Shown one piece after another: positions 1-64,000 of a DNA stretch of 64,000 nt. Under the pieces are notes generated by a model that saw only the letters and a list, made by a program, of their open reading frames with translations, did not search any database and was not told the DNA's origin. The stretch comes from Patescibacteria group bacterium (GTDB lineage Bacteria > Patescibacteriota > Minisyncoccia > Phycocordibacterales > UBA1550). Where the stretch lies: assembly GCA_038062675.1 (NCBI GenBank), contig JBBTWP010000001.1, positions 186,059 to 250,058 on the forward strand, written 5' to 3'. The translations under genes were made by a program, and so were the position numbers. Positions within the stretch are counted from its first letter, which is position 1. Each line of letters starts with the position of its first letter.

Positions 1-19
1 AAACTACTGAGGAGGATTT

Positions 20-370
20 ATGCGTAAGCCCTTGTGCTACAACAAAGTCCCTGAAGATCGTTGCGCCGTTATCCCCCGAGAGCAGTCGGAAGAATTATCC
101 AAACTTGCCGGACAACGTATTCCGTCTGGAAATCCTTGGCTTCCCTGCGCTCTTGAAAAAGGGCATAAAGGCGATTGTGTTCCTATGTGCAACAAACCTG
201 TTGCTGGAAGATATGTTCGAATACCTTCTCAAAGAGGTCCAAAAGGAAGGGTTGTTGAGGAATTATGCTGGCTACCCAAAGGACACAAGGAAGGATGCCG
301 AGACAAACATGGATTTCTTGAAATCTATCGTACGTTTACGGTCTCTGAAAGAAGATTATTCCACCGATGA
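20..370 (+). CDS. hypothetical Cys-rich small protein
   Basis: ORF with a strong SD (gaggagg) 8 nt upstream of ATG 20. No recognisable family. An alternative-frame ORF at 105..425 overlaps it. Confidence 0.3.
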   Translation: MRKPLCYNKVPEDRCAVIPREQSEELSKLAGQRIPSGNPWLPCALEKGHKGDCVPMCNKPVAGRYVRIPSQRGPKGRVVEELCWLPKGHKEGCRDKHGFLEIYRTFTVSERRLFHR

Positions 371-454
371 GCACAACATTAAACCTCATACTTCAATAAG
401 GAGTGTGAGGTTTTTTTATGCATGAAGGTATCTGCACTTAAACAGATAAGTTTT

Positions 455-1288
455 TTAATAATGACCGCGTGCGTACACCATGGCACCATAGAGCCCCCCA
501 AAATCTTCAAGTGTCGCTTTTTCAACAAGAGGGATGGTTGGGAAAATTTTGCAGATTTTTTCAAGATGTGCACGCACAAGAGGCACAGGAATTCCAACTT
601 CTTTCATCATTGAGCCACCAAGCACAATAATATCCGGTGACCAGTACGCAATTATATTATTGAGCCCATAGGCGAGAAACTTTGCCAATTCATCCCACAC
701 TGCATCGTCGTGAATTTCATGCGGTTTTTTACCGAAACGTTTTTCAATCGCAGTTCCTGAAATATATGCTTCGAGGTCATTCCCCTCGCAGGTTGGACAA
801 AGGGTATTATCCGGATCGATAATCTGATGCCCCGGTTCGAACCCTTGCGAGCTTTCGTCAATAAGTCCGTCCACGATACGCGCACCGCCAACACCGGTAC
901 TTACTGTAATATATGCAACAATAGTCTTGCCTCGCCCCGCACCAAAATGCGCCTCGCCCAAACCAACGAGAGCTGCGTCATTCTCCAGCATAACTGGAAC
1001 TTTAAACGCATCAGCAAGAGCATTTTTGATATCACGTCCAACCCACCCACCTAGATTGGGACTTTTTACCAACATGTTTTTTTCCTTATTTAAAGGACCG
1101 GCAATACCTCCCACGATTGCTTGAATCGGAGTACCGTTTGCAATATTGCCAATGATGCGCTTCAACGTTTCAATGCCTTCGTTGAAATCTTTTGGCGTGG
1201 CAATGACCACCGGAGCTCCGGTGAATTTTTCTTTGTCTGCGCCAACCACACGCATTTTTGTCCCTCCAATATCAAATAAAATATACAT
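455..1288 (-). CDS. ROK family sugar kinase (glucokinase-like)
   Basis: N-terminal ILFDIGGTKMR. ROK hallmark ENDAALVGLGE. GVGGARIV and Cys-containing CPTCEGNDLE segments. Confidence 0.8.
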   Translation of the reverse strand: MYILFDIGGTKMRVVGADKEKFTGAPVVIATPKDFNEGIETLKRIIGNIANGTPIQAIVGGIAGPLNKEKNMLVKSPNLGGWVGRDIKNALADAFKVPVMLENDAALVGLGEAHFGAGRGKTIVAYITVSTGVGGARIVDGLIDESSQGFEPGHQIIDPDNTLCPTCEGNDLEAYISGTAIEKRFGKKPHEIHDDAVWDELAKFLAYGLNNIIAYWSPDIIVLGGSMMKEVGIPVPLVRAHLEKICKIFPTIPLVEKATLEDFGGLYGAMVYARGHY

Positions 1289-1300
1289 AGAATCGTTGAA

Positions 1301-1921
1301 TTACTTAATAAGCACTACGCGTGCCGGCGCGCCATCAATATCGCCCATTTTGAGAGGCAATCCGGCAAACAAATAACTTCCGGCACTCGCTTTGGCGAGA
1401 TCGAGTCCTTCAAAGATTACAATACCCTTTTTCAACAGCGCTGTATGCGGACGCTGATCATCACCTCCGCGTTTTTTCACCGAGAGCGCATCAATACCAA
1501 ACAGCATAATACCTTTCTTCGCCAAATAATCCGCCGCATCGCCATCAAGGTATACGTAGTCGTCATAAAAAGTTTTAAATCCGCGTCTTGAATTGCTTGT
1601 TTTTGCCAAAATACGCTCTCCTTTTTTGATAGCGTGTTTTTTTAGATCCTCTACGGTTATACACTTTTTTGACCTTGTGCAATCGAGCACGCGACAATTC
1701 CCAACAAATTTTGAAAGGGGGATTTTGTTCATGCCTACACCATTTGTAAATGAATGTCGCGGAGCATCAACGTGGGTTCCGGTATGAGTGCCGAAAGAAA
1801 CAAGCGAACGCAGAGTAGTTTCACCTTGCACGCTCTCTATTTTTACCTCAGGATTTTGAGGGTAAGTAATCATCCCCTCTTCGACTGTTAAAGATATGTC
1901 GATTATTTTTTTGAATTTCAT
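1301..1921 (-). CDS. cyclase-family protein (kynurenine formamidase-like)
   Basis: HTGTHVDAPRH motif characteristic of the putative cyclase / arylformamidase family. Confidence 0.7.
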   Translation of the reverse strand: MKFKKIIDISLTVEEGMITYPQNPEVKIESVQGETTLRSLVSFGTHTGTHVDAPRHSFTNGVGMNKIPLSKFVGNCRVLDCTRSKKCITVEDLKKHAIKKGERILAKTSNSRRGFKTFYDDYVYLDGDAADYLAKKGIMLFGIDALSVKKRGGDDQRPHTALLKKGIVIFEGLDLAKASAGSYLFAGLPLKMGDIDGAPARVVLIK

Positions 1922-1922
1922 G

Positions 1923-2831
1923 CTATTCTTTTTCTTGTTTTACTTCATGTCCGCCAAACTGATTGCGGAGTGCGGACACAACCTGCCCCGTATAGCTTGG
2001 ATTTTTTTGAGAATCTTCGCGAAACTTGAGCGAGCCCTCAATAATCGGCACAGGAACCCCGAGCTCTTTTGCGGTTTCCACCGTCCACAAACCCTCTCCA
2101 CTGTGCGACACTTTCCCGGAAATAGTTTTGAGATCTGTTCCGTATGTCTCAAAAGCGCTCTTCGCCCACCCCACCAAACGAGACTCAATAACACTTTGAT
2201 GATTGTACAGATCCGCCACGCGCACAAGGTCAAGGTCAAATGCGGATTTTTTGAGCACCTCAAATCCCTCGCCAAGAGCCTGCATCATGCCGTACTCAAT
2301 ACCATTGTGCACCATTTTTACAAAATGCCCGGCACCCACCTTGCCCATATAAGCATAGCCGTCCGGAACAGAAATGTCTTTAAATAATTCTTCATGCGCA
2401 TCAAACACATTCTTGTCGCCCCCCACCATCGTACACGCACCCTCGCGAGCCCCGCGGGGACCACCACTGGTACCAGCATCCATAAAGTGAATACCTTTCT
2501 TTTCAAGTTCCGCTCCGTGACGCATCGATTCTTTATAGAATGAATTCCCCCCGTCAATAACAACATCGCCCGCCTGAAGAAGTGGTGTGAGTTCAGCAAG
2601 CACCGCGTCAACCGCTTTATGAGGAACCATGAGCCATATCAGACGAGGCAACGTAAGCTTGCTCGTCATTTCTTCGAGCGTATACGCGGGCATCGCCCCC
2701 AATTCTTCAAGAGCGACAATGGGCGCAGGGCTTGTGTTATAGGCCACAACCTCCCACCCCTTTTCCAAAAGCCGCTCTGCCATCCCCTTTCCCATTTTCC
2801 CCAAACCGACATATCCAATTGTTTTTTTCAT
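1923..2831 (-). CDS. gnd: 6-phosphogluconate dehydrogenase (decarboxylating), short NAD-binding form
   Basis: GYVGLGKMGKGMAERL Rossmann motif. About 300 aa YqeC-like 6PGDH. Adjacent to zwf. Confidence 0.8.
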   Translation of the reverse strand: MKKTIGYVGLGKMGKGMAERLLEKGWEVVAYNTSPAPIVALEELGAMPAYTLEEMTSKLTLPRLIWLMVPHKAVDAVLAELTPLLQAGDVVIDGGNSFYKESMRHGAELEKKGIHFMDAGTSGGPRGAREGACTMVGGDKNVFDAHEELFKDISVPDGYAYMGKVGAGHFVKMVHNGIEYGMMQALGEGFEVLKKSAFDLDLVRVADLYNHQSVIESRLVGWAKSAFETYGTDLKTISGKVSHSGEGLWTVETAKELGVPVPIIEGSLKFREDSQKNPSYTGQVVSALRNQFGGHEVKQEKE

Positions 2832-2889
2832 ATTTGTGCCTTTAGTATATCAAACATATTGTCATTCCTAAAACATATCGATAGTGCAA

Positions 2890-4326
2890 CTATCCGCGCG
2901 GCTTTTCCAGTCCACGACTGCCCTTTTTATACCTATGAAGAGGGATGTTTTTTAGCACATCAAGAATTGGTGTAATGAATCCCCAACTTGCAGACACCTC
3001 TTCAGTGCTTGCAAAGAGCATCTGGTCGCCAGCAATGCCGTCAAACAAAACTTTTTCGTATGCGTCCACGAGCTGTGCTTCGGAGGATGGCTGGCGATAT
3101 GAAAAAGAGAGTTCTTTTGGTTCAAGCTCAGGAATCAATCCCGGTTTTTTTGCCCAAAAAAGAATCGAGATGCCTTCGTTGGGTTGTATCCTGAAAGTAA
3201 GAATATTTTGATGATGGTGCTCTGCCCCCGGAGGACAGAGACAGGATTCTGTTTTTTTGAAATATACTTTTATTTCAGTTTTTTCTTCATCAAGCGCTTT
3301 CCCACTTTCGAGAATAAAGGGAACTCCGCGCCACCTTGGGTTGTCTACGGCAACCTCCATGCGAAAATATGTTTCCGTTTGAGAATCTTTTGATACAGAA
3401 GCAATATCTCCGTATCCTTCGTACTGTCCGCGCACAAGCGGTATGTTTTCTGTTCCTGAAGTTATGGGACGAAGTGCACGCAAGACTTCGGCTCGAGACT
3501 TACGAATTCGTGAAGCCTCGAGTTCGATAGGGTCTTCCATTGCTACAAAAGTAAGCATTTGAAGCATGTGATTTTGTCCGACATCACGGAGTGCCCCCAC
3601 CGCATCATAGAAAGCACCTCTGTTTTGTACATCTCCTTTTTCCAAAAGCGAAATTTCAACGCGCTCTATATATGTATTGTTCCAAAGAGGCTCAAGCAAC
3701 ATATTGGAAAACCGAAACATAAGGATATCTTGGAGTGCCTCCTTTGCGAGATAGTGGTCGATGCGAAAAATTTGCTCTTCTTTGAAAAGCTTTCCGAGTG
3801 TGTCATCGAGCTCGCGTGCTGTTATCACATCGTTTCCAAACGGTTTCTCGACAAGTATGCGTGTCCATCCTGTTTCATCACTGCAAGATGCTGCAATGCC
3901 GGAATGGGCGAGGTTTTCAAATATCGCTTTGTAGTAGATTGGCGGGACTGCAAGATAAAAAAGTTTACTGGCGCATTGCCCCAAACGAAATTCTTCGGCC
4001 GCAAGAACTTCCCCTAAATGCTGATAGCTTTCAAGGTTATCAAATGATCCCTGAGCATACGAAATATTCGAAAGAAATTCTTCCAAACGGTCGCGTGACA
4101 CCAAAATAGGAGCCTTGCTTTCTATTGATTCTTTTGCAAATTGTCGATACTCATCATTTGAGAGTGCGCGGCGAGATACTCCCACAATATGAAATCTTTT
4201 TGGCAAAAACCCTCTGGTAAAAAGACTAAAGAGAGACGGAATGAGTTTTTTGGTACTCAAATCCCCCGTCGCGCCAAAAATGGTTATGATGGTTGGTGGA
4301 ATCATTACAGTATCACGAGAAGACAT
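2890..4326 (-). CDS. zwf: glucose-6-phosphate 1-dehydrogenase
   Basis: FGATGDLSTKKLIPSL NADP site and RIDHYLAKE G6PD signature. Confidence 0.9.
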   Translation of the reverse strand: MSSRDTVMIPPTIITIFGATGDLSTKKLIPSLFSLFTRGFLPKRFHIVGVSRRALSNDEYRQFAKESIESKAPILVSRDRLEEFLSNISYAQGSFDNLESYQHLGEVLAAEEFRLGQCASKLFYLAVPPIYYKAIFENLAHSGIAASCSDETGWTRILVEKPFGNDVITARELDDTLGKLFKEEQIFRIDHYLAKEALQDILMFRFSNMLLEPLWNNTYIERVEISLLEKGDVQNRGAFYDAVGALRDVGQNHMLQMLTFVAMEDPIELEASRIRKSRAEVLRALRPITSGTENIPLVRGQYEGYGDIASVSKDSQTETYFRMEVAVDNPRWRGVPFILESGKALDEEKTEIKVYFKKTESCLCPPGAEHHHQNILTFRIQPNEGISILFWAKKPGLIPELEPKELSFSYRQPSSEAQLVDAYEKVLFDGIAGDQMLFASTEEVSASWGFITPILDVLKNIPLHRYKKGSRGLEKPRG

Positions 4327-4337
4327 ATTTTTTGAGA

Positions 4338-6332
4338 CTAATTTTCTTGATAGAGGGGGTTACACCTTAGGCAAATACCGAGTTCTTCAAGTCGATTTAA
4401 GTATTTAATAACCGTAATAATATATTCTGCATGGCTCCATGCGAGCGGAGTAGCGGAAAGCTGCTCACCGGTGAATGGGTCGAGCTGTTCGGAAAGCATA
4501 CCTGAAGGGCCAGCATATTTCAATGTCCACGCAATCCATTTTTTCACTTCTTCAAAATCAGACTCTTTTTTTGCCCGAGCAATATAATACTGCGCAAGCC
4601 AAAGCGTAGTGATGATCCAAGGATTTCCGGGAACGCCAGTCGCGGAACGGAAGTAGCGATCATTTTCATAGCGCACCACACCTGAGATATTTGTCTTGCA
4701 AAGAATGCGCGCTTCAACCTGTTCGATGGCACGCGCCAATCGTGGGTCGTCGATGTCCAAAACCCCAAAAGTAAATACGCCGTAGATGCTCGACATATCG
4801 AGTGTTTTATCATACACAAATGTGCCATCATCAAGCACATTTAACATTTTGACGAAAATTCCTTCCTGTTCATCATACAAGTACGTGAGCATTGCCTGCT
4901 TAATCTCAAACGCCGCTGTACTATATACATGTTCGCTCTTTTCTTTACCGAGAAGCTTAGCAAACTTTGAAGCAGCAACGAGTGCACCGTAAACGGATGC
5001 AGCAGTAAAGGTGTGTATGCCGAATTTTTCTTCCCAAAGGTCATAGGACGCTTTAGGCAGACGAGTTTTAGGGTCACGGTATCCAACCATAAAGTCGGCA
5101 GCTTTTTTAATGAGCGTGTTATACACACTTTCGATGAATTCGAGGTCTTTCGTGTGTGTGTAATATTGCCAGAGCGCAATAAGGATCAATGCCGTTTCGT
5201 CTTCTTGGATAGGAAGTTCAATTTTCCCATCGCGCATCCATGGATGCCACGAGCTCCCAAGTGAACCGTCAGCTCGATATTTGTGCATAAAATATCCATC
5301 TTCCGTTATGATTGAGTTGCAGAAATTGAAAAAACGTTCTGCAATGTTGCCATTTCCTGTGCGAATAAACGCCATCATAGAAAATGCTCCGTCGCGCGGC
5401 CACACATAACCATACGTATCACGTCCGCTCTGAAGCATTCCAGAATCTGCGGAAGCGATAATCGAACCATGACGATCCGTATGTGAATGAATCATGAAGA
5501 GCGATTTTTTGAAAAGCGAAATTTCTTCTTTTTTAAGTCCGTAAAAATTGAAATCGTATTTGTTCACCCATGCGTGCCAATAATCGTGTGCGCTGCGAAC
5601 AAGGTGACCGGGTCTTTTCTCAAGCACATACGCATTAAGGTCGCGCGCCTCTTTGATTGATTCCGCAACAGCAACCCAATAGTAGAATGTTTTTGATTCA
5701 TGAGGAGCAAGGTTGAGATAAAATCCCAACACGGAATCCGACGGACCATGTTCAATGAGGTTTTTAGCAAGCAGGCCGTCTTCGGCGTCTTTGAAACTTC
5801 CTTCTTTTCCTTCAATTTTAAAAATGCCAGTCGTGTAATCATCAAACCCTCCATGATCAGAAACACCGTTGACAAGAAAAACGCGCTTGCCATTGTAGTG
5901 AATTACCGCGTGATGAATTGGGTCAAAATATGCCGTATCTCCTCGGTGCGATTCGTAAATCTCAAACTCATGATTAAAGAAGACCTTTATGGTGCGTGCA
6001 CGATCAGAATCATTCGTCACCGTAACTTCGCGTAAAAAAATATTTTTTTCATTATAGACTGAATCGTTAAGCTTGATTTTAACTCCTAATGCGCTGTTCT
6101 GCGCGAGCGTTTCACCAGCAAGAGCGGAATCCTGAAAATCTGAATCAATCCTCCAGTTTGAATGCGTAAACCAATTGAGTTGCCCGTCGGCGTACGCTCC
6201 CACGCGATGCGAAAAATGCCCACCGATGTGATTTTCGAGCCCAACATACGGAAAATAGATGTCACGAACCTCGGCGTACTTATCTGTGCAAACAAGCATA
6301 TTTCCGTTTCCAAGTGAAAGTGGTCTGGACAT
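4338..6332 (-). CDS. glycoside hydrolase family 15 (glucoamylase/glucodextranase-like)
   Basis: 664 aa with N-terminal beta-sandwich plus (alpha/alpha)6 catalytic region typical of bacterial GH15. Sits in an alpha-glucan gene cluster. Confidence 0.7.
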   Translation of the reverse strand: MSRPLSLGNGNMLVCTDKYAEVRDIYFPYVGLENHIGGHFSHRVGAYADGQLNWFTHSNWRIDSDFQDSALAGETLAQNSALGVKIKLNDSVYNEKNIFLREVTVTNDSDRARTIKVFFNHEFEIYESHRGDTAYFDPIHHAVIHYNGKRVFLVNGVSDHGGFDDYTTGIFKIEGKEGSFKDAEDGLLAKNLIEHGPSDSVLGFYLNLAPHESKTFYYWVAVAESIKEARDLNAYVLEKRPGHLVRSAHDYWHAWVNKYDFNFYGLKKEEISLFKKSLFMIHSHTDRHGSIIASADSGMLQSGRDTYGYVWPRDGAFSMMAFIRTGNGNIAERFFNFCNSIITEDGYFMHKYRADGSLGSSWHPWMRDGKIELPIQEDETALILIALWQYYTHTKDLEFIESVYNTLIKKAADFMVGYRDPKTRLPKASYDLWEEKFGIHTFTAASVYGALVAASKFAKLLGKEKSEHVYSTAAFEIKQAMLTYLYDEQEGIFVKMLNVLDDGTFVYDKTLDMSSIYGVFTFGVLDIDDPRLARAIEQVEARILCKTNISGVVRYENDRYFRSATGVPGNPWIITTLWLAQYYIARAKKESDFEEVKKWIAWTLKYAGPSGMLSEQLDPFTGEQLSATPLAWSHAEYIITVIKYLNRLEELGICLRCNPLYQEN

Positions 6333-6344
6333 AGTGTTGTTATG

Positions 6345-7685
6345 TTATTTCCTCACGGTACTTTTACCTCGCGGAACAAGTTTCTTTTTCTTTAAAACGT
6401 GTCCAGTTTTTTTCTGAGCGATTTTTGAAATACTTTTCCCATGTATTGCACTCTTGCGCGTCGTTGAAATTTTGTTTTTTTCTTTTGGTTTATGAGAGAG
6501 GATACGAAGCTTGAGGTCTTGAAGAGCGTTCATATAGGCAATAAAAGCTTCGTAGGGAGTGTTGTAAGGGTTAAAATATTTGTGTACATCCCCGTCAGAA
6601 AACCACTTTGTACACATATAATAAAAGTGATCAGAGGTTTGCAAGCGGCGCCAGTCGTCAATAATCCGCGCATCTTCTGTCTTCAAAGCCTGTTCTTCGA
6701 GTTCGTAGATACTTCGAATGGCGTCATGTTGCATTGGATTTGAGAGCCATGCGGACAAATCACGCTCAACATCTGCCCATGACATAAAATGATGCACATC
6801 AAGCTCAGCAACAGGCTCATAAAGTGCAATAGCTTCCGAAGGAGTCACAAAGTTGTTGTCGGGGTTTCGTAAAATTTCTTCAGGCAAATGTCGGAGGAAA
6901 TTAAAAATTCCGGTGTCTTCCCACTGGTGCTCACCAAAAGTCTCATAGTCCATAAAAAGATTAACGAGATTCCCCCCGCCATTCACCTGTGATACCCAGT
7001 CAGCAAATTTTGGTGCCGTGAGAGGAAACTCTGCCCAGTCGCGTGAAGAAAAACGAAAAGCAATATCATCCGAGAGACGATAATTTTTCAACAAAAGTTT
7101 AATTTTTGAGGTCCCTTGAGGGCGATAAAGGAAATTGGGGCTCCTCCAGCCCAAAACATGATCCGCTCCTTCGGCGAGAATCCCCTTGTAGCCCATCTTT
7201 TCGACTTCGTGCGCCAAAGCGTTATTGTAAATGAGTTCAGTATTGCGGAAAACTGTCGGTGTTACACCAAAAAGCTTTTGGACTTTTGCGCGATGAAGAG
7301 CAACCTGACGACGAAATTCTTCCGGCGAATACAAAAAAGAAAGTGAGTGGTAGTAGGTTTCCTCGAGTACTTCTACGCGTCCTGTCGCCACAAGTTTTTG
7401 AAATGATTCGAGTGTTTCTGGACTAAACATTTCGAGCTGTTCGAGAAAAACACCGGAAAAAGAAAAACTGACTTTGAATTCGGGATGCTTGTTAAGAAGT
7501 TCGAGCAAGACAGCATTTGCCGGTAAGTAACACTTCCCCGCCACTTTGTGTAAAATTTTTTTGTTGTTAATCGAGCGATCAGAATCATCATTGAAGTACT
7601 CGCTGTCATTTCCAATGTCAAAAACGCGATAATCCTTGACGCGAAAGGGCTGATGAACTTGAAAATAAAAACAGACAGATGCCAT
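6345..7685 (-). CDS. glycoside hydrolase family 57 (alpha-amylase/4-alpha-glucanotransferase-like)
   Basis: N-terminal FYFQVHQPFR (GH57 HQP motif). Lysine-rich C-terminal tail. Confidence 0.7.
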   Translation of the reverse strand: MASVCFYFQVHQPFRVKDYRVFDIGNDSEYFNDDSDRSINNKKILHKVAGKCYLPANAVLLELLNKHPEFKVSFSFSGVFLEQLEMFSPETLESFQKLVATGRVEVLEETYYHSLSFLYSPEEFRRQVALHRAKVQKLFGVTPTVFRNTELIYNNALAHEVEKMGYKGILAEGADHVLGWRSPNFLYRPQGTSKIKLLLKNYRLSDDIAFRFSSRDWAEFPLTAPKFADWVSQVNGGGNLVNLFMDYETFGEHQWEDTGIFNFLRHLPEEILRNPDNNFVTPSEAIALYEPVAELDVHHFMSWADVERDLSAWLSNPMQHDAIRSIYELEEQALKTEDARIIDDWRRLQTSDHFYYMCTKWFSDGDVHKYFNPYNTPYEAFIAYMNALQDLKLRILSHKPKEKNKISTTRKSAIHGKSISKIAQKKTGHVLKKKKLVPRGKSTVRK

Positions 7686-7720
7686 ATAAGTTTATTATAT
7701 CAGATTTTTCTGAGAAACAA

Positions 7721-8953
7721 TCAAATGAATCTCGACTCTGGCGCAGGACCGCACGAGCAAATTACTTTTGTGTAATAATCGATGCATTTTTGACCCGCCA
7801 CATCCCAATTCACCTGCCGAACTTCCTTGCGACTATTTCCCCACAGTGTGTCTTTGAGGGATTTATGTGACACAACCCCCAAAATCTTGTTCGCCATATC
7901 CTCGACATCCCAAAAGTCTGTCTTGAGTGCGTGCACAAGAACCTCCGAAACGCCTGACTGCTTTGAAACAAGGACTGGTGCACCGGCAATGATTGCTTCT
8001 AGTGGTGTAAGCCCAAACGGTTCCGACACCGACGGCATCACAAATAAATCAGCCGCACGATAGGCAGCATGCAAATCTTGTCCGCGCAGAAAACCGACAA
8101 AGAGAACGTGGTCACCAATACCGAGGTATGTCGCCTCCAACATCATTTGTCGTTCCATGTCACCACTTCCCGCCACCAAGAACAGCACATTGGGATTCAC
8201 ATCAAGCACGCGTTTCGCCGCGCGTACAAAATATTCGGGTCCTTTTTGAATCGTAATGCGCCCCGCAAAAAGCACAATCTTTTGCCCTGAATGTTTGAGT
8301 TCGATAAATCGCTCAGGAATATCCTCATAGTCGCACTCATCGATACCATTGTGCACAACCTGCACCTTGTCCGGCGAAATACCGTAATGTTCGACGATTT
8401 TTTGTTTAGTAAAATTACTCACGGCAATAATACCGTCGGCAAAATTCATTCCATCACGTTCAATCTGATAGACCTCTTGGTTTACCCCCTGTCCACCAGT
8501 GCGATCAAACTCAGTCGCATGCATGTGTACAATGAGTGGCTTGCCTGAGACGCGTTTTGCTTCAATTCCTGCCAAAAACGAAAGCCAATCATGGGCATGA
8601 ATGACGTCAAACTTCTCTTTTTTTGCAATTTCTCGCGCACGAAGGGCGTACCGATGTACTTCTTGGAGTAAAGTTCCACCGTAGATTTCAGTTTGCGTTT
8701 TGTCGCGCTCGCGAAGGTACCCCTCAGAGGTTACGTACGGCTTCAGTGTGGATTCGATGGTGTGAAATTTGATGCGTTTGGTATCAGCAAACACCATTTT
8801 CATAAACGAGGAAGCAACACCAACCTTTTTGGGGAGTACAAAAATGATTTCAATTCTTTTTGCAGCGAGTGCACGCGTCAAGCCGAAACAGGCTGTGCCG
8901 AGACCACCACTGTTATGAGGTGGAAATTCCCATCCGAACATAAGTACGCGCAT
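7721..8953 (-). CDS. GT4-family glycosyltransferase (glycogen/alpha-glucan synthase-like)
   Basis: MRVLMFGWEFPP start, internal to the 444-aa ORF. GT4 EX7E region EPFGLTPLEA. Clustered with GH57 and GH15. Confidence 0.75.
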   Translation of the reverse strand: MRVLMFGWEFPPHNSGGLGTACFGLTRALAAKRIEIIFVLPKKVGVASSFMKMVFADTKRIKFHTIESTLKPYVTSEGYLRERDKTQTEIYGGTLLQEVHRYALRAREIAKKEKFDVIHAHDWLSFLAGIEAKRVSGKPLIVHMHATEFDRTGGQGVNQEVYQIERDGMNFADGIIAVSNFTKQKIVEHYGISPDKVQVVHNGIDECDYEDIPERFIELKHSGQKIVLFAGRITIQKGPEYFVRAAKRVLDVNPNVLFLVAGSGDMERQMMLEATYLGIGDHVLFVGFLRGQDLHAAYRAADLFVMPSVSEPFGLTPLEAIIAGAPVLVSKQSGVSEVLVHALKTDFWDVEDMANKILGVVSHKSLKDTLWGNSRKEVRQVNWDVAGQKCIDYYTKVICSCGPAPESRFI

Positions 8954-9031
8954 AATATAAAGTTTGCTCTTATTGTACCATGCCGTAAGATGAAAAAGTG
9001 CAAAAATTTGTGTGGATAAGAATTTACTAAC

Positions 9032-9066
9032 AAAAAAAACTGCCACATGAGTCATGTGGCAGTTTT
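9032..9066 (-). terminator. rho-independent terminator
   Basis: Hairpin ctgccacatgagtcatgtggcag flanked by an A-run and a T-run. Downstream of minus ORF 9085..9558. Confidence 0.7.
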
Positions 9067-9084
9067 AAATCTAGTACCTTTTGA

Positions 9085-9558
9085 CTAAATAGTTTCAGGT
9101 GATTCGATCTTTACAATCTTATAGAGCGACCGCCTAGCTTTTCCATGCGACCATGACGCTTTTTTCTCTACCGTCTCAAGAAGGACCCAATTTCTTGACG
9201 CTACTTTGTATCTAAAAAAGAGTATTTTGCCTAGAGGGCTGCTTAAAACCTGTAAATTTAAGTAGACACCGTGGTAGTAAGTAATTTCTTGAACAACAAA
9301 CGTGCCTTCTTGAGCAGTCCCGCTGCAATGAATTTGCAATACGTCATTTTTATTAATCAAGGAGCTGTAGCTAATTGCCTTATTTCCACATGCATTATGT
9401 CTGCCTAAGTAATAATCACTCAACTGATTCTTGTTACTGAGTAATTGAATGTTCTTTGTTCCACAGTGCGGACAGGTAAGTGCTCCCTTTTGGGGGCCTA
9501 CTAATTGTTTACCGCTCTTTTTAAAGAAAACAACGGTCATCTTTTTTTCAATAGTCAC
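9085..9558 (-). CDS. hypothetical protein (CxxC-containing)
   Basis: ORF followed by a strong terminator. No family recognised. Confidence 0.45.
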   Translation of the reverse strand: MTIEKKMTVVFFKKSGKQLVGPQKGALTCPHCGTKNIQLLSNKNQLSDYYLGRHNACGNKAISYSSLINKNDVLQIHCSGTAQEGTFVVQEITYYHGVYLNLQVLSSPLGKILFFRYKVASRNWVLLETVEKKASWSHGKARRSLYKIVKIESPETI

Positions 9559-9666
9559 GAAACACGCCCTCTATATTTGTTGGTACATGGTTGTTTTCAA
9601 TATCCACTTAAAACATAGCACATTTTATGACGTTTGTACAGAGTTACTATCGAAATTCTGCTGGTA

Positions 9667-9695
9667 TTGATTTTCCAAATTGAGTATGTTATAAT
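9667..9695 (+). promoter_or_regulatory. sigma70-like promoter (TTGATT-17-TATAAT)
   Basis: -35 TTGATT at 9667-9672, 17-nt spacer, consensus -10 TATAAT at 9690-9695, just upstream of the 9702 start. Confidence 0.55.
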
Positions 9696-9701
9696 ATAAA
9701 A

Positions 9702-10418
9702 ATGAATGAAGAAACCTCATACCCAATGCGCATCAATCGCTACTTGGCACAAAAAGGATTTAGCACGCGTCGTGGCGCCGACAATATCATTACCAAAGGA
9801 TTGGTAAAAATAAACGGTGTTGTCGCGACCCTCGGTACAAAAGTACAAGAAAAAGACGTCGTTGAGGTTGCGGAATCTGTGCTTCTCAAAAATGCTTTAC
9901 AGTACCGCTACGTCGCCTACCACAAACCTCGTGGCATGACGACCGACCTCCAGAAAGACACCCAAGGTATTATCGGCGGTACGCCAGCACTCCGCGGACT
10001 CTTCCCTCTTGGTCGCCTCGACAAAGACTCGCACGGACTCCTTATCCTCACCAACGACGGCCGTCTCACCGACCGCCTTCTTCACCCCGACCATGCGCAT
10101 GAAAAAGAATACTTGGTCAGAGTTGATAAACCAGTGACGGACAGTTTTGTACGCCACCTTGAACGTGGCATCAACATTGAAGGCTATCGCACCAAACCTG
10201 CGGTTGCTCGTCGTGCCGGAGAAACCACCTTTCGTATCACACTCACCGAAGGAAAGAAGCATCAGATTCGTCGCATGTGCGCAGCAGAAGGTTTTCAAGT
10301 TGAAGACCTTGCCCGTGTACGCATCATGAGCATTAAATTGGGAACACTCAAAGAAACGGCGTACCGAAGCATCGAAGGCGCAGAGCTTGCGCTTCTTCTC
10401 AAACAAATAGGGCTCTAA
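9702..10418 (+). CDS. rRNA pseudouridine synthase (RsuA/RluB family)
   Basis: S4 domain (RINRYLAQKGFSTRR) and catalytic GRLDKDSHGLLILTNDG. Confidence 0.85.
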   Translation: MNEETSYPMRINRYLAQKGFSTRRGADNIITKGLVKINGVVATLGTKVQEKDVVEVAESVLLKNALQYRYVAYHKPRGMTTDLQKDTQGIIGGTPALRGLFPLGRLDKDSHGLLILTNDGRLTDRLLHPDHAHEKEYLVRVDKPVTDSFVRHLERGINIEGYRTKPAVARRAGETTFRITLTEGKKHQIRRMCAAEGFQVEDLARVRIMSIKLGTLKETAYRSIEGAELALLLKQIGL

Positions 10419-10424
10419 GAGCCA

Positions 10425-10630
10425 CGAAACTCCTTACTCGGCGCATCACTTTAAGGGTACGGATTTAGGTCGCGCCCAACGGACTTGCGCGACACGATTC
10501 CGCGGAATCGAAAATCCTGAAGTTCACCACAGGGGTACTTCAATCTCTAATCGCTTTGCTCAAGAGATTTTGGTCGCTCGCGTCGCCACGCTCGAAACCC
10601 CCTTAAAGTGATGCGCCTCGACAAGTTTCG
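10425..10630. repeat. structured about 200-nt element closed by an 18-bp perfect inverted repeat (MITE-like or ncRNA)
   Basis: ggcgcatcactttaaggg at 10440-10457 and its exact reverse complement at 10600-10617. Internal local hairpins gtcgcgc...gcgcgac and cgattccgcggaatcg. Confidence 0.5.
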
Positions 10631-10653
10631 TAATTCAAAGTAGAGTAGCTCAA

Positions 10654-10676
10654 CCCTTCACTATGAAGGGTTTTTT
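10654..10676 (+). terminator. rho-independent terminator
   Basis: cccttcactatgaaggg hairpin followed by tttttt. Confidence 0.65.
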
Positions 10677-10975
10677 AGTAAAATAAACTTTCGTGCCGCC
10701 AACAAAAAGAAAATCATCCCGATTGCCATAAGAGGACTATGAGGATCGAGCCACAATTTGGGAGCATTTGGAAACAAGTTTAAGCGCGTAAAGAAAATCA
10801 CCCACCCCAAGGCTGCGGCATTAAAAAATACGCCCCAGATTACCGGCTTGAGAGCAGCGCCGACGCGACCACCGATAGAATTTTTAAGATCAAAGAAAAT
10901 CATCGCTGCAATAACCGCCACCAAGATGCCGGTAATTTCAACAAGAAGTTCAGGAGAAATGATTGATTGTTCCAT
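10661..10975 (-). CDS. small integral membrane protein
   Basis: 104 aa with three hydrophobic segments. Confidence 0.45.
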   Translation of the reverse strand: MEQSIISPELLVEITGILVAVIAAMIFFDLKNSIGGRVGAALKPVIWGVFFNAAALGWVIFFTRLNLFPNAPKLWLDPHSPLMAIGMIFFLLAARKFILLKNPS

Positions 10976-11137
10976 ATGATAGTCTGATATTTTACTCTTT
11001 TAGTATACTTCACTTTTACAAAAATGAAAAATGCTCCAAAGGCGCAGAAACTTCCATCTTTACACTAAACTTGCCGAATCCTCGATAATGCGAACGAAGA
11101 ACTTTTTATCATACTGTACATAATGCATTTATGGTGT

Positions 11138-13240
11138 TTATCTTAAAAATATAACATCTATGCTTCCATCCCCGAAAAACTCCTCGCCTTCAGCAACTGC
11201 CGGCCTTGAACCCGCACCCCCTTGCTCTTGGTGTGACGAGGCGACAACTCCCGCTTTTCGCAAGTCAGCAAACAAAAGTTCTCGCTCTTCGTCCATTGCC
11301 ATATCTATTTGATACGTAAGCATCTGTCTAATGTTTTTATCAAAGCCAACCGTACCAACATAAATCAATCCCCCTTCCTTGGTCGTCAGATTTGTCCTCC
11401 AAAAACGTACATGATGGCGCTGTCCTACCGCTCCTGCGCTCGCAGCCTTCTCAAATCCAATCGTATGTGTTTCATTATTCCAAAACGATGGCGCAAGGGG
11501 TGCTTCCAGATATTCCTTACCCAAGAAAGCCGCTCTCAAAAAACCACCAGCAGAGCCTATGGTCAAATCATCCGCGCGCGACCATCCCGCTTTCGTGACC
11601 GCATCCACGAGACCCTGCTCGCTGTCCGTCACAACAATAACATTGATCGGTTCACGACTATTCCCCACAAGGGTCTCGGTTTGGTACGGCAATCCGTATT
11701 CAAGAAATGCACTCACAATATTCTTGCCCACCACCTGTGGTTTTTCTTTTAAAAATACCTGACTCGCCGGATGATACCATGTTGCCATGACGACATAAAA
11801 GAGGAAAGCCCCTGCCACCAGCACCCACGAGATAATCTTCCTGCTTCGTGGAGAAATTGTCGCGTTGCCCCAATTCTTTTCCGTTGCAACAAGCCATTTT
11901 GATACACTAATAGCAATAATGAGCCAAAGGGCACCCAAGAGATACCCGCCCCATACATCACTCAAAAAATGCACTCCTAAATAAAGTCGACTGAAACCAA
12001 TAGCCAAAATTACCAGTATTGTAGCAAAAAGAATATTCGCTCTGCGTTTCCAGTTTGTGGCGTCATGTTGCCAGAGAGCATACGCAAGGAATCCGTAAAA
12101 CGCAACCGCGATAGTGGCGTGACCACTTGGAAATGAAAATGATTTTTCCACATACGCCGCCACCTCGGGTCGTGGTCGATGCACCGCCAGCTTGCCAAAG
12201 AAATTTACCGCTTCACTCCCCAAGAGCGCAACCCAAAAAGGAATGACGTACATGCGCTTGTTCCATATCCATAAAAGTATTGACGCAACAAACGTAAAAA
12301 ATAGCACCACCTGCCATTTACCCAACAAGGTAATCCAAAGGAAAACTTGCGTCAGACCATCGTCGCGGAAGGCAAACAGGAGATTGGCAATGCGCATGTC
12401 TAGAACAACAACAACATCTGAAACCACCACATCTTGAACAATTCCCAAAAAAAGCACGAGCACATAGAAAAATGCAACAGACAAAAGCGTGAGGGTCATA
12501 CCAGTAAAACGATTGCGTGCAAAGCGCGCGGATAAAAATACACTGAATTGCGGATACTTTTTTACAAATTGAATACTGTACGGATGTGCGAAAACAATCT
12601 TCTTAAGTGAAGAAAGCATTTGTGACAAAAACTCGACCACTGGTCGACTCTTTTTGATAATAATCCACATTAAAAGCGCCACTAAAAGCCCAACAACTAT
12701 CACGAGACCCGCGCGCGAAATCCACGCCTCGGCAGAATGAAGAATCTCTCCAAAGAAATAGCCAAGGGAGACATGAGCGACCGCCCACAGCACGCCCCCC
12801 GAGATATTCCATAAAAGAAACGTCCGCTGTTTCATTTTGGACAAACCAGCAATAAACGGTACAATTGAGCGAATAGGTCCAACAAAACGACCGAAAAAGA
12901 TACTCTTGGGTCCATGCCGTGCAAAAAAAGCCTCTCCACGTTCTAGATGAGCAAGCTTCAGGAATTTATTTTCATTTCTAAAAAACTTAGTCCCTTTAGT
13001 CCCTAGCCAATAACTAATACTATCTCCCAAAATGGCTCCAACTGCTGCAAACCATATCAAATCGCCAATATCCAAATACCCCTTCGCGGACAAAACTCCA
13101 GCAAACACCACAATAGTCGCGCCCGGAACAAATGACCCGACGAATGCGAGGGATTCGAGGAGTGCCACAAAAAAAACAATCCAGTATCCAAAAACACCGA
13201 CATGCTCGAGGGTTGGCAACAAATTGTTGATAATATCCAT
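11138..13240 (-). CDS. DedA-family / PAP2 phosphatase fusion membrane protein
   Basis: N-terminal DedA/SNARE-associated region. PAP2 motifs KLAVHRPRP, FPSGHAT and SRLYLGVHFLSDV. Soluble C-terminal domain. Confidence 0.75.
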   Translation of the reverse strand: MDIINNLLPTLEHVGVFGYWIVFFVALLESLAFVGSFVPGATIVVFAGVLSAKGYLDIGDLIWFAAVGAILGDSISYWLGTKGTKFFRNENKFLKLAHLERGEAFFARHGPKSIFFGRFVGPIRSIVPFIAGLSKMKQRTFLLWNISGGVLWAVAHVSLGYFFGEILHSAEAWISRAGLVIVVGLLVALLMWIIIKKSRPVVEFLSQMLSSLKKIVFAHPYSIQFVKKYPQFSVFLSARFARNRFTGMTLTLLSVAFFYVLVLFLGIVQDVVVSDVVVVLDMRIANLLFAFRDDGLTQVFLWITLLGKWQVVLFFTFVASILLWIWNKRMYVIPFWVALLGSEAVNFFGKLAVHRPRPEVAAYVEKSFSFPSGHATIAVAFYGFLAYALWQHDATNWKRRANILFATILVILAIGFSRLYLGVHFLSDVWGGYLLGALWLIIAISVSKWLVATEKNWGNATISPRSRKIISWVLVAGAFLFYVVMATWYHPASQVFLKEKPQVVGKNIVSAFLEYGLPYQTETLVGNSREPINVIVVTDSEQGLVDAVTKAGWSRADDLTIGSAGGFLRAAFLGKEYLEAPLAPSFWNNETHTIGFEKAASAGAVGQRHHVRFWRTNLTTKEGGLIYVGTVGFDKNIRQMLTYQIDMAMDEERELLFADLRKAGVVASSHQEQGGAGSRPAVAEGEEFFGDGSIDVIFLR

Positions 13241-13342
13241 ATAAAATAATCCCTGCTTTCAGAGTGAAAACAATTCAAAGAGTATACCATAAAACAAAGA
13301 GAAATTTCTTTTGCTGCTGAGCACTAGGTTGTGCATTGAAAT

Positions 13343-13378
13343 TAGAAACACCGCGACCCTTTAAAGAGTTCGCGGTGT
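13343..13378 (-). terminator. hairpin terminator downstream of PEP-CTERM gene
   Basis: aacaccgcgac...tcgcggtgtt hairpin with T-rich flank. Confidence 0.4.
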
Positions 13379-13401
13379 TGTTTTCCTTCCATTTCAAGTT
13401 A

Positions 13402-14241
13402 TCAAACCACCCGTGCCGGAGACCGCTTGCGACGGAATGATGTCCACCCCATCAGCCCGAGACCAAGACCAAGCAATGCTACTGATGCTGGTTCTGGAAC
13501 CGCAGTTGAAGGGTCAGTTGGAGCTCCTCCGTTGATATCGAACGTTCCTGAGCCGGAAGCATCAAAATAACTAATGATTCCGGTCATACTCATGGGACCA
13601 TACTGAGCGGCACGTCCGTCAATCGAGGCCTGTTGTTGTTCCACTGTACACGACGGTGGACAATTTACACTAAAGCCTCTAGCAGGGATAATGCCAACCA
13701 ATGCATCGAATAATGTACTTGGCGGACCGGAAGTGCCAAATGTGTCATCGCCACCGCCAAATACATCGTCGCTGCCAAAATCAATCCCCCACATGCTCAC
13801 CGCAGAGTAACCATACCCGCCTCGTTCTTCAACTTGAAGAACATTGAGCGGATCGGTACTGCTTGCGCTAAACCGGAGGTTGTTCACCCGAAGGAGATCC
13901 CCTTCGCCAAGAGCAAGGAAGCCAAAGTATGGCACTCCACCTTGCTGCTCTTCGAATGGTGCCCCTGGATTCGCCATGCAATTCCACGAATAAAACGATG
14001 TGGAAAGAATATCGCACGACGAAACACTTCCTCCTGCCTGAAAATACTCAGGCGTTCCGGAAGTGCCACCAGTTGACGCTCCTGCATACAACGCGTTCAG
14101 AGCAACAGGACCCGCTCCCGTCAAACCCAAAGAAGTGGGTCCGACAAACGGGGTCACAGTGATAGCGATTGCATGCGCCGGAATACTCAAGAAACTTCCG
14201 AGCGCAAACAACACACCCCACATCCACACACGTATTTTCAT
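13402..14241 (-). CDS. secreted PEP-CTERM domain protein
   Basis: N-terminal signal peptide MKIRVWMWGVLFALGSFLSIPAHA. C-terminal VPEPASVALLGLGLGLMGW + RRKR sorting signal. Confidence 0.7.
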   Translation of the reverse strand: MKIRVWMWGVLFALGSFLSIPAHAIAITVTPFVGPTSLGLTGAGPVALNALYAGASTGGTSGTPEYFQAGGSVSSCDILSTSFYSWNCMANPGAPFEEQQGGVPYFGFLALGEGDLLRVNNLRFSASSTDPLNVLQVEERGGYGYSAVSMWGIDFGSDDVFGGGDDTFGTSGPPSTLFDALVGIIPARGFSVNCPPSCTVEQQQASIDGRAAQYGPMSMTGIISYFDASGSGTFDINGGAPTDPSTAVPEPASVALLGLGLGLMGWTSFRRKRSPARVV

Positions 14242-14359
14242 AAAACCTCCTTGGTTGAACCTGAAACTTACAAGGTACTGCTATTTCCCTAATATATAAG
14301 CATACCTTTTAGAAAAAAGCAAGCTTTACGAAACCTATTGTTTTTCAGACTTTTTAAAA

Positions 14360-15082
14360 CTATGCTACTAAAGTTCCCACAATTTCGCCACGCGTGATAC
14401 GTTTTATGTTGCCTCGAGAAAGGAGGTCAAAAATACGAATCGGCAGTTTATTGTCCATAGCAAGCGATATCGCCGCATTGTCCATGACCGAGATATGTTC
14501 GTTTTTAATGGCATCCATATGAGAAAGAGTTTCGTACTTTACCGCATCAGGATGTTTTTTGGGGTCTTTAGAATATACACCATCAACTTTTGTCGCCTTG
14601 AGCACAATGTCGCACCCCAGCTCGAGCGCAGTAGAGACCGCAGCTGTGTCGGTGGTAACGAATGGGTTCCCTGTTCCCCCTCCAATAATAACCACGCGTC
14701 CTTTTTCAAGGTGGCGGATTGCGCGACGACGGATGTAGGGCTCTGCGACAGAATCGATACGAATACGGGTTTGGAGACGCGCAGGCTGACCAAAATGCTC
14801 GAGGATATCAACGAGTGCCATACCGTTCATAACCGTTGCAAGCATTCCCATATAGTCCGCCGTCGCGCGCTCAATCATTGCTTCATTTTTTGAAAGTGTT
14901 GCCCCGCGTAGAAAGTTCCCGCCGCCAACAACGATAACAATCTGCACTTTTGTTTCCACCACAACTTCATGCAACTCCTTTGCCAAGTCAAGCAAGAAGT
15001 CGGTATCGATACCAAACGATTGTTTGCCGGCAAATTGTTCCCCTGAAAGTTTGAGAAGGATTCTTTTAGGAGATGATGGCAT
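14360..15082 (-). CDS. pyrH: UMP kinase
   Basis: ILLKLSGE N-terminus and amino-acid-kinase fold motifs. Confidence 0.9.
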   Translation of the reverse strand: MPSSPKRILLKLSGEQFAGKQSFGIDTDFLLDLAKELHEVVVETKVQIVIVVGGGNFLRGATLSKNEAMIERATADYMGMLATVMNGMALVDILEHFGQPARLQTRIRIDSVAEPYIRRRAIRHLEKGRVVIIGGGTGNPFVTTDTAAVSTALELGCDIVLKATKVDGVYSKDPKKHPDAVKYETLSHMDAIKNEHISVMDNAAISLAMDNKLPIRIFDLLSRGNIKRITRGEIVGTLVA

Positions 15083-15095
15083 GTTATTAGAATTT

Positions 15096-15977
15096 TTATT
15101 GCTGACTGACCAAAGGAACAGTAGTCTTGCTGGTCATGGCGCGAGCGACAAGTTCCGGAGAAAATCCCTGCGGAGGGGTGCCGGTGCGAGCGTACTCATA
15201 AAGTGCCATTTTGAAAATAGCGCTGAGTGATGAAAAAACAATACTCAGAATCACGACATAGAGAACGAATACTACCCCCACACCAATAGCAACTCGCACA
15301 TCACCTGCAAGCACAACGGCGCCAATGCTTGCCAGAAAACCGAGAAGAATAAGATGTGACGAGACGAGCCCAACGCCTACATTGCCAATAATGGTTTCTC
15401 CCCATGTTTTACGAATCATGGTAGCAGACTCTTTGAATGAGCCAGCGACGCTCATGTTTCCAACTACAATAAGCGGGAGGCTGAAATACGTGAGCAAATT
15501 CCATGCTGCCCCAAACAGAAATGCGACAATTTTTCCAATAAGTTCTGAACGATCCGCTATTGCGCGGAGCAGGACTCCGACTGTTGCCGAAATGCAGGAC
15601 CAAATAAAAATAGCACCAACGCGATGCAAGCTACCCCGTACACCGTCCATGAATGACAGGTCTTGTCCCGACATGCGTGCATGCGCAATAATAAAAATAC
15701 ATGCTTCAAAAAAATAGATGATGAAACACAAGATGATGTAGTAGCCGAGAAGTACGAGATAATGCCATGCGCTGGTAGCAGCTTGTTCGGGCGGGAGTGT
15801 TCCAATATCACTCAGACTTACGCCAAGAATCGCAAAAACGTATATTAATCCCATAATGCAGAGCGCAACACCCGTAGTGATCGCTGAAACGACCGGAAAC
15901 AACATGATCTCCTTGTCTTGTTTCAAGATTGCCCACGACTGTCGCACAATAGCGAGGCTCGTTGCAAACTTCCCCAT
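15096..15977 (-). CDS. polytopic membrane protein, unknown function
   Basis: Multiple TM helices. Start placed at internal MGKFATSL; the upstream extension is uncertain. Confidence 0.5.
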   Translation of the reverse strand: MGKFATSLAIVRQSWAILKQDKEIMLFPVVSAITTGVALCIMGLIYVFAILGVSLSDIGTLPPEQAATSAWHYLVLLGYYIILCFIIYFFEACIFIIAHARMSGQDLSFMDGVRGSLHRVGAIFIWSCISATVGVLLRAIADRSELIGKIVAFLFGAAWNLLTYFSLPLIVVGNMSVAGSFKESATMIRKTWGETIIGNVGVGLVSSHLILLGFLASIGAVVLAGDVRVAIGVGVVFVLYVVILSIVFSSLSAIFKMALYEYARTGTPPQGFSPELVARAMTSKTTVPLVSQQ

Positions 15978-16111
15978 TTTGACCGGCTGCGTTGGTGTAA
16001 TTGGTGGCATAATAGTATACTCACATACTATCATATTTGCGCACAAAAGGGCTACGCGTGCATTATGATTAAAAAAACCGCCGGTCGTTTGACTGGCGGC
16101 TCTGAAAACTA

Positions 16112-16963
16112 CTACACAAGAACTTCACGAAGAATTTTATTTACGTATGCCATTGATGTATCACCCGTGAGGACAACATCAAATGTATCTTCGTTGAGTT
16201 TGAGATTTTTATCAGTTGTTTCATTGAAAAATGAAATGCTCAACAGATTGTGGTAATCAAACCCCTGCACCATGCCAATATCACTCGGACTATCACCAAG
16301 AAGGATGACATTTTTTCGGTTCTTGATGGCATCAAATGCAGGATAATCTCGAATTGCGGTCTCGTACTTGTTGAGTGAGTGAATGATGGGCTCACGAAGT
16401 GCGGTTGCTCGCCCTGCACTATCCCACTCGTACACATTAGAGATAATGTGTACGTTGTCAGTCAGTTTTCCTGCGTGCTCCAGATAAAGACTAACCCCAT
16501 CAACGCCAAGCCCACTTGCTGACATGATAACAAGAGGAACATTATGTGCATTGAGCACATCGGCAAATTCAGAAAACTCCTCACGCAATCGAACTTTACC
16601 GGACGAAACTACTTTCTCAAGATCGCTCTTGTTAAGCCCAGATTCAATCAAGAGTTTTGCGTGCATGCGCCACCACTCATCCATCGCTTTCCACTTTTCC
16701 GCAAAAGGGACAGTGGGGTCGATTTCAATAGCATGATATTTGTCAAAAAGTGCGTGAGCGTTTTCTGTATAGTCCGGTGTCAAATAATTGCCATCACGCA
16801 ACACTGAGATGAGCGATGGTACGCTTTTGCCATCGACAAATGCGGTCGTAAGGGTGCGGTCAAAATCTGCTAATACGTGCAGATTTTCAGCGCCACCCTC
16901 GCGGATAACCTTCAATATTTCGTCGAAATGTTCGGGGTTTCGTATGATAATTTCTTTTTGCAT
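16112..16963 (-). CDS. HAD-superfamily pyrimidine 5'-nucleotidase (UMPH-1/cN-III-like)
   Basis: HAD motif I ADFDRTLT and overall resemblance to cytosolic 5'-nucleotidase III. Confidence 0.65.
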   Translation of the reverse strand: MQKEIIIRNPEHFDEILKVIREGGAENLHVLADFDRTLTTAFVDGKSVPSLISVLRDGNYLTPDYTENAHALFDKYHAIEIDPTVPFAEKWKAMDEWWRMHAKLLIESGLNKSDLEKVVSSGKVRLREEFSEFADVLNAHNVPLVIMSASGLGVDGVSLYLEHAGKLTDNVHIISNVYEWDSAGRATALREPIIHSLNKYETAIRDYPAFDAIKNRKNVILLGDSPSDIGMVQGFDYHNLLSISFFNETTDKNLKLNEDTFDVVLTGDTSMAYVNKILREVLV

Positions 16964-17116
16964 AGGGTGTCCTCTTTTGTTTGGTTGAACATCTATTCCA
17001 CACAGTACTATTTTCGATCAATTTAGTAAAGACCGTGTGCTGGAATGTGTAACACCTTTTCGATTTATTTAAGGATACAATTTGTTTTTTACAGACAGTA
17101 ATTTTCTGTAAATAAA

Positions 17117-17150
17117 AGCCCTCTGTTTTGAACAGAGGGCGTAGAGGGAA
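17117..17150 (-). terminator. rho-independent terminator
   Basis: gccctctgttcaaaacagagggc hairpin followed by a T-rich tract on the minus strand. Confidence 0.55.
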
Positions 17151-17155
17151 ACGAT

Positions 17156-17464
17156 TTATGAAATAGTGTACGCTCCTTTTGGTCCATCAAGTTTTTGGTC
17201 CCACTCAGGGTAATCACCTTCGGGAATATGACCAGTCCACATAATGACAACAAAACTGTAAACATATGTAGAACGTGTCACTTTTCCAACACTGATCTCA
17301 CTGTTTTTAGCTTGCGGAAATGTTTTTCTAAGCAAACGGGCCATTCTTGCGATGGCAGTGAGGCTTGAATCGTAGTCCTTAAGCAAGTGAACATTTGCGC
17401 ATCTCTCTCCCTCTTTGTTTCTGGGCAGGTCGTTTCTCCAATAGATGTACTGATAGGTCGCCAT
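17156..17464 (-). CDS. hypothetical protein
   Basis: 102-aa ORF with a terminator downstream. Confidence 0.4.
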   Translation of the reverse strand: MATYQYIYWRNDLPRNKEGERCANVHLLKDYDSSLTAIARMARLLRKTFPQAKNSEISVGKVTRSTYVYSFVVIMWTGHIPEGDYPEWDQKLDGPKGAYTIS

Positions 17465-17564
17465 GAATTTCCTCCTGATGAATGGTTGTGTATAAATCCA
17501 CTAACATTTACTCTGAAATATACAATACACTATCAAGTGCATTTTGTCAACTAGCCTTGGGTAT

Positions 17565-19061
17565 TTAACGACTCTGCAACACTCGAAAAATCTCTACCAT
17601 AGCTAGGGTGTCGAGTGCGCAGTATTTGAGGAGGTTTGTTTTAGAGATTTCAATTTCGTCCGCAGTCATCTCGCCCTTAATCATCTTTTCCCATTCACTG
17701 AGTGCCATGGTGCCGTTTTGGATATCGAGACTTTTGTACGAGAGCTCGGGGAGGAGTACGGGAAGCACTTTTTTGATCGAGGCACTCCCTTGGAAGTCGG
17801 GGTGTTGGTAGTCGTCCTTAAACACTTTCATCAAATCAAAGATTCTGTTGTTGATGTCCTGCAAGAATTCACGGTGTTCAGGGTGGAGTTCAGCAAGCTC
17901 GATATTCCTTCCCTTTTCAAAACTTTCGTACCATACGATGACGCTACCGGTTGGACTAATGTGTGTTCGCAACATCTCAACGAGTCCGCTTGTTGCATTT
18001 TCAAGTTGGTCGGCCAGATATTCAAAATGAGTAAGCGTGCCATCAGCGTCAAGTCTGTGCACAGAGACTTGGAACACGATCTGTTGATTGGTTTTGTAGC
18101 CGTCGAGAAGCGGGATGGGGGTGCCGTATGTTTCGTAGTCGAGAAAATAGAGTGGAAAAACGAGCTGGGAGAAAGTCTTGCGAATTGCAGTGCGGTTGAT
18201 TATGGGTGAGCCTGTTTTTTGAAGGGTTACTTTATTGCGCTGAATGTCGGTGAGGTCAAAATCTTCGGGAATGTCATGGATTTCAAGAATATCTTGATCA
18301 AGGAGAAGTTTGAGTTTATTTCCCTGCACAATGTGGTGCACTGAGTATTCGGGAACCTGTGGATTGAACTTAAAAAAACAATCACAGCGTTGTCCGTGGC
18401 TTTTGTAGAGACAACTACACTCTGCGAGTGAGATATCGTCTTGTTTGAGGAGCGTAAGTGCACGGGCGATCTCTTCGCGTACCTCCTCTTTTTCTTCGCG
18501 GATGCGCTCGGTGACATTTTCGACGATAAAAAGTTGTCTGATGTCCACCTCTCCCCTCCGGCGGTATTCTTTGTTGATGTAAATGATGTAGCTATCCCCT
18601 ACTTTCACCCCCGCGTCTTCCGCCACAATCGTCTGAAAACCAACATCTTTTATGTGGTTGTGCTTAAGGTCAGTTTTTATTTCTGAACTCGCTTTTATTT
18701 CATAGATATCCCACGCGTGTGTTTCTTGATTGAAATCCAAAACATCTATTTTTGCAAAGAGTCCGTCGGCGGTTTCAAACGTCGCCTGGAAAATGGGTTT
18801 GTCGCCACGCAAAAGTTCCTGTGTACGCGCAAGGAGTGTCTCTTTGTTCCCGGACACTGCGACACCGTCGGGGAAAAGTTTCTGCACATACTCCTCCACT
18901 TCGTAACCATCTTTAATGAGTTTTTGCAGGAACAACGAAAACTCACCGGGGGTGTATTCCTCGGGGCGTTTTTTCTTGAGCCACAAACACTTGTCGCACA
19001 AGAGAAATTCTTTAAAATCTGTTTTGGTGAGGGTCATGATGATGTGTGTTTTATGGTTCAT
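17565..19061 (-). CDS. DUF2779-like protein with Cas4/RecB-type PD-(D/E)xK nuclease features
   Basis: Cys clusters LLCDKCLWL and CSCLYKSHGQRCDCFF (Cas4-like Fe-S). C-terminal DUF2779-like region. The true start may be the internal Met at about 19037. Confidence 0.6.
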   Translation of the reverse strand: MNHKTHIIMTLTKTDFKEFLLCDKCLWLKKKRPEEYTPGEFSLFLQKLIKDGYEVEEYVQKLFPDGVAVSGNKETLLARTQELLRGDKPIFQATFETADGLFAKIDVLDFNQETHAWDIYEIKASSEIKTDLKHNHIKDVGFQTIVAEDAGVKVGDSYIIYINKEYRRRGEVDIRQLFIVENVTERIREEKEEVREEIARALTLLKQDDISLAECSCLYKSHGQRCDCFFKFNPQVPEYSVHHIVQGNKLKLLLDQDILEIHDIPEDFDLTDIQRNKVTLQKTGSPIINRTAIRKTFSQLVFPLYFLDYETYGTPIPLLDGYKTNQQIVFQVSVHRLDADGTLTHFEYLADQLENATSGLVEMLRTHISPTGSVIVWYESFEKGRNIELAELHPEHREFLQDINNRIFDLMKVFKDDYQHPDFQGSASIKKVLPVLLPELSYKSLDIQNGTMALSEWEKMIKGEMTADEIEISKTNLLKYCALDTLAMVEIFRVLQSR

Positions 19062-19103
19062 TATATCATGTCTGCGCTTGTGGATGGGGTTGTTAATTCT
19101 TGA

Positions 19104-20348
19104 CTACAAAAACAACAAATTGTGCTCTATGTTGTCTGCTTCTGTTCCGATTTTTTCTTGTTTGAGTGCCTGCTGTGTGGAAGCAAGGTATACAACACGC
19201 TTGCCGAGCTTGTCCTCAAGGATATCGATCTGCTTGTGTATTGCGCTAAACTTTTCAGCTTTTTTTGTGTCACCAAATAGATCACGCTGTGAGGTGTAAT
19301 TCTGGAGAAGGTCATGAAGGGTGACGCCGGCGGTGCGGTACCGTGTATTTTTGTTGTGTATGGAATCAAATTTTTCATGCGCAAGAGTGGCAAGGATTTC
19401 GGGTGAGTTTGATGGCGACGAAAGTGGTATGGTGCCCGTTACTATTTTGAAGTCAGTTGTTTTGAGAAAAATAGAGAATTTTTTGGGGACCAGATTGTAG
19501 TGGCGTGCTTTCATGCACGCATCTTCCAAGTGCTTTGAGATTTGTGACCAGAGAAAAGTCTTGTCGCTGGTCACAGGATGAAAGGTTCGTGTCTTTTGTA
19601 TCGACGAGTAAGCAGCTTTTGTTTTGACATCGACGTCCATAAGGGATGTTCCGTGGAGTTCCTGCCAAATAGTCACATACGGTTTTGAGAGGTTTTGCTC
19701 CACCCATGCCAGCTCTTTCATGGTAAAATCAAACGCTGTGTGCACACCCCATCTCATGAGATGCTCGGAAGTTTTTGGGCCAATACCCCATACTTTGTTG
19801 ATGGGTATTTTTTTGAGAAATGTTGGCGCGGTGGCTGTTTCAATGATGGTTAGCCCGTTTGGCTTTACCCAGTTTGAGGCAACTTTTGCAAGCACCTTTG
19901 TGGGGGCGAGACCAATCGATACCGAAATGCAAAGCTCACTTTGTATTTCATTCTTGATCTGCTCGGCTATCTGGAGGTAGGGCATCTTGAGTGTTCGGTC
20001 GAGTCCAGTAAAGTCGGCAAAGCATTCGTCGATGCTGTACTCTTCTACGCCATATGCGTAGCGGTTGACGATGGCAAACATCATGTCTGAATATTGAACA
20101 TAGGAACGATAGTCTCCGGGAAGAATGACTACATTGGGAAAGTCTTGTTTAATTTTGAATATCGGCATTCCTCGCGTGACGCCAAGCGCCTTTGCTTCGT
20201 AGGAAAGCGCCGAAGCAATCCCCCGCTCCTCGCCGGTGACGACGGGCAGCCCTTTTAGTTTTGGATTTTTTGCAACCTCGACACCCACGAAAAAAGCATC
20301 ACCATCGATGTGGAAAATAACTTTTTCTTTTTTTATTGCGGTGCTCAT
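19104..20348 (-). CDS. dinB: DNA polymerase IV (Y-family)
   Basis: FHIDGDAFFVGVE and SIDECFADFTG catalytic motifs. Confidence 0.85.
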   Translation of the reverse strand: MSTAIKKEKVIFHIDGDAFFVGVEVAKNPKLKGLPVVTGEERGIASALSYEAKALGVTRGMPIFKIKQDFPNVVILPGDYRSYVQYSDMMFAIVNRYAYGVEEYSIDECFADFTGLDRTLKMPYLQIAEQIKNEIQSELCISVSIGLAPTKVLAKVASNWVKPNGLTIIETATAPTFLKKIPINKVWGIGPKTSEHLMRWGVHTAFDFTMKELAWVEQNLSKPYVTIWQELHGTSLMDVDVKTKAAYSSIQKTRTFHPVTSDKTFLWSQISKHLEDACMKARHYNLVPKKFSIFLKTTDFKIVTGTIPLSSPSNSPEILATLAHEKFDSIHNKNTRYRTAGVTLHDLLQNYTSQRDLFGDTKKAEKFSAIHKQIDILEDKLGKRVVYLASTQQALKQEKIGTEADNIEHNLLFL

Positions 20349-20411
20349 CTATTGCATTACTTTAATACGTTATTTGAGAGTACCGAAAAATGTTTTGTAG
20401 TCAACAGCTCT

Positions 20412-20816
20412 TTAGCTATTTAAAAAGGTGATGGTTAGCTGTAATGCTGTTGCGAATGTGACCCACAGGAGATAGGGAATGTTTACGTAAACTATCCAGC
20501 GGAGGGTAGGAGCAAGACGCCAAAGGGAGACGAGCGCCCACACCAGCGTACCGAGAACAAGGAGGATATCAAGAGCCGCCAGTAAATTGTTTTGGAGTCC
20601 AAACTGTATTGGTGTGAATGCAAAATTGAATACAAGGTTTAAAATAAATGGCAATGCAATAATGCGGGGAATGTGTCTTCGGTATGCATGGTACAGGACC
20701 ATGCCAAAAGTCACGGCGATGATGACATAGAGCACGGTCCATACCGGGCCAAACAACCAGCTTGGTGGTGCCCAGGTTGGCTTAATGAGCTCCGCGTACC
20801 ACTGGTAGGTTTCCAT
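20412..20816 (-). CDS. tspO: TspO/MBR family tryptophan-rich sensory protein
   Basis: WAPPSWLFGPVWTVLY and five TM helices. Start at METYQWY. Confidence 0.75.
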   Translation of the reverse strand: METYQWYAELIKPTWAPPSWLFGPVWTVLYVIIAVTFGMVLYHAYRRHIPRIIALPFILNLVFNFAFTPIQFGLQNNLLAALDILLVLGTLVWALVSLWRLAPTLRWIVYVNIPYLLWVTFATALQLTITFLNS

Positions 20817-20891
20817 ACATACATTGTAGCACGATGTGCCTGATTGCAAATAAAAACCGCTGCGTGTAAATACGCAACGGTTTTTTGGTTA

Positions 20892-21329
20892 TCACACCCA
20901 CTTTATCGTGTGTCGACGATCGCGACACCCTGGTTGAGCAACATATATATATGTGCCAACAACAGGACAAATGCGCACGTATTTCCATCCACGCCTCTTC
21001 TCGTCATAAAGAAATAGTATTTGACCTGTCTCATCTTCTGTTTCGGCCTCTTCTCTTAATCGTAAAGTTTTCATTCTACCGTTTTCCATAAATAAGAGTC
21101 CTGCAACTTGGAAAAGTTCATCTTCCTCAAAGTGTGGACCAATGATGTGTACCATGTCCCCTATTTTGAGAAACTCGCGGTGTTTAAAGTTGCAACCTCG
21201 ATGACCAAGCAAAGAAGTGCCTCTTGCTGTTTTTTCGATTGGAACACCATGTTGAAGGCAAAACGGACAACGAAGAAATCCATTGATTGGTTCATAGAAA
21301 TCATTTACTTTAATCTGTGGGATACTCAT
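20892..21329 (-). CDS. hypothetical zinc-ribbon-containing protein
   Basis: CPFC...HRGC motif. No family assigned. Confidence 0.4.
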   Translation of the reverse strand: MSIPQIKVNDFYEPINGFLRCPFCLQHGVPIEKTARGTSLLGHRGCNFKHREFLKIGDMVHIIGPHFEEDELFQVAGLLFMENGRMKTLRLREEAETEDETGQILFLYDEKRRGWKYVRICPVVGTYIYVAQPGCRDRRHTIKWV

Positions 21330-21422
21330 GTGTCACCTCCTGACGTGGTGGTAGTTGGGCACCGCAACAGCTCTGTCTGATTGAAACCATAGCATGTTTC
21401 CTAATGTTTGTACATCCTATTT

Positions 21423-23057
21423 TTAGAGGGTGGGTGTTTCGATGATTCTCACAGGAAAAGACTGCAAGTGAAATTGTTGTTCAATTTTAAGGTGCGAACG
21501 ATCGGCCCAAGGCGTACTCTTCGGCTCAGTCGTCGGGGTAATACGACCCTCACTCCAAGTGAGGATGTACGAATTGTTTTCAAGGCCACCATAAGGATGT
21601 GCAACTTCAGCTTCCCCGCGCTCCTCGGGTGTTTCAATATGGACTAGTGGGGGATTCTCATAATCCTCGCATCCACCAAATGAACCAGCACTCGAGACTG
21701 CTCCAGTGGATAAATGTACACGATCGAATGTCCGACTCCAGCATCCCGCATCACCAAAAGGTGTCATGAGCAAAATTGTATTCAGTGTTTTCGAAACCCC
21801 AACAATACTATTGCGCTTGAGGGTGGTTGCAATTGTTTTGGTTTTTTGTAATGCCGGATCGTACATGTAGAGTGTTGTCGAGCATTGTCCTCGATAATCG
21901 TGGCAGCTTGTGGGGCCGGTGAGATAATAAATCACATTGTCGCTCGGGAGGAAATCTGAAATAATTGAGTTTTCAGAAACGATAAAACCGCTCTCAGCTG
22001 AAAAGGTGTGTTCTGTGGCACCATCGCTTGACAGGTGAAGACGTACAAGTGATGGTTGTTTGTTGTTTTTTGAAAAATAAAAATCTTGTGTGCTGGGTGA
22101 AAATGAATACATGTCGGCCCCACGGGGAAGCGAGAATATTTTGCGTGCAATACGAGTGTTTGTGTCTATAAAGAATAATCCCCTGTTGGAAGTTTTTTCA
22201 AATTTATCCTCTGCAACCAAAATACGTCCCACTCCAACTTTAGGAAATATCCCGTTTGCGATGGTGCTCTCGAGTGTCTTTACAATCCCGCGTGATTCCA
22301 GTTCGCACGCTTCAGGAAGCGGGTTTTCGTTGGTGCTTATTACACGAAAAGCAAGCGGATTTGGCTCAGAGAATCGCAGGTATAACGACAGATATTCGTA
22401 GGGGCGGTATGGTTCGTTTGATCCACCCCAGAGAAATGTCATGCGTGTCGTTGTTGCGGGATTGAATGGTGCGTATGACGTGAGGAGGTCGCGGTTTGCA
22501 GTTATGCTTCTCAACCATGACTCCTCTTTGTTGTTGCCGAATGTAACATTGTAGGTTGTTCGTGACTGGCCATGTTCCACGGACGGGTCCCCCGACAGAA
22601 GAATCGCGCAGGAATTATTTTTATTTACAAATACTTGTTGTATATTCTCAAAAAAGTATGGTTTGGTATCAAATGCCGATGGTTCGACAGCGATCCACGC
22701 ATCGGGCATGCGGACACGGAATGAATATTCCGGGAACTCGACATACGCCCCTTGTATATCCGGTATCTCGGGAATTTTTTCAGGGGACTTTTCAAACGGA
22801 GGAGTGCCAATAAAGCTTGGTGGGAATGTAGTTGGAAGGGGCCCGCCATACGTGGGAGCAGCAAGCCTTCTTCCTGAGGGGTCCCATGGGGGAGGCGGTA
22901 AGCTTGTAACGAGTGGTGTGCTCGACAAATTGGGCGCCCTTCCCTCAGCCACACGTTTTCCGACGAGATATCCACCAACCCCGATTATTGCAATGACGAT
23001 AAAAGTAGAGAAGATGAGCAACGCTAGATCCTGTTGTTTTTTAATTTTGAATGCCAT
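21423..23057 (-). CDS. membrane-anchored extracytoplasmic protein, unknown function
   Basis: N-terminal TM anchor and a large Pro-rich ectodomain. Confidence 0.5.
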   Translation of the reverse strand: MAFKIKKQQDLALLIFSTFIVIAIIGVGGYLVGKRVAEGRAPNLSSTPLVTSLPPPPWDPSGRRLAAPTYGGPLPTTFPPSFIGTPPFEKSPEKIPEIPDIQGAYVEFPEYSFRVRMPDAWIAVEPSAFDTKPYFFENIQQVFVNKNNSCAILLSGDPSVEHGQSRTTYNVTFGNNKEESWLRSITANRDLLTSYAPFNPATTTRMTFLWGGSNEPYRPYEYLSLYLRFSEPNPLAFRVISTNENPLPEACELESRGIVKTLESTIANGIFPKVGVGRILVAEDKFEKTSNRGLFFIDTNTRIARKIFSLPRGADMYSFSPSTQDFYFSKNNKQPSLVRLHLSSDGATEHTFSAESGFIVSENSIISDFLPSDNVIYYLTGPTSCHDYRGQCSTTLYMYDPALQKTKTIATTLKRNSIVGVSKTLNTILLMTPFGDAGCWSRTFDRVHLSTGAVSSAGSFGGCEDYENPPLVHIETPEERGEAEVAHPYGGLENNSYILTWSEGRITPTTEPKSTPWADRSHLKIEQQFHLQSFPVRIIETPTL

Positions 23058-23083
23058 TTTTTTTAATAATATCATATTTCAGT

Positions 23084-23797
23084 TCATGCTCGAATGGGCA
23101 CCTCAATAAGGAGAACTGTGGCGGGGGTGGTTGCGGAGATGGAAAAGCGGGCTGTTTCGGAAATGCCGATTGCATCGCGTTTTGAAAGATGTTCGCCGTC
23201 GATTTCCACTTCCCCTTCCACAACCATAACATATGCGCCATTTCCCTTGTGTGCAATGGTGTACACAAGGGAAGTTTTTGCATCCATGTCCGTCCATGCA
23301 ATGCGCGTGTTTTGGTAGATTTGCAACGTGCCAGGTGTCTGATCTCCTGAAACTAAAAACTGCCAAGCATTTTTTCTGAGAGTGGGGTCAAAGCGGGTTT
23401 GCGCATAGCGAGGTTCTGCGTTTTTTATGTTTGGCTCAATCCAAATCTGAAAAAGAGAAAGAGGTTCCGTTTTGGAAGCATTGTATTCGGAATGCACAAC
23501 TCCGGTCCCTGCGGACATTGCTTGTACTTCTCCTGCGTGTACCATACCCTTGTTTCCCATGTTGTCCTCGTGAGTGACAGCGCCCGAAAGCGGGATAGTG
23601 ATGATCTCAAAATTGCGATGCGGGTGCATGTCGAATTTTCCCGGAGGTGCAATGTGGTCGTCGTTCAAGACCCGCAACGCCCCAAACCCCATGCGCGTCG
23701 GCTCATACCAATCAGCAAAGCTAAAACTAAAATGAGTTTTTAGCCAGCCGTGATCCCCCTCCCCACGTTCCCCCGCTCGGTGAATTATTTTCTGCAT
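23084..23797 (-). CDS. pirin family cupin protein
   Basis: HPHRNFEIITIPLSG pirin N-terminal motif. Confidence 0.85.
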   Translation of the reverse strand: MQKIIHRAGERGEGDHGWLKTHFSFSFADWYEPTRMGFGALRVLNDDHIAPPGKFDMHPHRNFEIITIPLSGAVTHEDNMGNKGMVHAGEVQAMSAGTGVVHSEYNASKTEPLSLFQIWIEPNIKNAEPRYAQTRFDPTLRKNAWQFLVSGDQTPGTLQIYQNTRIAWTDMDAKTSLVYTIAHKGNGAYVMVVEGEVEIDGEHLSKRDAIGISETARFSISATTPATVLLIEVPIRA

Positions 23798-23810
23798 GGC
23801 TAAAAAGCTG

Positions 23811-24824
23811 TTATTTCTTTTTTCCTACTGCAAGCATGGTCAAAATGAGGCCAAGCATCTTGTCCTTGTGGGAGGGATCACTCTCGGCAACCAAGAGCGT
23901 GATGGCGGTAAGTGCTGGGGGTGTAATGCGCGAAGTGTCGAGCGCCTTCGCTTTTGCCAGGAACCACACAAACGCATATGCACCACTTCGTTTGTTCCCG
24001 TCGACGAAGGGGTGATTTTTAATAATGAAGTAAAGAAGGTGAGCAGCTTTTTCCTCGACACTTTGATACACATCTGCGCCGCCAAAAGATTGCATGACAT
24101 TTCCCACAATCCCGGCAATACTTCCCCGCTCGCGTTCAGTGGCAAAAAGGTCAGTCGCCTCACCTTTTCCAAGAAGTGATTTTTTAAGTGAAGAAAGAGC
24201 ATCGGAAAAAACATCGGCCGTGAGTTTAACCGATTTTTTTGTAGCACCCTTTGTGATCAAGGTGTCCTTGTCGTATGCGTCGAGAGAAAGCCATGTGTCA
24301 GCAAAAAGCGTAATGAGTTCAAGGACACCCTCTGTATCGATCGCCGTTCCCTTTGGGAGGAGCGCTTTTACGTCAGCTACGGTCTTCAGGAACGCATCAT
24401 AATTCTGTGCGATGCGCGACTTGTTGATGGTGTAGCCGTCGACGATATGAGCGCGTAAAGTTTTTGTCGCCCATTGGCGGAAAATGGTTGCTTTCTTGCT
24501 ATTCACTCGATATCCAACAGAAAGAATCATGTCGAGATTGTAATGCATTACATCACGGTCAACCTCGCGCTTCCCCTCCTTCTGAACTATCCGGAAATTC
24601 CGGAGAGTTGCAGAGGCTGTTAACTCCTTTGTTTTATAGATATTTTTGATATGTTCATTGATGGTACGCACATCCACGTCAAAAGCTGTCGCAATCTGCG
24701 CCTGTGTTGCCCATACGGTTTCCTTGCCAAAGTCGCCCCGAAGCTCGATAGCCCCCGATTTTGCTTGGTAAATCACTGTCTCTTTTTTTGTCGCCTTCGC
24801 TTTCATAATGACGTATTGTAACAC
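23811..24824 (-). CDS. RhuM-like N-domain fused to Fic/Doc family domain
   Basis: RhuM-like TVIYQAKSGAIELRGDFGKETVWATQAQIA. Doc-type motif HPFVDGNKRSGA. Confidence 0.7.
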   Translation of the reverse strand: MLQYVIMKAKATKKETVIYQAKSGAIELRGDFGKETVWATQAQIATAFDVDVRTINEHIKNIYKTKELTASATLRNFRIVQKEGKREVDRDVMHYNLDMILSVGYRVNSKKATIFRQWATKTLRAHIVDGYTINKSRIAQNYDAFLKTVADVKALLPKGTAIDTEGVLELITLFADTWLSLDAYDKDTLITKGATKKSVKLTADVFSDALSSLKKSLLGKGEATDLFATERERGSIAGIVGNVMQSFGGADVYQSVEEKAAHLLYFIIKNHPFVDGNKRSGAYAFVWFLAKAKALDTSRITPPALTAITLLVAESDPSHKDKMLGLILTMLAVGKKK

Positions 24825-24839
24825 ATCAACGCTTGTTTT

Positions 24840-25889
24840 CTAGGACGCTTTTTGGTCAGTAGCAAAATCTAGGTCTTGCTCAGGTATTCCTAGTGTCTTG
24901 CCGTACGCAGTTGCGTCTGTCCAAGTTGATTTGTCTCCACTTTGAATCGTGAAAATTCTATCCTTAAAAATAATTTTGCCGATATTTTTTTCTGATTGTC
25001 GCAGATGAATATACCACGGGCCGCTCGTCAGGGACTGTGAAAGCTCGGTGAGTTGTTTTTCGCCTACCGAGACGTGGTACACCATTTCGTCCCCTTCTCG
25101 TTCTGTTTTGTTGACCTTCAGCTTCTCAAGGATACGCTCGTCGCTCAAACTTTTCTTGATGACCACTCCCTTGAATGCTCGTTTTTCAAAATTGATTACG
25201 CATTCCTCGTAGAGTTTTTTGATTCTATTGTATTCCTTTTCTGCCTTCTCGACAGCAGCAAGAAGATCGCCCGCTTTTGAGTTTTTGACGGTATCACGTA
25301 CTGCCTCTTTTGCAATGTCTTTTGCCTTGCTTTCGAGATGTCCTCGTACGTTGGTGAGCTCTTTCAATTTTTCCTCAAGTAACTTTTTCAAGTTGAAACA
25401 TCCAGGCTCGTCACCCCCTTCTCCCCCCTTTTTCTTTTTTAGTAATTTACCAGCAATGAAACCAAACGGAAGCGTTGCAAGAAGTGCAAGGATTACCCAA
25501 AGTATCGGATTTGTGGAGGTCTTTTGTGGGGTGGTCGGTATCGGACTTGAGGGTGTTGGTGTGGTGGGTGCTATTGTCGTGACCGGCGTTGGTGCTTGGG
25601 GGTTCGCCGGACGCGGCGCGAGAGGCGTGGAGGTTGTTGCTGGCTTGGGTGCTGATGCCGGTGCGGTTATAGGTGCCGGGCGCGGCGCCGACACCGCTCC
25701 TGATGTCGAAGTGGAAGCAGGTGCAACTGCGGGGTCGGTAGTCCCTGTTGGTTCTATAGCTGGCTTAGTTTTAGAAAGGGTTGCGGGGACTGGCTCTGCT
25801 ATCGCGCCCGAGTCTCCCGTTTGTGCGAGTATTGGGCTTGGGGTGAACAGAACGAGGAGTAACAGTAATTTGGTCATGCTTCTGTTCAT
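24840..25889 (-). CDS. secreted Pro/Thr/Ala-rich protein with central TM segment
   Basis: Signal peptide, long PT-rich low-complexity region, TM segment, charged coiled C-terminal domain. Confidence 0.5.
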   Translation of the reverse strand: MNRSMTKLLLLLVLFTPSPILAQTGDSGAIAEPVPATLSKTKPAIEPTGTTDPAVAPASTSTSGAVSAPRPAPITAPASAPKPATTSTPLAPRPANPQAPTPVTTIAPTTPTPSSPIPTTPQKTSTNPILWVILALLATLPFGFIAGKLLKKKKGGEGGDEPGCFNLKKLLEEKLKELTNVRGHLESKAKDIAKEAVRDTVKNSKAGDLLAAVEKAEKEYNRIKKLYEECVINFEKRAFKGVVIKKSLSDERILEKLKVNKTEREGDEMVYHVSVGEKQLTELSQSLTSGPWYIHLRQSEKNIGKIIFKDRIFTIQSGDKSTWTDATAYGKTLGIPEQDLDFATDQKAS

Positions 25890-26197
25890 GTGGTTGTTAT
25901 GTTAAAAAATATTCTACGCCTTTTGTTCGTATTTCAAGATCGCATCAACAAGTGGTGGCACCCACTTTTTTTGAGTAAACAAAAGTGCCAAACCAACGAG
26001 AATCAGGACCAAAAGAACTACGCGCACTACTCGAATAGTTTTGCTCGAGTTATTTTCCATTCGCTCTAAGATGGGCTGCATATATATTAATAGTATACTA
26101 CAATTTTGAGATTGTGAATGTGCAGAAATTAATCGCTATTTAGTTGTGTTGCTTGAGCGCCAGCCGAGCTCACGAAGAATTTCTTTGGTTCCGTTCA

Positions 26198-26680
26198 CTA
26201 CAAAAAAAGCGGATTGTAGGTAAAACTAAAAGCTCCCGAGGGTTCGGTGTAAGTCAATGTTTCAGGACGATTTTCAGTATTTGATAGGCGTGTTGTGAAA
26301 ATGTGTGGCAAAAATATAAATGCGCCGATGATGCCTGCAGTAAGTGTTGCCAAGAGGACTGCTCCTGCTGCGACGTCTTTTGTATCCCGTGCGTAGGGGT
26401 GGTATTCGGGAGACGTGAGGTTGATATCGATTTCAATCGCGGTGTTGAATGCTTCTGCAACCAAAACAAGTCCACTTGCAAGAATGAGGGCAATCCACTC
26501 CGTGCTCGTAATCTTGAATACAAATCCAAGCGCCACCGCAAGCACGAGAACTGCTGCGTGCACCCACGCATTATGAGTGCTCTTGAAAAAAATTGTTATT
26601 CCTCGACCAGCATGCGTAAAACTCTCTGCACGCTTCACCATCGAAAACTTTTCATCTCTAATCCCCTTGTTGTCTATCAT
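26198..26680 (-). CDS. dgkA: diacylglycerol kinase / undecaprenol kinase (DgkA family)
   Basis: Three-TM small kinase with a conserved EAFNTAIE region. Confidence 0.75.
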   Translation of the reverse strand: MIDNKGIRDEKFSMVKRAESFTHAGRGITIFFKSTHNAWVHAAVLVLAVALGFVFKITSTEWIALILASGLVLVAEAFNTAIEIDINLTSPEYHPYARDTKDVAAGAVLLATLTAGIIGAFIFLPHIFTTRLSNTENRPETLTYTEPSGAFSFTYNPLFL

Positions 26681-26758
26681 GGTGTAATTATAGCAGATTA
26701 CGGATTTTTTTAGATCACTGTTCGCCTACGGCAAGGACCGCCCTTGCCGTAGGCATTG

Positions 26759-27262
26759 TTATACAATCTTTACTCTTTGTGTAATCTGCGCCCTTAAGTT
26801 GTCTTCATTTGGGGTTGAAGTTACATGAAGAATAGGAATACCGCAATGATTTAATACCCTATCTACAAATCCGTCACGTAGTTGCCTTTCTGGTTTTTCG
26901 TGTGAGGGGTCATCAAGTTCAATTACTAAAATAGGTGAGATATTCTGCTTATCAAAAAGTACAAAGTCCACCGACTTTAAATCAATTTTGTTTCTGTAGC
27001 CGCTTTTTAGTGAACCCTTGCCACTTAGTAGGACAATTTTATCGAGAGCTAATTGTGGGAAAATATAATATTGACCCTCAACAGCTTTTTCAAGTATCAC
27101 AAAAAACTCATGCTCAGCGCGAGTAAGCAAGTAGGACTTTTTCATATATGGGAGCCACTCTTCTTTTTTGGCTGATTTTCCAAGATCATTTTTCTGAGCA
27201 AGCAACTTAAAAATGAACCCCAGAACAAAGACAATGAGCGCGAGAACTATAAGCTTGTTCAT
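26759..27262 (-). CDS. DUF2726-like membrane-anchored protein
   Basis: N-terminal TM anchor plus NERD/DUF2726-like domain (LVIELDDPSHEKPER). Confidence 0.55.
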   Translation of the reverse strand: MNKLIVLALIVFVLGFIFKLLAQKNDLGKSAKKEEWLPYMKKSYLLTRAEHEFFVILEKAVEGQYYIFPQLALDKIVLLSGKGSLKSGYRNKIDLKSVDFVLFDKQNISPILVIELDDPSHEKPERQLRDGFVDRVLNHCGIPILHVTSTPNEDNLRAQITQRVKIV

Positions 27263-27429
27263 ATTGCACTAAGTATAGCCTGTGAAATTAACCTCGGCAA
27301 CCTTATTTCGGCCTCTCAAAGTAGGTTTTCTTTGTGGTTCGGGAGTCTTTGCAAATTACACCACACAACTTATTTCACGAGGTCTCACCTCGAGCCCGTC
27401 GAATCAACGAGAGGTGGTACCCACATTTT

Positions 27430-28293
27430 TTAGGTAAACAAATTGAATTTGTTGTTATACTGATAATCGTGCAGTTTTTCTATAAAGTTTATCTTTTTTT
27501 CGGCGAAATGATCTTTTGACGGCATAAGGAATTCTTTTATTTTTTTATCTAGCCAAGTAGAAAATTTCTCGCATGAAAACAAAATCAAAAAGAAAAGCAG
27601 AAGTAATGACGGGTTTGATAGTGAAAAATCTCCATACGCCCAGAGATGACCGAAAAAAATGGCGGACGGGAAAGTCGCCAATAAAATGGCAAAAAGAACA
27701 TTCTTTGAGATATAGAAGTACTTGAAAAACGGCTCAATATTTTTCTTCTCGTCTTTAGGCGGAGGATTCTCACCCCTACCATAATGATATTTGTCGATAG
27801 CCGTTTGAATTCGTTCATAACGAGCATCGGATAACCAAAACAAAAATTTCAACACTCTATTGGCTAACTCGTTGAGCATGCGTTTGAAAAAAAGTCTATC
27901 AGAGAGATGATTTGCCACTAAAATCTCTACAAACTCATTCATTGTAAAACTTCTACTTGATAACTGGTGGTTAACTTTTTGGGTCGCATTATCAAATGTA
28001 AATTCGCTACCATCCGAAAAAAAGTTTGTGACTTTTCTTTTGTACTCCTCTCCTTCGGTGATGATATAACTAGTCTTTCCCACCTCTTTTTCGGGCCTAG
28101 TCATTACTACGGAATAAAAAAATCCGCGATCTAGGGCAGCGATTTTGATAAACATCCGCCTTTCATCCTTAAAATAGGGCGTATTTTCCGGATAAAGACG
28201 AATCAGAGAAAATCCCATTTCATTCTGAAATGCTGTGATTGACTCATCGGAGTTTTGGTGTGTATAAAGTTTTACGAATTCATCGCTCTTCAT
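27430..28293 (-). CDS. hypothetical protein with C-terminal TM segments
   Basis: ORF only. AT-rich island gene. Confidence 0.4.
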   Translation of the reverse strand: MKSDEFVKLYTHQNSDESITAFQNEMGFSLIRLYPENTPYFKDERRMFIKIAALDRGFFYSVVMTRPEKEVGKTSYIITEGEEYKRKVTNFFSDGSEFTFDNATQKVNHQLSSRSFTMNEFVEILVANHLSDRLFFKRMLNELANRVLKFLFWLSDARYERIQTAIDKYHYGRGENPPPKDEKKNIEPFFKYFYISKNVLFAILLATFPSAIFFGHLWAYGDFSLSNPSLLLLFFLILFSCEKFSTWLDKKIKEFLMPSKDHFAEKKINFIEKLHDYQYNNKFNLFT

Positions 28294-28315
28294 AGGATTT
28301 TATGCTTTTAGCACA

Positions 28316-29479
28316 TTATCGATTTCCTTTTGCTCGATTGTGTGTTTTACAGAGCATCTGACAGTTCTTTACTGAGGTAGCGCCACCCTTGCTCCACGCT
28401 GATACATGGTCGGCATCCATTTCGGCTAGCTTCCAAACTTTACCCTTGTTGGCATCATGTCCAAGAGTACAAAGAGGACAGTTCGATTCATTTTTAGCTT
28501 TAGCTTTGTCTGTTTGCGTTGCGTAAACTGACTTTTTTGTTGCTTCGTCAAAAACTCTCACCTCTAGCAGTTTTGTATCGGCTGAACCGCCGAGAATGTA
28601 CTCAAAAATCCCTTTACGGTTTTTGATATACGGATCACCGTAGAGCTTATGTAACTCTCTTGATACCTTAGCGGGGTCGTAAGCTTTCTTGTGGTACTCC
28701 TCATACAGTCGTCCCCACTCAAGACCTTTCATCTCGCTCTCCACATCTTTGAATATACTAGAAACCCACTCTATAACACTATTAAAATATGTTTTTAATT
28801 CAGTGATATTTTTGTTACTACGATGACTACTCATGTAATCGTTGATATTACCTTTGCTCACCCAATCAAGTGCTCGCTCCAGAAACTCCTGCCTGTTTGC
28901 GCTACCTGAGACATACGCACTCCATTTTTGAATATTGGCATTCTGGCTGTTACTAAATTCTTCTTTACCAAGTGTTACAAATGGACCATAATAAACAGCG
29001 TTCAATAACTCTTGATGACTCAAAGGAACACCAGAGATGTTAATCGTCTTAAACCACTCTATTATTTCACTTTCTTTACCTTCACATTCGTAAATGAGTA
29101 GCTTCGATTCCAAAATCTTAATCTGCTTATCTTTAGCAATACCACTAAAATATTGCTCCATACCATTTTCATCCTTAACAGCAAATTTGTCGGTCACGTA
29201 GCGTCCAATACTGGTAATGCGTTGTTGTCCGTCCAAAACTTCAAGGACATCGTCACTGACTTTATTAAAATATATCAATCCAAGTGGGTACCCCTTTAGG
29301 ATTGATTCGATAACGGCAACATCCTTTTTACCATCTGCATAAATATAGTTACGCTGATACTCTGGCTGAATAGTTAATTTGCCTGACAAGCCAAACAACC
29401 CCTTGCCTTCAAGCTCGTTGTAAACAAATCCTTCACAGATATCTTTGACGGTGATGCTAGTTTTTAAAATTGTTTTCAT
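28316..29479 (-). CDS. DUF262 (ParB-like/GmrS) domain protein fused to C-terminal HNH nuclease
   Basis: DUF262 hallmark [11 protein letters not shown]-terminal [13 protein letters not shown]...[15 protein letters not shown]. Confidence 0.7.
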
Positions 29480-29492
29480 ATTATTTTTTTGT

Positions 29493-30098
29493 TTAACTTA
29501 CTATGTCTGGCAAGTCTCGCAATTTCTTGCCTTTATATTTAAAATAATCCGCACCTGCATAAGCTCCACTCTCGTTCAGTTCGCCTCGTTGCTCATAGAG
29601 TTTATACGCGAGCGGAGATAATTTCCAAACCTGACCACCATATTCCACTTCTCGTTCACCGACAATTTTCGCTGTTATTTTTTCATCATCCTTAAAAACA
29701 ATCTCTTCCCCATTTTTCAAACCTTTTTTATAAAAGCTGAACAGTCTGCCTTGTCTTCTCACTTTCGATACTTCATCAAACTCTTTTTCCTGGTCAATGT
29801 TTTCAGGGTAAATAACTTTACCTTTAAATGAAAGTAGGAGCTCCCGAATCAATTCTTGGTCTAGGGCGAATAGTTCACTCTCACCAACTCGGTGTTTATT
29901 AAAAATATCGTGTAAGAGAGTTTCTTTCTCGACATAATCCTCAAGTTCAATTGCAAAAAATCTCTTTAACCCAGCAACATTGTAATAACCATTCGCTTCA
30001 AGGTTTCGCATCCTCTCCTGGTAATTATTTGTGCCTGTTTGTCCGATTTTTATCAAACCTGAAACAGCTGTTGTCGTTATATAAATAATTCCCTTCAT
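29493..30098 (-). CDS. GIY-YIG superfamily (T5orf172-like) nuclease
   Basis: [21 protein letters not shown] (GIY...YIG-like) followed by RMRNLE...N. Stop abuts the upstream methyltransferase gene. Start taken at internal MKGIIY. Confidence 0.6.
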
Positions 30099-30099
30099 A

Positions 30100-31272
30100 T
30101 TATTTTTTATTATGCCTGATAAAAATTCTTTTATACGCCATCTTTGCGACGTTATTTTCATAATAACCAGCTGTTGGGTTACCTTCCTTATATGCGCCTG
30201 TACCACCTGCTTTATAGTAATCGGCAACAAATTCTTTTGTTAAACCTGGTGTTTTCTTAAATTTATCATCAACAATACCATTATCACTTGTTCCTAAAAT
30301 ACTAAATTGTTCCGGAGAATATTTGTCGAGAAAACTAATCGGTACCCCTATAACACCTTTATAATCGCTCGGAATGGCATCAGTAAATGGTACTTCTATA
30401 GCGTCATAATTGTCATAGCGGTTATAGGATTCTTTGCCTTTGACTTCTTTATGTTTGCTGTACTTCAAATTGTCCTCCATAGTCATGAGTGGTAATGGCT
30501 TGTGACGTCGCCCGTGGTCAAGATTGGTAAACCAACAAGAATTACCGAGTCTTGTATAATCACCCACATATCCGAGTCGAGCAGCTTTCTGCTTGTCTTT
30601 TTCGTCAACTTCTGTACCTTTTGGAACGGCAAAAACCATATCACTACCATTTCCAGTCGCCCCCAACCAAGCTTTGTTTTCCTTAATTAGAGGAAAAACT
30701 TCCTTGTAGGTAATCGCGTTCATGTTGCCGATAATCACAAACTGTTTATTGGCTTCCACGATCCACGCCAAAAATTCACGGAACAGCGAGAACGGCGGAT
30801 TGGTAATGATGATGTCTGCCTCATCGCGGAGTTTTTTAATCTCATCACTCTTAAAGTCCCCGTCACCTTTTAAATACCGCCACTCAAGGTCTTCGACATC
30901 TGTCTTGCCGTCACCAGTCTTGTCGTGAGTTAGGGTAAAAATTTTTCCGTTTTTGGAAGTTTTGTTTTTATTGTATTGCGAGTCGTTTGCTTCAAAGAGG
31001 GTCGGCTGATAGTCACTTTTATAGCTCTTGCTATCTGAAGCATAACTGGTACTAATAAGTTTTTTTAAACCGAGTTTCTGAAAGTTTTGAGCTAAAAATT
31101 TTGTAAAGTTGCTCCACTCTGGGTCATCGCAAGGCAATAAAATTATTTTACCCCGAAATGCGTCCGGGTTATATTCCAAATACGCTTCAATCTCTTTTTG
31201 AATATCGTTATACTGCGTATAGAACTCGTCATTTTTTGCCTTTTTTGCGTTTGTGAGATTACTGTTTGCCAT
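30100..31272 (-). CDS. N6-adenine DNA methyltransferase (EcoRI-methylase-like)
   Basis: NDEFYTQ N-terminal motif and IITNPPFS (NPPF motif IV). Confidence 0.75.
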   Translation of the reverse strand: MANSNLTNAKKAKNDEFYTQYNDIQKEIEAYLEYNPDAFRGKIILLPCDDPEWSNFTKFLAQNFQKLGLKKLISTSYASDSKSYKSDYQPTLFEANDSQYNKNKTSKNGKIFTLTHDKTGDGKTDVEDLEWRYLKGDGDFKSDEIKKLRDEADIIITNPPFSLFREFLAWIVEANKQFVIIGNMNAITYKEVFPLIKENKAWLGATGNGSDMVFAVPKGTEVDEKDKQKAARLGYVGDYTRLGNSCWFTNLDHGRRHKPLPLMTMEDNLKYSKHKEVKGKESYNRYDNYDAIEVPFTDAIPSDYKGVIGVPISFLDKYSPEQFSILGTSDNGIVDDKFKKTPGLTKEFVADYYKAGGTGAYKEGNPTAGYYENNVAKMAYKRIFIRHNKK

Positions 31273-31280
31273 AATATTTT

Positions 31281-31310
31281 AATCGAACCTAGATATACAG
31301 CTTCAAAGGG
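31281..31310 (-). repeat. partial copy 1 of tRNA-Gln 3' portion
   Basis: aatcgaacctagatatacagcttcaaaggg, identical to tRNA positions. Its following 28 nt resemble the flank of copy 2. Confidence 0.7.
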
Positions 31311-31338
31311 CAACCTATTGTCGGTTTATGTTCTTGGC

Positions 31339-31380
31339 TGGGAGACTAGGAATCGAACCTAGATATACAGCTTCAAAGGG
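31339..31380 (-). repeat. partial copy 2 of tRNA-Gln 3' 42 nt (att-like direct repeat)
   Basis: tgggagactaggaatcgaacctagatatacagcttcaaaggg, identical to the 3' 42 nt of the adjacent tRNA. Its 5' continuation cannot form acceptor or anticodon stems. Confidence 0.75.
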
Positions 31381-31408
31381 CGGCCTATTGGTGGTTCATG
31401 AAGAGTGC

Positions 31409-31478
31409 TGGGAGACTAGGAATCGAACCTAGATATACAGCTTCAAAGGCTGCTGTCCTACCGTTAGACGATCTCCCA
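31409..31478 (-). tRNA. tRNA-Gln (anticodon UUG)
   Basis: Manual fold of the 70-nt gene: acceptor UGGGAGA/UCUCCCA with a U1-A72 pair, D-stem GUCU/GGAC, anticodon stem GCAGC/GCUGU, loop CUUUGAA, T-arm CUAGG-UUCGAUU-CCUAG. CCA not encoded. Confidence 0.75.
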
Positions 31479-31513
31479 GCACTATTCACGAACAACACCA
31501 ATTCCTACGGACC

Positions 31514-31548
31514 GGATAAAACAGTGTACAGACACTGTTTTATTATCC
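31514..31548. repeat. hairpin repeat 1 upstream of tRNA
   Basis: ggataaaacagtgtacagacactgttttattatcc. Part of an about 100-nt tandem unit that also contains cacgaacaacaccaattcctacgg. Confidence 0.6.
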
Positions 31549-31610
31549 TACCATCAGACGCCCTCTTGAGCCAAGAACACAAACAACGACAATTTCTACT
31601 GCGTAGAATC

Positions 31611-31645
31611 GGATGAAACAATGTACTCACATTGTTTCATTATCC
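31611..31645. repeat. hairpin repeat 2 upstream of tRNA
   Basis: ggatgaaacaatgtactcacattgtttcattatcc. Followed by a degenerate tcctacc...cacaaacaacaccaattcctgcg unit. Confidence 0.6.
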
Positions 31646-31779
31646 TACCGCTCGCCGATCTTCCCTGCACTCTTCACAAACAACACCAATTCCTGCGAAT
31701 TCTGAAAAATAGTGCGTCGTCATAAAATCGTTGACGCTGTCGCCATATTAGCGCGAAATGGCTCTGAAAACAAGCGAAA

Positions 31780-32055
31780 CTAGAACAAATCACTGTGTGA
31801 GCCAATGTCTACGAGCACCAAGACAAGCTTATCGCCTATTATCTGATACATGAGTAAAATATCATTTTGTATATGACATTCACGGAGACTTTTGAGCCCA
31901 CCGGAAAGTTCATGATCTAGATATTTAGGGTCAAGCTTTTTTCCTTGTGCGAGGGCGTCAACCACTTCTTCAAGTTTCGTCGGATTAAAATCTTTGTGGC
32001 GTTTGATACGCTTATGTGCACGCTGGTATCTGCGCGATGGGAAGATTAGATACAT
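31780..32055 (-). CDS. yafQ: type II toxin, YafQ/RelE family mRNA interferase
   Basis: YafQ-like C-terminus LLMYQIIGDKLVLVLVDIGSHSDLF. Confidence 0.8.
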   Translation of the reverse strand: MYLIFPSRRYQRAHKRIKRHKDFNPTKLEEVVDALAQGKKLDPKYLDHELSGGLKSLRECHIQNDILLMYQIIGDKLVLVLVDIGSHSDLF

Positions 32056-32062
32056 GAAACTT

Positions 32063-32326
32063 CTATGCTATCGCATCATGGAGTTCGCGTGCTGTGCGAT
32101 ACCCCTTACCCTTTAAAGCTTCTTTTGCCTCGCGGACCAGTTCAGCCTTTTTTTCTTCAGGCAAAAAATCTGCACTCATGACCGGAAACGGAATAGAGTT
32201 CGTGCGCACAACTTGGGCGAGAAAAAGCTTCACGCCAGTTGACATGTCGAGCCCCATCGCTTGCAGGGCTTTGTTTGCCGCTTTTTTCATCTTGGGGTCA
32301 ATGCGAATTTGTACGGTTGTTGTCAT
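32063..32326 (-). CDS. dinJ: type II antitoxin, DinJ/RelB family
   Basis: Ribbon-helix-helix N-terminus IRIDPKMKKAANKALQAMGL. Immediately upstream of the toxin. Confidence 0.8.
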   Translation of the reverse strand: MTTTVQIRIDPKMKKAANKALQAMGLDMSTGVKLFLAQVVRTNSIPFPVMSADFLPEEKKAELVREAKEALKGKGYRTARELHDAIA

Positions 32327-32368
32327 AATACTTCTAGTATAGACAATGTAGTGACAATGTCAATACCG

Positions 32369-33415
32369 CTATTTTTCAGCTGGGGTTGTGCCCACAATGC
32401 GCATGAGTGCAAGCTCGAGGGGGAGGGTGGGGATGGTGGCGACGTGGAGGTCGCGGTAGGCGCTCAAGAGCTCGGCAACTTCGCGGGAGGCAAGGGTTTT
32501 GACAGCTTCTTTTGCGAGGCGCTCCAAAAATGCAAAATCTTCTTCGGCGACATCCTCTTGGATGTGCTTTTTCATTGCTGGCGCGAAACGGAGCAGGAGC
32601 ACAAAGCGCACTTTGCGGAGCACGAGGTCGAGAAGCACTTTCATGTCCCCTGTCCCCTTTTCTGCTTCCCTGAGTGTGATGAGCCCTTTTTCCAAGTTGC
32701 GGTCGGCAATGGCGGAAATGATGTCGTTCACGATGCGGTTTTGGGGTGCGCCGACAATAGCCTCGACTTCTTCGTGGGATATTTTTTTGTCGGGCGATGA
32801 CGTGATGACTTTTTGTAAAATGCCGAGCGTGTCGCGAAATGATCCATCGCCCAAAAGTGCCAAGAGGTCGGCAGACGAAGGCTCGAGTTTAATCCCCTCT
32901 TTTTTTGCGACGGTCTCAATCAATTTTTTCAAAATTGCGTGCGTTGGTGTTTTGAATCGATACGTCTGACAGCGCGAGACGATAGTCTCGGGGAGTTTTT
33001 GTTCTTCAGTGGTGGCGAGGATAAAAATGACATGACGTGGCGGTTCCTCGAGAGTTTTCAAAAGTGCGTTGAACGCTTCTTTGGTGAGCATGTGCACTTC
33101 GTCGACAATATACACTTTGTATTTTGAGTCGAAGGGTAATGTGTGGACCGCGTCGCGGAGTGCGCGAATGTCATCCACGCCACGGTTTGAGGCAGCGTCG
33201 ATCTCATACGTGTCGTTGTCGGTGGAGCCAATCTCGCGGGCAAAAATACGCGCAAGCGAGGTTTTGCCGGTGCCACGTGAGCCGGAGAAAAGGTAGGCGT
33301 GGGCGATGGTATCGTTCTTGATAGCGCCCGAAAGCCCTGTAACTACGGCCTCCTGCCCAATGACGTCCGCAAATGAAGCAGGGCGGTATTTGCGGTAGAG
33401 GGTTATGTCTGACAT
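32369..33415 (-). CDS. dnaX: DNA polymerase III subunit gamma/tau (short form)
   Basis: Walker A GSRGTGKTS and clamp-loader box SRCQTYRF. Confidence 0.85.
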   Translation of the reverse strand: MSDITLYRKYRPASFADVIGQEAVVTGLSGAIKNDTIAHAYLFSGSRGTGKTSLARIFAREIGSTDNDTYEIDAASNRGVDDIRALRDAVHTLPFDSKYKVYIVDEVHMLTKEAFNALLKTLEEPPRHVIFILATTEEQKLPETIVSRCQTYRFKTPTHAILKKLIETVAKKEGIKLEPSSADLLALLGDGSFRDTLGILQKVITSSPDKKISHEEVEAIVGAPQNRIVNDIISAIADRNLEKGLITLREAEKGTGDMKVLLDLVLRKVRFVLLLRFAPAMKKHIQEDVAEEDFAFLERLAKEAVKTLASREVAELLSAYRDLHVATIPTLPLELALMRIVGTTPAEK

Positions 33416-33525
33416 GGCGATAGTATATCATGTTGGCGCCCCAGCGGGCAAAAAAAAGCGCCTTTGGAAAATATCCGTGGGGCGCTTGCGGAATGCATCT
33501 CGGGTCAATATGTGGCTCTCGTGCC

Positions 33526-33795
33526 TTAGGTTTCTTTGTGTGCTTCGAGAGCCTCCTTTGCTTGTTGATGTCGAACCTCGGCGGTGCTCAGGTGGTTTTC
33601 GAGTCGTTCCCGTTCCTTGAGTAGCAGTGCGCACTCGGGAAATCGTGAACTGTCAGCATCACAACCCCGCAGTTTTTCCATGCGCCAATTACATTCATTT
33701 AATGCTTGCCTTGTCTCAACCAGTAAGGTTTCCGCAGTGCGGACATCTTGTATCAGTAACTCTCGTTGTTTGAGGGACTGAGGGGTGGTCGCCAT
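33526..33795 (-). CDS. hypothetical coiled-coil protein
   Basis: 89-aa ORF with charged helical composition. Confidence 0.35.
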   Translation of the reverse strand: MATTPQSLKQRELLIQDVRTAETLLVETRQALNECNWRMEKLRGCDADSSRFPECALLLKERERLENHLSTAEVRHQQAKEALEAHKET

Positions 33796-33943
33796 ATAGT
33801 ACCTCCAGTTGAGAAATTTAAAAGATTAACTACGCTCTTTTCTCATCCTACGGTATATTATCTATTTTGTACAGATACTGTTTGGGTGGGCAAAAAAATA
33901 CACCGCACAGATAAATTCCTGTTCGGTGCAATATATGATAGTG

Positions 33944-34219
33944 CTAACCTTGGAGTGTTCGCTGTTTTTTCTTCATGTTGTCCAAATTCTGGCGCAACTT
34001 GAGTAACTTTTGCTCCAATAGAGCACGTTTTTTCTTGTTAATATTAAGCGGGTCTTTTGCGCGTGAGACAAAACCAACAAAACTAAATTGACGATTTTTA
34101 ATGACCCGCTCAGCTTCGTCAAGTTTGCGTATCTTTGTTTCAATCTCGGCAACGAGTTGCCAGCCTGTCGAAATTTTCTGCGCAATTGCCTTTCCTGGAT
34201 CGTACTTCCTACGTCGCAT
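33944..34219 (-). CDS. hypothetical basic small protein
   Basis: Start at internal Met with a strong SD (aagaggag) 7 nt upstream. Lys/Arg-rich. Confidence 0.5.
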   Translation of the reverse strand: MRRRKYDPGKAIAQKISTGWQLVAEIETKIRKLDEAERVIKNRQFSFVGFVSRAKDPLNINKKKRALLEQKLLKLRQNLDNMKKKQRTLQG

Positions 34220-34343
34220 GGGGTATATCTCCTCTTTAGCTAAGAACTGTTCTACGTACCATAATAGGACAAATGAATAATTTTGCAATTGTTTATAAAA
34301 AAACCGCCGACGCAAGTGCGTGGCGGTTCAAGTGAAAACATCG

Positions 34344-34784
34344 TCATTGTAAGTACCCCATCCAGGATTTCCCTTGCTTTGCAAGGTCGTGCTCCTCGTG
34401 GGATATTTCACTAACGAACAGAGCTTTGTCAGTGTCATCTTCAGACCCATCCAGAGTGTAAGCTTTGGGGATTTCCTGAATTTTCGCAAACGGTGACTGT
34501 ATTACCAAGAGCAACATAAACAGAAAATCTTCTGTGGTGATTGAGTAGCCAATCGGGAGCAATCCTCTGTTGCAGAGGTTGAAAAGAATCCGAGCCGTTG
34601 CCTCATCGGGAAATTGCCAAATGATGTGAGGGCAGTGTCGCGCTAGGTCCTGACCGTACACAACAAACTTTTCACATTCTGAATCGAGCTCCCTGATTGC
34701 TGCTAAAAAAATATCGCTAGACAGAGTGTTTGGCTGCTTCCTGACCAAGATTGAGGGCTCGAGAACTCTCACGGTGTATGCCAT
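34344..34784 (-). CDS. hypothetical protein
   Basis: 146-aa ORF, no family recognised. Confidence 0.4.
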   Translation of the reverse strand: MAYTVRVLEPSILVRKQPNTLSSDIFLAAIRELDSECEKFVVYGQDLARHCPHIIWQFPDEATARILFNLCNRGLLPIGYSITTEDFLFMLLLVIQSPFAKIQEIPKAYTLDGSEDDTDKALFVSEISHEEHDLAKQGKSWMGYLQ

Positions 34785-34868
34785 ATCGTCCTCCTAGTGT
34801 AGTGGTGAGTGTGGTCGTATGAATGTCAAACAACTACTGCTACTTTTAGAATACAATAAAAAAACAGA

Positions 34869-35882
34869 CTACGCAAGGGTCGTGTTTTTAAGAAAATCAC
34901 GAGCAATCCTTTCGACGTCGGCTGCAGTGGGTGCGTCCATAAGGCGCATACGGATTTCTTTTGCGCCATCGAAGCCATTTACGTACGCACGATAGTGTTT
35001 TTTCATCACGGCGAAACTCTTGATGTCGCCTAAAAGTTTTTCAAAAAGGTGGGTGTGCTCGATGAGTGCTTCGAATTTTTCGCGATGAGTTACAGGATTG
35101 TTTGCATCCCGCGTTTCGTCAAAGAGCCACGGATTGCCAAACGCCGCGCGTCCGAGCATGGCGCCGTCGGCACCGGTTTCTGTAGTCTTTGTGCGTGCAT
35201 CAAAAATGTCGCGAACGTCGCCGTTGCCAATAATGAGTGTGCCAGTCCCCCGCGCAAACTCCACGGCGCGCTTCACGAGTTCCCACCGCGCAGGAACAAG
35301 GGAGAGTTCTTTGCGCGTACGGGCATGCACAGTAATGGCGGCAGGTTTTGTTTCTAAAATTGCGCCCAGCCATTCATCCAGATTTTCTTTGTTGTAGCCC
35401 ACGCGCGTTTTCACGGACACAGGAAGTCCTCCTGCTCCCTCCATGACGGCTCGAATGACTTCCACAGCACGTTTTGGGTCTTTGATATGCGCTGCGCCAC
35501 AACCCTGCTTCTCAATACTCTTATCAGGACATCCCATATTGATATCGATACCATCAAAGCCAAGTTCTTTAATAAGCGCTGCCGTTTTTTTCATATGTTC
35601 GGGGTTTGAGCCGAAAATTTGTGCGACAATAGGATGCTCGCCTTTCGTGAATGCGAGGTCGCGAAGAAGCACCTGTCGACCAAGGCTACACAAGCCGTCG
35701 GCAGAAACAAACTCTGTCCAAAATACATGTGGCCCACCACCCTCCTCGCCATGGCGACTATACTTTGCAACAATCTGCCGAAATGCCTCGTCGGTCACGT
35801 CTGCCATTGGTGCCAACACAAAAAAGGGCTTTTTAATATCTGCCCAGAAGCCCATAATCGGTTTTTGCGACTCGTCTTTCAT
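34869..35882 (-). CDS. dus: tRNA-dihydrouridine synthase
   Basis: FVLAPMADVTDEAFR FMN-binding Dus signature. Confidence 0.85.
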   Translation of the reverse strand: MKDESQKPIMGFWADIKKPFFVLAPMADVTDEAFRQIVAKYSRHGEEGGGPHVFWTEFVSADGLCSLGRQVLLRDLAFTKGEHPIVAQIFGSNPEHMKKTAALIKELGFDGIDINMGCPDKSIEKQGCGAAHIKDPKRAVEVIRAVMEGAGGLPVSVKTRVGYNKENLDEWLGAILETKPAAITVHARTRKELSLVPARWELVKRAVEFARGTGTLIIGNGDVRDIFDARTKTTETGADGAMLGRAAFGNPWLFDETRDANNPVTHREKFEALIEHTHLFEKLLGDIKSFAVMKKHYRAYVNGFDGAKEIRMRLMDAPTAADVERIARDFLKNTTLA

Positions 35883-35904
35883 GTTTGCACTCTAACACAT
35901 TTTA

Positions 35905-36756
35905 TTAATTTTCAAACCCGAAAAAGACTTTGTTGCCGAAACGCAAATCAATGTATTCAAGCTTTTTTTGTTGCGGACCATTTACAGGAAACTGCACCGG
36001 CAAAGCGGCGAGAAGGTTTTTTGCCAAGACGACACTATCTTGTTCTTTGTTAAAACGAAGTTCAACGCCAACAAGAACGCGATATGCACTGCTTGCATGA
36101 ATATTAATACTCATTGCTCCGTCTTCCGAAAGTGCGACACGAGATGGTTCTATGCCATGAGCACGAAGCTCACCGATAAACGTGCGAATATTTTCAAATT
36201 CCGCGCGAGGAACAATTTTGCATAGCGGTTCAAGAGCGTCTTCCTCATCAAGAAAACCGTAAAGCTGGAGGTATGCACCGTCCGAAAAAATCGGCGCGGA
36301 GTCGAAAATGAATCCGGTTTCGTCGAGGTACCAACACGGAGACATGGACTTCACTGCCACCAGACCACACCAGAGCGCGAAAGGTTTTCGTTCCGTAACG
36401 GCAACAGTGATGCTGTGCGCAGAGTCTCGTGTCGCTTTTACCGTAGCTAAACGAGGAAACTGCATTAGCACACCCTTCTCAACATCTTTTTGCGGGAACA
36501 AACGGCTGTTTTTTCTTGAATATACAAAATAATTATTTCCACCTAGAATTACATCGGTTGCACGTACAATCTCGTCAAAGGGCACTGCACGTGCACCGGT
36601 CACCTGTACCTGCTCAATGCGCCATCGCTCATGTTGAGAGATTCCTCCGCCTGCAACAAAAAAAATAATAAGAAGGAGGAAAATCGGCAACCCTCGCCCA
36701 AAGACCACGCGGAGATGCGCTCCCACCTTATTGATAATCGTGGAGATGTTTGTCAT
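35905..36756 (-). CDS. ftsQ: cell division protein FtsQ/DivIB-like (POTRA)
   Basis: N-terminal TM plus a POTRA-like region beginning RWRIEQVQVTGA. Confidence 0.6.
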   Translation of the reverse strand: MTNISTIINKVGAHLRVVFGRGLPIFLLLIIFFVAGGGISQHERWRIEQVQVTGARAVPFDEIVRATDVILGGNNYFVYSRKNSRLFPQKDVEKGVLMQFPRLATVKATRDSAHSITVAVTERKPFALWCGLVAVKSMSPCWYLDETGFIFDSAPIFSDGAYLQLYGFLDEEDALEPLCKIVPRAEFENIRTFIGELRAHGIEPSRVALSEDGAMSINIHASSAYRVLVGVELRFNKEQDSVVLAKNLLAALPVQFPVNGPQQKKLEYIDLRFGNKVFFGFEN

Positions 36757-36776
36757 GGTGCAGAAAAAACACAACG

Positions 36777-38039
36777 TTATCCAATCTTATCCTTCCCCAA
36801 ATATGGGCGCAACGCTTCCGGCACCGTAATACTGCCATCCTCATTCTGATAGTTTTCCAAAAGAGGAACAAGGATGCGCGGAGTTGCAATGGCAGTGTTG
36901 TTGAGCGAGTGTGCAAATTGCATTTTGCCTTCTTTGTTGCGGTAGCGAATGTTGAGACGACGTGTTTGGAAATCGTGGAAGTACGAAGCTGAGTGTGTCT
37001 CGCGGTATTTCCCTTCTGATGGCACCCACGCTTCGATATCATACTTTTTTACCTGTCCGAGACCAAGGTCACCAGCGCAGTTTAACACGACGTGGTACGG
37101 AATTTTGAGCTTCTGCATGAGTTTCTCTGACATCTGAAGGAGGAATTCATGATGCTTCACACTTTCTTCGTGACTCGCTTCGCACAAAATAACTTGCTCC
37201 CATTTGAAAAACTCGTGTACGCGGATGAGTCCTTTTACGTCTCTACTGTGACTGCCCGCTTCGCGACGAAATGCTGGCGAAAAAGAAATGTACTTTTTGG
37301 GAAGGTCAGCAGAAGAGAGCACTTCATCCATATGGTAGCCCATCGTCGCGACTTCAGCGGTGCCGGCAAGGAAATCTCCGTCTTGCGTCTTATAGAGATC
37401 CTCTTCGCCTTGAGGAAGAAATCCGGTGCCGAGGAGCGATTCGCGGCGCACAAGAGAGGGAACAATGAGTGGCGTAAATCCTTCCGCAGAAAGTTCGTTG
37501 AGTACAAACTGTGAAAGCGCAAAGATGAGACGCGCGCCATCATTTTTGAGTACATACCCGCGGAAACCGGAGATTTTCGTCCCACGTTCAAAGTCAGCCA
37601 TGTCGTGCTTCTGCAAAAGCTCCATCTGCCCCTTGGGGGTAAAAGAAAATTTTGGTATTTCACCCCATACTTTTATTTCCATATTGTCCGCATCGGTCGC
37701 ACCCTCGGGCACCGACATATCGGGAATGTTGGGAACCTGAAGCATAAGCGTTTGCCATTTTTTCATGGCATTCGTAAGCTCTTCTTCTTTCTTTTGAAGT
37801 TCCTCTTTTACCAACTTTGATTCTACGATCATCTGCGTACGGATAGCATCATCTGTTGCGCGAGCAACCGCTGCCGCTGTTTCGTTTTGTCGAGCACGCA
37901 TTGCCTCCACCTCAAGAAGAAGTGCTCGGCGGAGGTCATCTGCCGTGAGAAGTTCGTCAATGTTAAAATCGATATGCTTTTTTTGAGCACCGGAAGCAAC
38001 GAGATCTTTGTTTTCGCGGATGAATTTTATGTCCAACAT
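36777..38039 (-). CDS. serS: seryl-tRNA synthetase
   Basis: MLDIKFIREN N-terminal coiled coil and class II aaRS motifs. Start trimmed to the internal Met. Confidence 0.9.
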   Translation of the reverse strand: MLDIKFIRENKDLVASGAQKKHIDFNIDELLTADDLRRALLLEVEAMRARQNETAAAVARATDDAIRTQMIVESKLVKEELQKKEEELTNAMKKWQTLMLQVPNIPDMSVPEGATDADNMEIKVWGEIPKFSFTPKGQMELLQKHDMADFERGTKISGFRGYVLKNDGARLIFALSQFVLNELSAEGFTPLIVPSLVRRESLLGTGFLPQGEEDLYKTQDGDFLAGTAEVATMGYHMDEVLSSADLPKKYISFSPAFRREAGSHSRDVKGLIRVHEFFKWEQVILCEASHEESVKHHEFLLQMSEKLMQKLKIPYHVVLNCAGDLGLGQVKKYDIEAWVPSEGKYRETHSASYFHDFQTRRLNIRYRNKEGKMQFAHSLNNTAIATPRILVPLLENYQNEDGSITVPEALRPYLGKDKIG

Positions 38040-38143
38040 GATAAGGATAGTATAGCAAAGGGAAGCTTGTTGCGCAAAAATGGGCGCGGCGTACGCCGCG
38101 CCCATTTTTGCGCCGAACAACTCTGTGCTAAAATTTACCCATC

Positions 38144-39013
38144 ATGCCATCAACTCCCTACCAAATCCAAGCACTCAACCAAGAAGACTTCCCTGACCTC
38201 CTCCGCGAAATCCCCCAACCGCCCGAAAAACTTTTCCTCGCCGGCGCACTCCCCGACCCGACTGAGTATTACTACCTCTCCGTTGTCGGCTCGCGAAAAT
38301 TTACCAGCTACGGTCGCGAAGTCACCGAGCGTCTCATTGCCGGACTTGCCGGATTCCCCATCTGCATTGTTTCAGGGCTCGCTATCGGCATCGACGGTAT
38401 CGCTCATCGAGCCGCCCTCGACCACGGTCTTCCCACTCTTGCCATCCCCGGCTCCGGTCTTGATGAACGCGTGCTTTACCCGCGCGCACATCTTACACTT
38501 GCACAAGAAATCATCGCCTCAGGTGGCGGACTCCTATCTGAATACGACCCCGACCTCCGCGCTGCACCGTGGACATTCCCTCAAAGAAACCGCATCATGG
38601 CGGGCATCTCGCACGGCACTCTTGTCATTGAGGCTGAAGAAAAATCCGGAACGCTCATCACCGCGCGCATGGCGCTCGATTACAACAAAAATGTCTACGC
38701 TGTCCCCGGTTCTATTTTCACTGCCACCTCCAAAGGCACCAACAAACTCATTCGGCAAGGCGCCACCCCCATTACTTGCGCGCAAGATTTGCTTGACGAA
38801 CTTGGCTTTACTACACCTACCGCGGGCACACTCAACCTCACCCTCTTCTCTCCCGAAGAACAGGAAATCCTCACTCTCCTCAACGAACCCTGCGCACGTG
38901 AAGACATTCTCGCGACCACATCACTCTCCCCCGCCAAGGCCCTCTCCACACTCACCATCCTCGAAATCAAAGGCATCACCCGCGAGCGCATGGGCAAAAT
39001 TGAACGCATCTAA
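38144..39013 (+). CDS. dprA: DNA processing protein DprA (Smf)
   Basis: YLSVVGSRKFTSYG and GLAIGIDGIAHRAAL Rossmann-like DprA core. Block is notably GC-rich relative to its flanks. Confidence 0.85.
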   Translation: MPSTPYQIQALNQEDFPDLLREIPQPPEKLFLAGALPDPTEYYYLSVVGSRKFTSYGREVTERLIAGLAGFPICIVSGLAIGIDGIAHRAALDHGLPTLAIPGSGLDERVLYPRAHLTLAQEIIASGGGLLSEYDPDLRAAPWTFPQRNRIMAGISHGTLVIEAEEKSGTLITARMALDYNKNVYAVPGSIFTATSKGTNKLIRQGATPITCAQDLLDELGFTTPTAGTLNLTLFSPEEQEILTLLNEPCAREDILATTSLSPAKALSTLTILEIKGITRERMGKIERI

Positions 39014-39110
39014 ACACTACCCTAAATTCTGGGTGAAAACTTGACAAAACCGACAAAAAAGTGTTTCATATGGGCAGAAGTGCTCATTCATATACCTAAA
39101 GGAGAGTCGC

Positions 39111-39452
39111 GTGAACCTTCCAAGTCAAGAAATCATTTCCCGCATCGAAAAGACTATCAAAGATGCTGGATTTTTAATCAATCCTGCCACCCTCCAAAAG
39201 TCGAATTCCGACCCAACAGGTGTCTTGAGGATTGATATCTTTGGCTCTGAATCATCCAAAATGCTTCCCCGACCGATTGTCGGTTGCATGACTTTTGACG
39301 AAAAACTTTGGAAAATTTTGGTATGCGACGGAGCATACATGGTACAGATTATCGACCTTCATGCCAAACTGACTGCTGAATTGCGGAAAAGGTTTGAACT
39401 AAGGGTCCATATACTTATTACCGCTCCAGAAGCCCCGTTGGTATCTATATGA
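39111..39452 (+). CDS. hypothetical protein
   Basis: ORF only. Confidence 0.35.
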   Translation: MNLPSQEIISRIEKTIKDAGFLINPATLQKSNSDPTGVLRIDIFGSESSKMLPRPIVGCMTFDEKLWKILVCDGAYMVQIIDLHAKLTAELRKRFELRVHILITAPEAPLVSI

Positions 39453-39832
39453 ACGCCGACCTGTTGAGATGGACCAATTATCTCATTACGCGAAACAACT
39501 ACGACCGCATCTGGAGAAATCTCGATGTGGATTCGGATGAGTTTCTTACGTATCTGACTGACCATCTTCTGTATGTAGACGATGAGCTCACAAAGATGTC
39601 ACAAGAAACTCTGGAAGAAATCATTAATGCCTTTGAAGAAAACCCCACACTGGCGGACAAAAAAGAATTATTCACCAGTGCTAACGTTTCAAGGACTTAC
39701 GGAAACATGCTTCGCGGAACGGTCGTCTTGTGTCTCGCGTCGGTAATCCGAGATCGTCTTGATCCGATTATTGCACACGAAAAAAATATTCCACCTTATC
39801 TCACAATAGAAGCGGAGCGGGCTCAAAAATAG
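39449..39832 (+). CDS. hypothetical protein
   Basis: ORF overlapping the previous stop by 4 nt. Followed by a strong terminator. Confidence 0.4.
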   Translation: MNADLLRWTNYLITRNNYDRIWRNLDVDSDEFLTYLTDHLLYVDDELTKMSQETLEEIINAFEENPTLADKKELFTSANVSRTYGNMLRGTVVLCLASVIRDRLDPIIAHEKNIPPYLTIEAERAQK

Positions 39833-39845
39833 TAGCCTCTTTCAC

Positions 39846-39880
39846 CCCCTCATACTGGCAACAGTATGAGGGTTTTTTGT
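39846..39880 (+). terminator. rho-independent terminator
   Basis: ccctcatactggcaacagtatgaggg hairpin plus tttttt. Confidence 0.75.
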
Positions 39881-39959
39881 ATTTTTTATGCGATACTTGC
39901 ACACTGAAATTATCTAAAATATTTGCAAAAATAATTGTTTCGTGTACTACTATAGGGTA

Positions 39960-42167
39960 ATGGCTCTTAAATCATACAAGCTCCTTATTGTCGAGTCGCC
40001 CTCAAAAGCGAAGACGATTGGGAAATATTTGGGCGATGAATACGTCGTAAAAGCAAGCGTAGGACACATTCGTGACCTTCCCAAAAGCAACAAGAAAGCG
40101 ATTGACATCCCTGCTGGTTTTGTCCCCCACTACGAAATCTCGAAAGGCAAAGATTCCGTCGTGCATGAAATAGACACCCTCGCAAAAAAAGCAAGTGAAG
40201 TCCTCCTGGCGACCGACCCCGACCGTGAAGGCGAGGCTATTGCATGGCACATCAAAGAGGCGTGTGGACTCAAAAAACCAAAACGCATTGTCTTTCATGA
40301 AATCACCAAGAAGGCAATTGAAGAGGCGCTCAAACATCCGCGCACGATTGACGAGAACTTGCGCATTGCGCAGGAGGCACGTCGCGTGCTCGACCGCTTG
40401 GTGGGTTACGACCTCTCGGGTCTCATTTGGAAAAAAGTGCGCTACGGACTTTCTGCGGGGCGCGTACAGTCCCCTGCGCTCCGCATCATTATGGAACGCG
40501 AACGTGAAATTCGCGCATTTATTCCCGAAGCATATTGGGTGCTGAACGCCCGCGTAAAAACACAGGGCAATGCCGAACTTGAACTTTCGTGCACCAAAGA
40601 ACCGCGCGAAGAATCGGTGGTGAAAAACATTTTGAAAGTCGGTCGCGAGAATCAATGGTTTGTCCGCGAAGTAAAAGAAAGCGAAGTTGGACGTTCACCC
40701 AAGGCGCCATTCATCACCTCCACCTTGCAACAAACCGCAAGCTCACGCTTTGGTTTTGCCCCCTCGCGCACCATGATGGTTGCACAAAAGTTGTACGAAA
40801 AAGGTTTCATTACCTATATGCGTACCGACAGCACAACCCTTTCCAAAGACGCGCAGACGGCGGTTTTGGCGGAGATTGCCAAACGCTACGGCGTAGCATC
40901 CGCAGAAGAGCGCGTCTTTAAAACCAAAAGCAAAAATGCTCAGGAGGCACATGAAGCAATCCGTCCGACGGATGTCTCAAAAGACCATCTTGGCATTACT
41001 CCCGAGGAGCGAAAACTCTACCAGCTCATTTGGGCACGCACCATCGCCTCACAAATGACCGACGCTAAACTCGCGCGAACCACCGTTCTTGCCAATGTTC
41101 GCGCCGGCGAAATGCCAGATTTCTCTGTAACTGGCTCGCGTGTCATCCTTCCCGGCTGGCTTGCCGCCGACCCCGACGCGCGCGGTGAAGACGTACAGCT
41201 TCCAAAAGTTTCCGAGGGCGAGCCTTTAATATTACTCTCTCTTTCTGACGAGGCAAAGTTCACCGAACCTCCAAGTCGCTACTCTGAGGCAGGACTTGTG
41301 AAGGAGCTCGAAAAGCGTGGCATCGGTCGCCCTTCAACATACGCGTCTATCATCAAGACTATTATTGATCGTGGATATGTCCTCAAAGACGGAAAAACAC
41401 TCAAACCTACTGACACTGGCGATGTAGTAAGCTCCTTCCTTGAAAATCATTTTGCAAACTACATCAGCGATTCGTTTACAGCAGAAATGGAAGATAAGCT
41501 TGACGATATTGCAAACGGTGAACGAGAATATGTGAAGACGCTCAAAGAATTTTACGGCCCATTCACCAAGGAGGTAAAATCCAAAGATAAAATCGATAAA
41601 CTCACCACCCTTGGAGAAGCTGACCCGAAACACAAGTGTCCAAAGTGTAATGGTCCGATGATTATTAAACTCGCCCGCACAGGGAAATTTCTTTCGTGCA
41701 AAAACTATCCCGAATGTACCGGTGCACGCATGATCGATGGCACCGAGCTTGCAGGACCAAAAGACACGGGTGAGCTTTGCCCAAAATGTGAAAAAGTAAA
41801 TCTTGTAGAACGCGACGGGCGCTTTGGTAGATTCATTGCCTGCAGTAGTTATCCGAAATGTAAATTCATCAAGAAAGATGAGGCAGCGGCACTTCTCAAC
41901 CACACGGGCGTCCCCTGCCCTGTCTGCAAAAAAGGTTTTATGACTGAGCGCAAAGGTCGCTTTGGTATTTTCTATAGTTGTACCGGCTACCCCGACTGCA
42001 AACATGCCATCAAAGCAAAGCCAACCGGCAATTTCTGTACGTACCCAAAACCCGACGGCACAGCCTGTGGCGCCCTCATGATGCTCGGCACAAAAACAAT
42101 TCCCGAACGTTGCAGCGACAAAACGTGTCCCATGCACAACCCACACAAGCTCGACAAAGCACAATAA
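39960..42167 (+). CDS. topA: DNA topoisomerase I
   Basis: TOPRIM LLIVESPSKAKTI, catalytic core, several C-terminal C4 zinc ribbons (CPKCNGPM, CPKCEK, CPVCKKG). Confidence 0.9.
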   Translation: MALKSYKLLIVESPSKAKTIGKYLGDEYVVKASVGHIRDLPKSNKKAIDIPAGFVPHYEISKGKDSVVHEIDTLAKKASEVLLATDPDREGEAIAWHIKEACGLKKPKRIVFHEITKKAIEEALKHPRTIDENLRIAQEARRVLDRLVGYDLSGLIWKKVRYGLSAGRVQSPALRIIMEREREIRAFIPEAYWVLNARVKTQGNAELELSCTKEPREESVVKNILKVGRENQWFVREVKESEVGRSPKAPFITSTLQQTASSRFGFAPSRTMMVAQKLYEKGFITYMRTDSTTLSKDAQTAVLAEIAKRYGVASAEERVFKTKSKNAQEAHEAIRPTDVSKDHLGITPEERKLYQLIWARTIASQMTDAKLARTTVLANVRAGEMPDFSVTGSRVILPGWLAADPDARGEDVQLPKVSEGEPLILLSLSDEAKFTEPPSRYSEAGLVKELEKRGIGRPSTYASIIKTIIDRGYVLKDGKTLKPTDTGDVVSSFLENHFANYISDSFTAEMEDKLDDIANGEREYVKTLKEFYGPFTKEVKSKDKIDKLTTLGEADPKHKCPKCNGPMIIKLARTGKFLSCKNYPECTGARMIDGTELAGPKDTGELCPKCEKVNLVERDGRFGRFIACSSYPKCKFIKKDEAAALLNHTGVPCPVCKKGFMTERKGRFGIFYSCTGYPDCKHAIKAKPTGNFCTYPKPDGTACGALMMLGTKTIPERCSDKTCPMHNPHKLDKAQ

Positions 42168-42261
42168 CAGCTACACCTTGTAAATTTTTAAACTATGTGG
42201 TAAAAGTATCAACAGAAGGATCATTTCGCAAGTACTACTATCTACGTCACGAGGAGGAGTT

Positions 42262-42615
42262 ATGGACCAATTATTCCCCACGATACCTATCGACAAATTC
42301 GATGAAGAAATTTTCGAAGCAATACTCCAAATATACAACGAGGTAGCAAAAACTGAACACTCCCCCGTCCAAAACAATCGCGAGAATGTTGTACTAATTG
42401 TCGACTTGCTCAAAAACATGTCTCACGTTGAGTTCGTTCTTGGTTCCAGTTTGCACAATCGCTCAAAACTGTTCCTGTGGCCAATATACAAACAAAACGG
42501 ACTGTGTGTAGGATTTGACATTGAACCTAACACATCCAACGACTTTGAACCGCACCCGCAATTTATGATGATTGAATTTCGAGACAAGGTGAGCGCATAC
42601 ATCGAAACTCTTTGA
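42262..42615 (+). CDS. hypothetical protein
   Basis: ORF followed by a terminator hairpin at 42636-42690. Confidence 0.4.
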   Translation: MDQLFPTIPIDKFDEEIFEAILQIYNEVAKTEHSPVQNNRENVVLIVDLLKNMSHVEFVLGSSLHNRSKLFLWPIYKQNGLCVGFDIEPNTSNDFEPHPQFMMIEFRDKVSAYIETL

Positions 42616-42635
42616 ATTAAGTAGGAAGAACCACA

Positions 42636-42690
42636 TCTCGTCTGCGCATTGCGTAGACGAGATGTTTGCTTTTCATCCAAAACTCATCTA
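42636..42690 (+). terminator. rho-independent terminator
   Basis: catctcgtctgcgcattgcgtagacgagatg hairpin followed by a T-rich tract. Confidence 0.6.
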
Positions 42691-42702
42691 GTATGAGATT
42701 AT

Positions 42703-44211
42703 ATGGGAGAAAAACGCAGCAAAAGTCTTGTGCACCCAAGTGCACACGATATTATAGCCCTCATGAAAGCACCGACGGCAAAAGACCGAGCGGTCATAGA
42801 AAAAGCGTATGCATTTGCAGAAAAAGCGCATGAGGGGCAAACTCGTTACTCAGGCGAACCCTACTTCAACCACGTTGCTTTTGTAGCGCAAAATTTGGCA
42901 ACTATCAAAATGGACACTATCACAGTGGCGGCAGGACTCCTCCATGACACCATCGAGGATGCCAATGTGCCTGAAAAAACTATTGAGCAAGAATTTGGAA
43001 AAGAAGTATTATTCCTCGTTCTCGGTGTCACCAAACTTGGCAAACTAAAATATCGTGGCGTTGAGCGTCACGTCGAAAGTTTGCGGAAATTTTTCGTTGC
43101 TATGTCCGCGGACATTCGCGTCCTCCTAATCAAGCTCGCTGATCGGCTCCACAACATACAAACTCTCGAACATGTTCCGGAGGAAAAGAGGAAACGTATC
43201 GCGATTGAGACCCTTGAGGTTCACGCACGTCTTGCCGACCGCCTCGGCATGGGTAAGTGGAAAAGTCTCTTTGAGGACGCGGCGTTTAGGTACGCGTATC
43301 CAAAAGAATACATGGAAACTGCCGCCATCATCAAAACAAAACGAGTTACCGATGAAAAATATGCCGAAAAGATTTACCGGTCCATTCAAAAAGAACTCGT
43401 CGCAAATGGCATTAAAACAGCACGTGTTGAATATCGCGTCAAAAATCTCTACAGTCTTTGGAAAAAACTGGCACGAAAAGAAAAAGACCCAAGCAAAGTG
43501 TACGATATCCTCGCGCTCCGTGTTATTGTGGATTCTCTTGAAGATTGCTACCGAGCGCTCGGAATCATCCATAAACACTGGCGACCAGTTCCGGGACGCA
43601 TCAAAGATTACATTGCTGTTGGAAAGCCCAATGGCTATCGCTCGCTCCATACCACAATCTTCCGCGGGGATGGAGGGATTGTTGAGATTCAAATTCGTAC
43701 GCGTGAAATGCACGAAGAAGCGCAGTACGGAATCGCTTCACATTTAGGGTACAAAGAAGGGAGCTCAGGAAACAATACCTTGCAGAAAAATGTTGCTTGG
43801 GTTAAAGAACTTGTAGATTTACAAAAAAATGTTACTAAATCGGAAGAATTTCTCGAGCACCTCAAAATGGACTTCTTTAAAAATCGCGTATTTGTAATGA
43901 CTCCAAAAGGCGACATAATAGACCTGCCCGAAGACTCAACGGCAATCGATTTTGCCTATGCCATTCATTCAAACATCGGCGACCATGTCGCGGGGGTAAA
44001 AATCAATCATAAACTCGTCTCTCTTGATACAAAACTAAAAAATGGCAACATCGTAGAGATTGAGACAAAAGAATCGGCGACGCCGAAAAGAAAGTGGCTT
44101 GATTATACAAAAACCACACTTGCAAAGAGGCACATCCGCGCACGACTTGAAGAGGCAAATTCTTCCAACCCGATTGAGATGCTTGCAAGAAAATTCTTTA
44201 GGAAAAAATAA
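42703..44211 (+). CDS. rel: short bifunctional (p)ppGpp synthetase/hydrolase (HD + RelA/SpoT + TGS)
   Basis: HD motif HDTIED. Synthetase region RSLHTTI...EIQIRTREMH. TGS-like C-terminus. 502 aa, lacking the ACT/RIS domains. Confidence 0.85.
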   Translation: MGEKRSKSLVHPSAHDIIALMKAPTAKDRAVIEKAYAFAEKAHEGQTRYSGEPYFNHVAFVAQNLATIKMDTITVAAGLLHDTIEDANVPEKTIEQEFGKEVLFLVLGVTKLGKLKYRGVERHVESLRKFFVAMSADIRVLLIKLADRLHNIQTLEHVPEEKRKRIAIETLEVHARLADRLGMGKWKSLFEDAAFRYAYPKEYMETAAIIKTKRVTDEKYAEKIYRSIQKELVANGIKTARVEYRVKNLYSLWKKLARKEKDPSKVYDILALRVIVDSLEDCYRALGIIHKHWRPVPGRIKDYIAVGKPNGYRSLHTTIFRGDGGIVEIQIRTREMHEEAQYGIASHLGYKEGSSGNNTLQKNVAWVKELVDLQKNVTKSEEFLEHLKMDFFKNRVFVMTPKGDIIDLPEDSTAIDFAYAIHSNIGDHVAGVKINHKLVSLDTKLKNGNIVEIETKESATPKRKWLDYTKTTLAKRHIRARLEEANSSNPIEMLARKFFRKK

Positions 44212-44267
44212 CTCGCTCGTTTCAAGGTCAAGCCCCCCTTACTAACTACGCAACGCAAAATACATCA

Positions 44268-45275
44268 TTAAATAGCAAAATTTTTGATATTGTAAATATC
44301 GTCATCCTTGTCCATCTCGTTGTTGATGTCTGCTTCGGCAAGATCGCCTGGCTCAGCTGGTTTCGCGGCTTCCTCTGCTGATTCCCCAAGCGGTACTGAA
44401 AGGGTCTCTCCTCCCAGTTTAACCCCCTGCATTTCAGCGCGAAAACGCTGTGCAAAGTTGCGCACATCATCGCGTGAGAAAAAGTCGATAACAATCTTTC
44501 CGCCGACTTCGCGTTTTTCAATCTGAACACGCGTACCAAGCTTCTCGGTAAGCTCATGCTCAAGCTCGATAATTTCAGGATCCAAATTAGGGTCCTTCTT
44601 TCGTGTCTTATCAACTGCAATCCTTCGGGCAATGCGCTCCGCCTCGCGTACGTTAAGCTTCTTGAAAATAATTTCTTTGTAGAGCGTCAGCTGTTCCTCG
44701 GTGCGCCCAGAAAGCATGAGAAGGGGGCGTGTATGCCCTTCGTTGATACGGCGCGCAGCGAGCGCAAGCAACATCTCTTCCGGCAATGCTAGAATGCGGA
44801 GCGTATTGGAAACATATTCGCGACTTTTGCCCACCTTGTGCGCAATTTGTGCGTGCTTGAAACCAAACTCGTCGGCAAGACGCTGGAATGCTTTTGCGCG
44901 ATCAACAGGATTCAAATCTTCACGCTGCAAATTTTCAATGATTGCAAGCTCAAGCTTGATGCGGTCCTCTTCTTCTTTCCCCTCCGACCCAATGCGAATA
45001 AGAACCGGAACCTGCGTAAGCATGGCGAGTTTTGACGCACGCAAACGGCGCTCCCCCGCGATGAGTTCGTATTCCACAGCAAGTCCCCCTTCAGGTTTTT
45101 CAATCTCACGGCGTGTCACCACCAAAGGTTGCAAGATACCGTACTGCTTTATAGAGTCCGCCAGATCTCGAAGTTTTGAATCATCAAACTCCTTGCGTGG
45201 TTGAAACGGATTTGGTTTTATTTTTTCAACTTCGATCCAGAAGATCGCATTTTGGTACATGTTGTGCGTGGTCAT
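44268..45275 (-). CDS. parB: chromosome partitioning protein ParB/Spo0J
   Basis: ParB box LIAGERRLRAS and HTH region. Confidence 0.85.
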   Translation of the reverse strand: MTTHNMYQNAIFWIEVEKIKPNPFQPRKEFDDSKLRDLADSIKQYGILQPLVVTRREIEKPEGGLAVEYELIAGERRLRASKLAMLTQVPVLIRIGSEGKEEEDRIKLELAIIENLQREDLNPVDRAKAFQRLADEFGFKHAQIAHKVGKSREYVSNTLRILALPEEMLLALAARRINEGHTRPLLMLSGRTEEQLTLYKEIIFKKLNVREAERIARRIAVDKTRKKDPNLDPEIIELEHELTEKLGTRVQIEKREVGGKIVIDFFSRDDVRNFAQRFRAEMQGVKLGGETLSVPLGESAEEAAKPAEPGDLAEADINNEMDKDDDIYNIKNFAI

Positions 45276-45395
45276 GAAAGGTATTGTTTCCTCTCATTAT
45301 ACATGCAATTCGTCTCAGTGCAAAAAATAAAAATATTGACATTTTTTGCTTCACTGCTACACTTATTATCATGTCCTCAAGAAAAGGGTCTCATC

Positions 45396-45650
45396 ATGGC
45401 AAATTTCGAAAATGTTCCACGAATAAAGCTGAGTGCTCACGACAAAGCTATAAGGGAAATACACGGAGTCTTGAATGATGGAGTCCTACCAGAACCGAAA
45501 AGTATCGAAGAGATTAACAATCTCTTCCCAGAACGAAGGCAGGTACCGCGAGAAAAAGTTGGTGAGATTATTCCTGATTCGGCAACAACGAATACAGCAA
45601 AACAACCACCAAAATGGACATACGCTGACCATTCATCAAAGGACAGCTAG
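45396..45650 (+). CDS. hypothetical small protein
   Basis: Internal Met start with a TTGACA-17-like promoter upstream at about 45335. Weak terminator downstream. Confidence 0.35.
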   Translation: MANFENVPRIKLSAHDKAIREIHGVLNDGVLPEPKSIEEINNLFPERRQVPREKVGEIIPDSATTNTAKQPPKWTYADHSSKDS

Positions 45651-45988
45651 AAAATACCCCTGCCAGCTCAGAGCGCCTCACTTGGCGTTCTTTTTTTTAT
45701 ATAAAAGTCCCGCAAGGTACAATCTCGCGGGAAGGGAGGGGTCATTCTATTTTTTCGGAGTCCACGGGGGTGGCTCTGGGACACTTGAAGCTGTGGTACT
45801 CTTTTTGTTCTCGATCCCAAGTTCTTCAGGGTATTCCTGAGGCACCCAACATGCACGAATTCCATGTCCTAGTGCCCTCAATAAACGCATGAATAGGTTT
45901 TCCATAAAAACCTATTCAAATGAAATGTGCCTGCCTCTTTTCACCATACCACAGAGTTCTCCATCTCCGCAACCTTTTCGAAATCAGT

Positions 45989-46681
45989 CTACTTCTTATT
46001 GAGCTCGTATACCACGTCTTTGCGCTCGACAAACACTTCCCATCCGTTTCGTTTTGCATGCTTCCACAACTTCATATTTGGATTGAAGCAAATGGGGCGC
46101 TCAACAAGCTCAAGAAACGCAACGTCACCCTCTGTGTCCCCCACCCCGACCGACCCCTCGAGCGTCAGCCCTTCTTTTTCGACCGCACGACGCACTACGG
46201 CAGCTTTGTTGGCAATGATATGCTCATCTTCAATACGACCCGTAAAACAGTCTGTCGGACCCAATTCATAAAATCTCCCATACACTTTGTCGAAACCGAG
46301 CTCCTGACAAAACAAGTCAAGAATGCCCTTCGGTGACTGCGAGACCGCAAGAAGGTAGTAATCTTTTTTCTTTAGCTCTTGGATAAGATCCTCAGTAAAG
46401 CGATACGTGCGATTGCGATAACGATCCACCACAATCTTTGCGGCAGTTGTAAATTCGCCAAAGTGCACGCCTTTGATATGCTTCAGGAACACTTTTACCA
46501 CTGCCATAATATACTCCTCGTAATCCCCTTTACGATCGAGCCACTGTACTTTCTCCTCATGATATTCGACCCGCACCGAAAGAGGAAACGTCCCCCGCTC
46601 GATGAGAACCTCAACGAGTTCGATCAACAAACTCGACCGAAAGATGGTCCCGTCAATATCAAAAATAGCTACTTTGCGCAT
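45989..46681 (-). CDS. HAD-IB family hydrolase (phosphoserine phosphatase-like)
   Basis: MRKVAIFDIDGTIF motif I. TATAAT lies 8 nt upstream of this ATG, suggesting a leaderless or short-leader transcript. Confidence 0.6.
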   Translation of the reverse strand: MRKVAIFDIDGTIFRSSLLIELVEVLIERGTFPLSVRVEYHEEKVQWLDRKGDYEEYIMAVVKVFLKHIKGVHFGEFTTAAKIVVDRYRNRTYRFTEDLIQELKKKDYYLLAVSQSPKGILDLFCQELGFDKVYGRFYELGPTDCFTGRIEDEHIIANKAAVVRRAVEKEGLTLEGSVGVGDTEGDVAFLELVERPICFNPNMKLWKHAKRNGWEVFVERKDVVYELNKK

Positions 46682-46733
46682 AGGGCTATTATACCATGCG
46701 CTCCAAAACTGCCGTACATGAGAAATTTTGAAA

Positions 46734-47216
46734 TTATTGCATTCCGGCACCGCGATGTATTTCAATATCCGAAACCGATGAAGTGGTTACGGGTACAAGT
46801 TCTCCATTTCCACCCATCATAAACGTGAATTTCGCACCTTTTTTTGCTACAAATATTCCTTCGCTATACAACGAACGCGGAACACCCCATGTTTCTTCAT
46901 TGTTTGTCTTTCTGTACACCACCACCTTCCCCGGCTCATCTTTCAAACTTTCAAATAAATAACGACTGCCGCTCTCCGTCTTTACAAAAACCTTGTCGCC
47001 TCCCTGAAGAGTCTTGAAGTCGAGCTCGTTTGGGTGTTCCATTCCCTCCAAGACGGGCGTTTCTGCCTCCACAGGTGAAGCCTCGGGTGACGCAGGGGGA
47101 TTTTGCGGAGATTGCGGAGCACGTTCAAAATTAAAGCCAAAAACCATAAATAATATAAAGCTAACAACGTTAATAATCTTACTTGCTATTTTACACCAAA
47201 AACGCTGTTGCAACAA
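46734..47216 (-). CDS. hypothetical signal-anchored protein
   Basis: N-terminal hydrophobic anchor and a Pro-rich linker. Confidence 0.4.
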   Translation of the reverse strand: MLQQRFWCKIASKIINVVSFILFMVFGFNFERAPQSPQNPPASPEASPVEAETPVLEGMEHPNELDFKTLQGGDKVFVKTESGSRYLFESLKDEPGKVVVYRKTNNEETWGVPRSLYSEGIFVAKKGAKFTFMMGGNGELVPVTTSSVSDIEIHRGAGMQ

Positions 47217-47289
47217 TCAACTGTGTAGACCCAACCCACTTTCATAGCTCGCACCAGAATTTGACCAAAATAGATAGTCAAAGTCTAAG

Positions 47290-47545
47290 CAGATTACACT
47301 CTGTGACCCTACCGGGAATCTCCCGCGACTCTCAGTTCGTCGTCACTCACCTCGGTCTGGGCACCGCCTCGCGGCCTCGCAAGGTTGCGCGACAACGCTC
47401 CGGCGTTCGATTCCCGGATGTTCAGTAAAACAGTAAGCCCCGAATGCTCCACGCATCCGAGGCTAACTGTTTTATGTGAGCCAAGCTTAACGACGTTCGA
47501 ACACTCATCGAATCCCGCGACCCAGAAACAATGACGGCGATCCAG
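47290..47545. ncRNA. candidate structured noncoding RNA (unassigned)
   Basis: About 300 nt free of credible ORFs, locally GC-rich. Internal repeats gaatctcccgcgac / gaatcccgcgac and gttcgattcccgg. No family motif identified. Confidence 0.3.
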
Positions 47546-47549
47546 AATA

Positions 47550-47759
47550 TTAAGATGCTTCTGGCTCGCAATCATGTAACGTTACTTCCATCAATTCATC
47601 GGCATGAACATCAGGGGGAAGAGGGCGTAGGAACAACCGATACATGTTAACTAAACGGCGTGCCATGAGCACAGCATCTTCACGGGAGATTCGCTCGTCG
47701 AAATTGCGCTCGTAGATTTCTATAAACTCGTTGATTGCTTCTTCGGTGAATTGCATCAA
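47550..47759 (-). CDS. hypothetical small acidic protein
   Basis: 69-aa ORF downstream of the RelA/SpoT-domain gene. Confidence 0.35.
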   Translation of the reverse strand: MMQFTEEAINEFIEIYERNFDERISREDAVLMARRLVNMYRLFLRPLPPDVHADELMEVTLHDCEPEAS

Positions 47760-47911
47760 GTAAGTGTATTGATTGTGGGATAAGTACTAAAGGGGGTGAA
47801 GTGTGCCTACACGACATAATTCCTCAATTGAAAGTATATTTTCGGATCGTTGAAGACATCAGTCAAGGTATAAAATATTACATCACAGTATGTACACTGC
47901 TACGTTCCGCG

Positions 47912-48877
47912 CTAGTCAAACGATATTCCGAACGCATTGGCAATGCGTTCTAGTTCGCGTTCGGGATAATGCGCACTCCACACTTTCCGAATCACAGCGG
48001 TGTCCGCACACAGTCGATCATAAATCATCAGTGCTTCAGGTTGATAAAGATAAGCACTTCGGTTGGGCGTGCCCTCGGCCTCCTCGTAAACTTCGCGAAT
48101 CACGTCTTCGTGTTCAGCGTAAAAATGATCAAGATGGGACACGATCTGTCGCGACTCTTTTTCATACAGCGGCATAAGTAAATGGATCAACGCAAGTGAT
48201 ATTTCTGGATCACCGCGTCGCGTCGTGAGTTTGTAGTAATGCCGCTCTAGCGACTTCAGCAAATCAAGTTCTGGGGTTGTAGGCGTTTCCATATTTAGCC
48301 TAGTAAATTCACTATCGGCTACCTCGACTACTCCTGCAAGAAGGAAAATTCGACGCTTTATCGAATTCGGCAACGGATTAAGGGTATCGTCATTCTTGTA
48401 GTAGGTGTCATGTGACATCTCAGACCACAAATGTTGGGCAAGGGTTCGCACTTGAAGTTCAGCTTGAAACTTTTGCGGCGGATAAGTGGCCACCAGCGGG
48501 TCGTCCGCACACAGTTTCACATCGACATGTACACTCAGATATCCGACTTGATCCAGTTTCAGCGTATCAGCCTTCTGCTCTGGCTGCCCGCACTTAAACG
48601 ACTTTTCGGCTAACGCCAAAACCGCGTCGACTTCATTCTTGTACCGAAGAATCACACGAATGCCGGACTTATCGCTCACCGATTCATAATTATGACTCGG
48701 CTTCTTGATCAACTTGCGAATGAAACCATCCATTTCCTTCGCACGGCTGGTTACATCAGCCCAGATGCCCGCTTGACGCAATTCAGTACGTAGCCGCTTT
48801 TCAAGTTCTTTGCCGAATTGCTCATACTTGGGCCTCTCTTGAAGCCAGCGCTTCCGGGCGGTTTCCAAATCGGTCAT
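47912..48877 (-). CDS. RelA/SpoT-domain nucleotidyltransferase (toxSAS/CapRel-like) with C-terminal extension
   Basis: GIRVILRYKNEVD, VGYLSVHVDV and ELQVRTLAQHLWSEMSHDTYYK match the RelA_SpoT synthetase fold. No HD or TGS domains. Overlaps the upstream gene by 4 nt (ATGA). Confidence 0.7.
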   Translation of the reverse strand: MTDLETARKRWLQERPKYEQFGKELEKRLRTELRQAGIWADVTSRAKEMDGFIRKLIKKPSHNYESVSDKSGIRVILRYKNEVDAVLALAEKSFKCGQPEQKADTLKLDQVGYLSVHVDVKLCADDPLVATYPPQKFQAELQVRTLAQHLWSEMSHDTYYKNDDTLNPLPNSIKRRIFLLAGVVEVADSEFTRLNMETPTTPELDLLKSLERHYYKLTTRRGDPEISLALIHLLMPLYEKESRQIVSHLDHFYAEHEDVIREVYEEAEGTPNRSAYLYQPEALMIYDRLCADTAVIRKVWSAHYPERELERIANAFGISFD

Positions 48878-49905
48878 TTATGCACAATGTTTTGTAGTTG
48901 ATCATGCACAACTATTTGGTCAGTTTCGATGTCGACCAGATGTTCCTCGTCAACAGGCACAGTTACTGTCACGCCCTTAATCGTGTAGAGCGACTTTCGA
49001 CGAAGCTTGCTTTGAATATCTGAGGTATCTTTCTCGAACCCTTGCAGCGAAACTCGGTTATCGGCAAGGAAGTCCGAGTACAGCTTTTGGTAACTGTCCG
49101 GGATGTAATCCTCTATAAATTTCTTGGGTATAATTTTTGTCTTCTTGGATTTCAGCTCCGACAGGAGATGCTCGTACACATCATTTTTCTCCACCGGATC
49201 AGTAATGTAACTGTTAACGAAATTAACAGTCGCATCAAACCACTTCTGCGTTGCGATACGCGGTTCTTCTGTGGCACGGCATCCCAAAAACCGCATCCAG
49301 AATCGTGCTACATCCGTGCTTCTGGTTACTGAGCGCTGGCTGTCACACGCCGCAGCGCGGAACGTGTTCTCGCCAGTTCTAATAAACAGCGCGGATTTAA
49401 AAAGACGCGTGCCATCGGTAAACACAAGGTTGTCGAGCACGGACATCTCAAACCTCCGTCTACCATCAATTGTGCGCAGCTCAAGGTCGGCACCTTGCTC
49501 GCGCTCCAACTTTAAAATAGCTAGGCTGGCACGGCCGGCGCTGGCGATATCAATGACACATAACAATCCTGGAGACATCTGACCGCCCTGTTGGTCAAAC
49601 AAGTATTGCGCCAGCCGTTGTGACATATCAACGAAGTGCTTGATCGAATGAGACTTAGCTGTGAACTTCCCCACTTCATCGGGAACCGGCGAGCTGGTCT
49701 CAGGAAGAAATTCAGTCTCGTAGGCAGATTTAGACCCTAGCGCCCGCGTTAGTCGATCCTTCAACATACCAGCCCGCGACGAATCAATCTCCGTTTCGGC
49801 ATCGGCCAGGGTTGGTATGTTCGTACCGCCCTTAGAATTGTTTGGTACGTCATGGAAAATGATGTGTCTGATTTTTAGTCTGGCGAGATCGTCGGATGTA
49901 ATCAT
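48874..49905 (-). CDS. NA37 (YejK/NdpA-like) nucleoid-associated-protein family member
   Basis: N-terminal LKIRHIIFHDV and mid-protein FWMRFLGCRA resemble E. coli YejK (INQIALHQLIK, FFMDFLGASE). About 340 aa, as in YejK. Confidence 0.6.
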   Translation of the reverse strand: MITSDDLARLKIRHIIFHDVPNNSKGGTNIPTLADAETEIDSSRAGMLKDRLTRALGSKSAYETEFLPETSSPVPDEVGKFTAKSHSIKHFVDMSQRLAQYLFDQQGGQMSPGLLCVIDIASAGRASLAILKLEREQGADLELRTIDGRRRFEMSVLDNLVFTDGTRLFKSALFIRTGENTFRAAACDSQRSVTRSTDVARFWMRFLGCRATEEPRIATQKWFDATVNFVNSYITDPVEKNDVYEHLLSELKSKKTKIIPKKFIEDYIPDSYQKLYSDFLADNRVSLQGFEKDTSDIQSKLRRKSLYTIKGVTVTVPVDEEHLVDIETDQIVVHDQLQNIVHK

Positions 49906-50149
49906 CTAAACGCTCACTCCCTTTGAGTCAAAAATAGCCTGCATGCCCGGGCCTCATTTATGTGACGCTGTGCCGCAGTGATTATCTTGATTTTTAAAAA
50001 GGCACCGATATTTCAAATGGCACCAAACGACAGGGGGTATTATAGACGCGTTACCCAACTGCGTAGCGCTAAATATGGCACAAATATTACGCACCACACG
50101 TAGTGATCGACACAGTGACTCATAAATTAGCCAACAAAAACCCCGCCAT

Positions 50150-50180
50150 CAGGCGGGGGTGTGCTTCTCTACTTTTTCCC
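50150..50180 (-). terminator. rho-independent terminator
   Basis: cccccgcctgatggcggggg hairpin followed by tttttg on the minus strand, downstream of radC. Confidence 0.75.
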
Positions 50181-50747
50181 TCACATCAATCCTCGCTCCG
50201 CCATACTCACCACCGCGCTCCCCGTCACCACAAAGTGATCGAGCACGCTCACTTCGACGAGAGCAAGTGCATCCTTGAGCCTCATCGTAAGTGCCGTGTC
50301 TGCGGCACTTGGTTCTGCAACCCCTGAAGGATGGTTATGGGCAAAGATGACACTGGCGGCGTTAAGCGCAAGTGCCCGCTTTACCACTTCGCGCGGATGG
50401 ACGGATGCACCCGCGAGGGTGCCGCGAAAGAGTTCCTCGGCAAGAATGAGATGATGTTGCGTAGTAAGGAAAAGAACAACAAAGACCTCATGTTCTCGTC
50501 CGTGGAGCAATACCTTGAGATACTCCTTAACGGTGTACGGTGAAGAAAAAACGTCTTCACCGTAAAGCTTTTCTTCAAGCGAGAGACGGACGAGTTCCCG
50601 GGCCACCGCAAGTTTCGGTACGTAGTTTTTGCTTCCTTCCTCTGCATAAAGAAGGGTGGTGAGTGAGCCTTGGTACAGCTTCTGTGCTTTCTTCGAACCT
50701 ACAAGAAGGGACAGAAGGTCAAGGTGTGATAGGTGGTGAAATGTCAT
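50181..50747 (-). CDS. radC: RadC-like JAB domain protein
   Basis: [18 protein letters not shown] motif. SD aaggag 7 nt upstream of the chosen ATG. Confidence 0.8.
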
Positions 50748-50810
50748 ATCGAGCTCCTTTATGTAAAGAACAAACCCGATATACATAATTATCTTTATAT
50801 AGCCCGAAAA

Positions 50811-50880
50811 CACGACGCGAGAATGTGCCGCGTGGACACGCTGCTAATCACTCAAACAGGCGGGTCATAATTCATGAAAA
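50811..50880. repeat. direct repeat R1 (about 70 nt)
   Basis: cacgacgcgagaatgtgccgcgtggacacgctgctaatcactcaaacaggcgggtcataattcatgaa. Related to R2 and R3. Confidence 0.7.
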
Positions 50881-51017
50881 TAAGGTGTGACAATGGTGTT
50901 CAATCTGAAAAGGCACAGGAAAAGGCACCTGCAAATTATCAATAAAGAATCGGGGACTATAATTTTGCTCTGTCATAAAATGCTCAATGCTACTAGCGTA
51001 ATGGGGAAGATTTCATC

Positions 51018-52322
51018 GTGGGATATTTTCGGCAACTTACCGAAGCAGCAGATTGGCTAGTCACTCATCAAAATTTGGACGGAGGGTGGGGACTTAGCCC
51101 AAAGCAAGCTTCGTCAGTGGTAAATACGGCTGAATCAATATTTATTCTCGTAGAGGCAAACCACCTATGCGGTACTCATTACTCTGACCAGATTTTGAAG
51201 GGGTTTGAATTCATTTGGCGGCAACTACTAGAACAACTTGAAAAATATCCAAGAACTCGCTATGTCCAATTTGCGCTATGGAATTTCCCAAACCCAATAG
51301 TTGATTATCCAGGGGAGGTAAAGCGATACACTGAATGGCTTTTGGGCGCGCAAAATGATGATGGTGGCTGGGGGCACCACTCCAAGGACGGACAGTCCTC
51401 ACTCTTCCCGTCGGTACTTTCTTTGCTGGTATTGAATCGCCTCGGCACACTCACGAAAGAGAGTCGTGCAAAGGGCATTTCTTGGCTGCTTTCCAAAAGG
51501 GACGGGAAGGGGCTATGGGGATTTGTCTCTGGTCAACAAAGCAAAGTTGCAACCGCACAAGCTGTTCATGCTCTAGTAAATAACAAATATGAGATTGACG
51601 ATAGTGCAGTAAAAAATCTGATCGACTTTTTAAGTTCAGACTTGGATTGGGGTGTGGAAATTGAAAATGTGCCAGGGACAAAATGGGAGCATTCAAAAGT
51701 ACTGTGGATCGTGCCAAGCCTTCTTCTGCTTGGAACTGAGCCATATGAACATGTCATAGCCGACGCTGTTCGTAAAGTTAACACTCTACGGTATGAGAAT
51801 GGATGGAAAGAGCCCGATGGAGCAGAGACAATCCGCGGTCAGTTCTGGATTACAAGTATGTACGCCAAACTACATAAGGCTTTCGATCCAGCCATCGTGA
51901 CTTACAGAATTGAGTCAGCCTTATCAATCCAAAAACAAAAATACCTAGAGCCGGAGTATGTTCACCTCTTGCCCTCATCCAAATATTTTAGATTTGTGTT
52001 TCATTCACGCTGGTATCGCATAGCGACATATTTCTGTTTTTTCAGCAGCTTTTGTATACTGTTCCTTGTACCAACAATTGATTTGACCATTAAGAGATCG
52101 GCAATCGTTAGTGCATTATCAGTCCTAACCGTGAGCTTGTTTGCATCCTCGCTCATTCTTATAAAGAAACGAAAATCTTTTTTCCCTCCTTGGATAAGCA
52201 AAGGAATATTTCCGATTATTATAGGGATTATTATAGTCTTCGAGATTGTGAGTGCTGCGTTAGGAATAAGCGTACAGGATATTTATAAAATATTGTTAAC
52301 ACCCGCAATAACTTCCAAATAA
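51018..52322 (+). CDS. prenyltransferase/squalene-cyclase-repeat (alpha-toroid) protein with C-terminal TM helices
   Basis: Repeated (D/N)GGWG motifs: HQNLDGGWGLS, AQNDDGGWGHH, KRDGKGLWGF. Three or four C-terminal TM segments. Confidence 0.6.
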   Translation: MGYFRQLTEAADWLVTHQNLDGGWGLSPKQASSVVNTAESIFILVEANHLCGTHYSDQILKGFEFIWRQLLEQLEKYPRTRYVQFALWNFPNPIVDYPGEVKRYTEWLLGAQNDDGGWGHHSKDGQSSLFPSVLSLLVLNRLGTLTKESRAKGISWLLSKRDGKGLWGFVSGQQSKVATAQAVHALVNNKYEIDDSAVKNLIDFLSSDLDWGVEIENVPGTKWEHSKVLWIVPSLLLLGTEPYEHVIADAVRKVNTLRYENGWKEPDGAETIRGQFWITSMYAKLHKAFDPAIVTYRIESALSIQKQKYLEPEYVHLLPSSKYFRFVFHSRWYRIATYFCFFSSFCILFLVPTIDLTIKRSAIVSALSVLTVSLFASSLILIKKRKSFFPPWISKGIFPIIIGIIIVFEIVSAALGISVQDIYKILLTPAITSK

Positions 52323-52324
52323 TT

Positions 52325-52735
52325 ATGCAGTACATGTACAAAATAGGACTTGCACACATAAGAAACAACAGATTACTTTTGTGCCGTCCATTCGCATTTG
52401 ACCCCCTGATTCTTCCAGGCGGTTTGAAAAAAACAGGGGAATCACCGGTTGAAAATCTGATGCGGCAGATCGTCGAAGAGCTTGGCGGAGGGGCTCATTT
52501 GGAAACCAGTTCTCTCCGTTACTTGGGTAATTTCTCAGATTTTGCGGCTGGCAAAACAGAAAGGATTGTAGAGATTGAACTATATAGCGGGGAGTTGTCA
52601 GGAACTCTTGTAGCTTCTTCTGAGATACAGGAACTCAAGTGGTTCTCACCAACAGATGATTGGGAAACGCTTTCCCCCATAATTAAAAACAAGATACTTC
52701 CGTTCCTCATACAGAATGGTTCTTTATTGAAATAA
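52325..52735 (+). CDS. NUDIX hydrolase
   Basis: Nudix box PGGLKKTGESPVENLMRQIVEELGG. Separated from the upstream gene by 2 nt. Confidence 0.65.
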   Translation: MQYMYKIGLAHIRNNRLLLCRPFAFDPLILPGGLKKTGESPVENLMRQIVEELGGGAHLETSSLRYLGNFSDFAAGKTERIVEIELYSGELSGTLVASSEIQELKWFSPTDDWETLSPIIKNKILPFLIQNGSLLK

Positions 52736-52755
52736 TACGAGTTGCTCGCGTCAAA

Positions 52756-52790
52756 CACGACGTGAGAATGCGCCATGTGGACACACTGCA
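52756..52790. repeat. direct repeat R2 (34-nt core)
   Basis: cacgacgtgagaatgcgccatgtggacacactgc. Confidence 0.65.
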
Positions 52791-52794
52791 TTGT

Positions 52795-52830
52795 TCCCGA
52801 AAAACGCGAACACAAAAAACCCGGCCTTCC
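52795..52830. terminator. bidirectional terminator
   Basis: aaaaaacccggccttccgaccgggttct hairpin with an A-run and a T-run on opposite sides, between convergent genes. Confidence 0.6.
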
Positions 52831-52849
52831 GACCGGGTTCTACAACTTC

Positions 52850-53767
52850 CTATGCGCACTGATCCGCACTACTCTTTTCCAACGCAACCTCCTTCAGATA
52901 TCGACAAGCGACCTGAGCTGCACTTGATGCGGTAAAGATTGCCGTCTTCTCTTGGTGGAGCACCGTAAGCCAGCTTCTCACGTAGAACGCATGGTCACGC
53001 CGTGGATGCAGATAGATGCCAAGATCAGCACAAAGAAATGCCGCGCCGAGCTCTGCCACCAACTCTTCCATGGCATAGGCAAAGGTACCGAAGCGACCCG
53101 AAAGATCACGGTTCAAGCGCTTGGGGTGTCCCGACCAATGCACATGTTCATGGAGCAGCACCGAGTAGAAGGACTCAGTTGCCGAGCTTGTTTCCGTGCC
53201 CACGAATTGCCGACGCTCCGGCATACTGATACGGTCAAAAGCTCTGCTGTAAGCCGCGATGTCACCGCCATAGAGCACTTCCGCACCAAGCGACGAGATG
53301 AACGTATCTACGGTCTCCAATTGCTGTGTGCGGTCTTCTGGCAGTTCCTCTGCCTTCTGCCAGCCGTCTACTTGTTCCGCATTGAATACGGAGGAGCTGC
53401 GCATAATGGGAGGAAGCTTGGGGGTGTTGTCATTATGTGGCTCGTCTTCACCTTCTGCTTCCCTCTGTTTGAAGTAGATGATGGGTGAGGCTTTTTCTCC
53501 CCGCCTGACCTGAGCGCCGAGTTCGCTCCACTGACGGTAGGTGGCAAAGTAGGGTGATGTGTAACCGCGCAGTTGGCACGTAACCCATAATGCGAGGGTA
53601 TTAACCCCGTGGTAATGGTTGTGGGTGAGTGCATTCCGTGGCATGCCTCCGGCACGTTGGTGCCACGGCATAACATACTCTTCCCCGCTCGCTTCAATGG
53701 CCTTGATGATTTCATCGGTTATGCGGGCATGTACATCTCCCCGCTCAAAAGAACGTTCCGCTTTCAT
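52850..53767 (-). CDS. ardC: ArdC-like antirestriction protein (ssDNA-binding N-domain + zincin)
   Basis: N-terminal ITDEIIKAIEASGEEYVMPWH. C-terminal metalloprotease HEHVH motif. Confidence 0.7.
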   Translation of the reverse strand: MKAERSFERGDVHARITDEIIKAIEASGEEYVMPWHQRAGGMPRNALTHNHYHGVNTLALWVTCQLRGYTSPYFATYRQWSELGAQVRRGEKASPIIYFKQREAEGEDEPHNDNTPKLPPIMRSSSVFNAEQVDGWQKAEELPEDRTQQLETVDTFISSLGAEVLYGGDIAAYSRAFDRISMPERRQFVGTETSSATESFYSVLLHEHVHWSGHPKRLNRDLSGRFGTFAYAMEELVAELGAAFLCADLGIYLHPRRDHAFYVRSWLTVLHQEKTAIFTASSAAQVACRYLKEVALEKSSADQCA

Positions 53768-53873
53768 ATCTGTCTCCTTGTCACGCCAGGAACACCGGGG
53801 ATTCGGTGCTCCAAAGTGACAACGAGAGAAATGCGGTTTCCTACTTCATCATCGCCCAACGGGTGAGCGCCGG

Positions 53874-53940
53874 CACGACGTGGGAATGTGCCGCGTGGAC
53901 ACGCTACTATTTGTTCAATCAGGCAGGTCGTAATTCATGA
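53874..53940. repeat. direct repeat R3 (about 70 nt)
   Basis: cacgacgtgggaatgtgccgcgtggacacgctactatttgttcaatcaggcaggtcgtaattcatgaa. Shares extended similarity with R1. Confidence 0.7.
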
Positions 53941-54019
53941 AGTGCAATCTTTCCGCACGACGCGAAAAGTGTCTGTAAGGACATGGCTTCCGTGCCGTGT
54001 ATTCCCCTGTGTACTAGGT

Positions 54020-55216
54020 ATGCTTTCTTTCATGAAGAAGCATGTACCCATCTCGTATTTCGGAGTAACCAACGGACGGAAGAAGCTGCGGTTCGGTATC
54101 AAAGAGCGCGACCGGCTTTTTCACCTGTACGCCATTGGCAAGACCGGTACCGGAAAATCGACACTTCTGGAAACGCTGGCGCGTCAGGATATACGGCACG
54201 GGCACGGTCTGTGTGTCATTGACCCCCACGGTGATTTGGCAGAGCGGCTGGTAGCGTATGCGATGGGTGTGCGCCGAGGTGACCTCATCTACCTTGATGC
54301 TGCGGACATCACTCAGCCGTACGGATACAACCCACTACGGCGTGTGCGAAAAGACAAAGTACCACTTGCAGTGTCAGGCCTTCTTGAGGCATTCAAGAAG
54401 CTGTTTGACGATGCGTGGGGAGTGCGTATGGAGCACATATTTCGGAACACGCTCTATGCCTTGATCGAGTATGGCAACGCGACGCTCCCCGATGTGCTCC
54501 GCATGGTATCTGATGCCAAATTCCAGAGGGACGTGCTCAAACACGTGGAGAATGTACAGGTGCGGAAATTCTGGGAAGAGGAATTTCCGCACTACAATCC
54601 GCGCTACCGGCAGGAGATGATCTCCCCCATTCAGAACAAAATCGGTGCCTTCTTGGCCGACCCCCGACTCCATCGAATATTCACGGAACCACCGGTTGAC
54701 CTCCACTTCCGCCACATCATGGATACGGGAAAAATCCTCATCGTTAATCTCGCCAAAGGGCGGTTGGGGGACGACAGTGCGAATTTGTTGGGAGCCTTAC
54801 TCGTTACCACGCTCAGTCTTGCTGGGTGGTCCCGGAGTGAGATTCCCGAACGAGAACGTCGCAACTTTTTTGTGTATCTCGATGAGTTTCAAACCTTCAC
54901 CACGCTTTCCGTGACGAATGCGGTTTCTGAACTGCGGAAGTACGCTCTGGGGTTCGTGCTTGCCAACCAACACCTCCACCAGCTCACCGAGGACGTGCGG
55001 CATGCGGTGCTCGGGAATGTCGGTACCATCATCACCTTCCGTGTGGGGCCGGAGGATGCACGCATTCTTGCGCGTGAATTTAGTCCGGTGTTTTCCCCTG
55101 AAGACTTGTCGAGCCTTCCCAACCACGACATCTACGTGAAGCTCATGATCGACGGTGCGCCGGGGAGGCCGTTCAGTGCGACAACGCTCCATCCCCAAAA
55201 CCAAGAAGCATCTTGA
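54020..55216 (+). CDS. TraD/TrwB/HerA-like P-loop ATPase (FtsK-HerA superfamily)
   Basis: Walker A AIGKTGTGKST, IDPHGDL and FVYLDEFQTF (Walker B). The ORF-track start at 53888 is a GTG inside repeat R3, so the start is taken at ATG 54020. Confidence 0.6.
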   Translation: MLSFMKKHVPISYFGVTNGRKKLRFGIKERDRLFHLYAIGKTGTGKSTLLETLARQDIRHGHGLCVIDPHGDLAERLVAYAMGVRRGDLIYLDAADITQPYGYNPLRRVRKDKVPLAVSGLLEAFKKLFDDAWGVRMEHIFRNTLYALIEYGNATLPDVLRMVSDAKFQRDVLKHVENVQVRKFWEEEFPHYNPRYRQEMISPIQNKIGAFLADPRLHRIFTEPPVDLHFRHIMDTGKILIVNLAKGRLGDDSANLLGALLVTTLSLAGWSRSEIPERERRNFFVYLDEFQTFTTLSVTNAVSELRKYALGFVLANQHLHQLTEDVRHAVLGNVGTIITFRVGPEDARILAREFSPVFSPEDLSSLPNHDIYVKLMIDGAPGRPFSATTLHPQNQEAS

Positions 55217-55277
55217 GGGATATGGCATGAGGGAGTCTAATGCAAAGCTTCGCAAACGATCATGAGGGGAGAACATC

Positions 55278-55784
55278 ATGGGAAAGGTCGTACCGGAAAC
55301 CATCCTTTCGCATTGGAACACTATGGTCCAGGGGATGAAGCATTCGTCGAAGAGCTTCTATGATTCTGTTGAGCAAATCTTGGGTGCCCACCATCTTGAA
55401 CATATCAAGATTGAGCGTGTGAATCTTTTCGAGGGCAGTATTCTGTCCGCGAAACGCGAGTATCTGCAAATAAGGCGAGAAGCGTTGGTGTTTCATATCT
55501 GTGCCGCACCGTTCGGCAACGGCTTCTTTGTTTCGTGGTGGCTGGGAGAACGGGAAAAAGGATTCTTTGCACTCTTGGCGCGTATTCCCGTTATTGGTTT
55601 TTTCCTCCGCTCTGTACTGAAGCCTCTTACCTACTACAAATTTGATACCACAGGCATGTTTCAGTCGGTAACCCACGCGGCGGTGCTCGAAACGCTGGAT
55701 GCCGTGGTGAATGCGCAGGGCATACGGGCACTGTCCGACCTTGACCGGAAGCCGATCATGCGTGATTTCTTCGGGCGTACGTAG
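55278..55784 (+). CDS. hypothetical protein
   Basis: 168-aa ORF between the two ATPase genes. Confidence 0.4.
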   Translation: MGKVVPETILSHWNTMVQGMKHSSKSFYDSVEQILGAHHLEHIKIERVNLFEGSILSAKREYLQIRREALVFHICAAPFGNGFFVSWWLGEREKGFFALLARIPVIGFFLRSVLKPLTYYKFDTTGMFQSVTHAAVLETLDAVVNAQGIRALSDLDRKPIMRDFFGRT

Positions 55785-55801
55785 CGCTTCGTGAGTCTCT
55801 C

Positions 55802-58800
55802 GTGACACGCCCCCTTGCAGAGCGCATTACCGAAAGCTTCTACGCATGGGAATTGCGGGGACGTGGGTGGTCCCTTTCCGATTACCCGGTATCCCTTGAG
55901 CCGCCCTACCGACCAATCTTTTTGCTTCCTTCGCAAGGTAATGACGGCGTGTGTGACGACGGGAAACGGCCAACATTTCTTTCCTCGCTCGCGTTGGTGA
56001 CAAAGAATATTTGGAAGAGCGGCAATCATCCCTTTCCAGCTCTTCCCGCTCCACCCTTCGAGGAAATGCTGCCATTCCCCGCTCCCCCGTCCAGTGAGCG
56101 TGCAACACTTACGATACGGGTACCGGCGGATTTCGCGGCACAGGTCGAGGTTGCACAAAAGCTTCTGCTTACACTCTCGACCGCGCTTCAACCTCTTTGC
56201 TTTGAAATTGTAGGTCGGTACAAATCTGTGGTGTTTCAAATTACCTGCGCCGCATCTGACACGACCCACGTCATTGAAACCATCCGTGGATATGTCCCCG
56301 ATGCGGTCGTTACCGAAGAATCCGATATTTTGGTGGACGCGTGGGATATCAGAGAAGAGGGCGCCGTTATTGACTTCGGCCTGTCCCACGAATTCTTTCT
56401 GCCGCTTCAAGCCGTCAATTCCTTCACCATTGATCCATACATTCCCCTCGTTGGAGCGCTCGGGCAGATGGGTGCAGACGAGTTGGGCTGCGTTCAAATA
56501 CTCTTCGCGCGGGTCAGGAACCCATGGGCAGAAAGTGCCAGAGATGCGGTGAATGACGGCAAAGGCGGGTGCATTTTTGCCGACGCGCCAGAATTTGTGA
56601 AGCTCACGCGCGAGAAAACGGAAACGCCGCTCTTTGCGGTAGTGATTCGTATTGCAGCACAAGGAATGGCACCAGAACGGGCATGGAGTATTGCGCGTTC
56701 TCTCGGAAGCTTCTTTCTTCAATTCGCACGCTCGGGCAGCAATGAACTCATACCGCTCGACAATGACGCATACCCCGACGAACTGCATACGCAAGCGCTC
56801 CTTGCACGCGAGAGCTACCGCACGGGAATGATTCTTTCCCTTCCAGAACTCTCCGGGTTGGTGCACTTCCCTGACGCATCCGTTCTCCATGAAGCGCTTC
56901 ACCGTGAACGTAAATCCACCAAAGCACTTCCCGAGGTAGCGCTCGGTCATCATTTGATTCTGGGAGAAAATATACACCGGGGTATTTGCACGCCGGCGAC
57001 ACTGGGGACTAGTGACCGGCTCCAACATGTACATGTGATTGGTGCTTCGGGTACCGGGAAATCTACGCTTCTCCTCAACCTCATCGAGCAGGATATTGCA
57101 AAGGGTGAAGGTGTCGCTGTCTTTGACCCCCATGGAGACTTGATCGAAGAAATTCTTGCGCGTGTTCCCGAGGAACGTACTCACGACGTGGTGGTATTTG
57201 ATCCCGGTGATGAAGCGTGGCCCATGGGATTCAATGTACTGTCTGCAACCAGTGAAATTGAAAAGAACCTCATTGCATCCGACATGGTGGGCATCTTCAA
57301 ACGCTTAGCGACAAGCTGGGGCGACACTATGAGCGCAGTGTTGGGGAATGCGGTGCTTGCCATGCTCGAAGGTAAGCAGGGCGGAACGCTTCTCGATCTG
57401 CGGCGTTTTCTCCTTGATGACATGTTTCGGAAGCGGTTTCTCGCCGAGATTGCTGATGAGGAAATCCGTTTCTTCTGGCACAAGGAATACCCGCTCATCG
57501 GTTCCCGCTCCATTGGGCCGATCCTCACCAGATTGAACGCATTCCTTCGCGCCAAGCTCATCCGTAACATTGTGGGGCAGAAGGGTGGCACGCTCGATAT
57601 TTCAAAAATCATGAACGTGCGCAAGGTGCTCTTGGTTAAACTTTCTCATGGCATCATCGGTGAAGAGAACGCGCACCTTCTGGGAAGCTTACTCGTGAGC
57701 AAATTCCACCAGTCGGCGCTCCTCCGACAACAGGTAGCTAAAGACTCGCGCAGTCCGTATTTTCTTTACCTTGATGAATTTCAGCACTTCGTCACGCCTT
57801 CAATGTCATCCCTCCTTACCGACTCACGGAAATATGCATTGGGGCTTACCTTGGCGCATCAGACGCTTGCACAGCTTGATGATTCTCCTGTGAAGAGTGC
57901 GGTCCTTGGCAATGCGCATACGCGCATCGTGTTTCGGGTTGATTACGCTGATGTGGCGACCCTTGCACGCGGGTTTGCTTCCTTTGATGCAGAGGATGTG
58001 CAGAACCTGTCGCGGGGGGAGGCGGTGGTCCGAATGGGGCGTGCGGAGAACGACTTTAATCTGCACACGTTCCCCGCGACGCATATTGAACAAGATGTGG
58101 CACGAGCACGGAGCGCATCCGTTATTGCACATTCACGAGAGATGTTTGCGACACCGCGTGCCGTACTCGAAGAAGGGTTCCGTACAGCACAGGAGCCGCA
58201 GGAAGCGGCGGTGGTTGGTGCGGTAACAGTTGCAGAAGAAAAACGAGAGGCGACGCAAAAGGAAAAAGCACTTGCCACCCGTAAACGCGAAATCACTCCT
58301 CCTGTTCTACCACCATCTCCACCAACTCTCCGGGCACACCCCATTCCCCCACCGGAACCGTCACCCCTTGGCCGGGGCGGGCAGGAACATAAGTACCTTC
58401 AACATCTGGTGAAGCGATTAGGTGAGGAGCGGGGGTTTCGCGCAATCATTGAAGAACAGGTGCCGAATGGCCAGGTTGACGTGGTGCTCCGCAAAGAATC
58501 GTTGGTGATTGCTTGTGAAATTTCAATCACCACGAACGTCGATCACGAAGTCGAGAATATCCAAAAATGTCTGGCTTCAGGGTTTACTAAAATTCTCTTC
58601 ATTACGCCCGATGCAAAGCGGCGCGAAAAAGTCGGAAAAAAGCTGAAGGAGGTTCCGAATGGAACACTTGTTGACCTATTGGGACCGGAAGACATTTTGC
58701 CTACTTTGGATCGGCTTGATACCATGACGCCGACCCAAACAACAGTGCGGGGTTACAAGGTGAAAGTGACACGGCAAACGCTCTCCCCCGCAGATGTTGC

Positions 58801-58864
58801 AGAGCGGCGGTCGGTGGTGGCGCAGGTTATTGCGCGGTCGCTTTCAAGAGTGAAGAAGGGGTGA
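55802..58864 (+). CDS. large multidomain protein: unknown N-domain, TraD/HerA-like ATPase, Pro-rich linker, C-terminal nuclease-like domain
   Basis: Second Walker A VIGASGTGKST, FDPHGDL, FLYLDEFQHF. C-terminal VDVVLRKE...HEVENIQKC resembles a restriction-endonuclease-like fold. Confidence 0.6.
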   Translation: MTRPLAERITESFYAWELRGRGWSLSDYPVSLEPPYRPIFLLPSQGNDGVCDDGKRPTFLSSLALVTKNIWKSGNHPFPALPAPPFEEMLPFPAPPSSERATLTIRVPADFAAQVEVAQKLLLTLSTALQPLCFEIVGRYKSVVFQITCAASDTTHVIETIRGYVPDAVVTEESDILVDAWDIREEGAVIDFGLSHEFFLPLQAVNSFTIDPYIPLVGALGQMGADELGCVQILFARVRNPWAESARDAVNDGKGGCIFADAPEFVKLTREKTETPLFAVVIRIAAQGMAPERAWSIARSLGSFFLQFARSGSNELIPLDNDAYPDELHTQALLARESYRTGMILSLPELSGLVHFPDASVLHEALHRERKSTKALPEVALGHHLILGENIHRGICTPATLGTSDRLQHVHVIGASGTGKSTLLLNLIEQDIAKGEGVAVFDPHGDLIEEILARVPEERTHDVVVFDPGDEAWPMGFNVLSATSEIEKNLIASDMVGIFKRLATSWGDTMSAVLGNAVLAMLEGKQGGTLLDLRRFLLDDMFRKRFLAEIADEEIRFFWHKEYPLIGSRSIGPILTRLNAFLRAKLIRNIVGQKGGTLDISKIMNVRKVLLVKLSHGIIGEENAHLLGSLLVSKFHQSALLRQQVAKDSRSPYFLYLDEFQHFVTPSMSSLLTDSRKYALGLTLAHQTLAQLDDSPVKSAVLGNAHTRIVFRVDYADVATLARGFASFDAEDVQNLSRGEAVVRMGRAENDFNLHTFPATHIEQDVARARSASVIAHSREMFATPRAVLEEGFRTAQEPQEAAVVGAVTVAEEKREATQKEKALATRKREITPPVLPPSPPTLRAHPIPPPEPSPLGRGGQEHKYLQHLVKRLGEERGFRAIIEEQVPNGQVDVVLRKESLVIACEISITTNVDHEVENIQKCLASGFTKILFITPDAKRREKVGKKLKEVPNGTLVDLLGPEDILPTLDRLDTMTPTQTTVRGYKVKVTRQTLSPADVAERRSVVAQVIARSLSRVKKG

Positions 58865-58938
58865 AAGTAGGCTATTGGGCTGGCGTATTCGTGGTTGCTG
58901 TGCAATTCTACAAACTATTCCATTAAAGGCGTCTTGTA

Positions 58939-58966
58939 TTGACAAATTATTACAATATGTTACTAT
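58939..58966 (+). promoter_or_regulatory. sigma70-like promoter (TTGACA-16-TACTAT)
   Basis: Consensus -35 TTGACA with a 16-nt spacer and -10 TACTAT. Followed by an about 260-nt leader before the next start. Confidence 0.5.
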
Positions 58967-59228
58967 GGTAGTTAGAAGTTCTCCTCTCAGGTACGAACCC
59001 AGAAATTATCCCACACTGACGCGCCGATGTTTGCGCGCAAATACATCGAGCAATTCCACAACCCGCGATGTCGGCGAAGACTTGAAGTCGGTCAACAGCA
59101 GAAATTACTCTTAACTCAACCGTCCGTGAAAAAGCGGTAGAACCCCTCCCCGTACGTCGCCCGTTAGTTTGTAGGCTGAGGTGCATATTTGCTTGTGCAT
59201 CTCCACTGCAAATCAACTGGAGAAATTT

Positions 59229-59462
59229 ATGGCGGAAAATTCTAGACTTTTTTACTGGATAGACAAAAATATGTTGCCAATTGGTACCGTGGCTATTGTA
59301 TTGATCACGTCAGTGCTAATCGCCATGTTTTTTGGAGAGAGACCGCATGACGTAGTCTATAAAGGACAATTTTGGGTATATTTCGGCATGGATGTGATTT
59401 GCATCGCGTTACTGGTAGCGGAGGTTATCAGTAGCTACTACTATAAGAAACCACGAAAATAA
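59229..59462 (+). CDS. small membrane protein
   Basis: Start at MAENS with a ggag SD 8 nt upstream. Two TM helices. Confidence 0.45.
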   Translation: MAENSRLFYWIDKNMLPIGTVAIVLITSVLIAMFFGERPHDVVYKGQFWVYFGMDVICIALLVAEVISSYYYKKPRK

Positions 59463-59514
59463 TAAGTACAGAATTACACCGTCTCAAGAAGGCGGTGTTT
59501 TTAATTCACCAAGG

Positions 59515-60759
59515 ATGAAGATGACTGTTGGGGCAGAAGAACCAAGCGCAACGATATCTCGTTTGCCGTCAGGTGGTATAGCCACAACGTGGCTATTTGT
59601 TGTCAGTAGCACATTACTTTCAGCGTACGTGTGTATTCCCACAATTAACGCACTTTTCAATCGATTACTTAAACTTGCCTTACTCAATCAAGTAGAGATT
59701 TCAGGGTCTCCCTTTGTGCTTGTCTATATCATTGTTTTAATATCAGCATATTGTGGAATAGCTTCGCGCGATGGCGACAACAAGGATGCCATCGTTAAAT
59801 CAAGATGGGTCGTTGCCAGTCTAGTAGTAGCATTTGCTGCCGCTTATGCGCTCACAGCTTACCAATCAGTTTTGGTATTTTCGATAGGCATGTTGTTTCT
59901 TCCTACTGTTGGAGTTTCTTGTATTCCGAAACATGCACGTAGTCCATGGACACAATTTATTGCTGTTGGAACAGTATTTTCTACCTTCATAACGCTTGGT
60001 TATTCCATTTTTAGATTTTCTGAATCTGTACTCTCACCTAAATTTCTGGACTTTATTTTTGTAATCCGCCTAACCTTTTTTATTGTGGCAAGTTTCTGGC
60101 TTTTTGTACGTATCACTACAAAAACAATACATGAGTATCGAGAATCTGGGCTGCGCCGAGAATCAGACAACTTAGAGTCATCTAGTCCTATTTTTCGCAT
60201 TTTTAATGGTTTGGTGGATCTAGCTATCCACTTTGCGCACTCGATCCCTGGCTGGTGGGAAATATTCTGGCGCGTACTCAAGTCTGAAGTTGGCGATTTT
60301 TTTAACGCAAAAATATGGGGACGATTGTGGAAATTTTTGATTTCATTGGTCGTGATTTTGTTTGTTGCTTCACTACTTCCCTTTGCTCTAGATAGCCTAG
60401 TTCAGCACCTTCAGACTGATTACTTCGTTGGCGAATTCTCTTTGTTTCCCCTATTCACCCTAACTGTCTATGTCCTTGCGGGGGTGTTTGTCGCTGTTGG
60501 GTGTCGCTGGCTATTAGATGTTAAATTTGAAATTCGGAAAGACTTTGCACACCGAATTGGTGATCCCATATTAGCACTTGCGCTTGTCGCGTTTGCAATC
60601 GGTTGTGTTGGTAAGTTGGCTCATTTTCTCGGTTTGGAGATGATGGGGTTCGCAGGTTGGCCCGTTGCAACACTCATTCTTTTAAGCATCTTCATAATAA
60701 TGGTCGTTAAGCGCTTTATATCTACCTCAGGACGCTATCGTAAAATCTCATCTCAATAG
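59515..60759 (+). CDS. polytopic membrane protein, unknown function
   Basis: About 10 predicted hydrophobic helices. Confidence 0.5.
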   Translation: MKMTVGAEEPSATISRLPSGGIATTWLFVVSSTLLSAYVCIPTINALFNRLLKLALLNQVEISGSPFVLVYIIVLISAYCGIASRDGDNKDAIVKSRWVVASLVVAFAAAYALTAYQSVLVFSIGMLFLPTVGVSCIPKHARSPWTQFIAVGTVFSTFITLGYSIFRFSESVLSPKFLDFIFVIRLTFFIVASFWLFVRITTKTIHEYRESGLRRESDNLESSSPIFRIFNGLVDLAIHFAHSIPGWWEIFWRVLKSEVGDFFNAKIWGRLWKFLISLVVILFVASLLPFALDSLVQHLQTDYFVGEFSLFPLFTLTVYVLAGVFVAVGCRWLLDVKFEIRKDFAHRIGDPILALALVAFAIGCVGKLAHFLGLEMMGFAGWPVATLILLSIFIIMVVKRFISTSGRYRKISSQ

Positions 60760-60783
60760 AATGTATTCGTGGACGGATCGAAA

Positions 60784-62763
60784 CTAGAAAATATCTACTC
60801 CCAAAAACCCATTCATCAATTCCCGCCACCGCCCCCTCGGTACCGTCTCACCACTCTCCCAAACCCGCCACGTCCCCTCGTCGACACCAAGGTGCCGTGC
60901 TGCTTCCTTGAGGGACCAGCCCATCGCGCGCCGTTTGGCGAGCAGGCGTTCAGGAAGGCTCTCCGGCTTCGGAAAGGGGTCGTAGCCTAAGAAGCGGAAG
61001 ATGGCGGGCATGGACGCAATCGGTGGTTCAGTTTTCGTCTTCTCCCAATTTAGTACCGTGGCAGAACTGACCCCGAGGAGCTTCCCGGCTTCTCGTTGGT
61101 TGAGCTTCATTTCCTTACGTCGCTTGTGAATATGCTCGCCCAAAGTTTGGGGCATAATTTCGGTTTCCTTTGGTTTCAATGCTTTAAGGCACACGCGGAC
61201 GTATGGCAAGAAGGCAACGCGTCTATGAGGTTTCGTTGCCATTCCGCCACCGTCTAAGAGGGTAGGGGGAGTGTCCGGCGTTTCAGGGGTGAAGGGGGTC
61301 TCGGTGGAAGTCACAGAAGCAGGTGGTGCATAGAAGAGGTGGATTTCTACTTCGCCGACGTGAACAATGATCCGCTCAGTAATGGCCTCCACGATTTGGC
61401 GCTTTTCTTCGTTAGGAAGCGTTGGCCAACGGGTATAGAGATCACGGGCGCTGGTGACGATTTCCTCCTGCGAGAGGTGGGAGATTTTGAGGACATCCAG
61501 TTCCGCTTGTACCTGAGGAAGTTCCTCTTCGAGTTGCCGTTGCCGCAAGGCCATTGGGTGGTATTTTGCTCCGAAGCCTGCCTTGTCAATTGCGCTTGAT
61601 TGGTAGAGGTCATAGAGCTTGTCTACTTCGGCAGCAAGCTTCTTTTGTTCCTTGTGGAGCACCGTGAGGAGTTCTTCTTTTTCATGAATGGCGGCGTGTG
61701 CCTTGCTCAAGTGCGCGGCGATTTCATGGGGTGAAAAGAAGAAGTTTTTGATCTGTTCGTGGAATACCCCCTCCAAGTCAACAACCGGGATTTTGTTGCG
61801 GCAGGCGTAACAGACGTATTTCGGAGTGTTGGACGGCACATACATTTTTTGGCCACAGCCGCAGTGGGTAAGCCCAGCAAAGAGGTGGACGGTTTGCCTC
61901 GCTAGGCGCTTCCCTTTCGCCCTTTGACCGTCCAAGATGGCATTGCATTCGTTCCAGAGTTCTTCGGGGACGATGGCTTCTACTTCAAGGAGCACCCATT
62001 CACTTTCAGGCTTCCGTTCCCATGTCTTTTTGTTGTTCTTTGTTTGGGTGTAGTTTGCGCGACGGATGCCCTTGGCGGTTGGGTCGCGCAAAAGGCGGTC
62101 TACCGTCGTGTCGGAAAACAGTGAGCCGTTCCGGGTGCGGTAGCCACGTTCATTGAGGAGCCGTGCCACGGTTTTCTTGCGGCGGTATTCCCGAAAGAGT
62201 TCGTACATGAGCTTTCGTACCGGTGCTTCCTTGAGGTCAGGAATAAGCTTTCGATCTTTCCACTGATAGCCGAAAGGTGCTTGGCCACCGAGCGGCTTCC
62301 CCATCTTGGCGCGGATAGGGACCGATGCGGCAACCCGCTGCGCGATTTCCTCACGTTCCCACTGCGCCATGGCGGCAATCATCGTATAGAAGAGGCGGCC
62401 TGCTGGGGTTGAGGTGTCGATGGATTCCCCGAGCGATATGAGGTCAGCATTGTACGTGCGGAACTCTTCCGCGAATTCGAGGAGTTCTCGGGTGTTACGG
62501 GCAAGGCGAGCGAGCTTCGAAAAGATGATGCCGGTGATGTGGCCCTTCTTGATGTCACCCAGCATGCGCTTGGCTTCGGCGGTTTCTTTGACAGTCTTTC
62601 CCGAAATGGCGTCAAGACGGTACACCTCGATCACGTCCCAGCCTTTCGCTTCGGCGTAGTGGCGAGCGCGGCGTTCGTGGTGCTCGGGTGATTCCCCTCT
62701 TACTTGATCTTCGGTCGAGACACGAATCCAAATGCCGACCCGTTTGGAGCTTTCAGCGTGCAT
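60784..62763 (-). CDS. large serine recombinase fused to C-terminal tandem XRE-type HTH domains
   Basis: Resolvase N-domain VGIWIRVSTEDQ with catalytic Ser. Recombinase and zinc-ribbon regions. C-terminal LNQREAGKLLGVSSATVLNWEK and SLKEAARHLGVDEGTWRVWE HTH motifs. SD gggagga upstream of ATG 62763. Confidence 0.8.
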   Translation of the reverse strand: MHAESSKRVGIWIRVSTEDQVRGESPEHHERRARHYAEAKGWDVIEVYRLDAISGKTVKETAEAKRMLGDIKKGHITGIIFSKLARLARNTRELLEFAEEFRTYNADLISLGESIDTSTPAGRLFYTMIAAMAQWEREEIAQRVAASVPIRAKMGKPLGGQAPFGYQWKDRKLIPDLKEAPVRKLMYELFREYRRKKTVARLLNERGYRTRNGSLFSDTTVDRLLRDPTAKGIRRANYTQTKNNKKTWERKPESEWVLLEVEAIVPEELWNECNAILDGQRAKGKRLARQTVHLFAGLTHCGCGQKMYVPSNTPKYVCYACRNKIPVVDLEGVFHEQIKNFFFSPHEIAAHLSKAHAAIHEKEELLTVLHKEQKKLAAEVDKLYDLYQSSAIDKAGFGAKYHPMALRQRQLEEELPQVQAELDVLKISHLSQEEIVTSARDLYTRWPTLPNEEKRQIVEAITERIIVHVGEVEIHLFYAPPASVTSTETPFTPETPDTPPTLLDGGGMATKPHRRVAFLPYVRVCLKALKPKETEIMPQTLGEHIHKRRKEMKLNQREAGKLLGVSSATVLNWEKTKTEPPIASMPAIFRFLGYDPFPKPESLPERLLAKRRAMGWSLKEAARHLGVDEGTWRVWESGETVPRGRWRELMNGFLGVDIF

Positions 62764-62835
62764 ACGTCCTCCCTTTGGTAGGGTGAGCAGGCGCACATTT
62801 TACGACAGAGGGTGAGAATTGTGGTGATGGTTTAG

Positions 62836-63141
62836 TTAACTGGCGCGCCGACGATCAATGCCTTCAGGAAATCTTACCTCACCAGTCACACGCGCAAGTT
62901 CGCGCCTGAGTCTTTGCACTTCGGTTTTGAGCAGCAAAACTTCGTGCCCTTGTGATTCAAGGCGCATACGATCGAATATATTCATACCTGTCGTTACCGC
63001 ACTGTTCCACAGGGGAAGAAGTGCGGTAAGCGGTATCAGCGGATAATCTGTTTGGAGGGACGCTTGCCACTGTGCGCCTATCATTTCAACTTCATTCCAC
63101 AGTTCCGCACGTTTCGTTTGTTCGGTCATACGACACCCCAA
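62836..63141 (-). CDS. hypothetical protein adjacent to recombinase
   Basis: 101-aa ORF with a TTG start per the track. Possible accessory or directionality factor; no motif recognised. Confidence 0.35.
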   Translation of the reverse strand: MGCRMTEQTKRAELWNEVEMIGAQWQASLQTDYPLIPLTALLPLWNSAVTTGMNIFDRMRLESQGHEVLLLKTEVQRLRRELARVTGEVRFPEGIDRRRAS

Positions 63142-63203
63142 GATTTTTGATCGACCAAATTCTACAACTGCGAGAGGAAAAATATAGCGGAATTTTCACA
63201 TCT

Positions 63204-63581
63204 TCACCTTGCAGGCAAACGACCCCCACTCGCAATGCACTCATCCAGCGTGGTGTAGGGGCTGAAGTTGGTGGTACGTGAATAATAGGTTGTTTCAGGG
63301 GCGTGACAAATACCGCTCTTACTTTTCTTCACCACGTCGATGTCCACGGGAATGCCTTCTTTGTTCGGAGGTTGCGCCGCCCTAGCTTTCGCGCTTGCAC
63401 TTGGTGACGTCGGCTCATTCGACTGTCTTTGTGGCGACGGCGCGGACGTCTTTGCATTGTGGCAGTGATACCCGCCGTTTTTGCGATCATTATGACATCC
63501 TTCCGCATTCGTTCGACCTCCATGCGCAAATGAGATGGATGGTATCGCGAGGGCTATGATGATAAAAAGTGCGGTGCGCAT
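63204..63581 (-). CDS. secreted YHYH-domain protein
   Basis: Start trimmed to MRTALFIIIALAIPSISFA (signal peptide). GGYHCH motif. Confidence 0.55.
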   Translation of the reverse strand: MRTALFIIIALAIPSISFAHGGRTNAEGCHNDRKNGGYHCHNAKTSAPSPQRQSNEPTSPSASAKARAAQPPNKEGIPVDIDVVKKSKSGICHAPETTYYSRTTNFSPYTTLDECIASGGRLPAR

Positions 63582-63648
63582 TGTCCGTCCCTCTTTAGAG
63601 ATTTTTATGTCAACACAATACTCGCTCATATTCCGCTCGCAAAACAGT

Positions 63649-64000
63649 ATGTGGCACGCCTTGATACTCCTAATCGCGACAGGTGCGACAAATCTGGTAA
63701 ACGCGGCAGACATCCGTGAGCTGATTCCGGGGAAAATACTGGAAGTTCATTATGAGGGGTTCACGGTGTGGCTTGATTGCATGAAACGGGGTGCATTTCG
63801 TTTCGAATATACCGCTACGAAAGACACGGGGACATTACCACGTGTTGCAAAGTTTCTTCTCGATTCCGATGTACCCGGAGAATGTCAGCAAGAGAGTGCG
63901 GCTACATACCGTGCTCCGGGGGTAAGTTACGACCGGGGACATCTTGTCCCAGCGAACCATCTCGACGGGTCTGCTATCGGGATACGGCAGAGCAATTTCA
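63649..64000 (+). CDS. secreted DNA/RNA non-specific endonuclease (partial, runs off the window end)
   Basis: Signal peptide MWHALILLIATGATNLVNA. YDRGHLVPA (DRGH active-site motif of Serratia-type nucleases). No stop within the window. Confidence 0.6.
   Translation, partial: MWHALILLIATGATNLVNAADIRELIPGKILEVHYEGFTVWLDCMKRGAFRFEYTATKDTGTLPRVAKFLLDSDVPGECQQESAATYRAPGVSYDRGHLVPANHLDGSAIGIRQSNF

Follow-up and report, generated by a model that had tools for sequence, protein, structure and literature searches.

A single intact tRNA-Gln(UUG) gene, the only tRNA gene in the 64-kb window (the whole stretch of 64,000 nucleotides analysed), is enclosed by its own broken halves, arranged as two to three concentric shells, in the chromosome of a CPR bacterium near Candidatus Yonathbacteria. 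The region 31281-31704 is probably a nest of tRNA-Gln fragments produced by two to three invasions of ORF-less cassettes, each carrying a replacement tRNA. A published description of such a nested arrangement was not found in the literature.

Anatomy of the tRNA-Gln fragment nest

The elements of the nest, all on the minus strand, are directly seen in the window:

31281..31309 (-): E, shell-2 3' fragment of 29 nt, cut in the T loop (29-mer match)
31310..31337 (-): S2, shell-1 trailer, beta type, reverse complement of L1 (duplex energies, alignment)
31338..31379 (-): D, tRNA-Gln 3' fragment of 42 nt, from anticodon loop to 3' end (exact-repeat searches)
31380..31407 (-): S1, trailer following the intact tRNA, reverse complement of L2 in its 5' part (duplex energies, alignment)
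31408..31478 (-): intact tRNA-Gln(UUG), innermost unit of the nest (ARAGORN, Rfam RF00005)
31479..31516 (-): L2, leader of the intact tRNA, alpha type, ..CCGGTCCGTAGGAATTGGTGTTGTTCGTGAATAGTGC (inverted repeat of S1, I1)
31516..31543 (-): hairpin B, perfect palindrome (12-bp stem, 4-nt loop) separating fragment B from L2 (I5)
31546..31570 (-): B, degenerate tRNA-Gln 5' fragment of shell 1 (acceptor 5' strand and D arm, end GGTAGGA; family D4)
31571..31613 (-): L1, shell-1 leader, beta type, inverted repeat of S2 spanning the inner unit (I3, I4)
31613..31640 (-): hairpin A, perfect 12-bp palindrome (I6)
31643..31667 (-): A, degenerate tRNA-Gln 5' fragment of shell 2 (family D4)
31668..31704 (-): L0, third leader, alpha type (family D3, 77% to L2)

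A sequence-only reading had placed a 70-nt tRNA-Gln(UUG) at 31409..31478 on the minus strand. The tRNA itself stands, being called by ARAGORN at 31407-31478 (-) and matched by Rfam RF00005 at 31408-31478 (65.7 bits, E=1e-13), but its length is 71-72 nt. The two direct copies of its 3' half and the 70-nt periodicity reported on the 3' side were confirmed by exact repeats and by family D1 (84% identity across 70 nt): the 29-mer AATCGAACC..AAAGG is present in exactly three copies, at 31281, 31351 and 31421 (none expected from shuffles), and a 22-mer over the acceptor 3' end at 31338 and 31408 only. Fragment D, which is the shell-1 partner of the 5' fragment B, is 100% identical to tRNA-Gln. Fragment E is identical up to its cut, where the neighbouring island starts (..ggttcgatt followed by aaaatattATG, the ATG being the start of a methylase gene), and no copy of its missing 13 nt was detected elsewhere in the window.

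The 5' side also agrees with the earlier description of two units, each with a perfect hairpin, a degenerate copy of the tRNA 5' region and a flank motif (I5, I6, D4 and motif matches). Identity to the 5' part of tRNA-Gln is 73% for B (aligned 31546-31567) and 82% for A (31643-31664), and copies of the flank motif lie at 31487-31509 and 31675-31697 (0 expected), with a diverged third one at 31578-31597. The contrast in the window between 3' fragments 100% identical to tRNA-Gln and 5' fragments 18-27% diverged counts against the cassette reading; simple co-ageing of both halves of a single old gene does not predict it, so that either some constraint or gene conversion between the 70-nt tandem copies would be required.

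It is extremely improbable that the assembler misjoined or duplicated repeats. Two of the four contigs with identical dnaX stop within the repeat region, matching the stretch 31200-31800 up to their ends, but these 601 nt, partial copies included, are identical in contigs from two samples that were assembled separately (the window itself may come from one of them), and the same design appears in many unrelated assemblies.

Leaders and trailers pair in nested order

The layout of the window is 5'A(5'B(tRNA)3'D)3'E, with flanks that pair across the tRNA, L2 with S1 and L1 with S2. The L2/S1 repeat (I1) is 25 nt long and 88% complementary, and its duplex reaches -30.8 kcal/mol, versus -15.6 +/- 3.1 in shuffles; that of L1 and S2 (I3) has 16 nt at 94% and a duplex of -32.3 kcal/mol, whereas L1 with S1 gives only -10.6. 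Swapped leader/trailer pairs range from -10.6 to -14.2 kcal/mol and shuffles from -13 to -16. The earlier reading had noticed the related 28-nt flanks, which are indeed present, but had missed that they are inverted repeats of the 5'-side flanks in nested order (I1-I4). In alignments of leaders and trailers the repeats measure 22-25 nt, and a 2-nt extra, present in six pairs, is the same in each and always lies in L. Such specific nested pairing fits the insertion of a whole leader-tRNA-trailer unit inside an older tRNA gene, and not crossovers at an att core. The third leader, L0, would pair with the alpha-type S1 at -33.4 kcal/mol; since its 5' fragment, hairpin and trailer are missing, with no S3 found in the window, it is probably the remnant of a shell 3.

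The adjoining island and the case for att scars

On its 3' side the nest abuts a variable block, within a neighbourhood with the following features:

19107..20330 (-): dinB-like Y-family polymerase (Pfam IMS; tblastn)
20892..31280 (-): inserted variable block or defence island, ~10.4 kb (Pfam, PADLOC, synteny with L001, L002 and L004)
31780..32326 (-): YafQ (31780-32055) and RelB/DinJ (32063-32326), inserted between dnaX and the nest (Pfam)
32369..33415 (-): dnaX, lineage-conserved upstream neighbour of tRNA-Gln (Pfam)

Synteny takes the inserted block down to about 20.4-20.9 kb (its left limit is uncertain, 20331 to 20892) and not to 23811, where it had been thought to begin, and the low GC ascribed to it holds at about 26-31.3 kb only (0.37-0.42), but not at 23.8-26 kb (0.45-0.49). 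Pfam agrees with the earlier gene calls, including the YafQ/RelB pair: the island encodes an EcoRI-type methylase, T5orf172 (PDC-S57 in PADLOC), a GmrSD_N+HNH protein (DUF262-HNH, REase_II-like), a hypothetical protein, DUF2726, DgkA, RhuM-Fic (PDC-S23 in PADLOC) and pirin. Two island proteins, of 550 aa and 145 aa, have no family match, and the Pro/Thr-rich protein has the signal peptide of an exported protein, as had been suspected.

The native order in the lineage is dnaX, tRNA-Gln, dinB. In L001 and L002 dinB stands directly 3' of the tRNA (70-72% identity to the dinB of the window by tblastn). The window, L004 and L010 each carry a different cargo of 7-10 kb after tRNA-Gln, so this interval is a true insertion hot spot. 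The YafQ and RelB/DinJ pair occupies the same place in L031 and in L049, where the tRNA is plain.

The half-tRNA repeats had been interpreted as the footprint of repeated integration at the tRNA 3' end, that is, integrase islands or prophages whose remnants have decayed to 28 nt, the present island being the latest. Tyrosine integrases do have tRNA genes as their usual targets, the 3' half stands here in exact direct repeats of 29-42 nt, a foreign, partly low-GC defence island adjoins the 3' side of the tRNA, and L004 and L010 attest a hot spot with differing cargo. However, integration at a 3' end does not yield upstream 5' halves. A Pfam search found no integrase in the island, as previously noted, and an exact-repeat search of the window rendered no tRNA-Gln 3'-half copy at its far end, nor any copy of the att-like segment at lower coordinates that was to mark that end. 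The island joins a dead fragment in mid T loop, and each spacer is the inverted repeat of its cognate upstream leader, the pairs being nested. The spacers are also conserved where the DnaX proteins of two genomes share only 72% identity, and thus are not random remnants: S1 has an orthologous spacer in L003, and the orthologues of S2 are the second L003 spacer and the spacer of L023. Related genomes, moreover, have the same design with a GIY-YIG gene inside. Att scars are therefore ruled against by the 5' halves, the lack of an integrase and the lack of a distal repeat, and we consider them quite unlikely. The defence island and the nest are better read as products of separate histories that share a hot spot.

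Plain and nested tRNA-Gln genes in related genomes

The nested arrangement is polymorphic in its presence, tRNA-Gln being in relatives either plain or nested as in the window. It is plain at the same dnaX-linked site in L004, L045, L048, L049 and L050, and the unit of 5' fragment, hairpin, L, tRNA, S and 3' fragment recurs in L023, L027, L029 and L031, as well as in L002 without the hairpin. The outer 5' half in L027 is a perfect copy of that of its own tRNA. Repeats of the alpha type flank the intact tRNA in the window and L027, those of the beta type in L023.

An origin without a mobile element, in which unequal crossing-over or replication slippage between the repeated halves expanded one ancestral arrangement and the inverted repeats were kept as a clamp for precursor processing or folding, seems unlikely to us. 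It would fit the strict 70-nt tandem period with 3' halves equal to the tRNA, as gene conversion would give, the same inner and outer allele at five relatives' loci (L022, L039, L053, L054 and L056), and the known promoter-like sequence, which in L023 and L027 precedes the outermost 5' fragment, so that the inner tRNA must be cut from a long precursor. Nevertheless, the alpha and beta leaders are mirrored by alpha and beta trailers, which independent duplication on each side would produce by chance only, and both repeat types flank the intact tRNA in some genome. Close relatives are without the nested arrangement, and on the transcribed strand the mismatches between L and S are not biased toward G-U (4 versus 3, and 6 transversions). 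The foreign inner alleles and the nuclease gene described below argue against it too.

It could also be the case that the nest is a working RNA device, either the halves of a split or intron-containing tRNA, as in Nanoarchaeota, or 3' halves and hairpin units acting as small RNAs (decoys or regulators), but we regard this as very unlikely. In archaeal split tRNAs a leader/trailer helix brings the halves together, and L and S could tether the outer halves once RNase P and RNase Z had excised the inner tRNA; in each genome the tRNA and its 3' halves co-evolve, and the hairpins covary. Hairpins A and B differ at two positions per arm, both compensated; across five loci the hairpins are Watson-Crick in 100% of cells (matched by 0/500 shuffles), with both sides changed in 9 of 12 pairs. 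Their lack of G-U pairs is, however, unusual for a selected RNA. The 5' fragments of the window cannot pair with the 3' ones (acceptor strands UCAAGAG and AGGGAAG versus UCUCCCA), every outer copy has tRNA positions ~25-31 missing or shortened (the 3' part of S1, ATAGGCCGCC, is a shortened copy of positions ~20-31), there is no Rfam match to any family, and close relatives lack the arrangement. We propose that the hairpins are DNA-level palindromes tied to the cassette process, either collapsed cassette ends or repair scars; at loci of the homing-endonuclease type, solo hairpins built from two cassette ends are found within dead fragments.

A GIY-YIG and tRNA-Gln cassette, and a proposed history of the nest

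More distant relatives have an ORF-bearing version, with a GIY-YIG gene and a complete tRNA-Gln between inverted repeats. The resident tRNA-Gln is split in the D loop at all seven loci read (L028, L053, L054, L055, L056, L057 and L058), in the order CTTGCCCCGCCAAATTT, GIY-YIG ORF, tRNA-Gln, S, AAATTTGGCGGGGTGAAG, and five of the seven sit directly 3' of dnaX, as in the window. Among 98 GIY-YIG homologues, the ORF call continues in frame into the tRNA in 93 (peptide ..SSNGRT..), a tRNA-Gln according to the anticodon-region peptides and all loci read; in 13 homologues the start lies within the translated 5' fragment. In L020, L028, L055, L057 and L058 the acceptor or T stem of the inner tRNA differs from that of the outer one, with the changes compensated within each tRNA, which indicates that the inner gene came from elsewhere at these five loci.

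The ORF-less units of the window probably arose by the same kind of event. Three observations count against this: no endonuclease gene lies in or near the nest, and neither of two cassette GIY-YIG proteins matched the window by tblastn (E > 1); hairpin-type and GIY-YIG-type cassettes are only weakly similar outside the tRNA; and their insertion points lie a few nt apart (after position ~17-18, ~21 or ~24). The weak similarity comprises, in L, GTTTGTG as against GTTTCTG; in S, CAGAAAC; and the CAAAGC/GCTTTG common to L031 and L054.

According to the cassette reading, a small cassette, made of a complete tRNA-Gln and flanking 22-25-nt inverted repeats L and S that extend the acceptor stem, would enter the resident tRNA-Gln just past the ..GGTAGGA that closes the D arm, leaving dead 5' and 3' fragments, and its tRNA would take over the function of the split gene. 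The next cassette would then hit the inner tRNA, the sole intact target left, and add a further shell, so that the window would hold B..D and A..E as the products of two complete rounds, their repeats alternating between alpha and beta type, and L0 from a third, if this order of insertions is correct. The window cassettes are probably relatives or derivatives of the widespread CPR element, whose small GIY-YIG gene lies just upstream of, and overlaps, the inner tRNA-Gln. That element would spread by cutting cassette-free tRNA-Gln genes, as its endonuclease presumably does, and being copied in during repair: a homing without splicing, rendered harmless by the replacement tRNA. The ~10.4-kb island is probably a separate insertion into the dnaX/tRNA-Gln/dinB hot spot, which removed the end of fragment E and anything beyond.

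Comparison with known systems

The closest parallels are found in SegB of the T4 tRNA gene cluster, one of the free-standing GIY-YIG homing endonucleases of T-even phages: a small GIY-YIG gene among or beside tRNA genes, a target in the tRNA region of the allele without the nuclease gene, and co-inheritance of that gene and flanking tRNA sequence via repair, with no splicing (PMC2330249). SegB lies between intact tRNA genes with no broken target, whereas the cassette here is inside its target, which it splits permanently. Unlike SegB, the cassette brings a complete tRNA as replacement, held between inverted repeats as in a clamp, and one copy can nest in another; SegB resides in a phage, the cassettes in a CPR chromosome, with window copies devoid of the nuclease gene.

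Among integrative elements, those with tRNA genes as targets, such as genomic islands and prophages of bacteria, pNOB8/SSV-type elements of archaea and the tRNA-Thr case of Caldiarchaeum (PMC3293823), likewise restore the tRNA with carried sequence, leave displaced fragments and create hot spots, but they use an integrase and an att core and are bounded by one-sided direct repeats. The nest is without an integrase, has concentric fragments on both sides and supplies a whole tRNA rather than the part past a crossover. In the split, permuted and multi-intron tRNA genes of Archaea, for whose disruption mobile elements have been proposed as the cause, halves are also encoded apart and could be joined by a leader/trailer helix (PMC3218864, PMC3293823). 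Archaea splice these halves at bulge-helix-bulge motifs, whereas here an intact gene exists beside outer halves that look dead.

Anticodon loops of bacterial tRNA genes can contain group I introns that carry homing endonuclease genes, which are also selfish insertions that leave the host viable. They need a self-splicing ribozyme, whereas viability here would come from the replacement gene; the cassettes have too little non-coding, non-tRNA sequence to leave room for a group I core. Rickettsia palindromic elements and mitochondrial GC clusters are small perfect hairpins inserted in genes, RNA genes included. The hairpins described here resemble them in this general character, but are bound to one target gene and to cassette ends.

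The tRNA-Gln gene and the fragments around it

Only one tRNA gene, tRNA-Gln(UUG), was detected in the window (31407/31408-31478, minus strand). The gene claimed in a previous sequence-only reading was called by both tRNA finders that were run, ARAGORN and the Rfam covariance model, the latter with 65.7 bits for RF00005 at 31408-31478 (gathering score, 29). It lies within a nest of fragments of its own sequence, whose elements are listed here in the direction of the tRNA, from 31704 to 31281 (L, leaders; S, trailers).

Elements of the tRNA-Gln nest
31668-31704, minus strand: L0, third leader
31643-31667, minus strand: 5' fragment A, degenerate copy of the tRNA 5' part, 82% identity
31613-31640, minus strand: hairpin A, perfect 12-bp palindrome
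31571-31613, minus strand: L1, leader of shell 1
31546-31570, minus strand: 5' fragment B, degenerate copy of the tRNA 5' part, 73% identity
31516-31543, minus strand: hairpin B, perfect 12-bp palindrome
31479-31516, minus strand: L2, leader of the intact tRNA
31408-31478, minus strand: tRNA-Gln, intact gene
31380-31407, minus strand: S1, trailer of the intact tRNA
31338-31379, minus strand: 3' fragment D, complete 3' half
31310-31337, minus strand: S2, trailer of shell 1
31281-31309, minus strand: 3' fragment E, truncated 3' half

No tRNA was called in fragments A, B, D and E by ARAGORN or Rfam. From the anticodon loop onward, D and E reproduce the tRNA sequence exactly, E as far as the T loop; A and B are copies of the acceptor 5' strand and the D arm, both terminating in GGTAGGA, and tRNA positions ca. 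25-31 are absent or shortened in the outer halves. With the intervening sequence removed, those halves cannot form a complete cloverleaf, as would be expected of a split or intron-containing tRNA of the archaeal type, the acceptor strands of A and B not pairing in sequence with D and E. The repeat motifs of the nest had no occurrence in shuffled sequences, and none would be expected by chance. That the repeats could be an assembly artefact had been contemplated, but a 601-nt region containing the nest is identical in contigs from two Hainich groundwater samples that were assembled separately (the window itself may derive from one of the two), and two further contigs that end within the repeats agree with it as far as they reach. 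Neither the missing end of E nor a trailer for L0 could be located in the rest of the window. At permissive E-values, Rfam recovered from the nest and from the related locus L003 only the tRNA and chance miRNA-like matches, the latter owing to the long inverted repeats. A scan for the sigma-70 consensus across the nest gave no match, and a likely promoter is suggested only by comparison with the related loci L031, L023 and L027.

Nested inverted repeats

Tandem units had been described in the sequence-only reading and are indeed present, but the nested pairing of the spacers across the tRNA had been missed. The spacers on the two sides of the tRNA are inverted repeats of each other, L2 pairing with S1 and L1 with S2 across all that lies between. 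The cognate duplexes amount to -30.8 and -32.3 kcal/mol, versus -10.6 and -14.2 for the swapped pairs and averages of -13 to -16 for shuffled partners. Aligned as DNA, each L:S pair is an imperfect inverted repeat of 22-25 nt that abuts the acceptor stem; wherever an indel of 2 nt occurs (six pairs), the extra nucleotides are in L and at one and the same position. Two sequence types can be distinguished, alpha (L0, L2 and S1) and beta (L1 and S2), whose order from the outside in is alpha, beta, alpha, tRNA, alpha, beta, the mirror order expected of L-tRNA-S units inserted within one another. If the units are successive invasions, as discussed below, the alternation would suggest a possible immunity of each type to itself but not to the other. 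As to selection at the RNA level, no bias toward G-U on the transcribed strand was seen among the L:S mismatches (4 versus 3, plus 6 transversions), so that an RNA role of this clamp is possible but not supported.

The half-tRNA repeats had been taken as the footprint of integration into the 3' end of the tRNA. Conservative recombination at an att core leaves direct repeats on one side, bounding the element, with no 5' halves upstream and no concentric inverted repeats, and islands of the integrase type carry a tyrosine or serine recombinase gene, usually adjoining the tRNA. What speaks for an inserted island is that occupancy of its side of the tRNA varies among relatives: a dinB-like polymerase gene directly follows the tRNA, within a few hundred bases, in the related loci L001 and L002, and other cargo is found at the site in L004 and L010. 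Since dinB of the window lies at 19107-20330, ca. 10.4-11 kb are extra, from ca. 20.4-20.9 kb to 31280. Copies of a 29-mer and a 22-mer of the tRNA with up to 3 mismatches are nevertheless confined in the window to 31281-31449, and direct reading of the border near 20.3-20.9 kb revealed no tRNA 3' repeat, so that the search for att-like copies at lower coordinates, as proposed previously, does not define the distal end of the island. No recombinase domain was detected by Pfam or PADLOC in the large ORFs (at least 145 aa) between 20.9 and 31.3 kb, in agreement with the previous observation that the island has no integrase. Integration at the 3' end was therefore not retained, the distal repeat and the integrase being absent and the 5' halves and concentric cognate inverted repeats being left unexplained. 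Half-tRNA repeats beside an island would thus not always be att sites, and annotation of the window should handle island borders and tRNA fragments separately.

Occupancy of the site in related genomes

The DnaX sequence assigns the window to the Candidate Phyla Radiation (CPR), near Candidatus Yonathbacteria (72-75% amino-acid identity), and exactly this DnaX protein is on record from Hainich aquifer metagenomes. In this lineage, tRNA-Gln comes directly after dnaX. Comparison with related genomes having an empty site had been proposed previously, and a plain tRNA-Gln without fragments was found in five loci (L004, L045, L048, L049 and L050). The site is occupied, and the presumed target disrupted, in the window and in L002, L023, L027, L028, L029, L031 and L053-L058. 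Two kinds of arrangement are found in the following loci.

Arrangement of tRNA-Gln fragments at loci of other genomes
L027: window's design; one shell, 5' half perfect
L023: window's design; two 5' units, leaders alpha then beta, trailer beta
L029: window's design; two shells of different kinds
L031: window's design; one shell plus an "empty" unit, L and S closed on one another with no tRNA between
L002: window's design; 5' fragment joined straight to L, without hairpin
L003: window's design; tRNA, S1, 3' half, S2, 3' half; its spacers and those of the window are orthologous
L022, L039, L029, L020: second kind; D-loop insertion following GGTA, the four bases on which a short hairpin is built

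The empty unit of L031, located downstream of the first 3' fragment, consists of a partial 5' fragment, a hairpin, L, tt, S and a 3' fragment, with compensated changes in the L:S stem; the next spacer is an exact repeat of the first at the contig end, which may reflect a tandem duplication or an error of assembly. In L010 (2740-3029), a tRNA is called 200 nt downstream of a 5' fragment, TGCCGGATCGTCTAATGGTAGGA. The acceptor 3' strand of this tRNA, TCCGGCA, matches the fragment and not the tRNA's own 5' strand, TGGGGGA. Masking (N) covers 2774-2956 in between, a part that seems to hold an inner unit between the 5' fragment and the matching 3' end.

Pattern scans were also carried out. In viral contigs, a scan for the T-loop insert motif gave no match, and one for two anticodon-arm motifs 50-80 nt apart rendered only CRISPR arrays and one coding region. 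The two-motif scan of metagenomes rendered 25 loci, 8 of them relevant. Sixteen were chance matches, mostly CRISPR arrays with CCTTTGAAGC in the repeat (L011, L013-L018, L025, L026, L032-L034, L037, L038 and L040, all unrelated) in addition to other tandem repeats, and L019 is not a tRNA locus.

Cassettes with a GIY-YIG gene

An insert of ca. 330 nt interrupts the resident tRNA-Gln of L028 after ..GTCTAA, and the rest of the gene resumes at TAGGAC. Within the insert are an ORF whose product has a GIY-YIG domain (Pfam, 2e-14), a full tRNA-Gln gene, and a trailer whose sequence complements the end of the ORF. An endonuclease ORF is present within the inserted segment in L028 and L053-L058, and the latter six, all of which were read, show the order outer 5' fragment, CTTGCCCCGCCAAATTT, ORF, inner tRNA-Gln, S, AAATTTGGCGGGGTGAAG and outer 3' fragment; five of these seven loci lie directly after dnaX. 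In L020, L028, L055, L057 and L058, the acceptor or T stems of the outer and inner tRNAs differ, each being internally complementary, which indicates two distinct working alleles, the inner one brought in.

A search with the L028 protein rendered 98 homologues at 52% identity or higher. In 93 of them the called ORF continues in frame into the translated D arm of the tRNA (..SSNGRT..), and in 78 the T arm is translated as well (..GSNPS..), with peptides of the anticodon region (e.g. AFE, DSE, DSG) that fit tRNA-Gln with anticodon UUG or CUG; 13 start within a translated 5' fragment (..RDRLTCPAKF). Gene callers therefore give these proteins (P0121-P0218) false C-terminal tails (..AAGSSNGRT.AFEA..LGSNPSPAAL) in the 93 cases and false N-termini, made of the tRNA 5' fragment, in the 13.

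Both kinds of cassette have terminal inverted repeats, L:S in the hairpin type, whose signature is GGTAGGATAAT..CCGGTC, and the ends CCCCGCCAAATTT and AAATTTGGCGGGG in the GIY-YIG type. TAGG(A) flanks the hairpin type on both sides, as GGTA does the D-loop type; either may be a target-site duplication and could equally be retained tRNA sequence. Outside the tRNA the links between the two kinds are weak (GTTTGTG versus GTTTCTG in L, CAGAAAC in S), blastn-short between them finding little besides tRNA parts; CAAAGC/GCTTTG is common to L031 and L054. The nest of the window contains no endonuclease ORF, its cassettes no transposase, and the window no homologue of the cassette nuclease.

Hairpins

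A gap-free alignment was obtained for five 12-bp hairpins of four genomes, whose pairs are all Watson-Crick, with no G-U. Nine of the 12 pairs have changed on both sides and none on one side only, a pattern matched by none of 500 shuffles and more in keeping with a palindrome at the DNA level than with a selected RNA helix. At the GIY-YIG loci, dead outer fragments bear short solo hairpins built from both cassette ends (in L057, for instance, CTTGCCCCGCC-acag-GGCGGGGTGAA within the anticodon loop), and in L031 one L:S pair is closed into a hairpin, for which reasons the hairpins of the window are regarded as probable collapsed cassette ends or repair scars. A cassette may be without a hairpin, as seen in L002.

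Between one and three perfect hairpins, all short, are found in the T arm or anticodon loop of the dead outer 3' fragments at the GIY-YIG loci (L053, ca. 1880-1905; L057, ca. 1565-1590; L058, ca. 1560-1625; L055, ca. 1900-2010), and several of these hairpins are composed of the sequences of the two cassette ends, CTTGYCCCGCC .. GGCGGGRTGAAG. The outermost 5' fragment of L023 has a hairpin insertion of ca. 50 nt in the D-arm region (ca. 700-755; CGCCTGCC .. GGCAGTGGCG) and is another dead fragment that collects palindromic insertions. A conserved element of ca. 50 nt, with no match in Rfam, is inserted in dead 3' fragments of tRNA-Gln, within the T loop, in L001 (11240-11300), L003 (1850-1915 and 1975-2030) and L023 (about 1075-1130), and comprises GGCCGCAG, a covarying hairpin and CGYAGGTTTCGAG .. 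GAGAGGC. In L023 it immediately precedes a gene for an IS200-like Y1 transposase (Pfam, 5e-13), and it may be the end of an IS200/IS605-type element or a miniature derivative. That transposase, adjoining the L023 nest, was considered as the agent of the hairpins and dropped for the window, since no significant homologue was found there (best tblastn E = 0.009).

A possible repeated homing into tRNA-Gln

A reading to which we give an even chance is that CPR bacteria harbour a class of selfish mini-cassettes, with or without a GIY-YIG gene, that home into tRNA-Gln and destroy it, their own tRNA-Gln between inverted repeats keeping the host alive, and that successive invasions nest into a concentric record, of which the window would hold two or three layers with alternating cassette types. 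A linear L-tRNA-S segment would insert into the tRNA gene, giving rise to 5' halves and cognate inverted repeats, and repetition of this insertion in the sole intact copy would generate the nest. The ORF-bearing relatives point to a small GIY-YIG nuclease as the possible agent, of the kind that drives intron-less homing in T-even phages; it would cut the allele that lacks the cassette, which repair would then copy in. As neither an ORF in the units nor a nuclease homologue is found in the window, its units would be decayed copies or would have moved in trans. The window itself we rate as a fossil of a homing-type process beside an ordinary defence island.

One observation fits poorly with repeated homing, namely that the 3' fragments of the window are identical to the tRNA and its 5' fragments have diverged from it by 18-27%. 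Direct repeats of 42 nt at a spacing of 70 nt may have been kept identical through gene conversion, a process for which 5' copies of 24 nt with hairpins between them would be less suited. It is also conceivable that the 3' halves have a function.

Full-text literature searches on GIY-YIG with tRNA-Gln, split or nested tRNA genes of Patescibacteria, and tRNA introns of CPR brought up no description of this arrangement. The closest published cases are SegB, a GIY-YIG nuclease with intron-less homing in the tRNA gene cluster of phage T4 (PMC2330249), and the disruption of tRNA genes driven by mobile elements in Archaea (PMC3293823, PMC3218864). Compared with known homing-type selfish DNA, we rate as new the replacement of the gene instead of splicing, together with the recursive nesting. 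If true, this would be a ribozyme-free route for a homing element into an essential RNA gene, in which the element supplants the gene and is not spliced out, and a bacterial, still-active counterpart to the long-debated breakage of archaeal tRNA genes by mobile elements; the nesting would be a readable sequence of past invasions, and the small GIY-YIG proteins of CPR genomes, a large family, would gain an identified target.

The defence island and the toxin-antitoxin pair

The gene list previously given for the island proved correct. The block (ca. 20.9-31.28 kb) encodes an EcoRI-type methylase (PF13651, 1e-121; PADLOC MTase_II), a T5orf172 protein (PADLOC PDC-S57), a DUF262-HNH protein matching PADLOC REase_II (7e-86), RhuM-Fic (PDC-S23), DUF2726, DgkA, an exported Pro/Thr-rich protein, a pirin, and two proteins of 550 and 145 aa with no family match at all. 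The methylase and the DUF262-HNH protein are a candidate restriction-modification pair; their genes are separated by that of T5orf172. A homologue of the Pro/Thr-rich protein is encoded about 2 kb from the tRNA-Gln of L027. The AT-richness ascribed to the island holds at 26-31.3 kb (GC 0.37-0.42) but not in the distal part (20.9-26 kb), which has the usual GC of the genome, and parts of different age may be combined in the island. Because it begins in the middle of the T loop of E, it would have arrived later than the nest and deleted whatever lay beyond.

On the other side, the adjacent genes of DinJ-YafQ (RelB/DinJ PF04221, 1.4e-11; YafQ PF15738, 1.1e-25) are a further insertion, between dnaX and the nest, and the pair is also found in L031, with a nest, and in L049, without one. 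The dnaX 3' end of L003 carries an insertion of ca. 165 nt (1530-1695) forming a long hairpin, bounded by CTGCTCCGCAATAAT and ATTATTGCGGAGCA, after which the last dnaX codons are repeated; its Rfam matches were spurious miRNA precursors only. In L049, DinJ-YafQ lies at the dnaX 3' end (1418-2095) and the last ca. 15 dnaX codons are copied after the toxin gene, so that the module behaves as an insertion that duplicates its target.

Follow-up and report, generated by a model that had tools for sequence, protein, structure and literature searches.

The three-gene locus and its island edge

The window, by which we mean the whole 64,000-nucleotide stretch of DNA that was analyzed, carries between positions 28316 and 31272 three co-oriented minus-strand open reading frames, all with significant domain matches, in the order M (a DNA methyltransferase), G (a protein of the GIY-YIG superfamily) and R (a DUF262-HNH protein). 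A preliminary description had reported three contiguous minus-strand genes with these domains, and both the gene array and the domain calls prove right, the catalytic motifs being intact; the methyltransferase gene is likewise upstream of and abuts the GIY-YIG gene, with 1 nt between the M stop codon (TAA, 30102-30100) and the G start codon (ATG, 30098), and 13 nt separate the G stop from the ATG of R. The G+C content of the region is 37-40%, against 45-50% in the flanks. Its features are:

31407-31478, minus strand: tRNA-Gln(ttg), directly upstream of M
31273..31478, minus strand: the tRNA-Gln plus two head-to-tail copies of the ~45 nt of its 3′ end (repeat and tRNA search)
30100..31272, minus strand: M, EcoRI-family (gamma-class) N6-adenine DNA methyltransferase, 390 aa (Pfam PF13651, PADLOC MTase_II)
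30087..30108, minus strand: upstream junction repeat AAAAAATAATATGAA(GGG)AATT, covering the M end, M stop and G start
29493..30098, minus strand: G, cargo gene, 201 aa from ATG, T5orf172 (GIY-YIG superfamily) plus a ~90-aa RAMA-like C-terminal domain
29835..30092, minus strand: G residues 3-88, T5orf172/GIY-YIG nuclease domain (Pfam, invariant residues)
29499..29756, minus strand: G residues ~115-200, mobile DNA-reader-like domain with conserved F120, G126, W158 and P162
29468..29489, minus strand: downstream junction repeat AAAAAATAATATGAA(AAC)AATT, covering the spacer and R start
28316..29479, minus strand: R, DUF262 (ParB-like NTPase, DGQQR) plus zinc-type HNH endonuclease, 387 aa (Pfam, PADLOC)

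The tRNA-Gln with the copies of its 3′ end marks the edge of an island; the last copy is truncated within the T-loop, 8 nt ahead of the M ATG. A distal copy that would delimit the island was sought and not found, the tRNA itself was the only match in an Rfam scan of the flanking repeats, and a promoter and terminator scan of the locus gave chance-level results. The earlier suggestion of a composite defense locus beside an integration hotspot, here at a tRNA, is supported. In itself, the locus is still an ordinary-looking defense island. The 287-aa ORF downstream of R (27430-28293) was considered as a fourth component and rejected, because in the nearest relative (L006 in our numbering) this place is taken by an unrelated gene of 286 aa, and no homology extends past the R stop codon. 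None of the NCBIfam models matches M, G or R, and PDB sequence searches with the three proteins returned no relevant match.

M covers the whole of the Pfam EcoRI_methylase model (PF13651; E=1e-121) and matches the PADLOC MTase_II profile PDLC03297 at full length (6.6e-88); it displays an intact catalytic NPPF motif (IITNPPFS) together with NDEFYTQ, and is predicted to mark the host DNA by N6-adenine methylation. Palindrome counts in the 64-kb window show a depletion of GGCC and GATC and no avoidance of GAATTC and AATT; these counts gave no hint of the site of M.

The start of G at its ATG is backed by homologs beginning with MKGIIY, the 245-aa TTG ORF listed for this gene being an upstream extension. 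Residues 3-88 match T5orf172 (2.8e-7) and MUG113 (8e-7) in Pfam and give weak matches to GIY-YIG folds (e.g., Slx1, I-TevI and UPF0213); R29, R31 and E75 are invariant, and we read Arg29/31 and Glu75 as the likely equivalents of the catalytic GIY-YIG residues. In PADLOC, G corresponds to the candidate system PDC-S57, on which we found no paper, with a full-length match to PDLC05041 (2.8e-34; residues 2-198 against profile positions 5-204 of 212) and a match of its N-terminal part to PDLC05040 (5.2e-52). A comparison of G with all PDB chains by phmmer recovered no relevant match at E<=1.

The C-terminal ~100 aa of G, previously noted as unassigned, indeed lack a Pfam match even at E<=10. This region has a predicted structure with a pLDDT of 82-95 over most of its length, and its best PDB match in Foldseek, a weak one, is the C-terminal domain of CcrM (6pbd; prob 0.96-0.98, E=0.1). 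The Pfam RAMA model (PF18755) matches neither the G C-terminus at E<=10 nor ten of its relatives at E<=0.001, and an hhalign comparison with RAMA is similarly weak (P=0.0075, 5% probability). Accordingly graded, the model suggests a weak resemblance to the RAMA domain of CcrM and, at best, a divergent sister family of RAMA. A search for relatives of the domain gave 345 representative matches. It is fused, as a ~90-aa unit, to the C-terminus of Type IV enzymes with the GmrSD_N+GmrSD_C architecture, and also occurs as 2-4 tandem copies that follow an N-terminal part of ~100-130 aa; in both of the scanned repeat proteins for which Pfam gave a match, this part is T5orf172. Fusion to restriction nucleases (T5orf172, GmrSD_N+GmrSD_C) and proximity to adenine methyltransferases, at 15 of the 21 G loci, are traits that it has in common with RAMA. 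The domain, which G shares with GmrSD enzymes and which also forms tandem arrays, may be a reader of DNA modification state.

R combines an N-terminal GmrSD_N/DUF262 domain (PF03235; residues 36-163, 2.4e-21) with a C-terminal canonical HNH domain (PF01844; residues 352-387, 2e-6), and no match to DUF1524/GmrSD_C (PF07510) was found in it with Pfam. The residues Q42 and R43, D83, G84, Q86 and R87, and C334, C337, D357, H358, N372 and C377 are invariant, such that the QR, the DGQQR and the Cys4/D-H/N residues of the HNH are unchanged across subfamilies sharing ~40% identity. The AlphaFold model of R is poor (mean pLDDT 59) and gives weak but sensible matches only for the two terminal domains, namely to ParB, BrxU (7p9k; weak, prob 0.91) and the Gme HNH domain. 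Homologs of R are named in NCBI only as 'DUF262 domain-containing protein'.

The M-R pair across bacteria

We surveyed 80 metagenomic loci found by searching with R, six of which have no upstream sequence. In 56 of the 70 informative loci, drawn from many phyla, M lies directly upstream of R with no gene between them, and the gap in these abutting loci is -16 to +5 nt, mostly an ATGA overlap or TAAtATG; inserts separate M and R in 14 of the 80, and four loci display R without M inside 3 kb upstream. Insert-free two-gene cassettes were found in Anaerolineales, Bacteroidota and other contigs, and plasmids from the cultured bacteria Enterococcus faecium and Moraxella osloensis carry the pair as well; on plasmids of Arthrobacter and Pseudarthrobacter, the tblastn matches also overlap a gene for an EcoRI-family methyltransferase. 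The nuclease gene is therefore kept beside the methyltransferase gene across lineages (56 abutting and 14 cargo-separated loci), as in Type II systems, and the identities of M and R co-vary (r=0.51, 1770 pairs).

R further matches a curated restriction-enzyme profile, the PADLOC REase_II PDLC03418 (6.8e-86), over positions 3-371 of 372. The PADLOC MTase_II and REase_II profiles are derived from REBASE; the REBASE enzyme behind PDLC03418 was not found in the literature or among the source names of the homologs of either R subfamily. The preliminary description had viewed R as a modification-dependent Type IV enzyme in which a canonical HNH replaces DUF1524. The domain composition stands, and R shares with the GmrSD family the N-terminal DUF262 with DGQ(Q/H)R. 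The stand-alone Type IV assignment does not stand, because R matches the REBASE-derived Type II REase profile at full length and is linked to M, which is upstream of it in at least 70 of the 74 loci having upstream sequence; this linkage and the HNH in place of a C-terminal DUF1524 nuclease set R apart from GmrSD enzymes, which act without a cognate methyltransferase.

On these sequence grounds, R is probably the cognate endonuclease of M, restricting unmethylated DNA by means of an HNH domain that would cut where the M mark is lacking. Its DUF262 domain, a ParB-like NTP-binding module with DGQQR, would probably serve as a gate or a clamp on DNA, like that of its relatives BrxU, GmrSD and SspE. 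With M first and its stop codon overlapping the R start or only 1 nt away from it, methylation should get under way before restriction does. In a typical Type II system, the nuclease is not known to be the better conserved partner. R, which is unusually conserved, shows the reverse: its median identity is 82% and that of M 60%, synonymous sites being saturated, and in 98% of pairs the conservation of R exceeds that of M. This pattern counts against R as a cognate Type II nuclease, as do the four loci with no M within 3 kb upstream, the lack of GAATTC or AATT avoidance in the window and the modification sensing of every characterized DUF262 nuclease. Recent horizontal transfer as the source of the 80-97% identities was rejected, because synonymous sites are saturated in most pairs and dN/dS is 0.02-0.05.

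The conservation of R above M indicates that R is not tightly co-varying with a specificity domain, and is one of the observations favoring a different, quite unlikely, reading in which R acts in the manner of SspE or GmrSD: DUF262 would sense either the m6A of M as a self-licence or a foreign modification, the HNH would nick or cut the invader, and M would be a signal generator and not merely a shield. This would agree with the behavior of the characterized DUF262 nucleases (GmrSD, BrxU and SspE), all of which sense modified DNA and are not cutters of unmodified DNA, with the requirement of SspE for the phosphorothioate mark of its own host, and with the fold matches of R to BrxU and ParB CTPases. 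However, a compact operon in which the methylase gene comes first and the codons overlap is classical for a toxic nuclease with its protective methylase, and the REase_II profile match and the canonical HNH in place of DUF1524 also speak against this reading.

G as cargo at the M-R junction

G is a 619-bp insert exactly at the M-R junction and was found in 2 of the 80 loci collected with R. It is 89-95% identical to the window copy in loci whose M and R are only 42-45% and 36-43% identical to those of the window (L011, L012, L014, L018 and L028); in L006, G and R are 96-97% identical and M 76%. Outside M-R cassettes, its neighbors are a Type I M+S pair, an AAA_15 and DUF3226 pair, an AddB-like helicase-nuclease and trigger factor, and intact copies occur with no restriction-modification genes nearby (L026 and L017). 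Two copies are degenerate: the start codon of one is changed from ATG to ATA (L011) and another has lost its N-terminus (L024).

These observations bear on the pairing proposed in the preliminary description, which made M and the GIY-YIG protein a Type II system of the Eco29kI/Cfr42I class, with R as a separate modification-dependent Type IV enzyme behind it. In its favor, G directly follows M in the window, its GIY-YIG-superfamily domain keeps a conserved Arg and Glu, an adenine methyltransferase adjoins G in 15 of the 21 G loci, and the DUF262 nucleases characterized to date depend on modification. Nevertheless, we regard this arrangement as highly improbable. The conserved partner of M is R, G being missing from 78 of the 80 cassettes; G is dispensable, moves independently of M and R and can lie where no methyltransferase adjoins it; the PDB search gave no relevant match, so that no similarity to the solved Eco29kI/Cfr42I members is detectable; and the full-length Type II REase match of R and its lack of DUF1524 contradict a separate Type IV enzyme. 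Since G stays ~90% identical while M falls to 42-45%, and has a Type I M+S pair as a neighbor elsewhere, its specificity cannot track that of its neighbor, in contrast to a nuclease with an obligate single cognate methyltransferase. We are accordingly confident that M and R are the functional pair and G the insert, and consider it reasonably likely that the locus as a whole represents a restriction-modification cassette of two genes into which a third, unconnected gene has been inserted.

The two junction repeats flanking G are short direct repeats of one family (D13), and the downstream one is the commonest empty-site sequence among insert-free cassettes; the empty site AAAAAATAATATGAAAACA is frequent among cassettes with M adjacent to R. 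In 14 further cassettes, other cargo occupies this junction, including RhuM (7 loci), Fic, HEPN-AbiU2 (2 loci), a PHP and SMC ATPase combination, a trypsin-like protease, DUF2130 and Bro-N. Scars of turnover are seen as an AbiU2 gene that opens with the MKGIIY codons of G (L083), as 12 nt of the G start left after the M stop (L094) and as a duplication of the R 5′ end over 17-24 codons (L098 and L103). The M-R junction is a recurrent insertion hotspot at which unrelated defense-island genes replace one another.

Presence or absence at one exact site, a phylogeny decoupled from both flanks, recombination breakpoints and short direct repeats at its borders, degenerate copies, and a nuclease joined to a DNA-binding domain would all befit a free-standing selfish gene, akin to homing endonucleases, that targets the junction and spreads by cutting G-less cassettes. 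In ICP1 phages, moreover, the principal putative homing genes are of the T5orf172 type (PMC10448857). We still hold homing to be unlikely for G: many non-nuclease genes occupy the same site, so insertion there needs no G nuclease; similarity in the flanks breaks off at the ORF borders and leaves no co-conversion tract; and the dN/dS of 0.02-0.05 over saturated synonymous sites points to long-term selection on the G protein. Its DNA-binding domain is also common to GmrSD restriction enzymes, unlike the zinc fingers of the phage T5orf172 homing genes. No relatives of G were found among INPHARED phages or in IMG/VR, a result that further counts against homing and on which a phage origin of G was rejected.

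The anticodon nuclease PrrC is held in check by EcoprrI, and both PrrC and the Rlo genes are embedded in Type I loci. By analogy, G could be a guard or second-line effector restrained by the M-R proteins and released when a phage inhibits restriction, as might be suggested by its place within a restriction-modification operon and by the alternative cargo, since RhuM, Fic and HEPN-AbiU2 are families linked to toxins or abortive infection. Such a role is very unlikely, given the intact copies of G away from restriction-modification genes and the constancy of G while its M-R partners vary.

A more far-reaching and tentative possibility is that the M-R cassette is a pan-bacterial carrier and its junction a dedicated exchange site for third-party defense genes. 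The ultra-conserved flanks and the motif AAAAAATAAT|ATGAAA would then allow the swapping of G, RhuM, Fic and AbiU2, with the cargo expressed via translational coupling, as in a miniature integron-like platform within a restriction operon; the conservation of R would stem from this carrier role or from an NTP-driven, SspE-like sensing, and not from ordinary Type II cleavage.

Returning to G as cargo outside the M-R pair, we posit that it is most likely self-contained, its RAMA-like domain reading the modification state and its GIY-YIG/T5orf172 domain cutting, in a Type IV-like action independent of the specificity of M. That it is a stand-alone nuclease reading a DNA modification is a guess from its domains to which we give somewhat less than even weight. 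Were G to read m6A, a neighboring m6A methyltransferase would pose a risk of self-targeting.

Implications and relationship to known systems

Thousands of homologs of R in many phyla carry no annotation beyond "DUF262 domain-containing protein" or "HNH endonuclease"; if R is the nuclease half of a methyltransferase-linked cassette, this large unannotated family would gain a testable function, and DUF262 nucleases, so far modification-dependent Type IV enzymes, would come to include a methylase-partnered system. The hotspot, confined to a single junction of a Type II-like operon and bearing scars of turnover, offers a simple natural system for the study of defense-gene shuffling, and its cargo list is a source of candidate defense genes, several without a known family.

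The cassette resembles Type II systems with an EcoRI-family methyltransferase in its full-length PF13651 protein with NPPF, the end-to-end REase_II match of R and the co-oriented, M-first, translationally coupled genes. It differs from them in that R is more conserved than M and cargo is tolerated between the two; unlike R.EcoRI, which is a PD-(D/E)XK enzyme, R is a DUF262 NTPase fused to an HNH. With GmrSD, BrxU and SspE, R shares the N-terminal DUF262 with QR and DGQQR, a weak fold similarity to BrxU (7p9k) and a C-terminal nuclease of the His-Me finger type, which in those enzymes is DUF1524 and in R is an HNH (PF01844) with a Cys4 zinc site. GmrSD and BrxU attack modified DNA on their own, whereas R is nearly always operon-linked to a methyltransferase.

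G belongs to the same nuclease superfamily as Eco29kI, Cfr42I and Hpy188I and has an adjacent methyltransferase in the window; unlike them, it has no detectable sequence similarity to any solved chain (phmmer, PDB), is dispensable for the cassette and is tied to no single methyltransferase lineage. Another parallel is offered by the T5orf172-RAMA fusions, predicted to be m6A-discriminating restriction nucleases (Iyer, Zhang, Aravind, Bioessays 2016, PMC4738411): G likewise has a T5orf172 domain followed by a small alpha+beta domain best matching the CcrM C-terminus and usually adjoins N6-adenine methyltransferases, although its domain is undetected by the Pfam RAMA model. The full-length match relates G to PDC-S57, itself a candidate system. 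The T5orf172 homing genes of ICP1 (Barth, Dunham, Seed 2023, PMC10448857) similarly combine this nuclease with a modular, sometimes repeated, DNA-binding region and lie at genetic-exchange boundaries with presence/absence polymorphism; however, the phage genes use zinc fingers of the CapR/DUF723 type where G has a RAMA-like domain, G has no relative in the phage collections searched, and genes that encode no nuclease use the same insertion site.

Finally, Type I restriction-modification loci with accessory genes (PrrC/EcoprrI and Campylobacter jejuni rlo) also carry strain-variable defense or toxin inserts within the operon, with RhuM, Fic and HEPN families recurring, and a DUF262 protein is found inside a C. 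jejuni Type I locus (PMC3632139). In contrast to these loci, the carrier here is a two-gene Type II-like cassette spread across phyla, with a single insertion point between the M stop and the R start.

The three genes and the pairing of M with R

Three adjoining minus-strand genes, found where the preliminary description had placed them, make up the locus:

30100-31272 (-): M, an EcoRI-family N6-adenine methyltransferase of 390 aa (Pfam EcoRI_methylase, 1e-121, whole model covered)
29493-30098 (-): G, a T5orf172 (GIY-YIG) gene of 201 aa, counted from the ATG common to all homologues
28316-29479 (-): R, a DUF262-HNH gene of 387 aa (DUF262/GmrSD_N, 2.4e-21, and the canonical HNH, PF01844)

M displays the motifs NDEFYTQ and IITNPPFS, and its stop is 1 nt from the start of G, whose own stop lies 13 nt before the start of R. 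The GIY-YIG superfamily models T5orf172 and MUG113 of Pfam match G residues 3-88, and no Pfam model hits the C-terminal ~100 aa, which the preliminary description had left without a family, at any E up to 10. Pfam likewise agrees with that description in giving R a canonical HNH instead of DUF1524, for which R has no match. The locus (G+C 37-40% vs 45-50% in the flanks) comes from a groundwater Patescibacteria genome, and the M-G-R arrangement is also present in replicate assemblies. In PADLOC, M matches MTase_II (6.6e-88), R matches the REase_II profile PDLC03418 end to end (6.8e-86), with weaker matches of its N-terminus to NsnA (Menshen) and PD-T4-2_A, and G matches, over its full length, the single-gene putative candidate PDC-S57. 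No NCBIfam model matches M, G or R, and no sequence-detectable relative of the three is found among solved structures.

R has thousands of homologues (at least 8,000 scored), and proteins 82-87% identical to the window's R occur in Bacteroidota, Chloroflexota, Spirochaetota and many candidate phyla. The contexts retrieved first have an EcoRI-family methyltransferase directly upstream of R, often with a 4-nt overlap with the R start, and no GIY-YIG gene. We then surveyed the M|R junction, i.e., the point where M stops and R starts, in 80 loci from a metagenome scan, in which R has 78-85% identity. M abuts R in 56 loci (gap -16 to +5 nt; mostly an ATGA overlap or AAAAAATAAtATGAAAACA), an insert of 0.3-2.7 kb separates the two in 14, M is absent within 3 kb upstream of R in four, and the upstream sequence is too short for a call in six. 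The pair is also plasmid-borne, for example on pBN83-1 of Enterococcus faecium and pSKB0120-6 of Moraxella osloensis, and tblastn hits on Arthrobacter and Pseudarthrobacter plasmids likewise overlap an EcoRI-family methyltransferase gene; the plasmid records label R either a DUF262 protein or a hypothetical one. A second subfamily of R (363 aa, ~40% identical) is also paired with an EcoRI-family methylase, and across both subfamilies the QR and DGQQR motifs and the Cys4/D-H/N residues of the HNH are invariant. From this conserved linkage and these invariant motifs, we infer that M and R are a conserved functional unit. One metagenomic contig (L055, 1847-7044) bears two tandem M-R cassettes, one per subfamily, the second with M 42% and R 41% identical to those of the window. 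In another locus (L080, 2461-2937), R is immediately preceded by a short 158-aa ORF that, inspected by eye, looks more like a Dam-like (D12-class) adenine methylase than an EcoRI-family one; here M could be replaced by another methylase family.

We predict that M and R would act as a restriction-modification pair, with M marking host DNA and R cutting unmarked DNA through its HNH domain, under the control of a ParB-like NTP-binding domain. These domain assignments are backed by weak matches of the predicted R structure to the folds of ParB, PadC, BrxU and an HNH nickase. Among 60 complete M-R pairs, pairwise identities have a median of 82% for R against 60% for M; R is more conserved than M in 98% of 1770 pairs, the identities co-vary (r=0.51), and the second subfamily repeats the pattern. 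This is the reverse of the usual situation, in which the restriction enzyme evolves faster than its methylase. An SspE-like alternative, in which R senses the mark laid down by M, is distinctly unlikely in our estimate. For both R and G, synonymous sites are saturated in most comparisons and dN/dS is about 0.02-0.05; we therefore ascribe the high identities to strong constraint over a long time and not to recent spread.

The M|R junction and its cargo

A scan of species-representative genomes recovered 21 loci with G, which sits within M-R both in cassettes near the window's and in those of the second subfamily. In five loci of the latter kind (L011, L012, L014, L018 and L028), G is 89-95% identical to that of the window, against 42-45% for M and 36-43% for R. 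It is further found upstream of a Type I N6_Mtase and Methylase_S pair (L025), an AAA_15/AAA_21 and DUF3226 pair (L020) or an AddB-like UvrD-PDDEXK protein (L017), after a Hypoth_Ymh gene (L015), and beside trigger factor (L026). L006, the locus most closely related to the cassette, shares 96-97% identity with the window in G and R but only 76% in M, so the exchange boundaries fall at the edges of G; similarity between the two loci ends exactly at the R stop codon. The window insert (619 bp) is flanked by the direct repeat AAAAAATAATATGAA, with AATT three bases further on, and this repeat is the commonest empty-junction sequence; the empty M|R junction reads AAAAAATAATATGAAAACA. Degenerate copies of G also occur, with the start ATG changed to ATA (L011) or the N-terminus missing (L024). 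As judged from these comparisons, G is cargo moving independently of M and R. The preliminary description had instead paired M with G as a Type II system of the Eco29kI/Cfr42I class and set R apart as a Type IV enzyme; with M-R kept in most loci, and G mobile and present in only 2/80 loci retrieved by the R search, these roles appear swapped, R pairing with M and G standing apart, and we regard the original arrangement as highly improbable.

Non-G inserts at the junction are unrelated genes typical of defense islands: RhuM (seven loci), HEPN-AbiU2 (two loci), Fic_N+Fic, a PHP+SMC-like ATPase of 886 aa, a trypsin-like protease, DUF2130, Bro-N, a membrane protein of 200 aa and several genes without a family match. 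Several junctions carry scars: an AbiU2 gene opens with the first six codons of G (MKGIIY; L083), an M stop is followed by twelve bases of the G start and then a different gene (L094), and a second copy of the first 24 or 17 codons of R precedes the cargo (L098 and L103, respectively). On sequence grounds, such scars show cargo turnover. The C-terminal 60 residues of M, its least conserved stretch, adjoin the junction. No integrase or transposase was found. That G is a homing endonuclease seems unlikely, since non-nuclease cargo uses the same site, the flanks are not co-converted and INPHARED phages and IMG/VR contain no relatives of G.

Members of the RhuM family are the commonest cargo between M and R in other genomes, and the window itself encodes a RhuM and Fic protein (23811-24824 (-); PADLOC PDC-S23/PDC-S05) 3.5 kb from R. 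A 280-aa Bro-N protein recurs beside G or at the junction (L023 4617-5459, L010 1-783, L098 726-1568); since viral proteins are known in which Bro-N is fused to T5orf172, these genes may represent a fusion protein of that kind in split form.

The C-terminal domain and possible role of G

The AlphaFold model of G is of moderate confidence overall (pLDDT 74), with most of residues ~121-200 confident, and its best PDB matches are both CcrM chains (6pbd; probability 0.96-0.98, E 0.1-0.18), aligned over what we take to be the C-terminal RAMA-type domain of CcrM. The domain-family profile aligns weakly with one RAMA sequence (P=0.0075), and the Pfam RAMA model does not match the domain. A search with a 98-residue query against 1.8 billion representative proteins gave 345 hits, in which one or two to four tandem copies follow an N-terminal region of ~100-130 aa, this being T5orf172 in the two repeat proteins that give a Pfam match. 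The domain is also found as the sole domain of a protein and as the C-terminal part of complete GmrSD_N+GmrSD_C Type IV enzymes, one of which additionally has DUF4357. Some representative proteins, P0241, P0243, P0246 and P0254, have three or four tandem copies, a repeat architecture made up of this reader-like domain; one of them, 983 aa long, has no Pfam match anywhere. In the definition of Iyer, Zhang and Aravind, RAMA is a fusion partner of N6-adenine methylases and of nucleases, T5orf172 among them, and its discrimination of m6A is their prediction (PMC4738411). The domain fusions, this prediction and the adenine methyltransferase adjoining G in 15/21 of its loci point to G as a predicted nuclease with a putative restriction-type reader module.

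The reading of G that we tentatively favor is a stand-alone, modification-reading nuclease, because its sequence is constant beside very different methylases, some of its loci have no methylase at all, GmrSD enzymes have the same reader domain, and purifying selection on it is strong. A role for G as a PrrC-like guard effector is, in our view, very unlikely.

Surroundings of the locus and comparison with known systems

Upstream of M (31273-31478 (-)) lies tRNA-Gln(ttg), followed by two head-to-tail copies of its 3' ~45 nt (period 70 nt), the last truncated in the T-loop 8 nt ahead of the M start codon. These copies look like the residue of repeated integrations; a distal matching repeat and an integrase were sought for them and neither was found. 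Three degenerate ~95-nt repeats upstream of the tRNA (31479-31770 (-)), which match no Rfam family, have starts resembling its 5' half, and two share the conserved hairpin ggtaggataat-aaacantgt...acantgttt. A YafQ-family toxin and RelB antitoxin pair (31780-32326 (-)) lies on the opposite side of tRNA-Gln. Directly downstream of R, a 287-aa ORF (27430-28293 (-)) with predicted C-terminal membrane segments has no match in Pfam, PADLOC, NCBIfam or PHROGs and is absent from the nearest relative of the cassette; it and the DUF2726 gene that follows (26759-27262 (-)) are both within a low-G+C stretch. Over the whole window (1-64000), GGCC (59 observed vs 136 expected) and GATC (135 vs 221) are strongly under-represented, which suggests that the genome elsewhere encodes, or once encoded, restriction systems of these specificities; neither GAATTC nor AATT is depleted.

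Accessory genes embedded in Type I loci are familiar. What appears undescribed, as far as we found, is the place of this very widespread DUF262-HNH family as the methylase-linked member of a conserved cassette, and the recurrent use of the one M|R junction as a site for cargo whose turnover can be seen.

Follow-up and report, generated by a model that had tools for sequence, protein, structure and literature searches.

The window analyzed here, that is, the whole stretch of 64,000 nucleotides, carries on its reverse strand two genes that are coupled head to tail. The upstream one (48874..49905) encodes a nucleoid-associated protein of the NA37/YejK type (NAP; 343 aa, 38.9 kDa), and the downstream one (47912..48877) a protein of the small alarmone synthetase type (SAS; 321 aa, 37.4 kDa). 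We predict the first to be a sensor and activator resembling Pag1A, and the second to be an effector resembling Pag1B/GRel. ORF reading of the window places both genes, as well as a small ORF termed orf69, exactly where a preliminary description of this DNA had put them. The 4-nt overlap that it reported between the stop of the NAP gene and the start of the SAS gene can be read directly in the sequence as an ATGA on the reverse strand (48874..48877; ...CAT AAA TGA / ATG ACC GAT), and abutting or overlapping junctions are also found in related loci.

The intergenic region upstream of the NAP gene (49906..50180, reverse strand) holds a terminator-like hairpin behind RadC (50158-50141, from the sequence and a terminator scan). 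It also contains a TATAAT box at 50044-50039, a putative promoter, and a GGGAG ribosome-binding site that can be read about 11 nt ahead of the NAP start. Downstream of the pair, and on the same strand, lie the 69-aa ORF and the structured noncoding region that had been announced there. The former, orf69 (47550..47759), encodes an acidic product (pI 4.45). The latter is a stretch of 333 nt (47217..47549) that folds better than its shuffles (z -4.05) and contains a long terminator-like hairpin at 47464-47436; no Rfam family matches it. The transcription unit likely ends in this stretch, which adjoins the junction with the host genes. We considered orf69 as a third component and rejected it, as none of the families of Pfam, PADLOC, NCBIfam or PHROGs covers it and it is not kept beside the pair in other genomes (no tblastn match in loci L001-L022). 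It is probably outside the conserved module; as a weaker addition to the more speculative proposal given under the implications, this locus-specific acidic protein may modulate the NAP as a DNA mimic.

The synthetase and its C-terminal domain

The SAS matches the Pfam RelA_SpoT family (PF04607) over residues 44-163 with 63.5 bits, for a cut-off of 27, and the RelA/SpoT motifs previously quoted for it are present in its translation. As PF04607 stands alone in the Pfam scan, with no match to an HD or TGS domain, the proposed RelA/SpoT-only architecture holds. Missing catalytic residues had been named as a point that could overturn this assignment. In a deep alignment, R45, K47, K55, D69, G72, R74, Y113, H117, E140, Q142, Y160 and K161 are invariant across clades; these are the ATP, Mg and acceptor-site motif positions, Y113 being the G-loop tyrosine. 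At the level of its residues, the synthetase active site is intact.

A structural model of the SAS (pLDDT 86.5) is composed of a synthetase core (residues ~1-165), a long linker helix (171-197) and an acidic, helical C-terminal domain (202-315) with a net charge of -8 and a pI of 5.2. By bulk charge, all 22 members of the family have an acidic C-terminal domain, with net values from -1 to -14, and a synthetase part that is close to neutral, with net values from +2 to -5. The deep alignment also indicates that the C-terminal domain is conserved as well as the catalytic core. In a search of 1.84 billion proteins, nearly all of the near-full-length matches (~300-340 aa) bear this domain C-terminally in a protein as long as a SAS. 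One protein of 3832 aa with 12 short repeated matches departs from this, and we presume it to be spurious. Of the many shorter matches, the 12 that we looked at are all truncated SAS gene calls. The existence of the C-terminal domain on its own, or fused to other effectors, was rejected: the recurrent matches of 168-170 aa that might suggest it start at the internal Met of an EM[SA]HD motif, and are thus truncated gene calls.

The preliminary description likened this C-terminal extension to that of CapRel, and this analogy turned out to be weak. CapRel(SJ46) is a single-gene system in which a C-terminal pseudo-zinc-finger domain (pseudo-ZFD) auto-inhibits the enzyme and senses a capsid protein, the target being tRNA. 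The SAS of the window shares with it a SAS-only enzyme, a regulatory C-terminal domain, the toxSYNTH fold and, by analogy, a role in phage defense. However, its C-terminal domain is acidic, all-helical and unlike a zinc finger, and a NAP encoded by a gene of its own accompanies it without exception, in 20 of 20 loci. CapRel comes only at rank 33 among the structural matches (TM 0.35, a poor match to 7ztb), and the best PDB matches are the alarmone synthetases RelQ and RelP. These are housekeeping proteins of ~200-230 aa encoded by chromosomal core genes of Firmicutes. They are the best matches in structure and in sequence over SAS residues ~25-195, with the same catalytic motifs, but they have neither such a C-terminal domain nor a NAP partner. 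Membership of the PADLOC candidate PDC-S33 was rejected as well, since only SAS residues 17-152 match its positions 43-175 of 349 (52.8 bits), which corresponds to the shared synthetase core.

The nucleoid-associated partner

Profile search confirmed the NA37 assignment of the 343-aa protein: it matches PF04245 over residues 16-333 with 63.5 bits (cut-off 24.6; E 2.8e-17). The sole significant PDB match of its AlphaFold model (pLDDT 81.4) is E. coli YejK (9be2, E 6.6e-10). YejK, also known as NdpA, is an abundant housekeeping nucleoid protein. Fold and Pfam family are common to both proteins, but YejK stands alone, whereas the NAP of the window is paired with a SAS. Moreover, the NCBIfam YejK equivalog scores only 18.4 bits on the NAP against a cut-off of 341, so we consider it as a member of the YejK family and not as an orthologue. 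Its homologues (n=488) often share contigs with SAS homologues.

Conservation and relatives of the pair

Whether the two genes are co-conserved in related genomes had been raised as a decisive point, and they are. In 20 of the 20 full-length loci from other genomes, the NAP gene lies directly upstream of the SAS gene and on the same strand, and this is the case down to 41% identity. The identities of the NAP and of the SAS drop in parallel across loci (r = 0.91). The clade of the window is mostly found in Acidobacteriota, with some Gammaproteobacteria and the present Patescibacteria genome, and the distribution of the pair across phyla is patchy. Its closest relative (87% NAP identity) lies in a genomic context that is not of the Patescibacteria type.

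Operons with a NAP gene followed by a SAS gene are also found in E. coli, Klebsiella, Clostridium botulinum, Ochrobactrum and Streptomyces. The E. coli operon, of the DUF4231-NAP-SAS layout, was reached solely when the Klebsiella operon served as query in a DNA search. Its NAP is 24% identical to that of the window over the full length (E 2e-16), and its SAS ~21% identical, with no match of the C-terminal domain by pairwise BLAST. The SAS family of the window aligns in full length with the NAP-linked SAS of the Ochrobactrum type (hhalign probability 99.5%, E 2.6e-23, 306 columns). The Ochrobactrum family is in turn tied to proteins from Klebsiella, Clostridium botulinum and Neisseria at 34-39% identity.

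The setting on a mobile element

The preliminary description placed the pair in a compositionally foreign block beside RadC, ArdC and recombinase cargo. These neighbors are indeed there, the recombinase being a large serine recombinase, together with two TraG/VirD4-like coupling proteins. The foreign composition holds only in part. The pair is shifted in GC (48.7%, versus 45.2% in the host part) and in tetranucleotide distance (0.32, versus ~0.19-0.26 in most host windows), but the host region at 26-32 kb is nearly as distant (0.28-0.30), and the clearly foreign parts of the window are at 53-59 kb and 61-64 kb. In a look for a tRNA or att site, the edge of the island (47.2-47.9 kb) gave no tRNA or Rfam match, and no direct repeat flanking the element was found within the window. 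An assembly chimera was rejected, as independently assembled sequences of 265, 36 and 14 kb show the same passage from island to host genes.

The flanking genes vary between loci, and they include integrases, KfrA and, near the pair in some homologous loci, genes for TIR_2 or Schlafen/AlbA_2 proteins. Among the neighbors scanned in the window, PADLOC found no confident known defense system, with weak mad8/HerA-type matches on the coupling ATPases. Both the NAP and the SAS have relatives in PHROG families.

A probable, divergent relative of type I PANGU

The pairing of a NAP with a small alarmone synthetase had been presented as possibly undescribed. It was in fact defined in April 2026 as the anti-phage system type I PANGU, composed of the NAP Pag1A and the toxSAS Pag1B/GRel, in a preprint that is not peer-reviewed (bioRxiv 10.64898/2026.04.06.716658). 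As the pairing is already described, we see the pair of the window as a probable divergent member and not as a new kind of system; the guess of a phage-defense configuration fits this literature. In the characterized systems, Pag1A is freed once phage nucleases degrade the chromosome; its binding to the C-terminal domain of Pag1B/GRel, which is acidic, then leads to pppGpp synthesis and abortive infection (bioRxiv 10.64898/2026.04.06.716658). Proteins from F. futtsuensis, P. aeruginosa and E. coli were tested, and direct protection by related pairs was seen with the phages T4 and Bas34 (bioRxiv 10.64898/2026.04.06.716658). Our literature search for NA37 with RelA/SpoT, or YejK with alarmone, returned this preprint only, whose text mentions neither Patescibacteria nor Acidobacteriota. 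A search of the PDB with each of the window proteins found no Pag1A or Pag1B entry.

The preprint picks out such systems bioinformatically by a match to IPR007358/PF04245 below 1e-10 in a protein of at least 300 aa, with a partner at less than 40 bp on the same strand (bioRxiv 10.64898/2026.04.06.716658). The NAP of the window matches PF04245 with the E-value given above, has the required length and adopts a YejK fold in its model; the genes overlap by 4 nt, with a like arrangement in all 20 related loci. The predicted effector is SAS-only, keeps the synthetase site including the G-loop tyrosine and, according to the model helices and its charge, carries the helical linker and the acidic C-terminal 'DMK' domain after the N-terminal synthetase. 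Type I PANGU likewise has the NAP gene first and a stop/start overlap with the SAS gene. The sizes are close as well (38.9 and 37.4 kDa here; the P. aeruginosa PANGU proteins have 40.6 and 37.5 kDa), and both systems are found in mobile or variable regions and move between phyla. The pair differs from type I PANGU by the absence of the optional SLATT/DUF4231 gene and, among the neighbors scanned with PADLOC, of confident linkage to known defense genes, the latter being a filter of the preprint and not part of its strict definition. It also differs by its divergence, its proteins being 21-24% identical to those of the E. coli operon of like layout. The G-loop tyrosine, Y113 here, is residue 129 in the SAS of E. 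coli, Klebsiella and Ochrobactrum, as in Ff Pag1B. Y129 is the one residue quoted for Ff Pag1A/Pag1B that maps onto the recovered operon proteins, the numbers R258, R306, H314, K200, R203 and K204 not mapping onto any of these. The likeness to type I PANGU is one of architecture, and the homology to the tested proteins is indirect, through the profile match to the Ochrobactrum family.

Altogether, we favor, with a probability of roughly 0.7, the reading that the pair is a divergent abortive-infection module resembling type I PANGU, and that it is cargo near one end of a conjugative or mobilizable type of element integrated in a Patescibacteria genome. Its trigger, stoichiometry, activation and product are taken from the characterized systems. 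The YejK-like NAP, probably as a dimer, would sit on chromosomal DNA while the SAS would be held in an inactive oligomer. When phage nucleases shred the chromosome, the NAP would be freed and would bind the SAS at its C-terminal domain, an acidic mimic of DNA. The resulting active complex would move pyrophosphate from ATP to GTP/GDP, producing (p)ppGpp and draining the nucleotides, so that transcription and translation would stop and the infection would abort.

Alternative readings

CapRel, FaRel2 and PhRel2 pyrophosphorylate the CCA end of tRNA, and FaRel makes ppApp. The preliminary description named outputs of this kind, and a NAP-gated defense that would deliver it in place of (p)ppGpp is unlikely, even if acceptor specificity and product are not readable from sequence, the SAS is so distant from that of the E. 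coli operon, and CapRel does figure among the structural matches. The alarmone synthetases RelQ and RelP are the best of these matches, and the synthetase part is not strongly basic, a crude bulk-charge argument against tRNA binding. Moreover, Pag1B was found to make pppGpp, with no tRNA pyrophosphorylation or labeling (bioRxiv 10.64898/2026.04.06.716658).

It is improbable that the pair is a classical type II toxin-antitoxin, with a constitutively toxic SAS and the upstream NA37 protein as its antitoxin. This reading, also put forward at first, can call on the location on a mobile element, on overlapping genes in the antitoxin-first order, and on the earlier toxSAS enzymes, which are toxins paired with antitoxins (summarized in bioRxiv 10.64898/2026.04.06.716658). 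But the partner is a globular YejK-fold protein of 343 aa and not a small labile antitoxin, and, unlike in the FaRel/PhRel systems with their small antitoxin or small alarmone hydrolase, there is no adjacent HD-domain gene, and orf69 does not accompany the pair elsewhere. For the characterized NAP-toxSAS systems the toxin-antitoxin reading is contradicted, as neither the genes nor the pair are toxic and enzyme activity requires the NAP, Pag1A being an activator and not an antitoxin (bioRxiv 10.64898/2026.04.06.716658). Nor would the C-terminal domain be an internal antitoxin, because it binds the NAP in the preprint and the isolated synthetase domain of Pag1B is inactive (bioRxiv 10.64898/2026.04.06.716658).

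Finally, a module outside immunity, linking the nucleoid state to the alarmone level in a stress response or in element maintenance (e.g., stabilizing the mobile element, or slowing growth after DNA damage), is very unlikely: the position where an integrative element ends, the lack of a confident known defense system adjacent in the window, and the fact that extensive DNA damage of any sort could in principle free a nucleoid protein are outweighed by the patchy distribution with an 87% identical copy in a very different context, the PHROG relatives, the variable flanks with TIR and Schlafen/AlbA_2 genes, and the direct protection by related pairs (bioRxiv 10.64898/2026.04.06.716658).

Implications

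Within the type I PANGU-like reading, one can tentatively go further, in a proposal that we hold as possible but doubtful: the pair would stand for a separate clade of NAP-gated synthetases that has diverged deeply and has been carried between Acidobacteriota, Gammaproteobacteria and Patescibacteria by elements of the conjugative type, and a more strongly acidic C-terminal domain, or another product or trigger, may separate it from the described type I PANGU. If true, no alarmone-type abortive-infection system would have been noted earlier in the ultra-small, host-dependent cell of a Patescibacteria. The added value is modest, and lies in a wider range of type I PANGU-like modules, which takes in a divergent clade, Patescibacteria and Acidobacteriota. 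The pair also raises the question of whether growth arrest by alarmones and the sensing of genome integrity function in ultra-small episymbionts, whose stringent-response machinery is reduced; the Rel protein of the host genome has only 502 aa. Here as in E. coli KFu023, an integrative element carries the module at its far edge.

Architecture and conservation of the pair

We read the pair, at a probability of roughly 0.7, as an abortive-infection module in which a nucleoid-associated protein (NAP) gates an alarmone synthetase. Both genes are on the minus strand, the NA37-like NAP (343 aa, 48874..49905) preceding the small alarmone synthetase-type protein (SAS; 321 aa, 47912..48877), and they are followed by a 69-aa ORF on the same strand (orf69, 47550..47759). 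The ORF list returned these three ORFs exactly as in the preliminary description, and reading the sequence gave the same 4-nt ATGA overlap at the NAP/SAS junction (CAT AAA TGA, with ATG ACC GAT beginning inside). The proposed domain assignments also held: in Pfam, the NAP matches NA37 (PF04245) over residues 16-333 with 63.5 bits for a cut-off of 24.6, and the SAS matches RelA_SpoT (PF04607) alone, over residues 44-163 with 63.5 bits, no HD or TGS domain being detected in it by this search. Neither protein is an ortholog of YejK, YjbM or RelA according to NCBIfam, in which every score fell far under the cut-off.

At E < 1e-5 there are 411 homologues of the SAS; the 120 matches listed are all of about 320 aa, bar one 296-aa partial, and conservation extends along the entire protein. 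The NA37 protein has 488 homologues, many of which share contigs with SAS homologues. A locus scan limited to one genome per species provided 20 full-length loci, mainly from Acidobacteriota/Terriglobia, plus one gammaproteobacterium. An NA37 homologue lies directly 5' of the SAS in every one of them, on the same strand and abutting or overlapping its start, down to 41% SAS identity. The identities of NAP and SAS to the window copies drop in step (r = 0.91), while the flanking genes vary from locus to locus, and the conserved unit is therefore exactly NAP and SAS. The very acidic orf69 (pI 4.45, net charge -9) is not part of it: every assembly of this genome has it as a called gene, but it does not occur next to the pair in the other genomes that we examined, and it has no family in Pfam, PADLOC, NCBIfam or PHROGs.

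Upstream of the pair, there is a terminator-like hairpin after RadC and a GGGAG ribosome-binding site before the NAP start. Downstream, at the junction with the host genes, a 333-nt noncoding stretch (47217-47549, minus) folds much better than its shuffles (z -4.05) and contains a long, strong hairpin (47464-47436) with A and T runs on its flanks, resembling a bidirectional terminator; neither an Rfam family nor a tRNA matched this stretch. Given these signals, the pair appears to be transcribed as a unit of its own, which may include orf69.

The synthetase and its partner

The SAS structure model, built from 22 sequences (pLDDT 86.5, pTM 0.80), shows an N-terminal helix, an alpha/beta synthetase core (residues ~40-160), a long helix (171-197) and an all-helical C-terminal domain (202-315). 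A deep alignment that took in operon proteins from E. coli, Klebsiella, Clostridium, Ochrobactrum and Streptomyces left R45, K47, K55, D69, K70, G72, R74, Y113, H117, E140, Q142, R144, H156, Y160 and K161 invariant. They match the motifs of the RSH enzyme Rel(Seq) for the ATP phosphates, the Mg-binding Asp, the G-loop Tyr and the catalytic Glu, and the window enzyme therefore looks active.

The C-terminal domain is as conserved as the core. It is net negative in 22 of the 22 family members, and in the window SAS the last 121 residues have a net charge of -8 and a pI of 5.2. Used alone as a phmmer query against 1.84 billion representatives, it retrieved 229 clusters, in which almost all near-full-length matches (~300-340 aa) have it near residues 200-320 of a protein the size of a SAS; the lone exception, a protein of 3832 aa with 12 short repeated matches, was taken to be spurious. 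Shorter matches were numerous, and among the 12 inspected those of 168-170 aa are truncated gene calls from an internal methionine, the others being N-terminally truncated SAS fragments. This acidic, all-helical domain argues against the CapRel-like architecture initially suggested, as does the Foldseek search of the model against the PDB, in which RelQ/RelP-type synthetases came on top (2be3, 3l9d, 5ded; E ~1e-8) and CapRel (7ztb) ranked 33rd with a TM of 0.35. The NAP model (pLDDT 81.4) has E. coli YejK (9be2) as its sole significant PDB match (E 6.6e-10, 345 aligned columns).

Relation to type I PANGU

The pairing had been suggested as possibly undescribed, but it is already defined: PANGU are bicistronic defence operons centred on a YejK-like NAP, type I consisting of the NAP Pag1A and the GRel-subfamily toxSAS Pag1B, with a SLATT-domain gene in some operons (bioRxiv April 2026, 10.64898/2026.04.06.716658). 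The Methods of this preprint name the genes "NA37 and gRel" (10.64898/2026.04.06.716658), gRel being a SAS subgroup that has carried this name since 2011 (PMC3153485); our literature search found no other paper linking YejK/NA37 with alarmone synthetases. [quoted passage not shown] Upon infection Pag1A departs from the nucleoid, a Pag1A deficient in DNA binding renders the pair toxic, and endonuclease II mutations let T4 escape (10.64898/2026.04.06.716658). The phage-defence half of the preliminary description thus finds support in the literature. Its toxin-antitoxin half does not, as Pag1A, Pag1B and both together are all non-toxic and the NAP forms the active complex rather than neutralising a toxin (10.64898/2026.04.06.716658). 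For the window pair, the trigger, activation step and product would be those of these distant relatives, as described in a preprint that is not peer-reviewed.

The window pair has the features by which the preprint recognises PANGU bioinformatically. No PDB entry was found for the tested proteins, and we made the connection through annotated operon records. By tblastn, NAP-then-RelA/SpoT operons were found on Ochrobactrum, Streptomyces, Klebsiella and Clostridium botulinum plasmids, and the Klebsiella operon DNA, used as query, led to a chromosomal operon of E. coli KFu023 (DUF4231, NAP, GTP pyrophosphokinase), DUF4231 being a member of the SLATT superfamily. These bridge proteins all pass Pfam NA37 or RelA_SpoT. 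The Ochrobactrum-type SAS family (1974 homologues) aligns with that of the window over 306 columns including the C-terminal domain (hhalign 99.5%, E 2.6e-23), and on this profile comparison the two families share homology from end to end. Against the E. coli operon proteins, pairwise identity is 21% for the SAS, over the synthetase part only, and 24% for the NAP, over its full length. In the SAS of E. coli, Klebsiella and Ochrobactrum, the G-loop tyrosine has the number 129, as in the Pag1B of F. futtsuensis; the corresponding residue of the window clade is Y113. From these comparisons with the bridge proteins, the window pair is by its architecture a putative type I PANGU-like module, and belongs to a divergent clade that takes in the Streptomyces form.

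The E. coli operon (NZ_CP091662.1; 7854-17636 in locus coordinates) occupies the far end of an integrative mobilisable element of tRNA-Thr type that has an integrase and a relaxase. The window has the same layout, in that its cargo lies at the opposite edge to the recombinase.

The island and its surroundings

The island around the pair carries RadC, ArdC and a recombinase, as first noted, together with a prenyltransferase-like membrane protein, a NUDIX protein and coupling proteins, while host-type genes (HAD hydrolase, ParB, a 502-aa Rel) lie to its left. NCBI labels the exact pair proteins as from a Patescibacteria MAG. The island/host junction (HAD, ParB, Rel, TopA, DprA, SerRS) is seen again in independent Hainich groundwater assemblies, on contigs of 265, 36 and 14 kb, and this recurrence rules out that the linkage is an assembly artefact. 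The pair has a GC content of 48.7%, versus 45.2% for the host part, and a raised tetranucleotide distance. Its nearest NAP relative (87% identity) has cobalamin, GGDEF/EAL and LysR genes around it and is clearly in a genome of a different kind, which points to recent horizontal transfer.

At 53888-58864 and 60784-62796, with a GC content of 54-55%, the island encodes two coupling ATPases of the TraG/VirD4 type, of 442 and 1020 aa, and a large serine recombinase of 670 aa that has two HTH domains. They give this Patescibacteria genome what seems to be an integrative conjugative or mobilisable element, the right end of which we did not find inside the window. A 68-nt direct repeat (85% identical; 50811-50878 and 53874-53941), with a hairpin inside at 50833-50815, lies just 5' of the minus-strand RadC and ArdC, which are gene types of conjugative-element leading regions, and may be a shared promoter or a single-strand promoter element. 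Between its copies (51018-52735, plus) are the genes for a membrane protein of 434 aa, with repeats like those of prenyltransferases/squalene cyclases, and for a NUDIX hydrolase of 136 aa; their GC content, 43%, is under that of the rest of the island.

The host Rel (42703-44211, plus), 3.7 kb from the island, has HD, synthetase and TGS domains and is devoid of the C-terminal ACT/ZFD region; there is therefore host (p)ppGpp hydrolase capacity beside the imported synthetase. PADLOC gave no confident defence system among the scanned neighbours of the pair, the NUDIX hydrolase being a weak PDC-S07 match (E 1.5e-4). In two other genomes, close homologues of the pair have a TIR_2-domain gene nearby (locus L026, 168-1607) or adjoin a Schlafen/AlbA_2-domain gene (locus L032, 2348-3700); both domains occur in defence systems, which hints that the homologues are placed in defence islands there.
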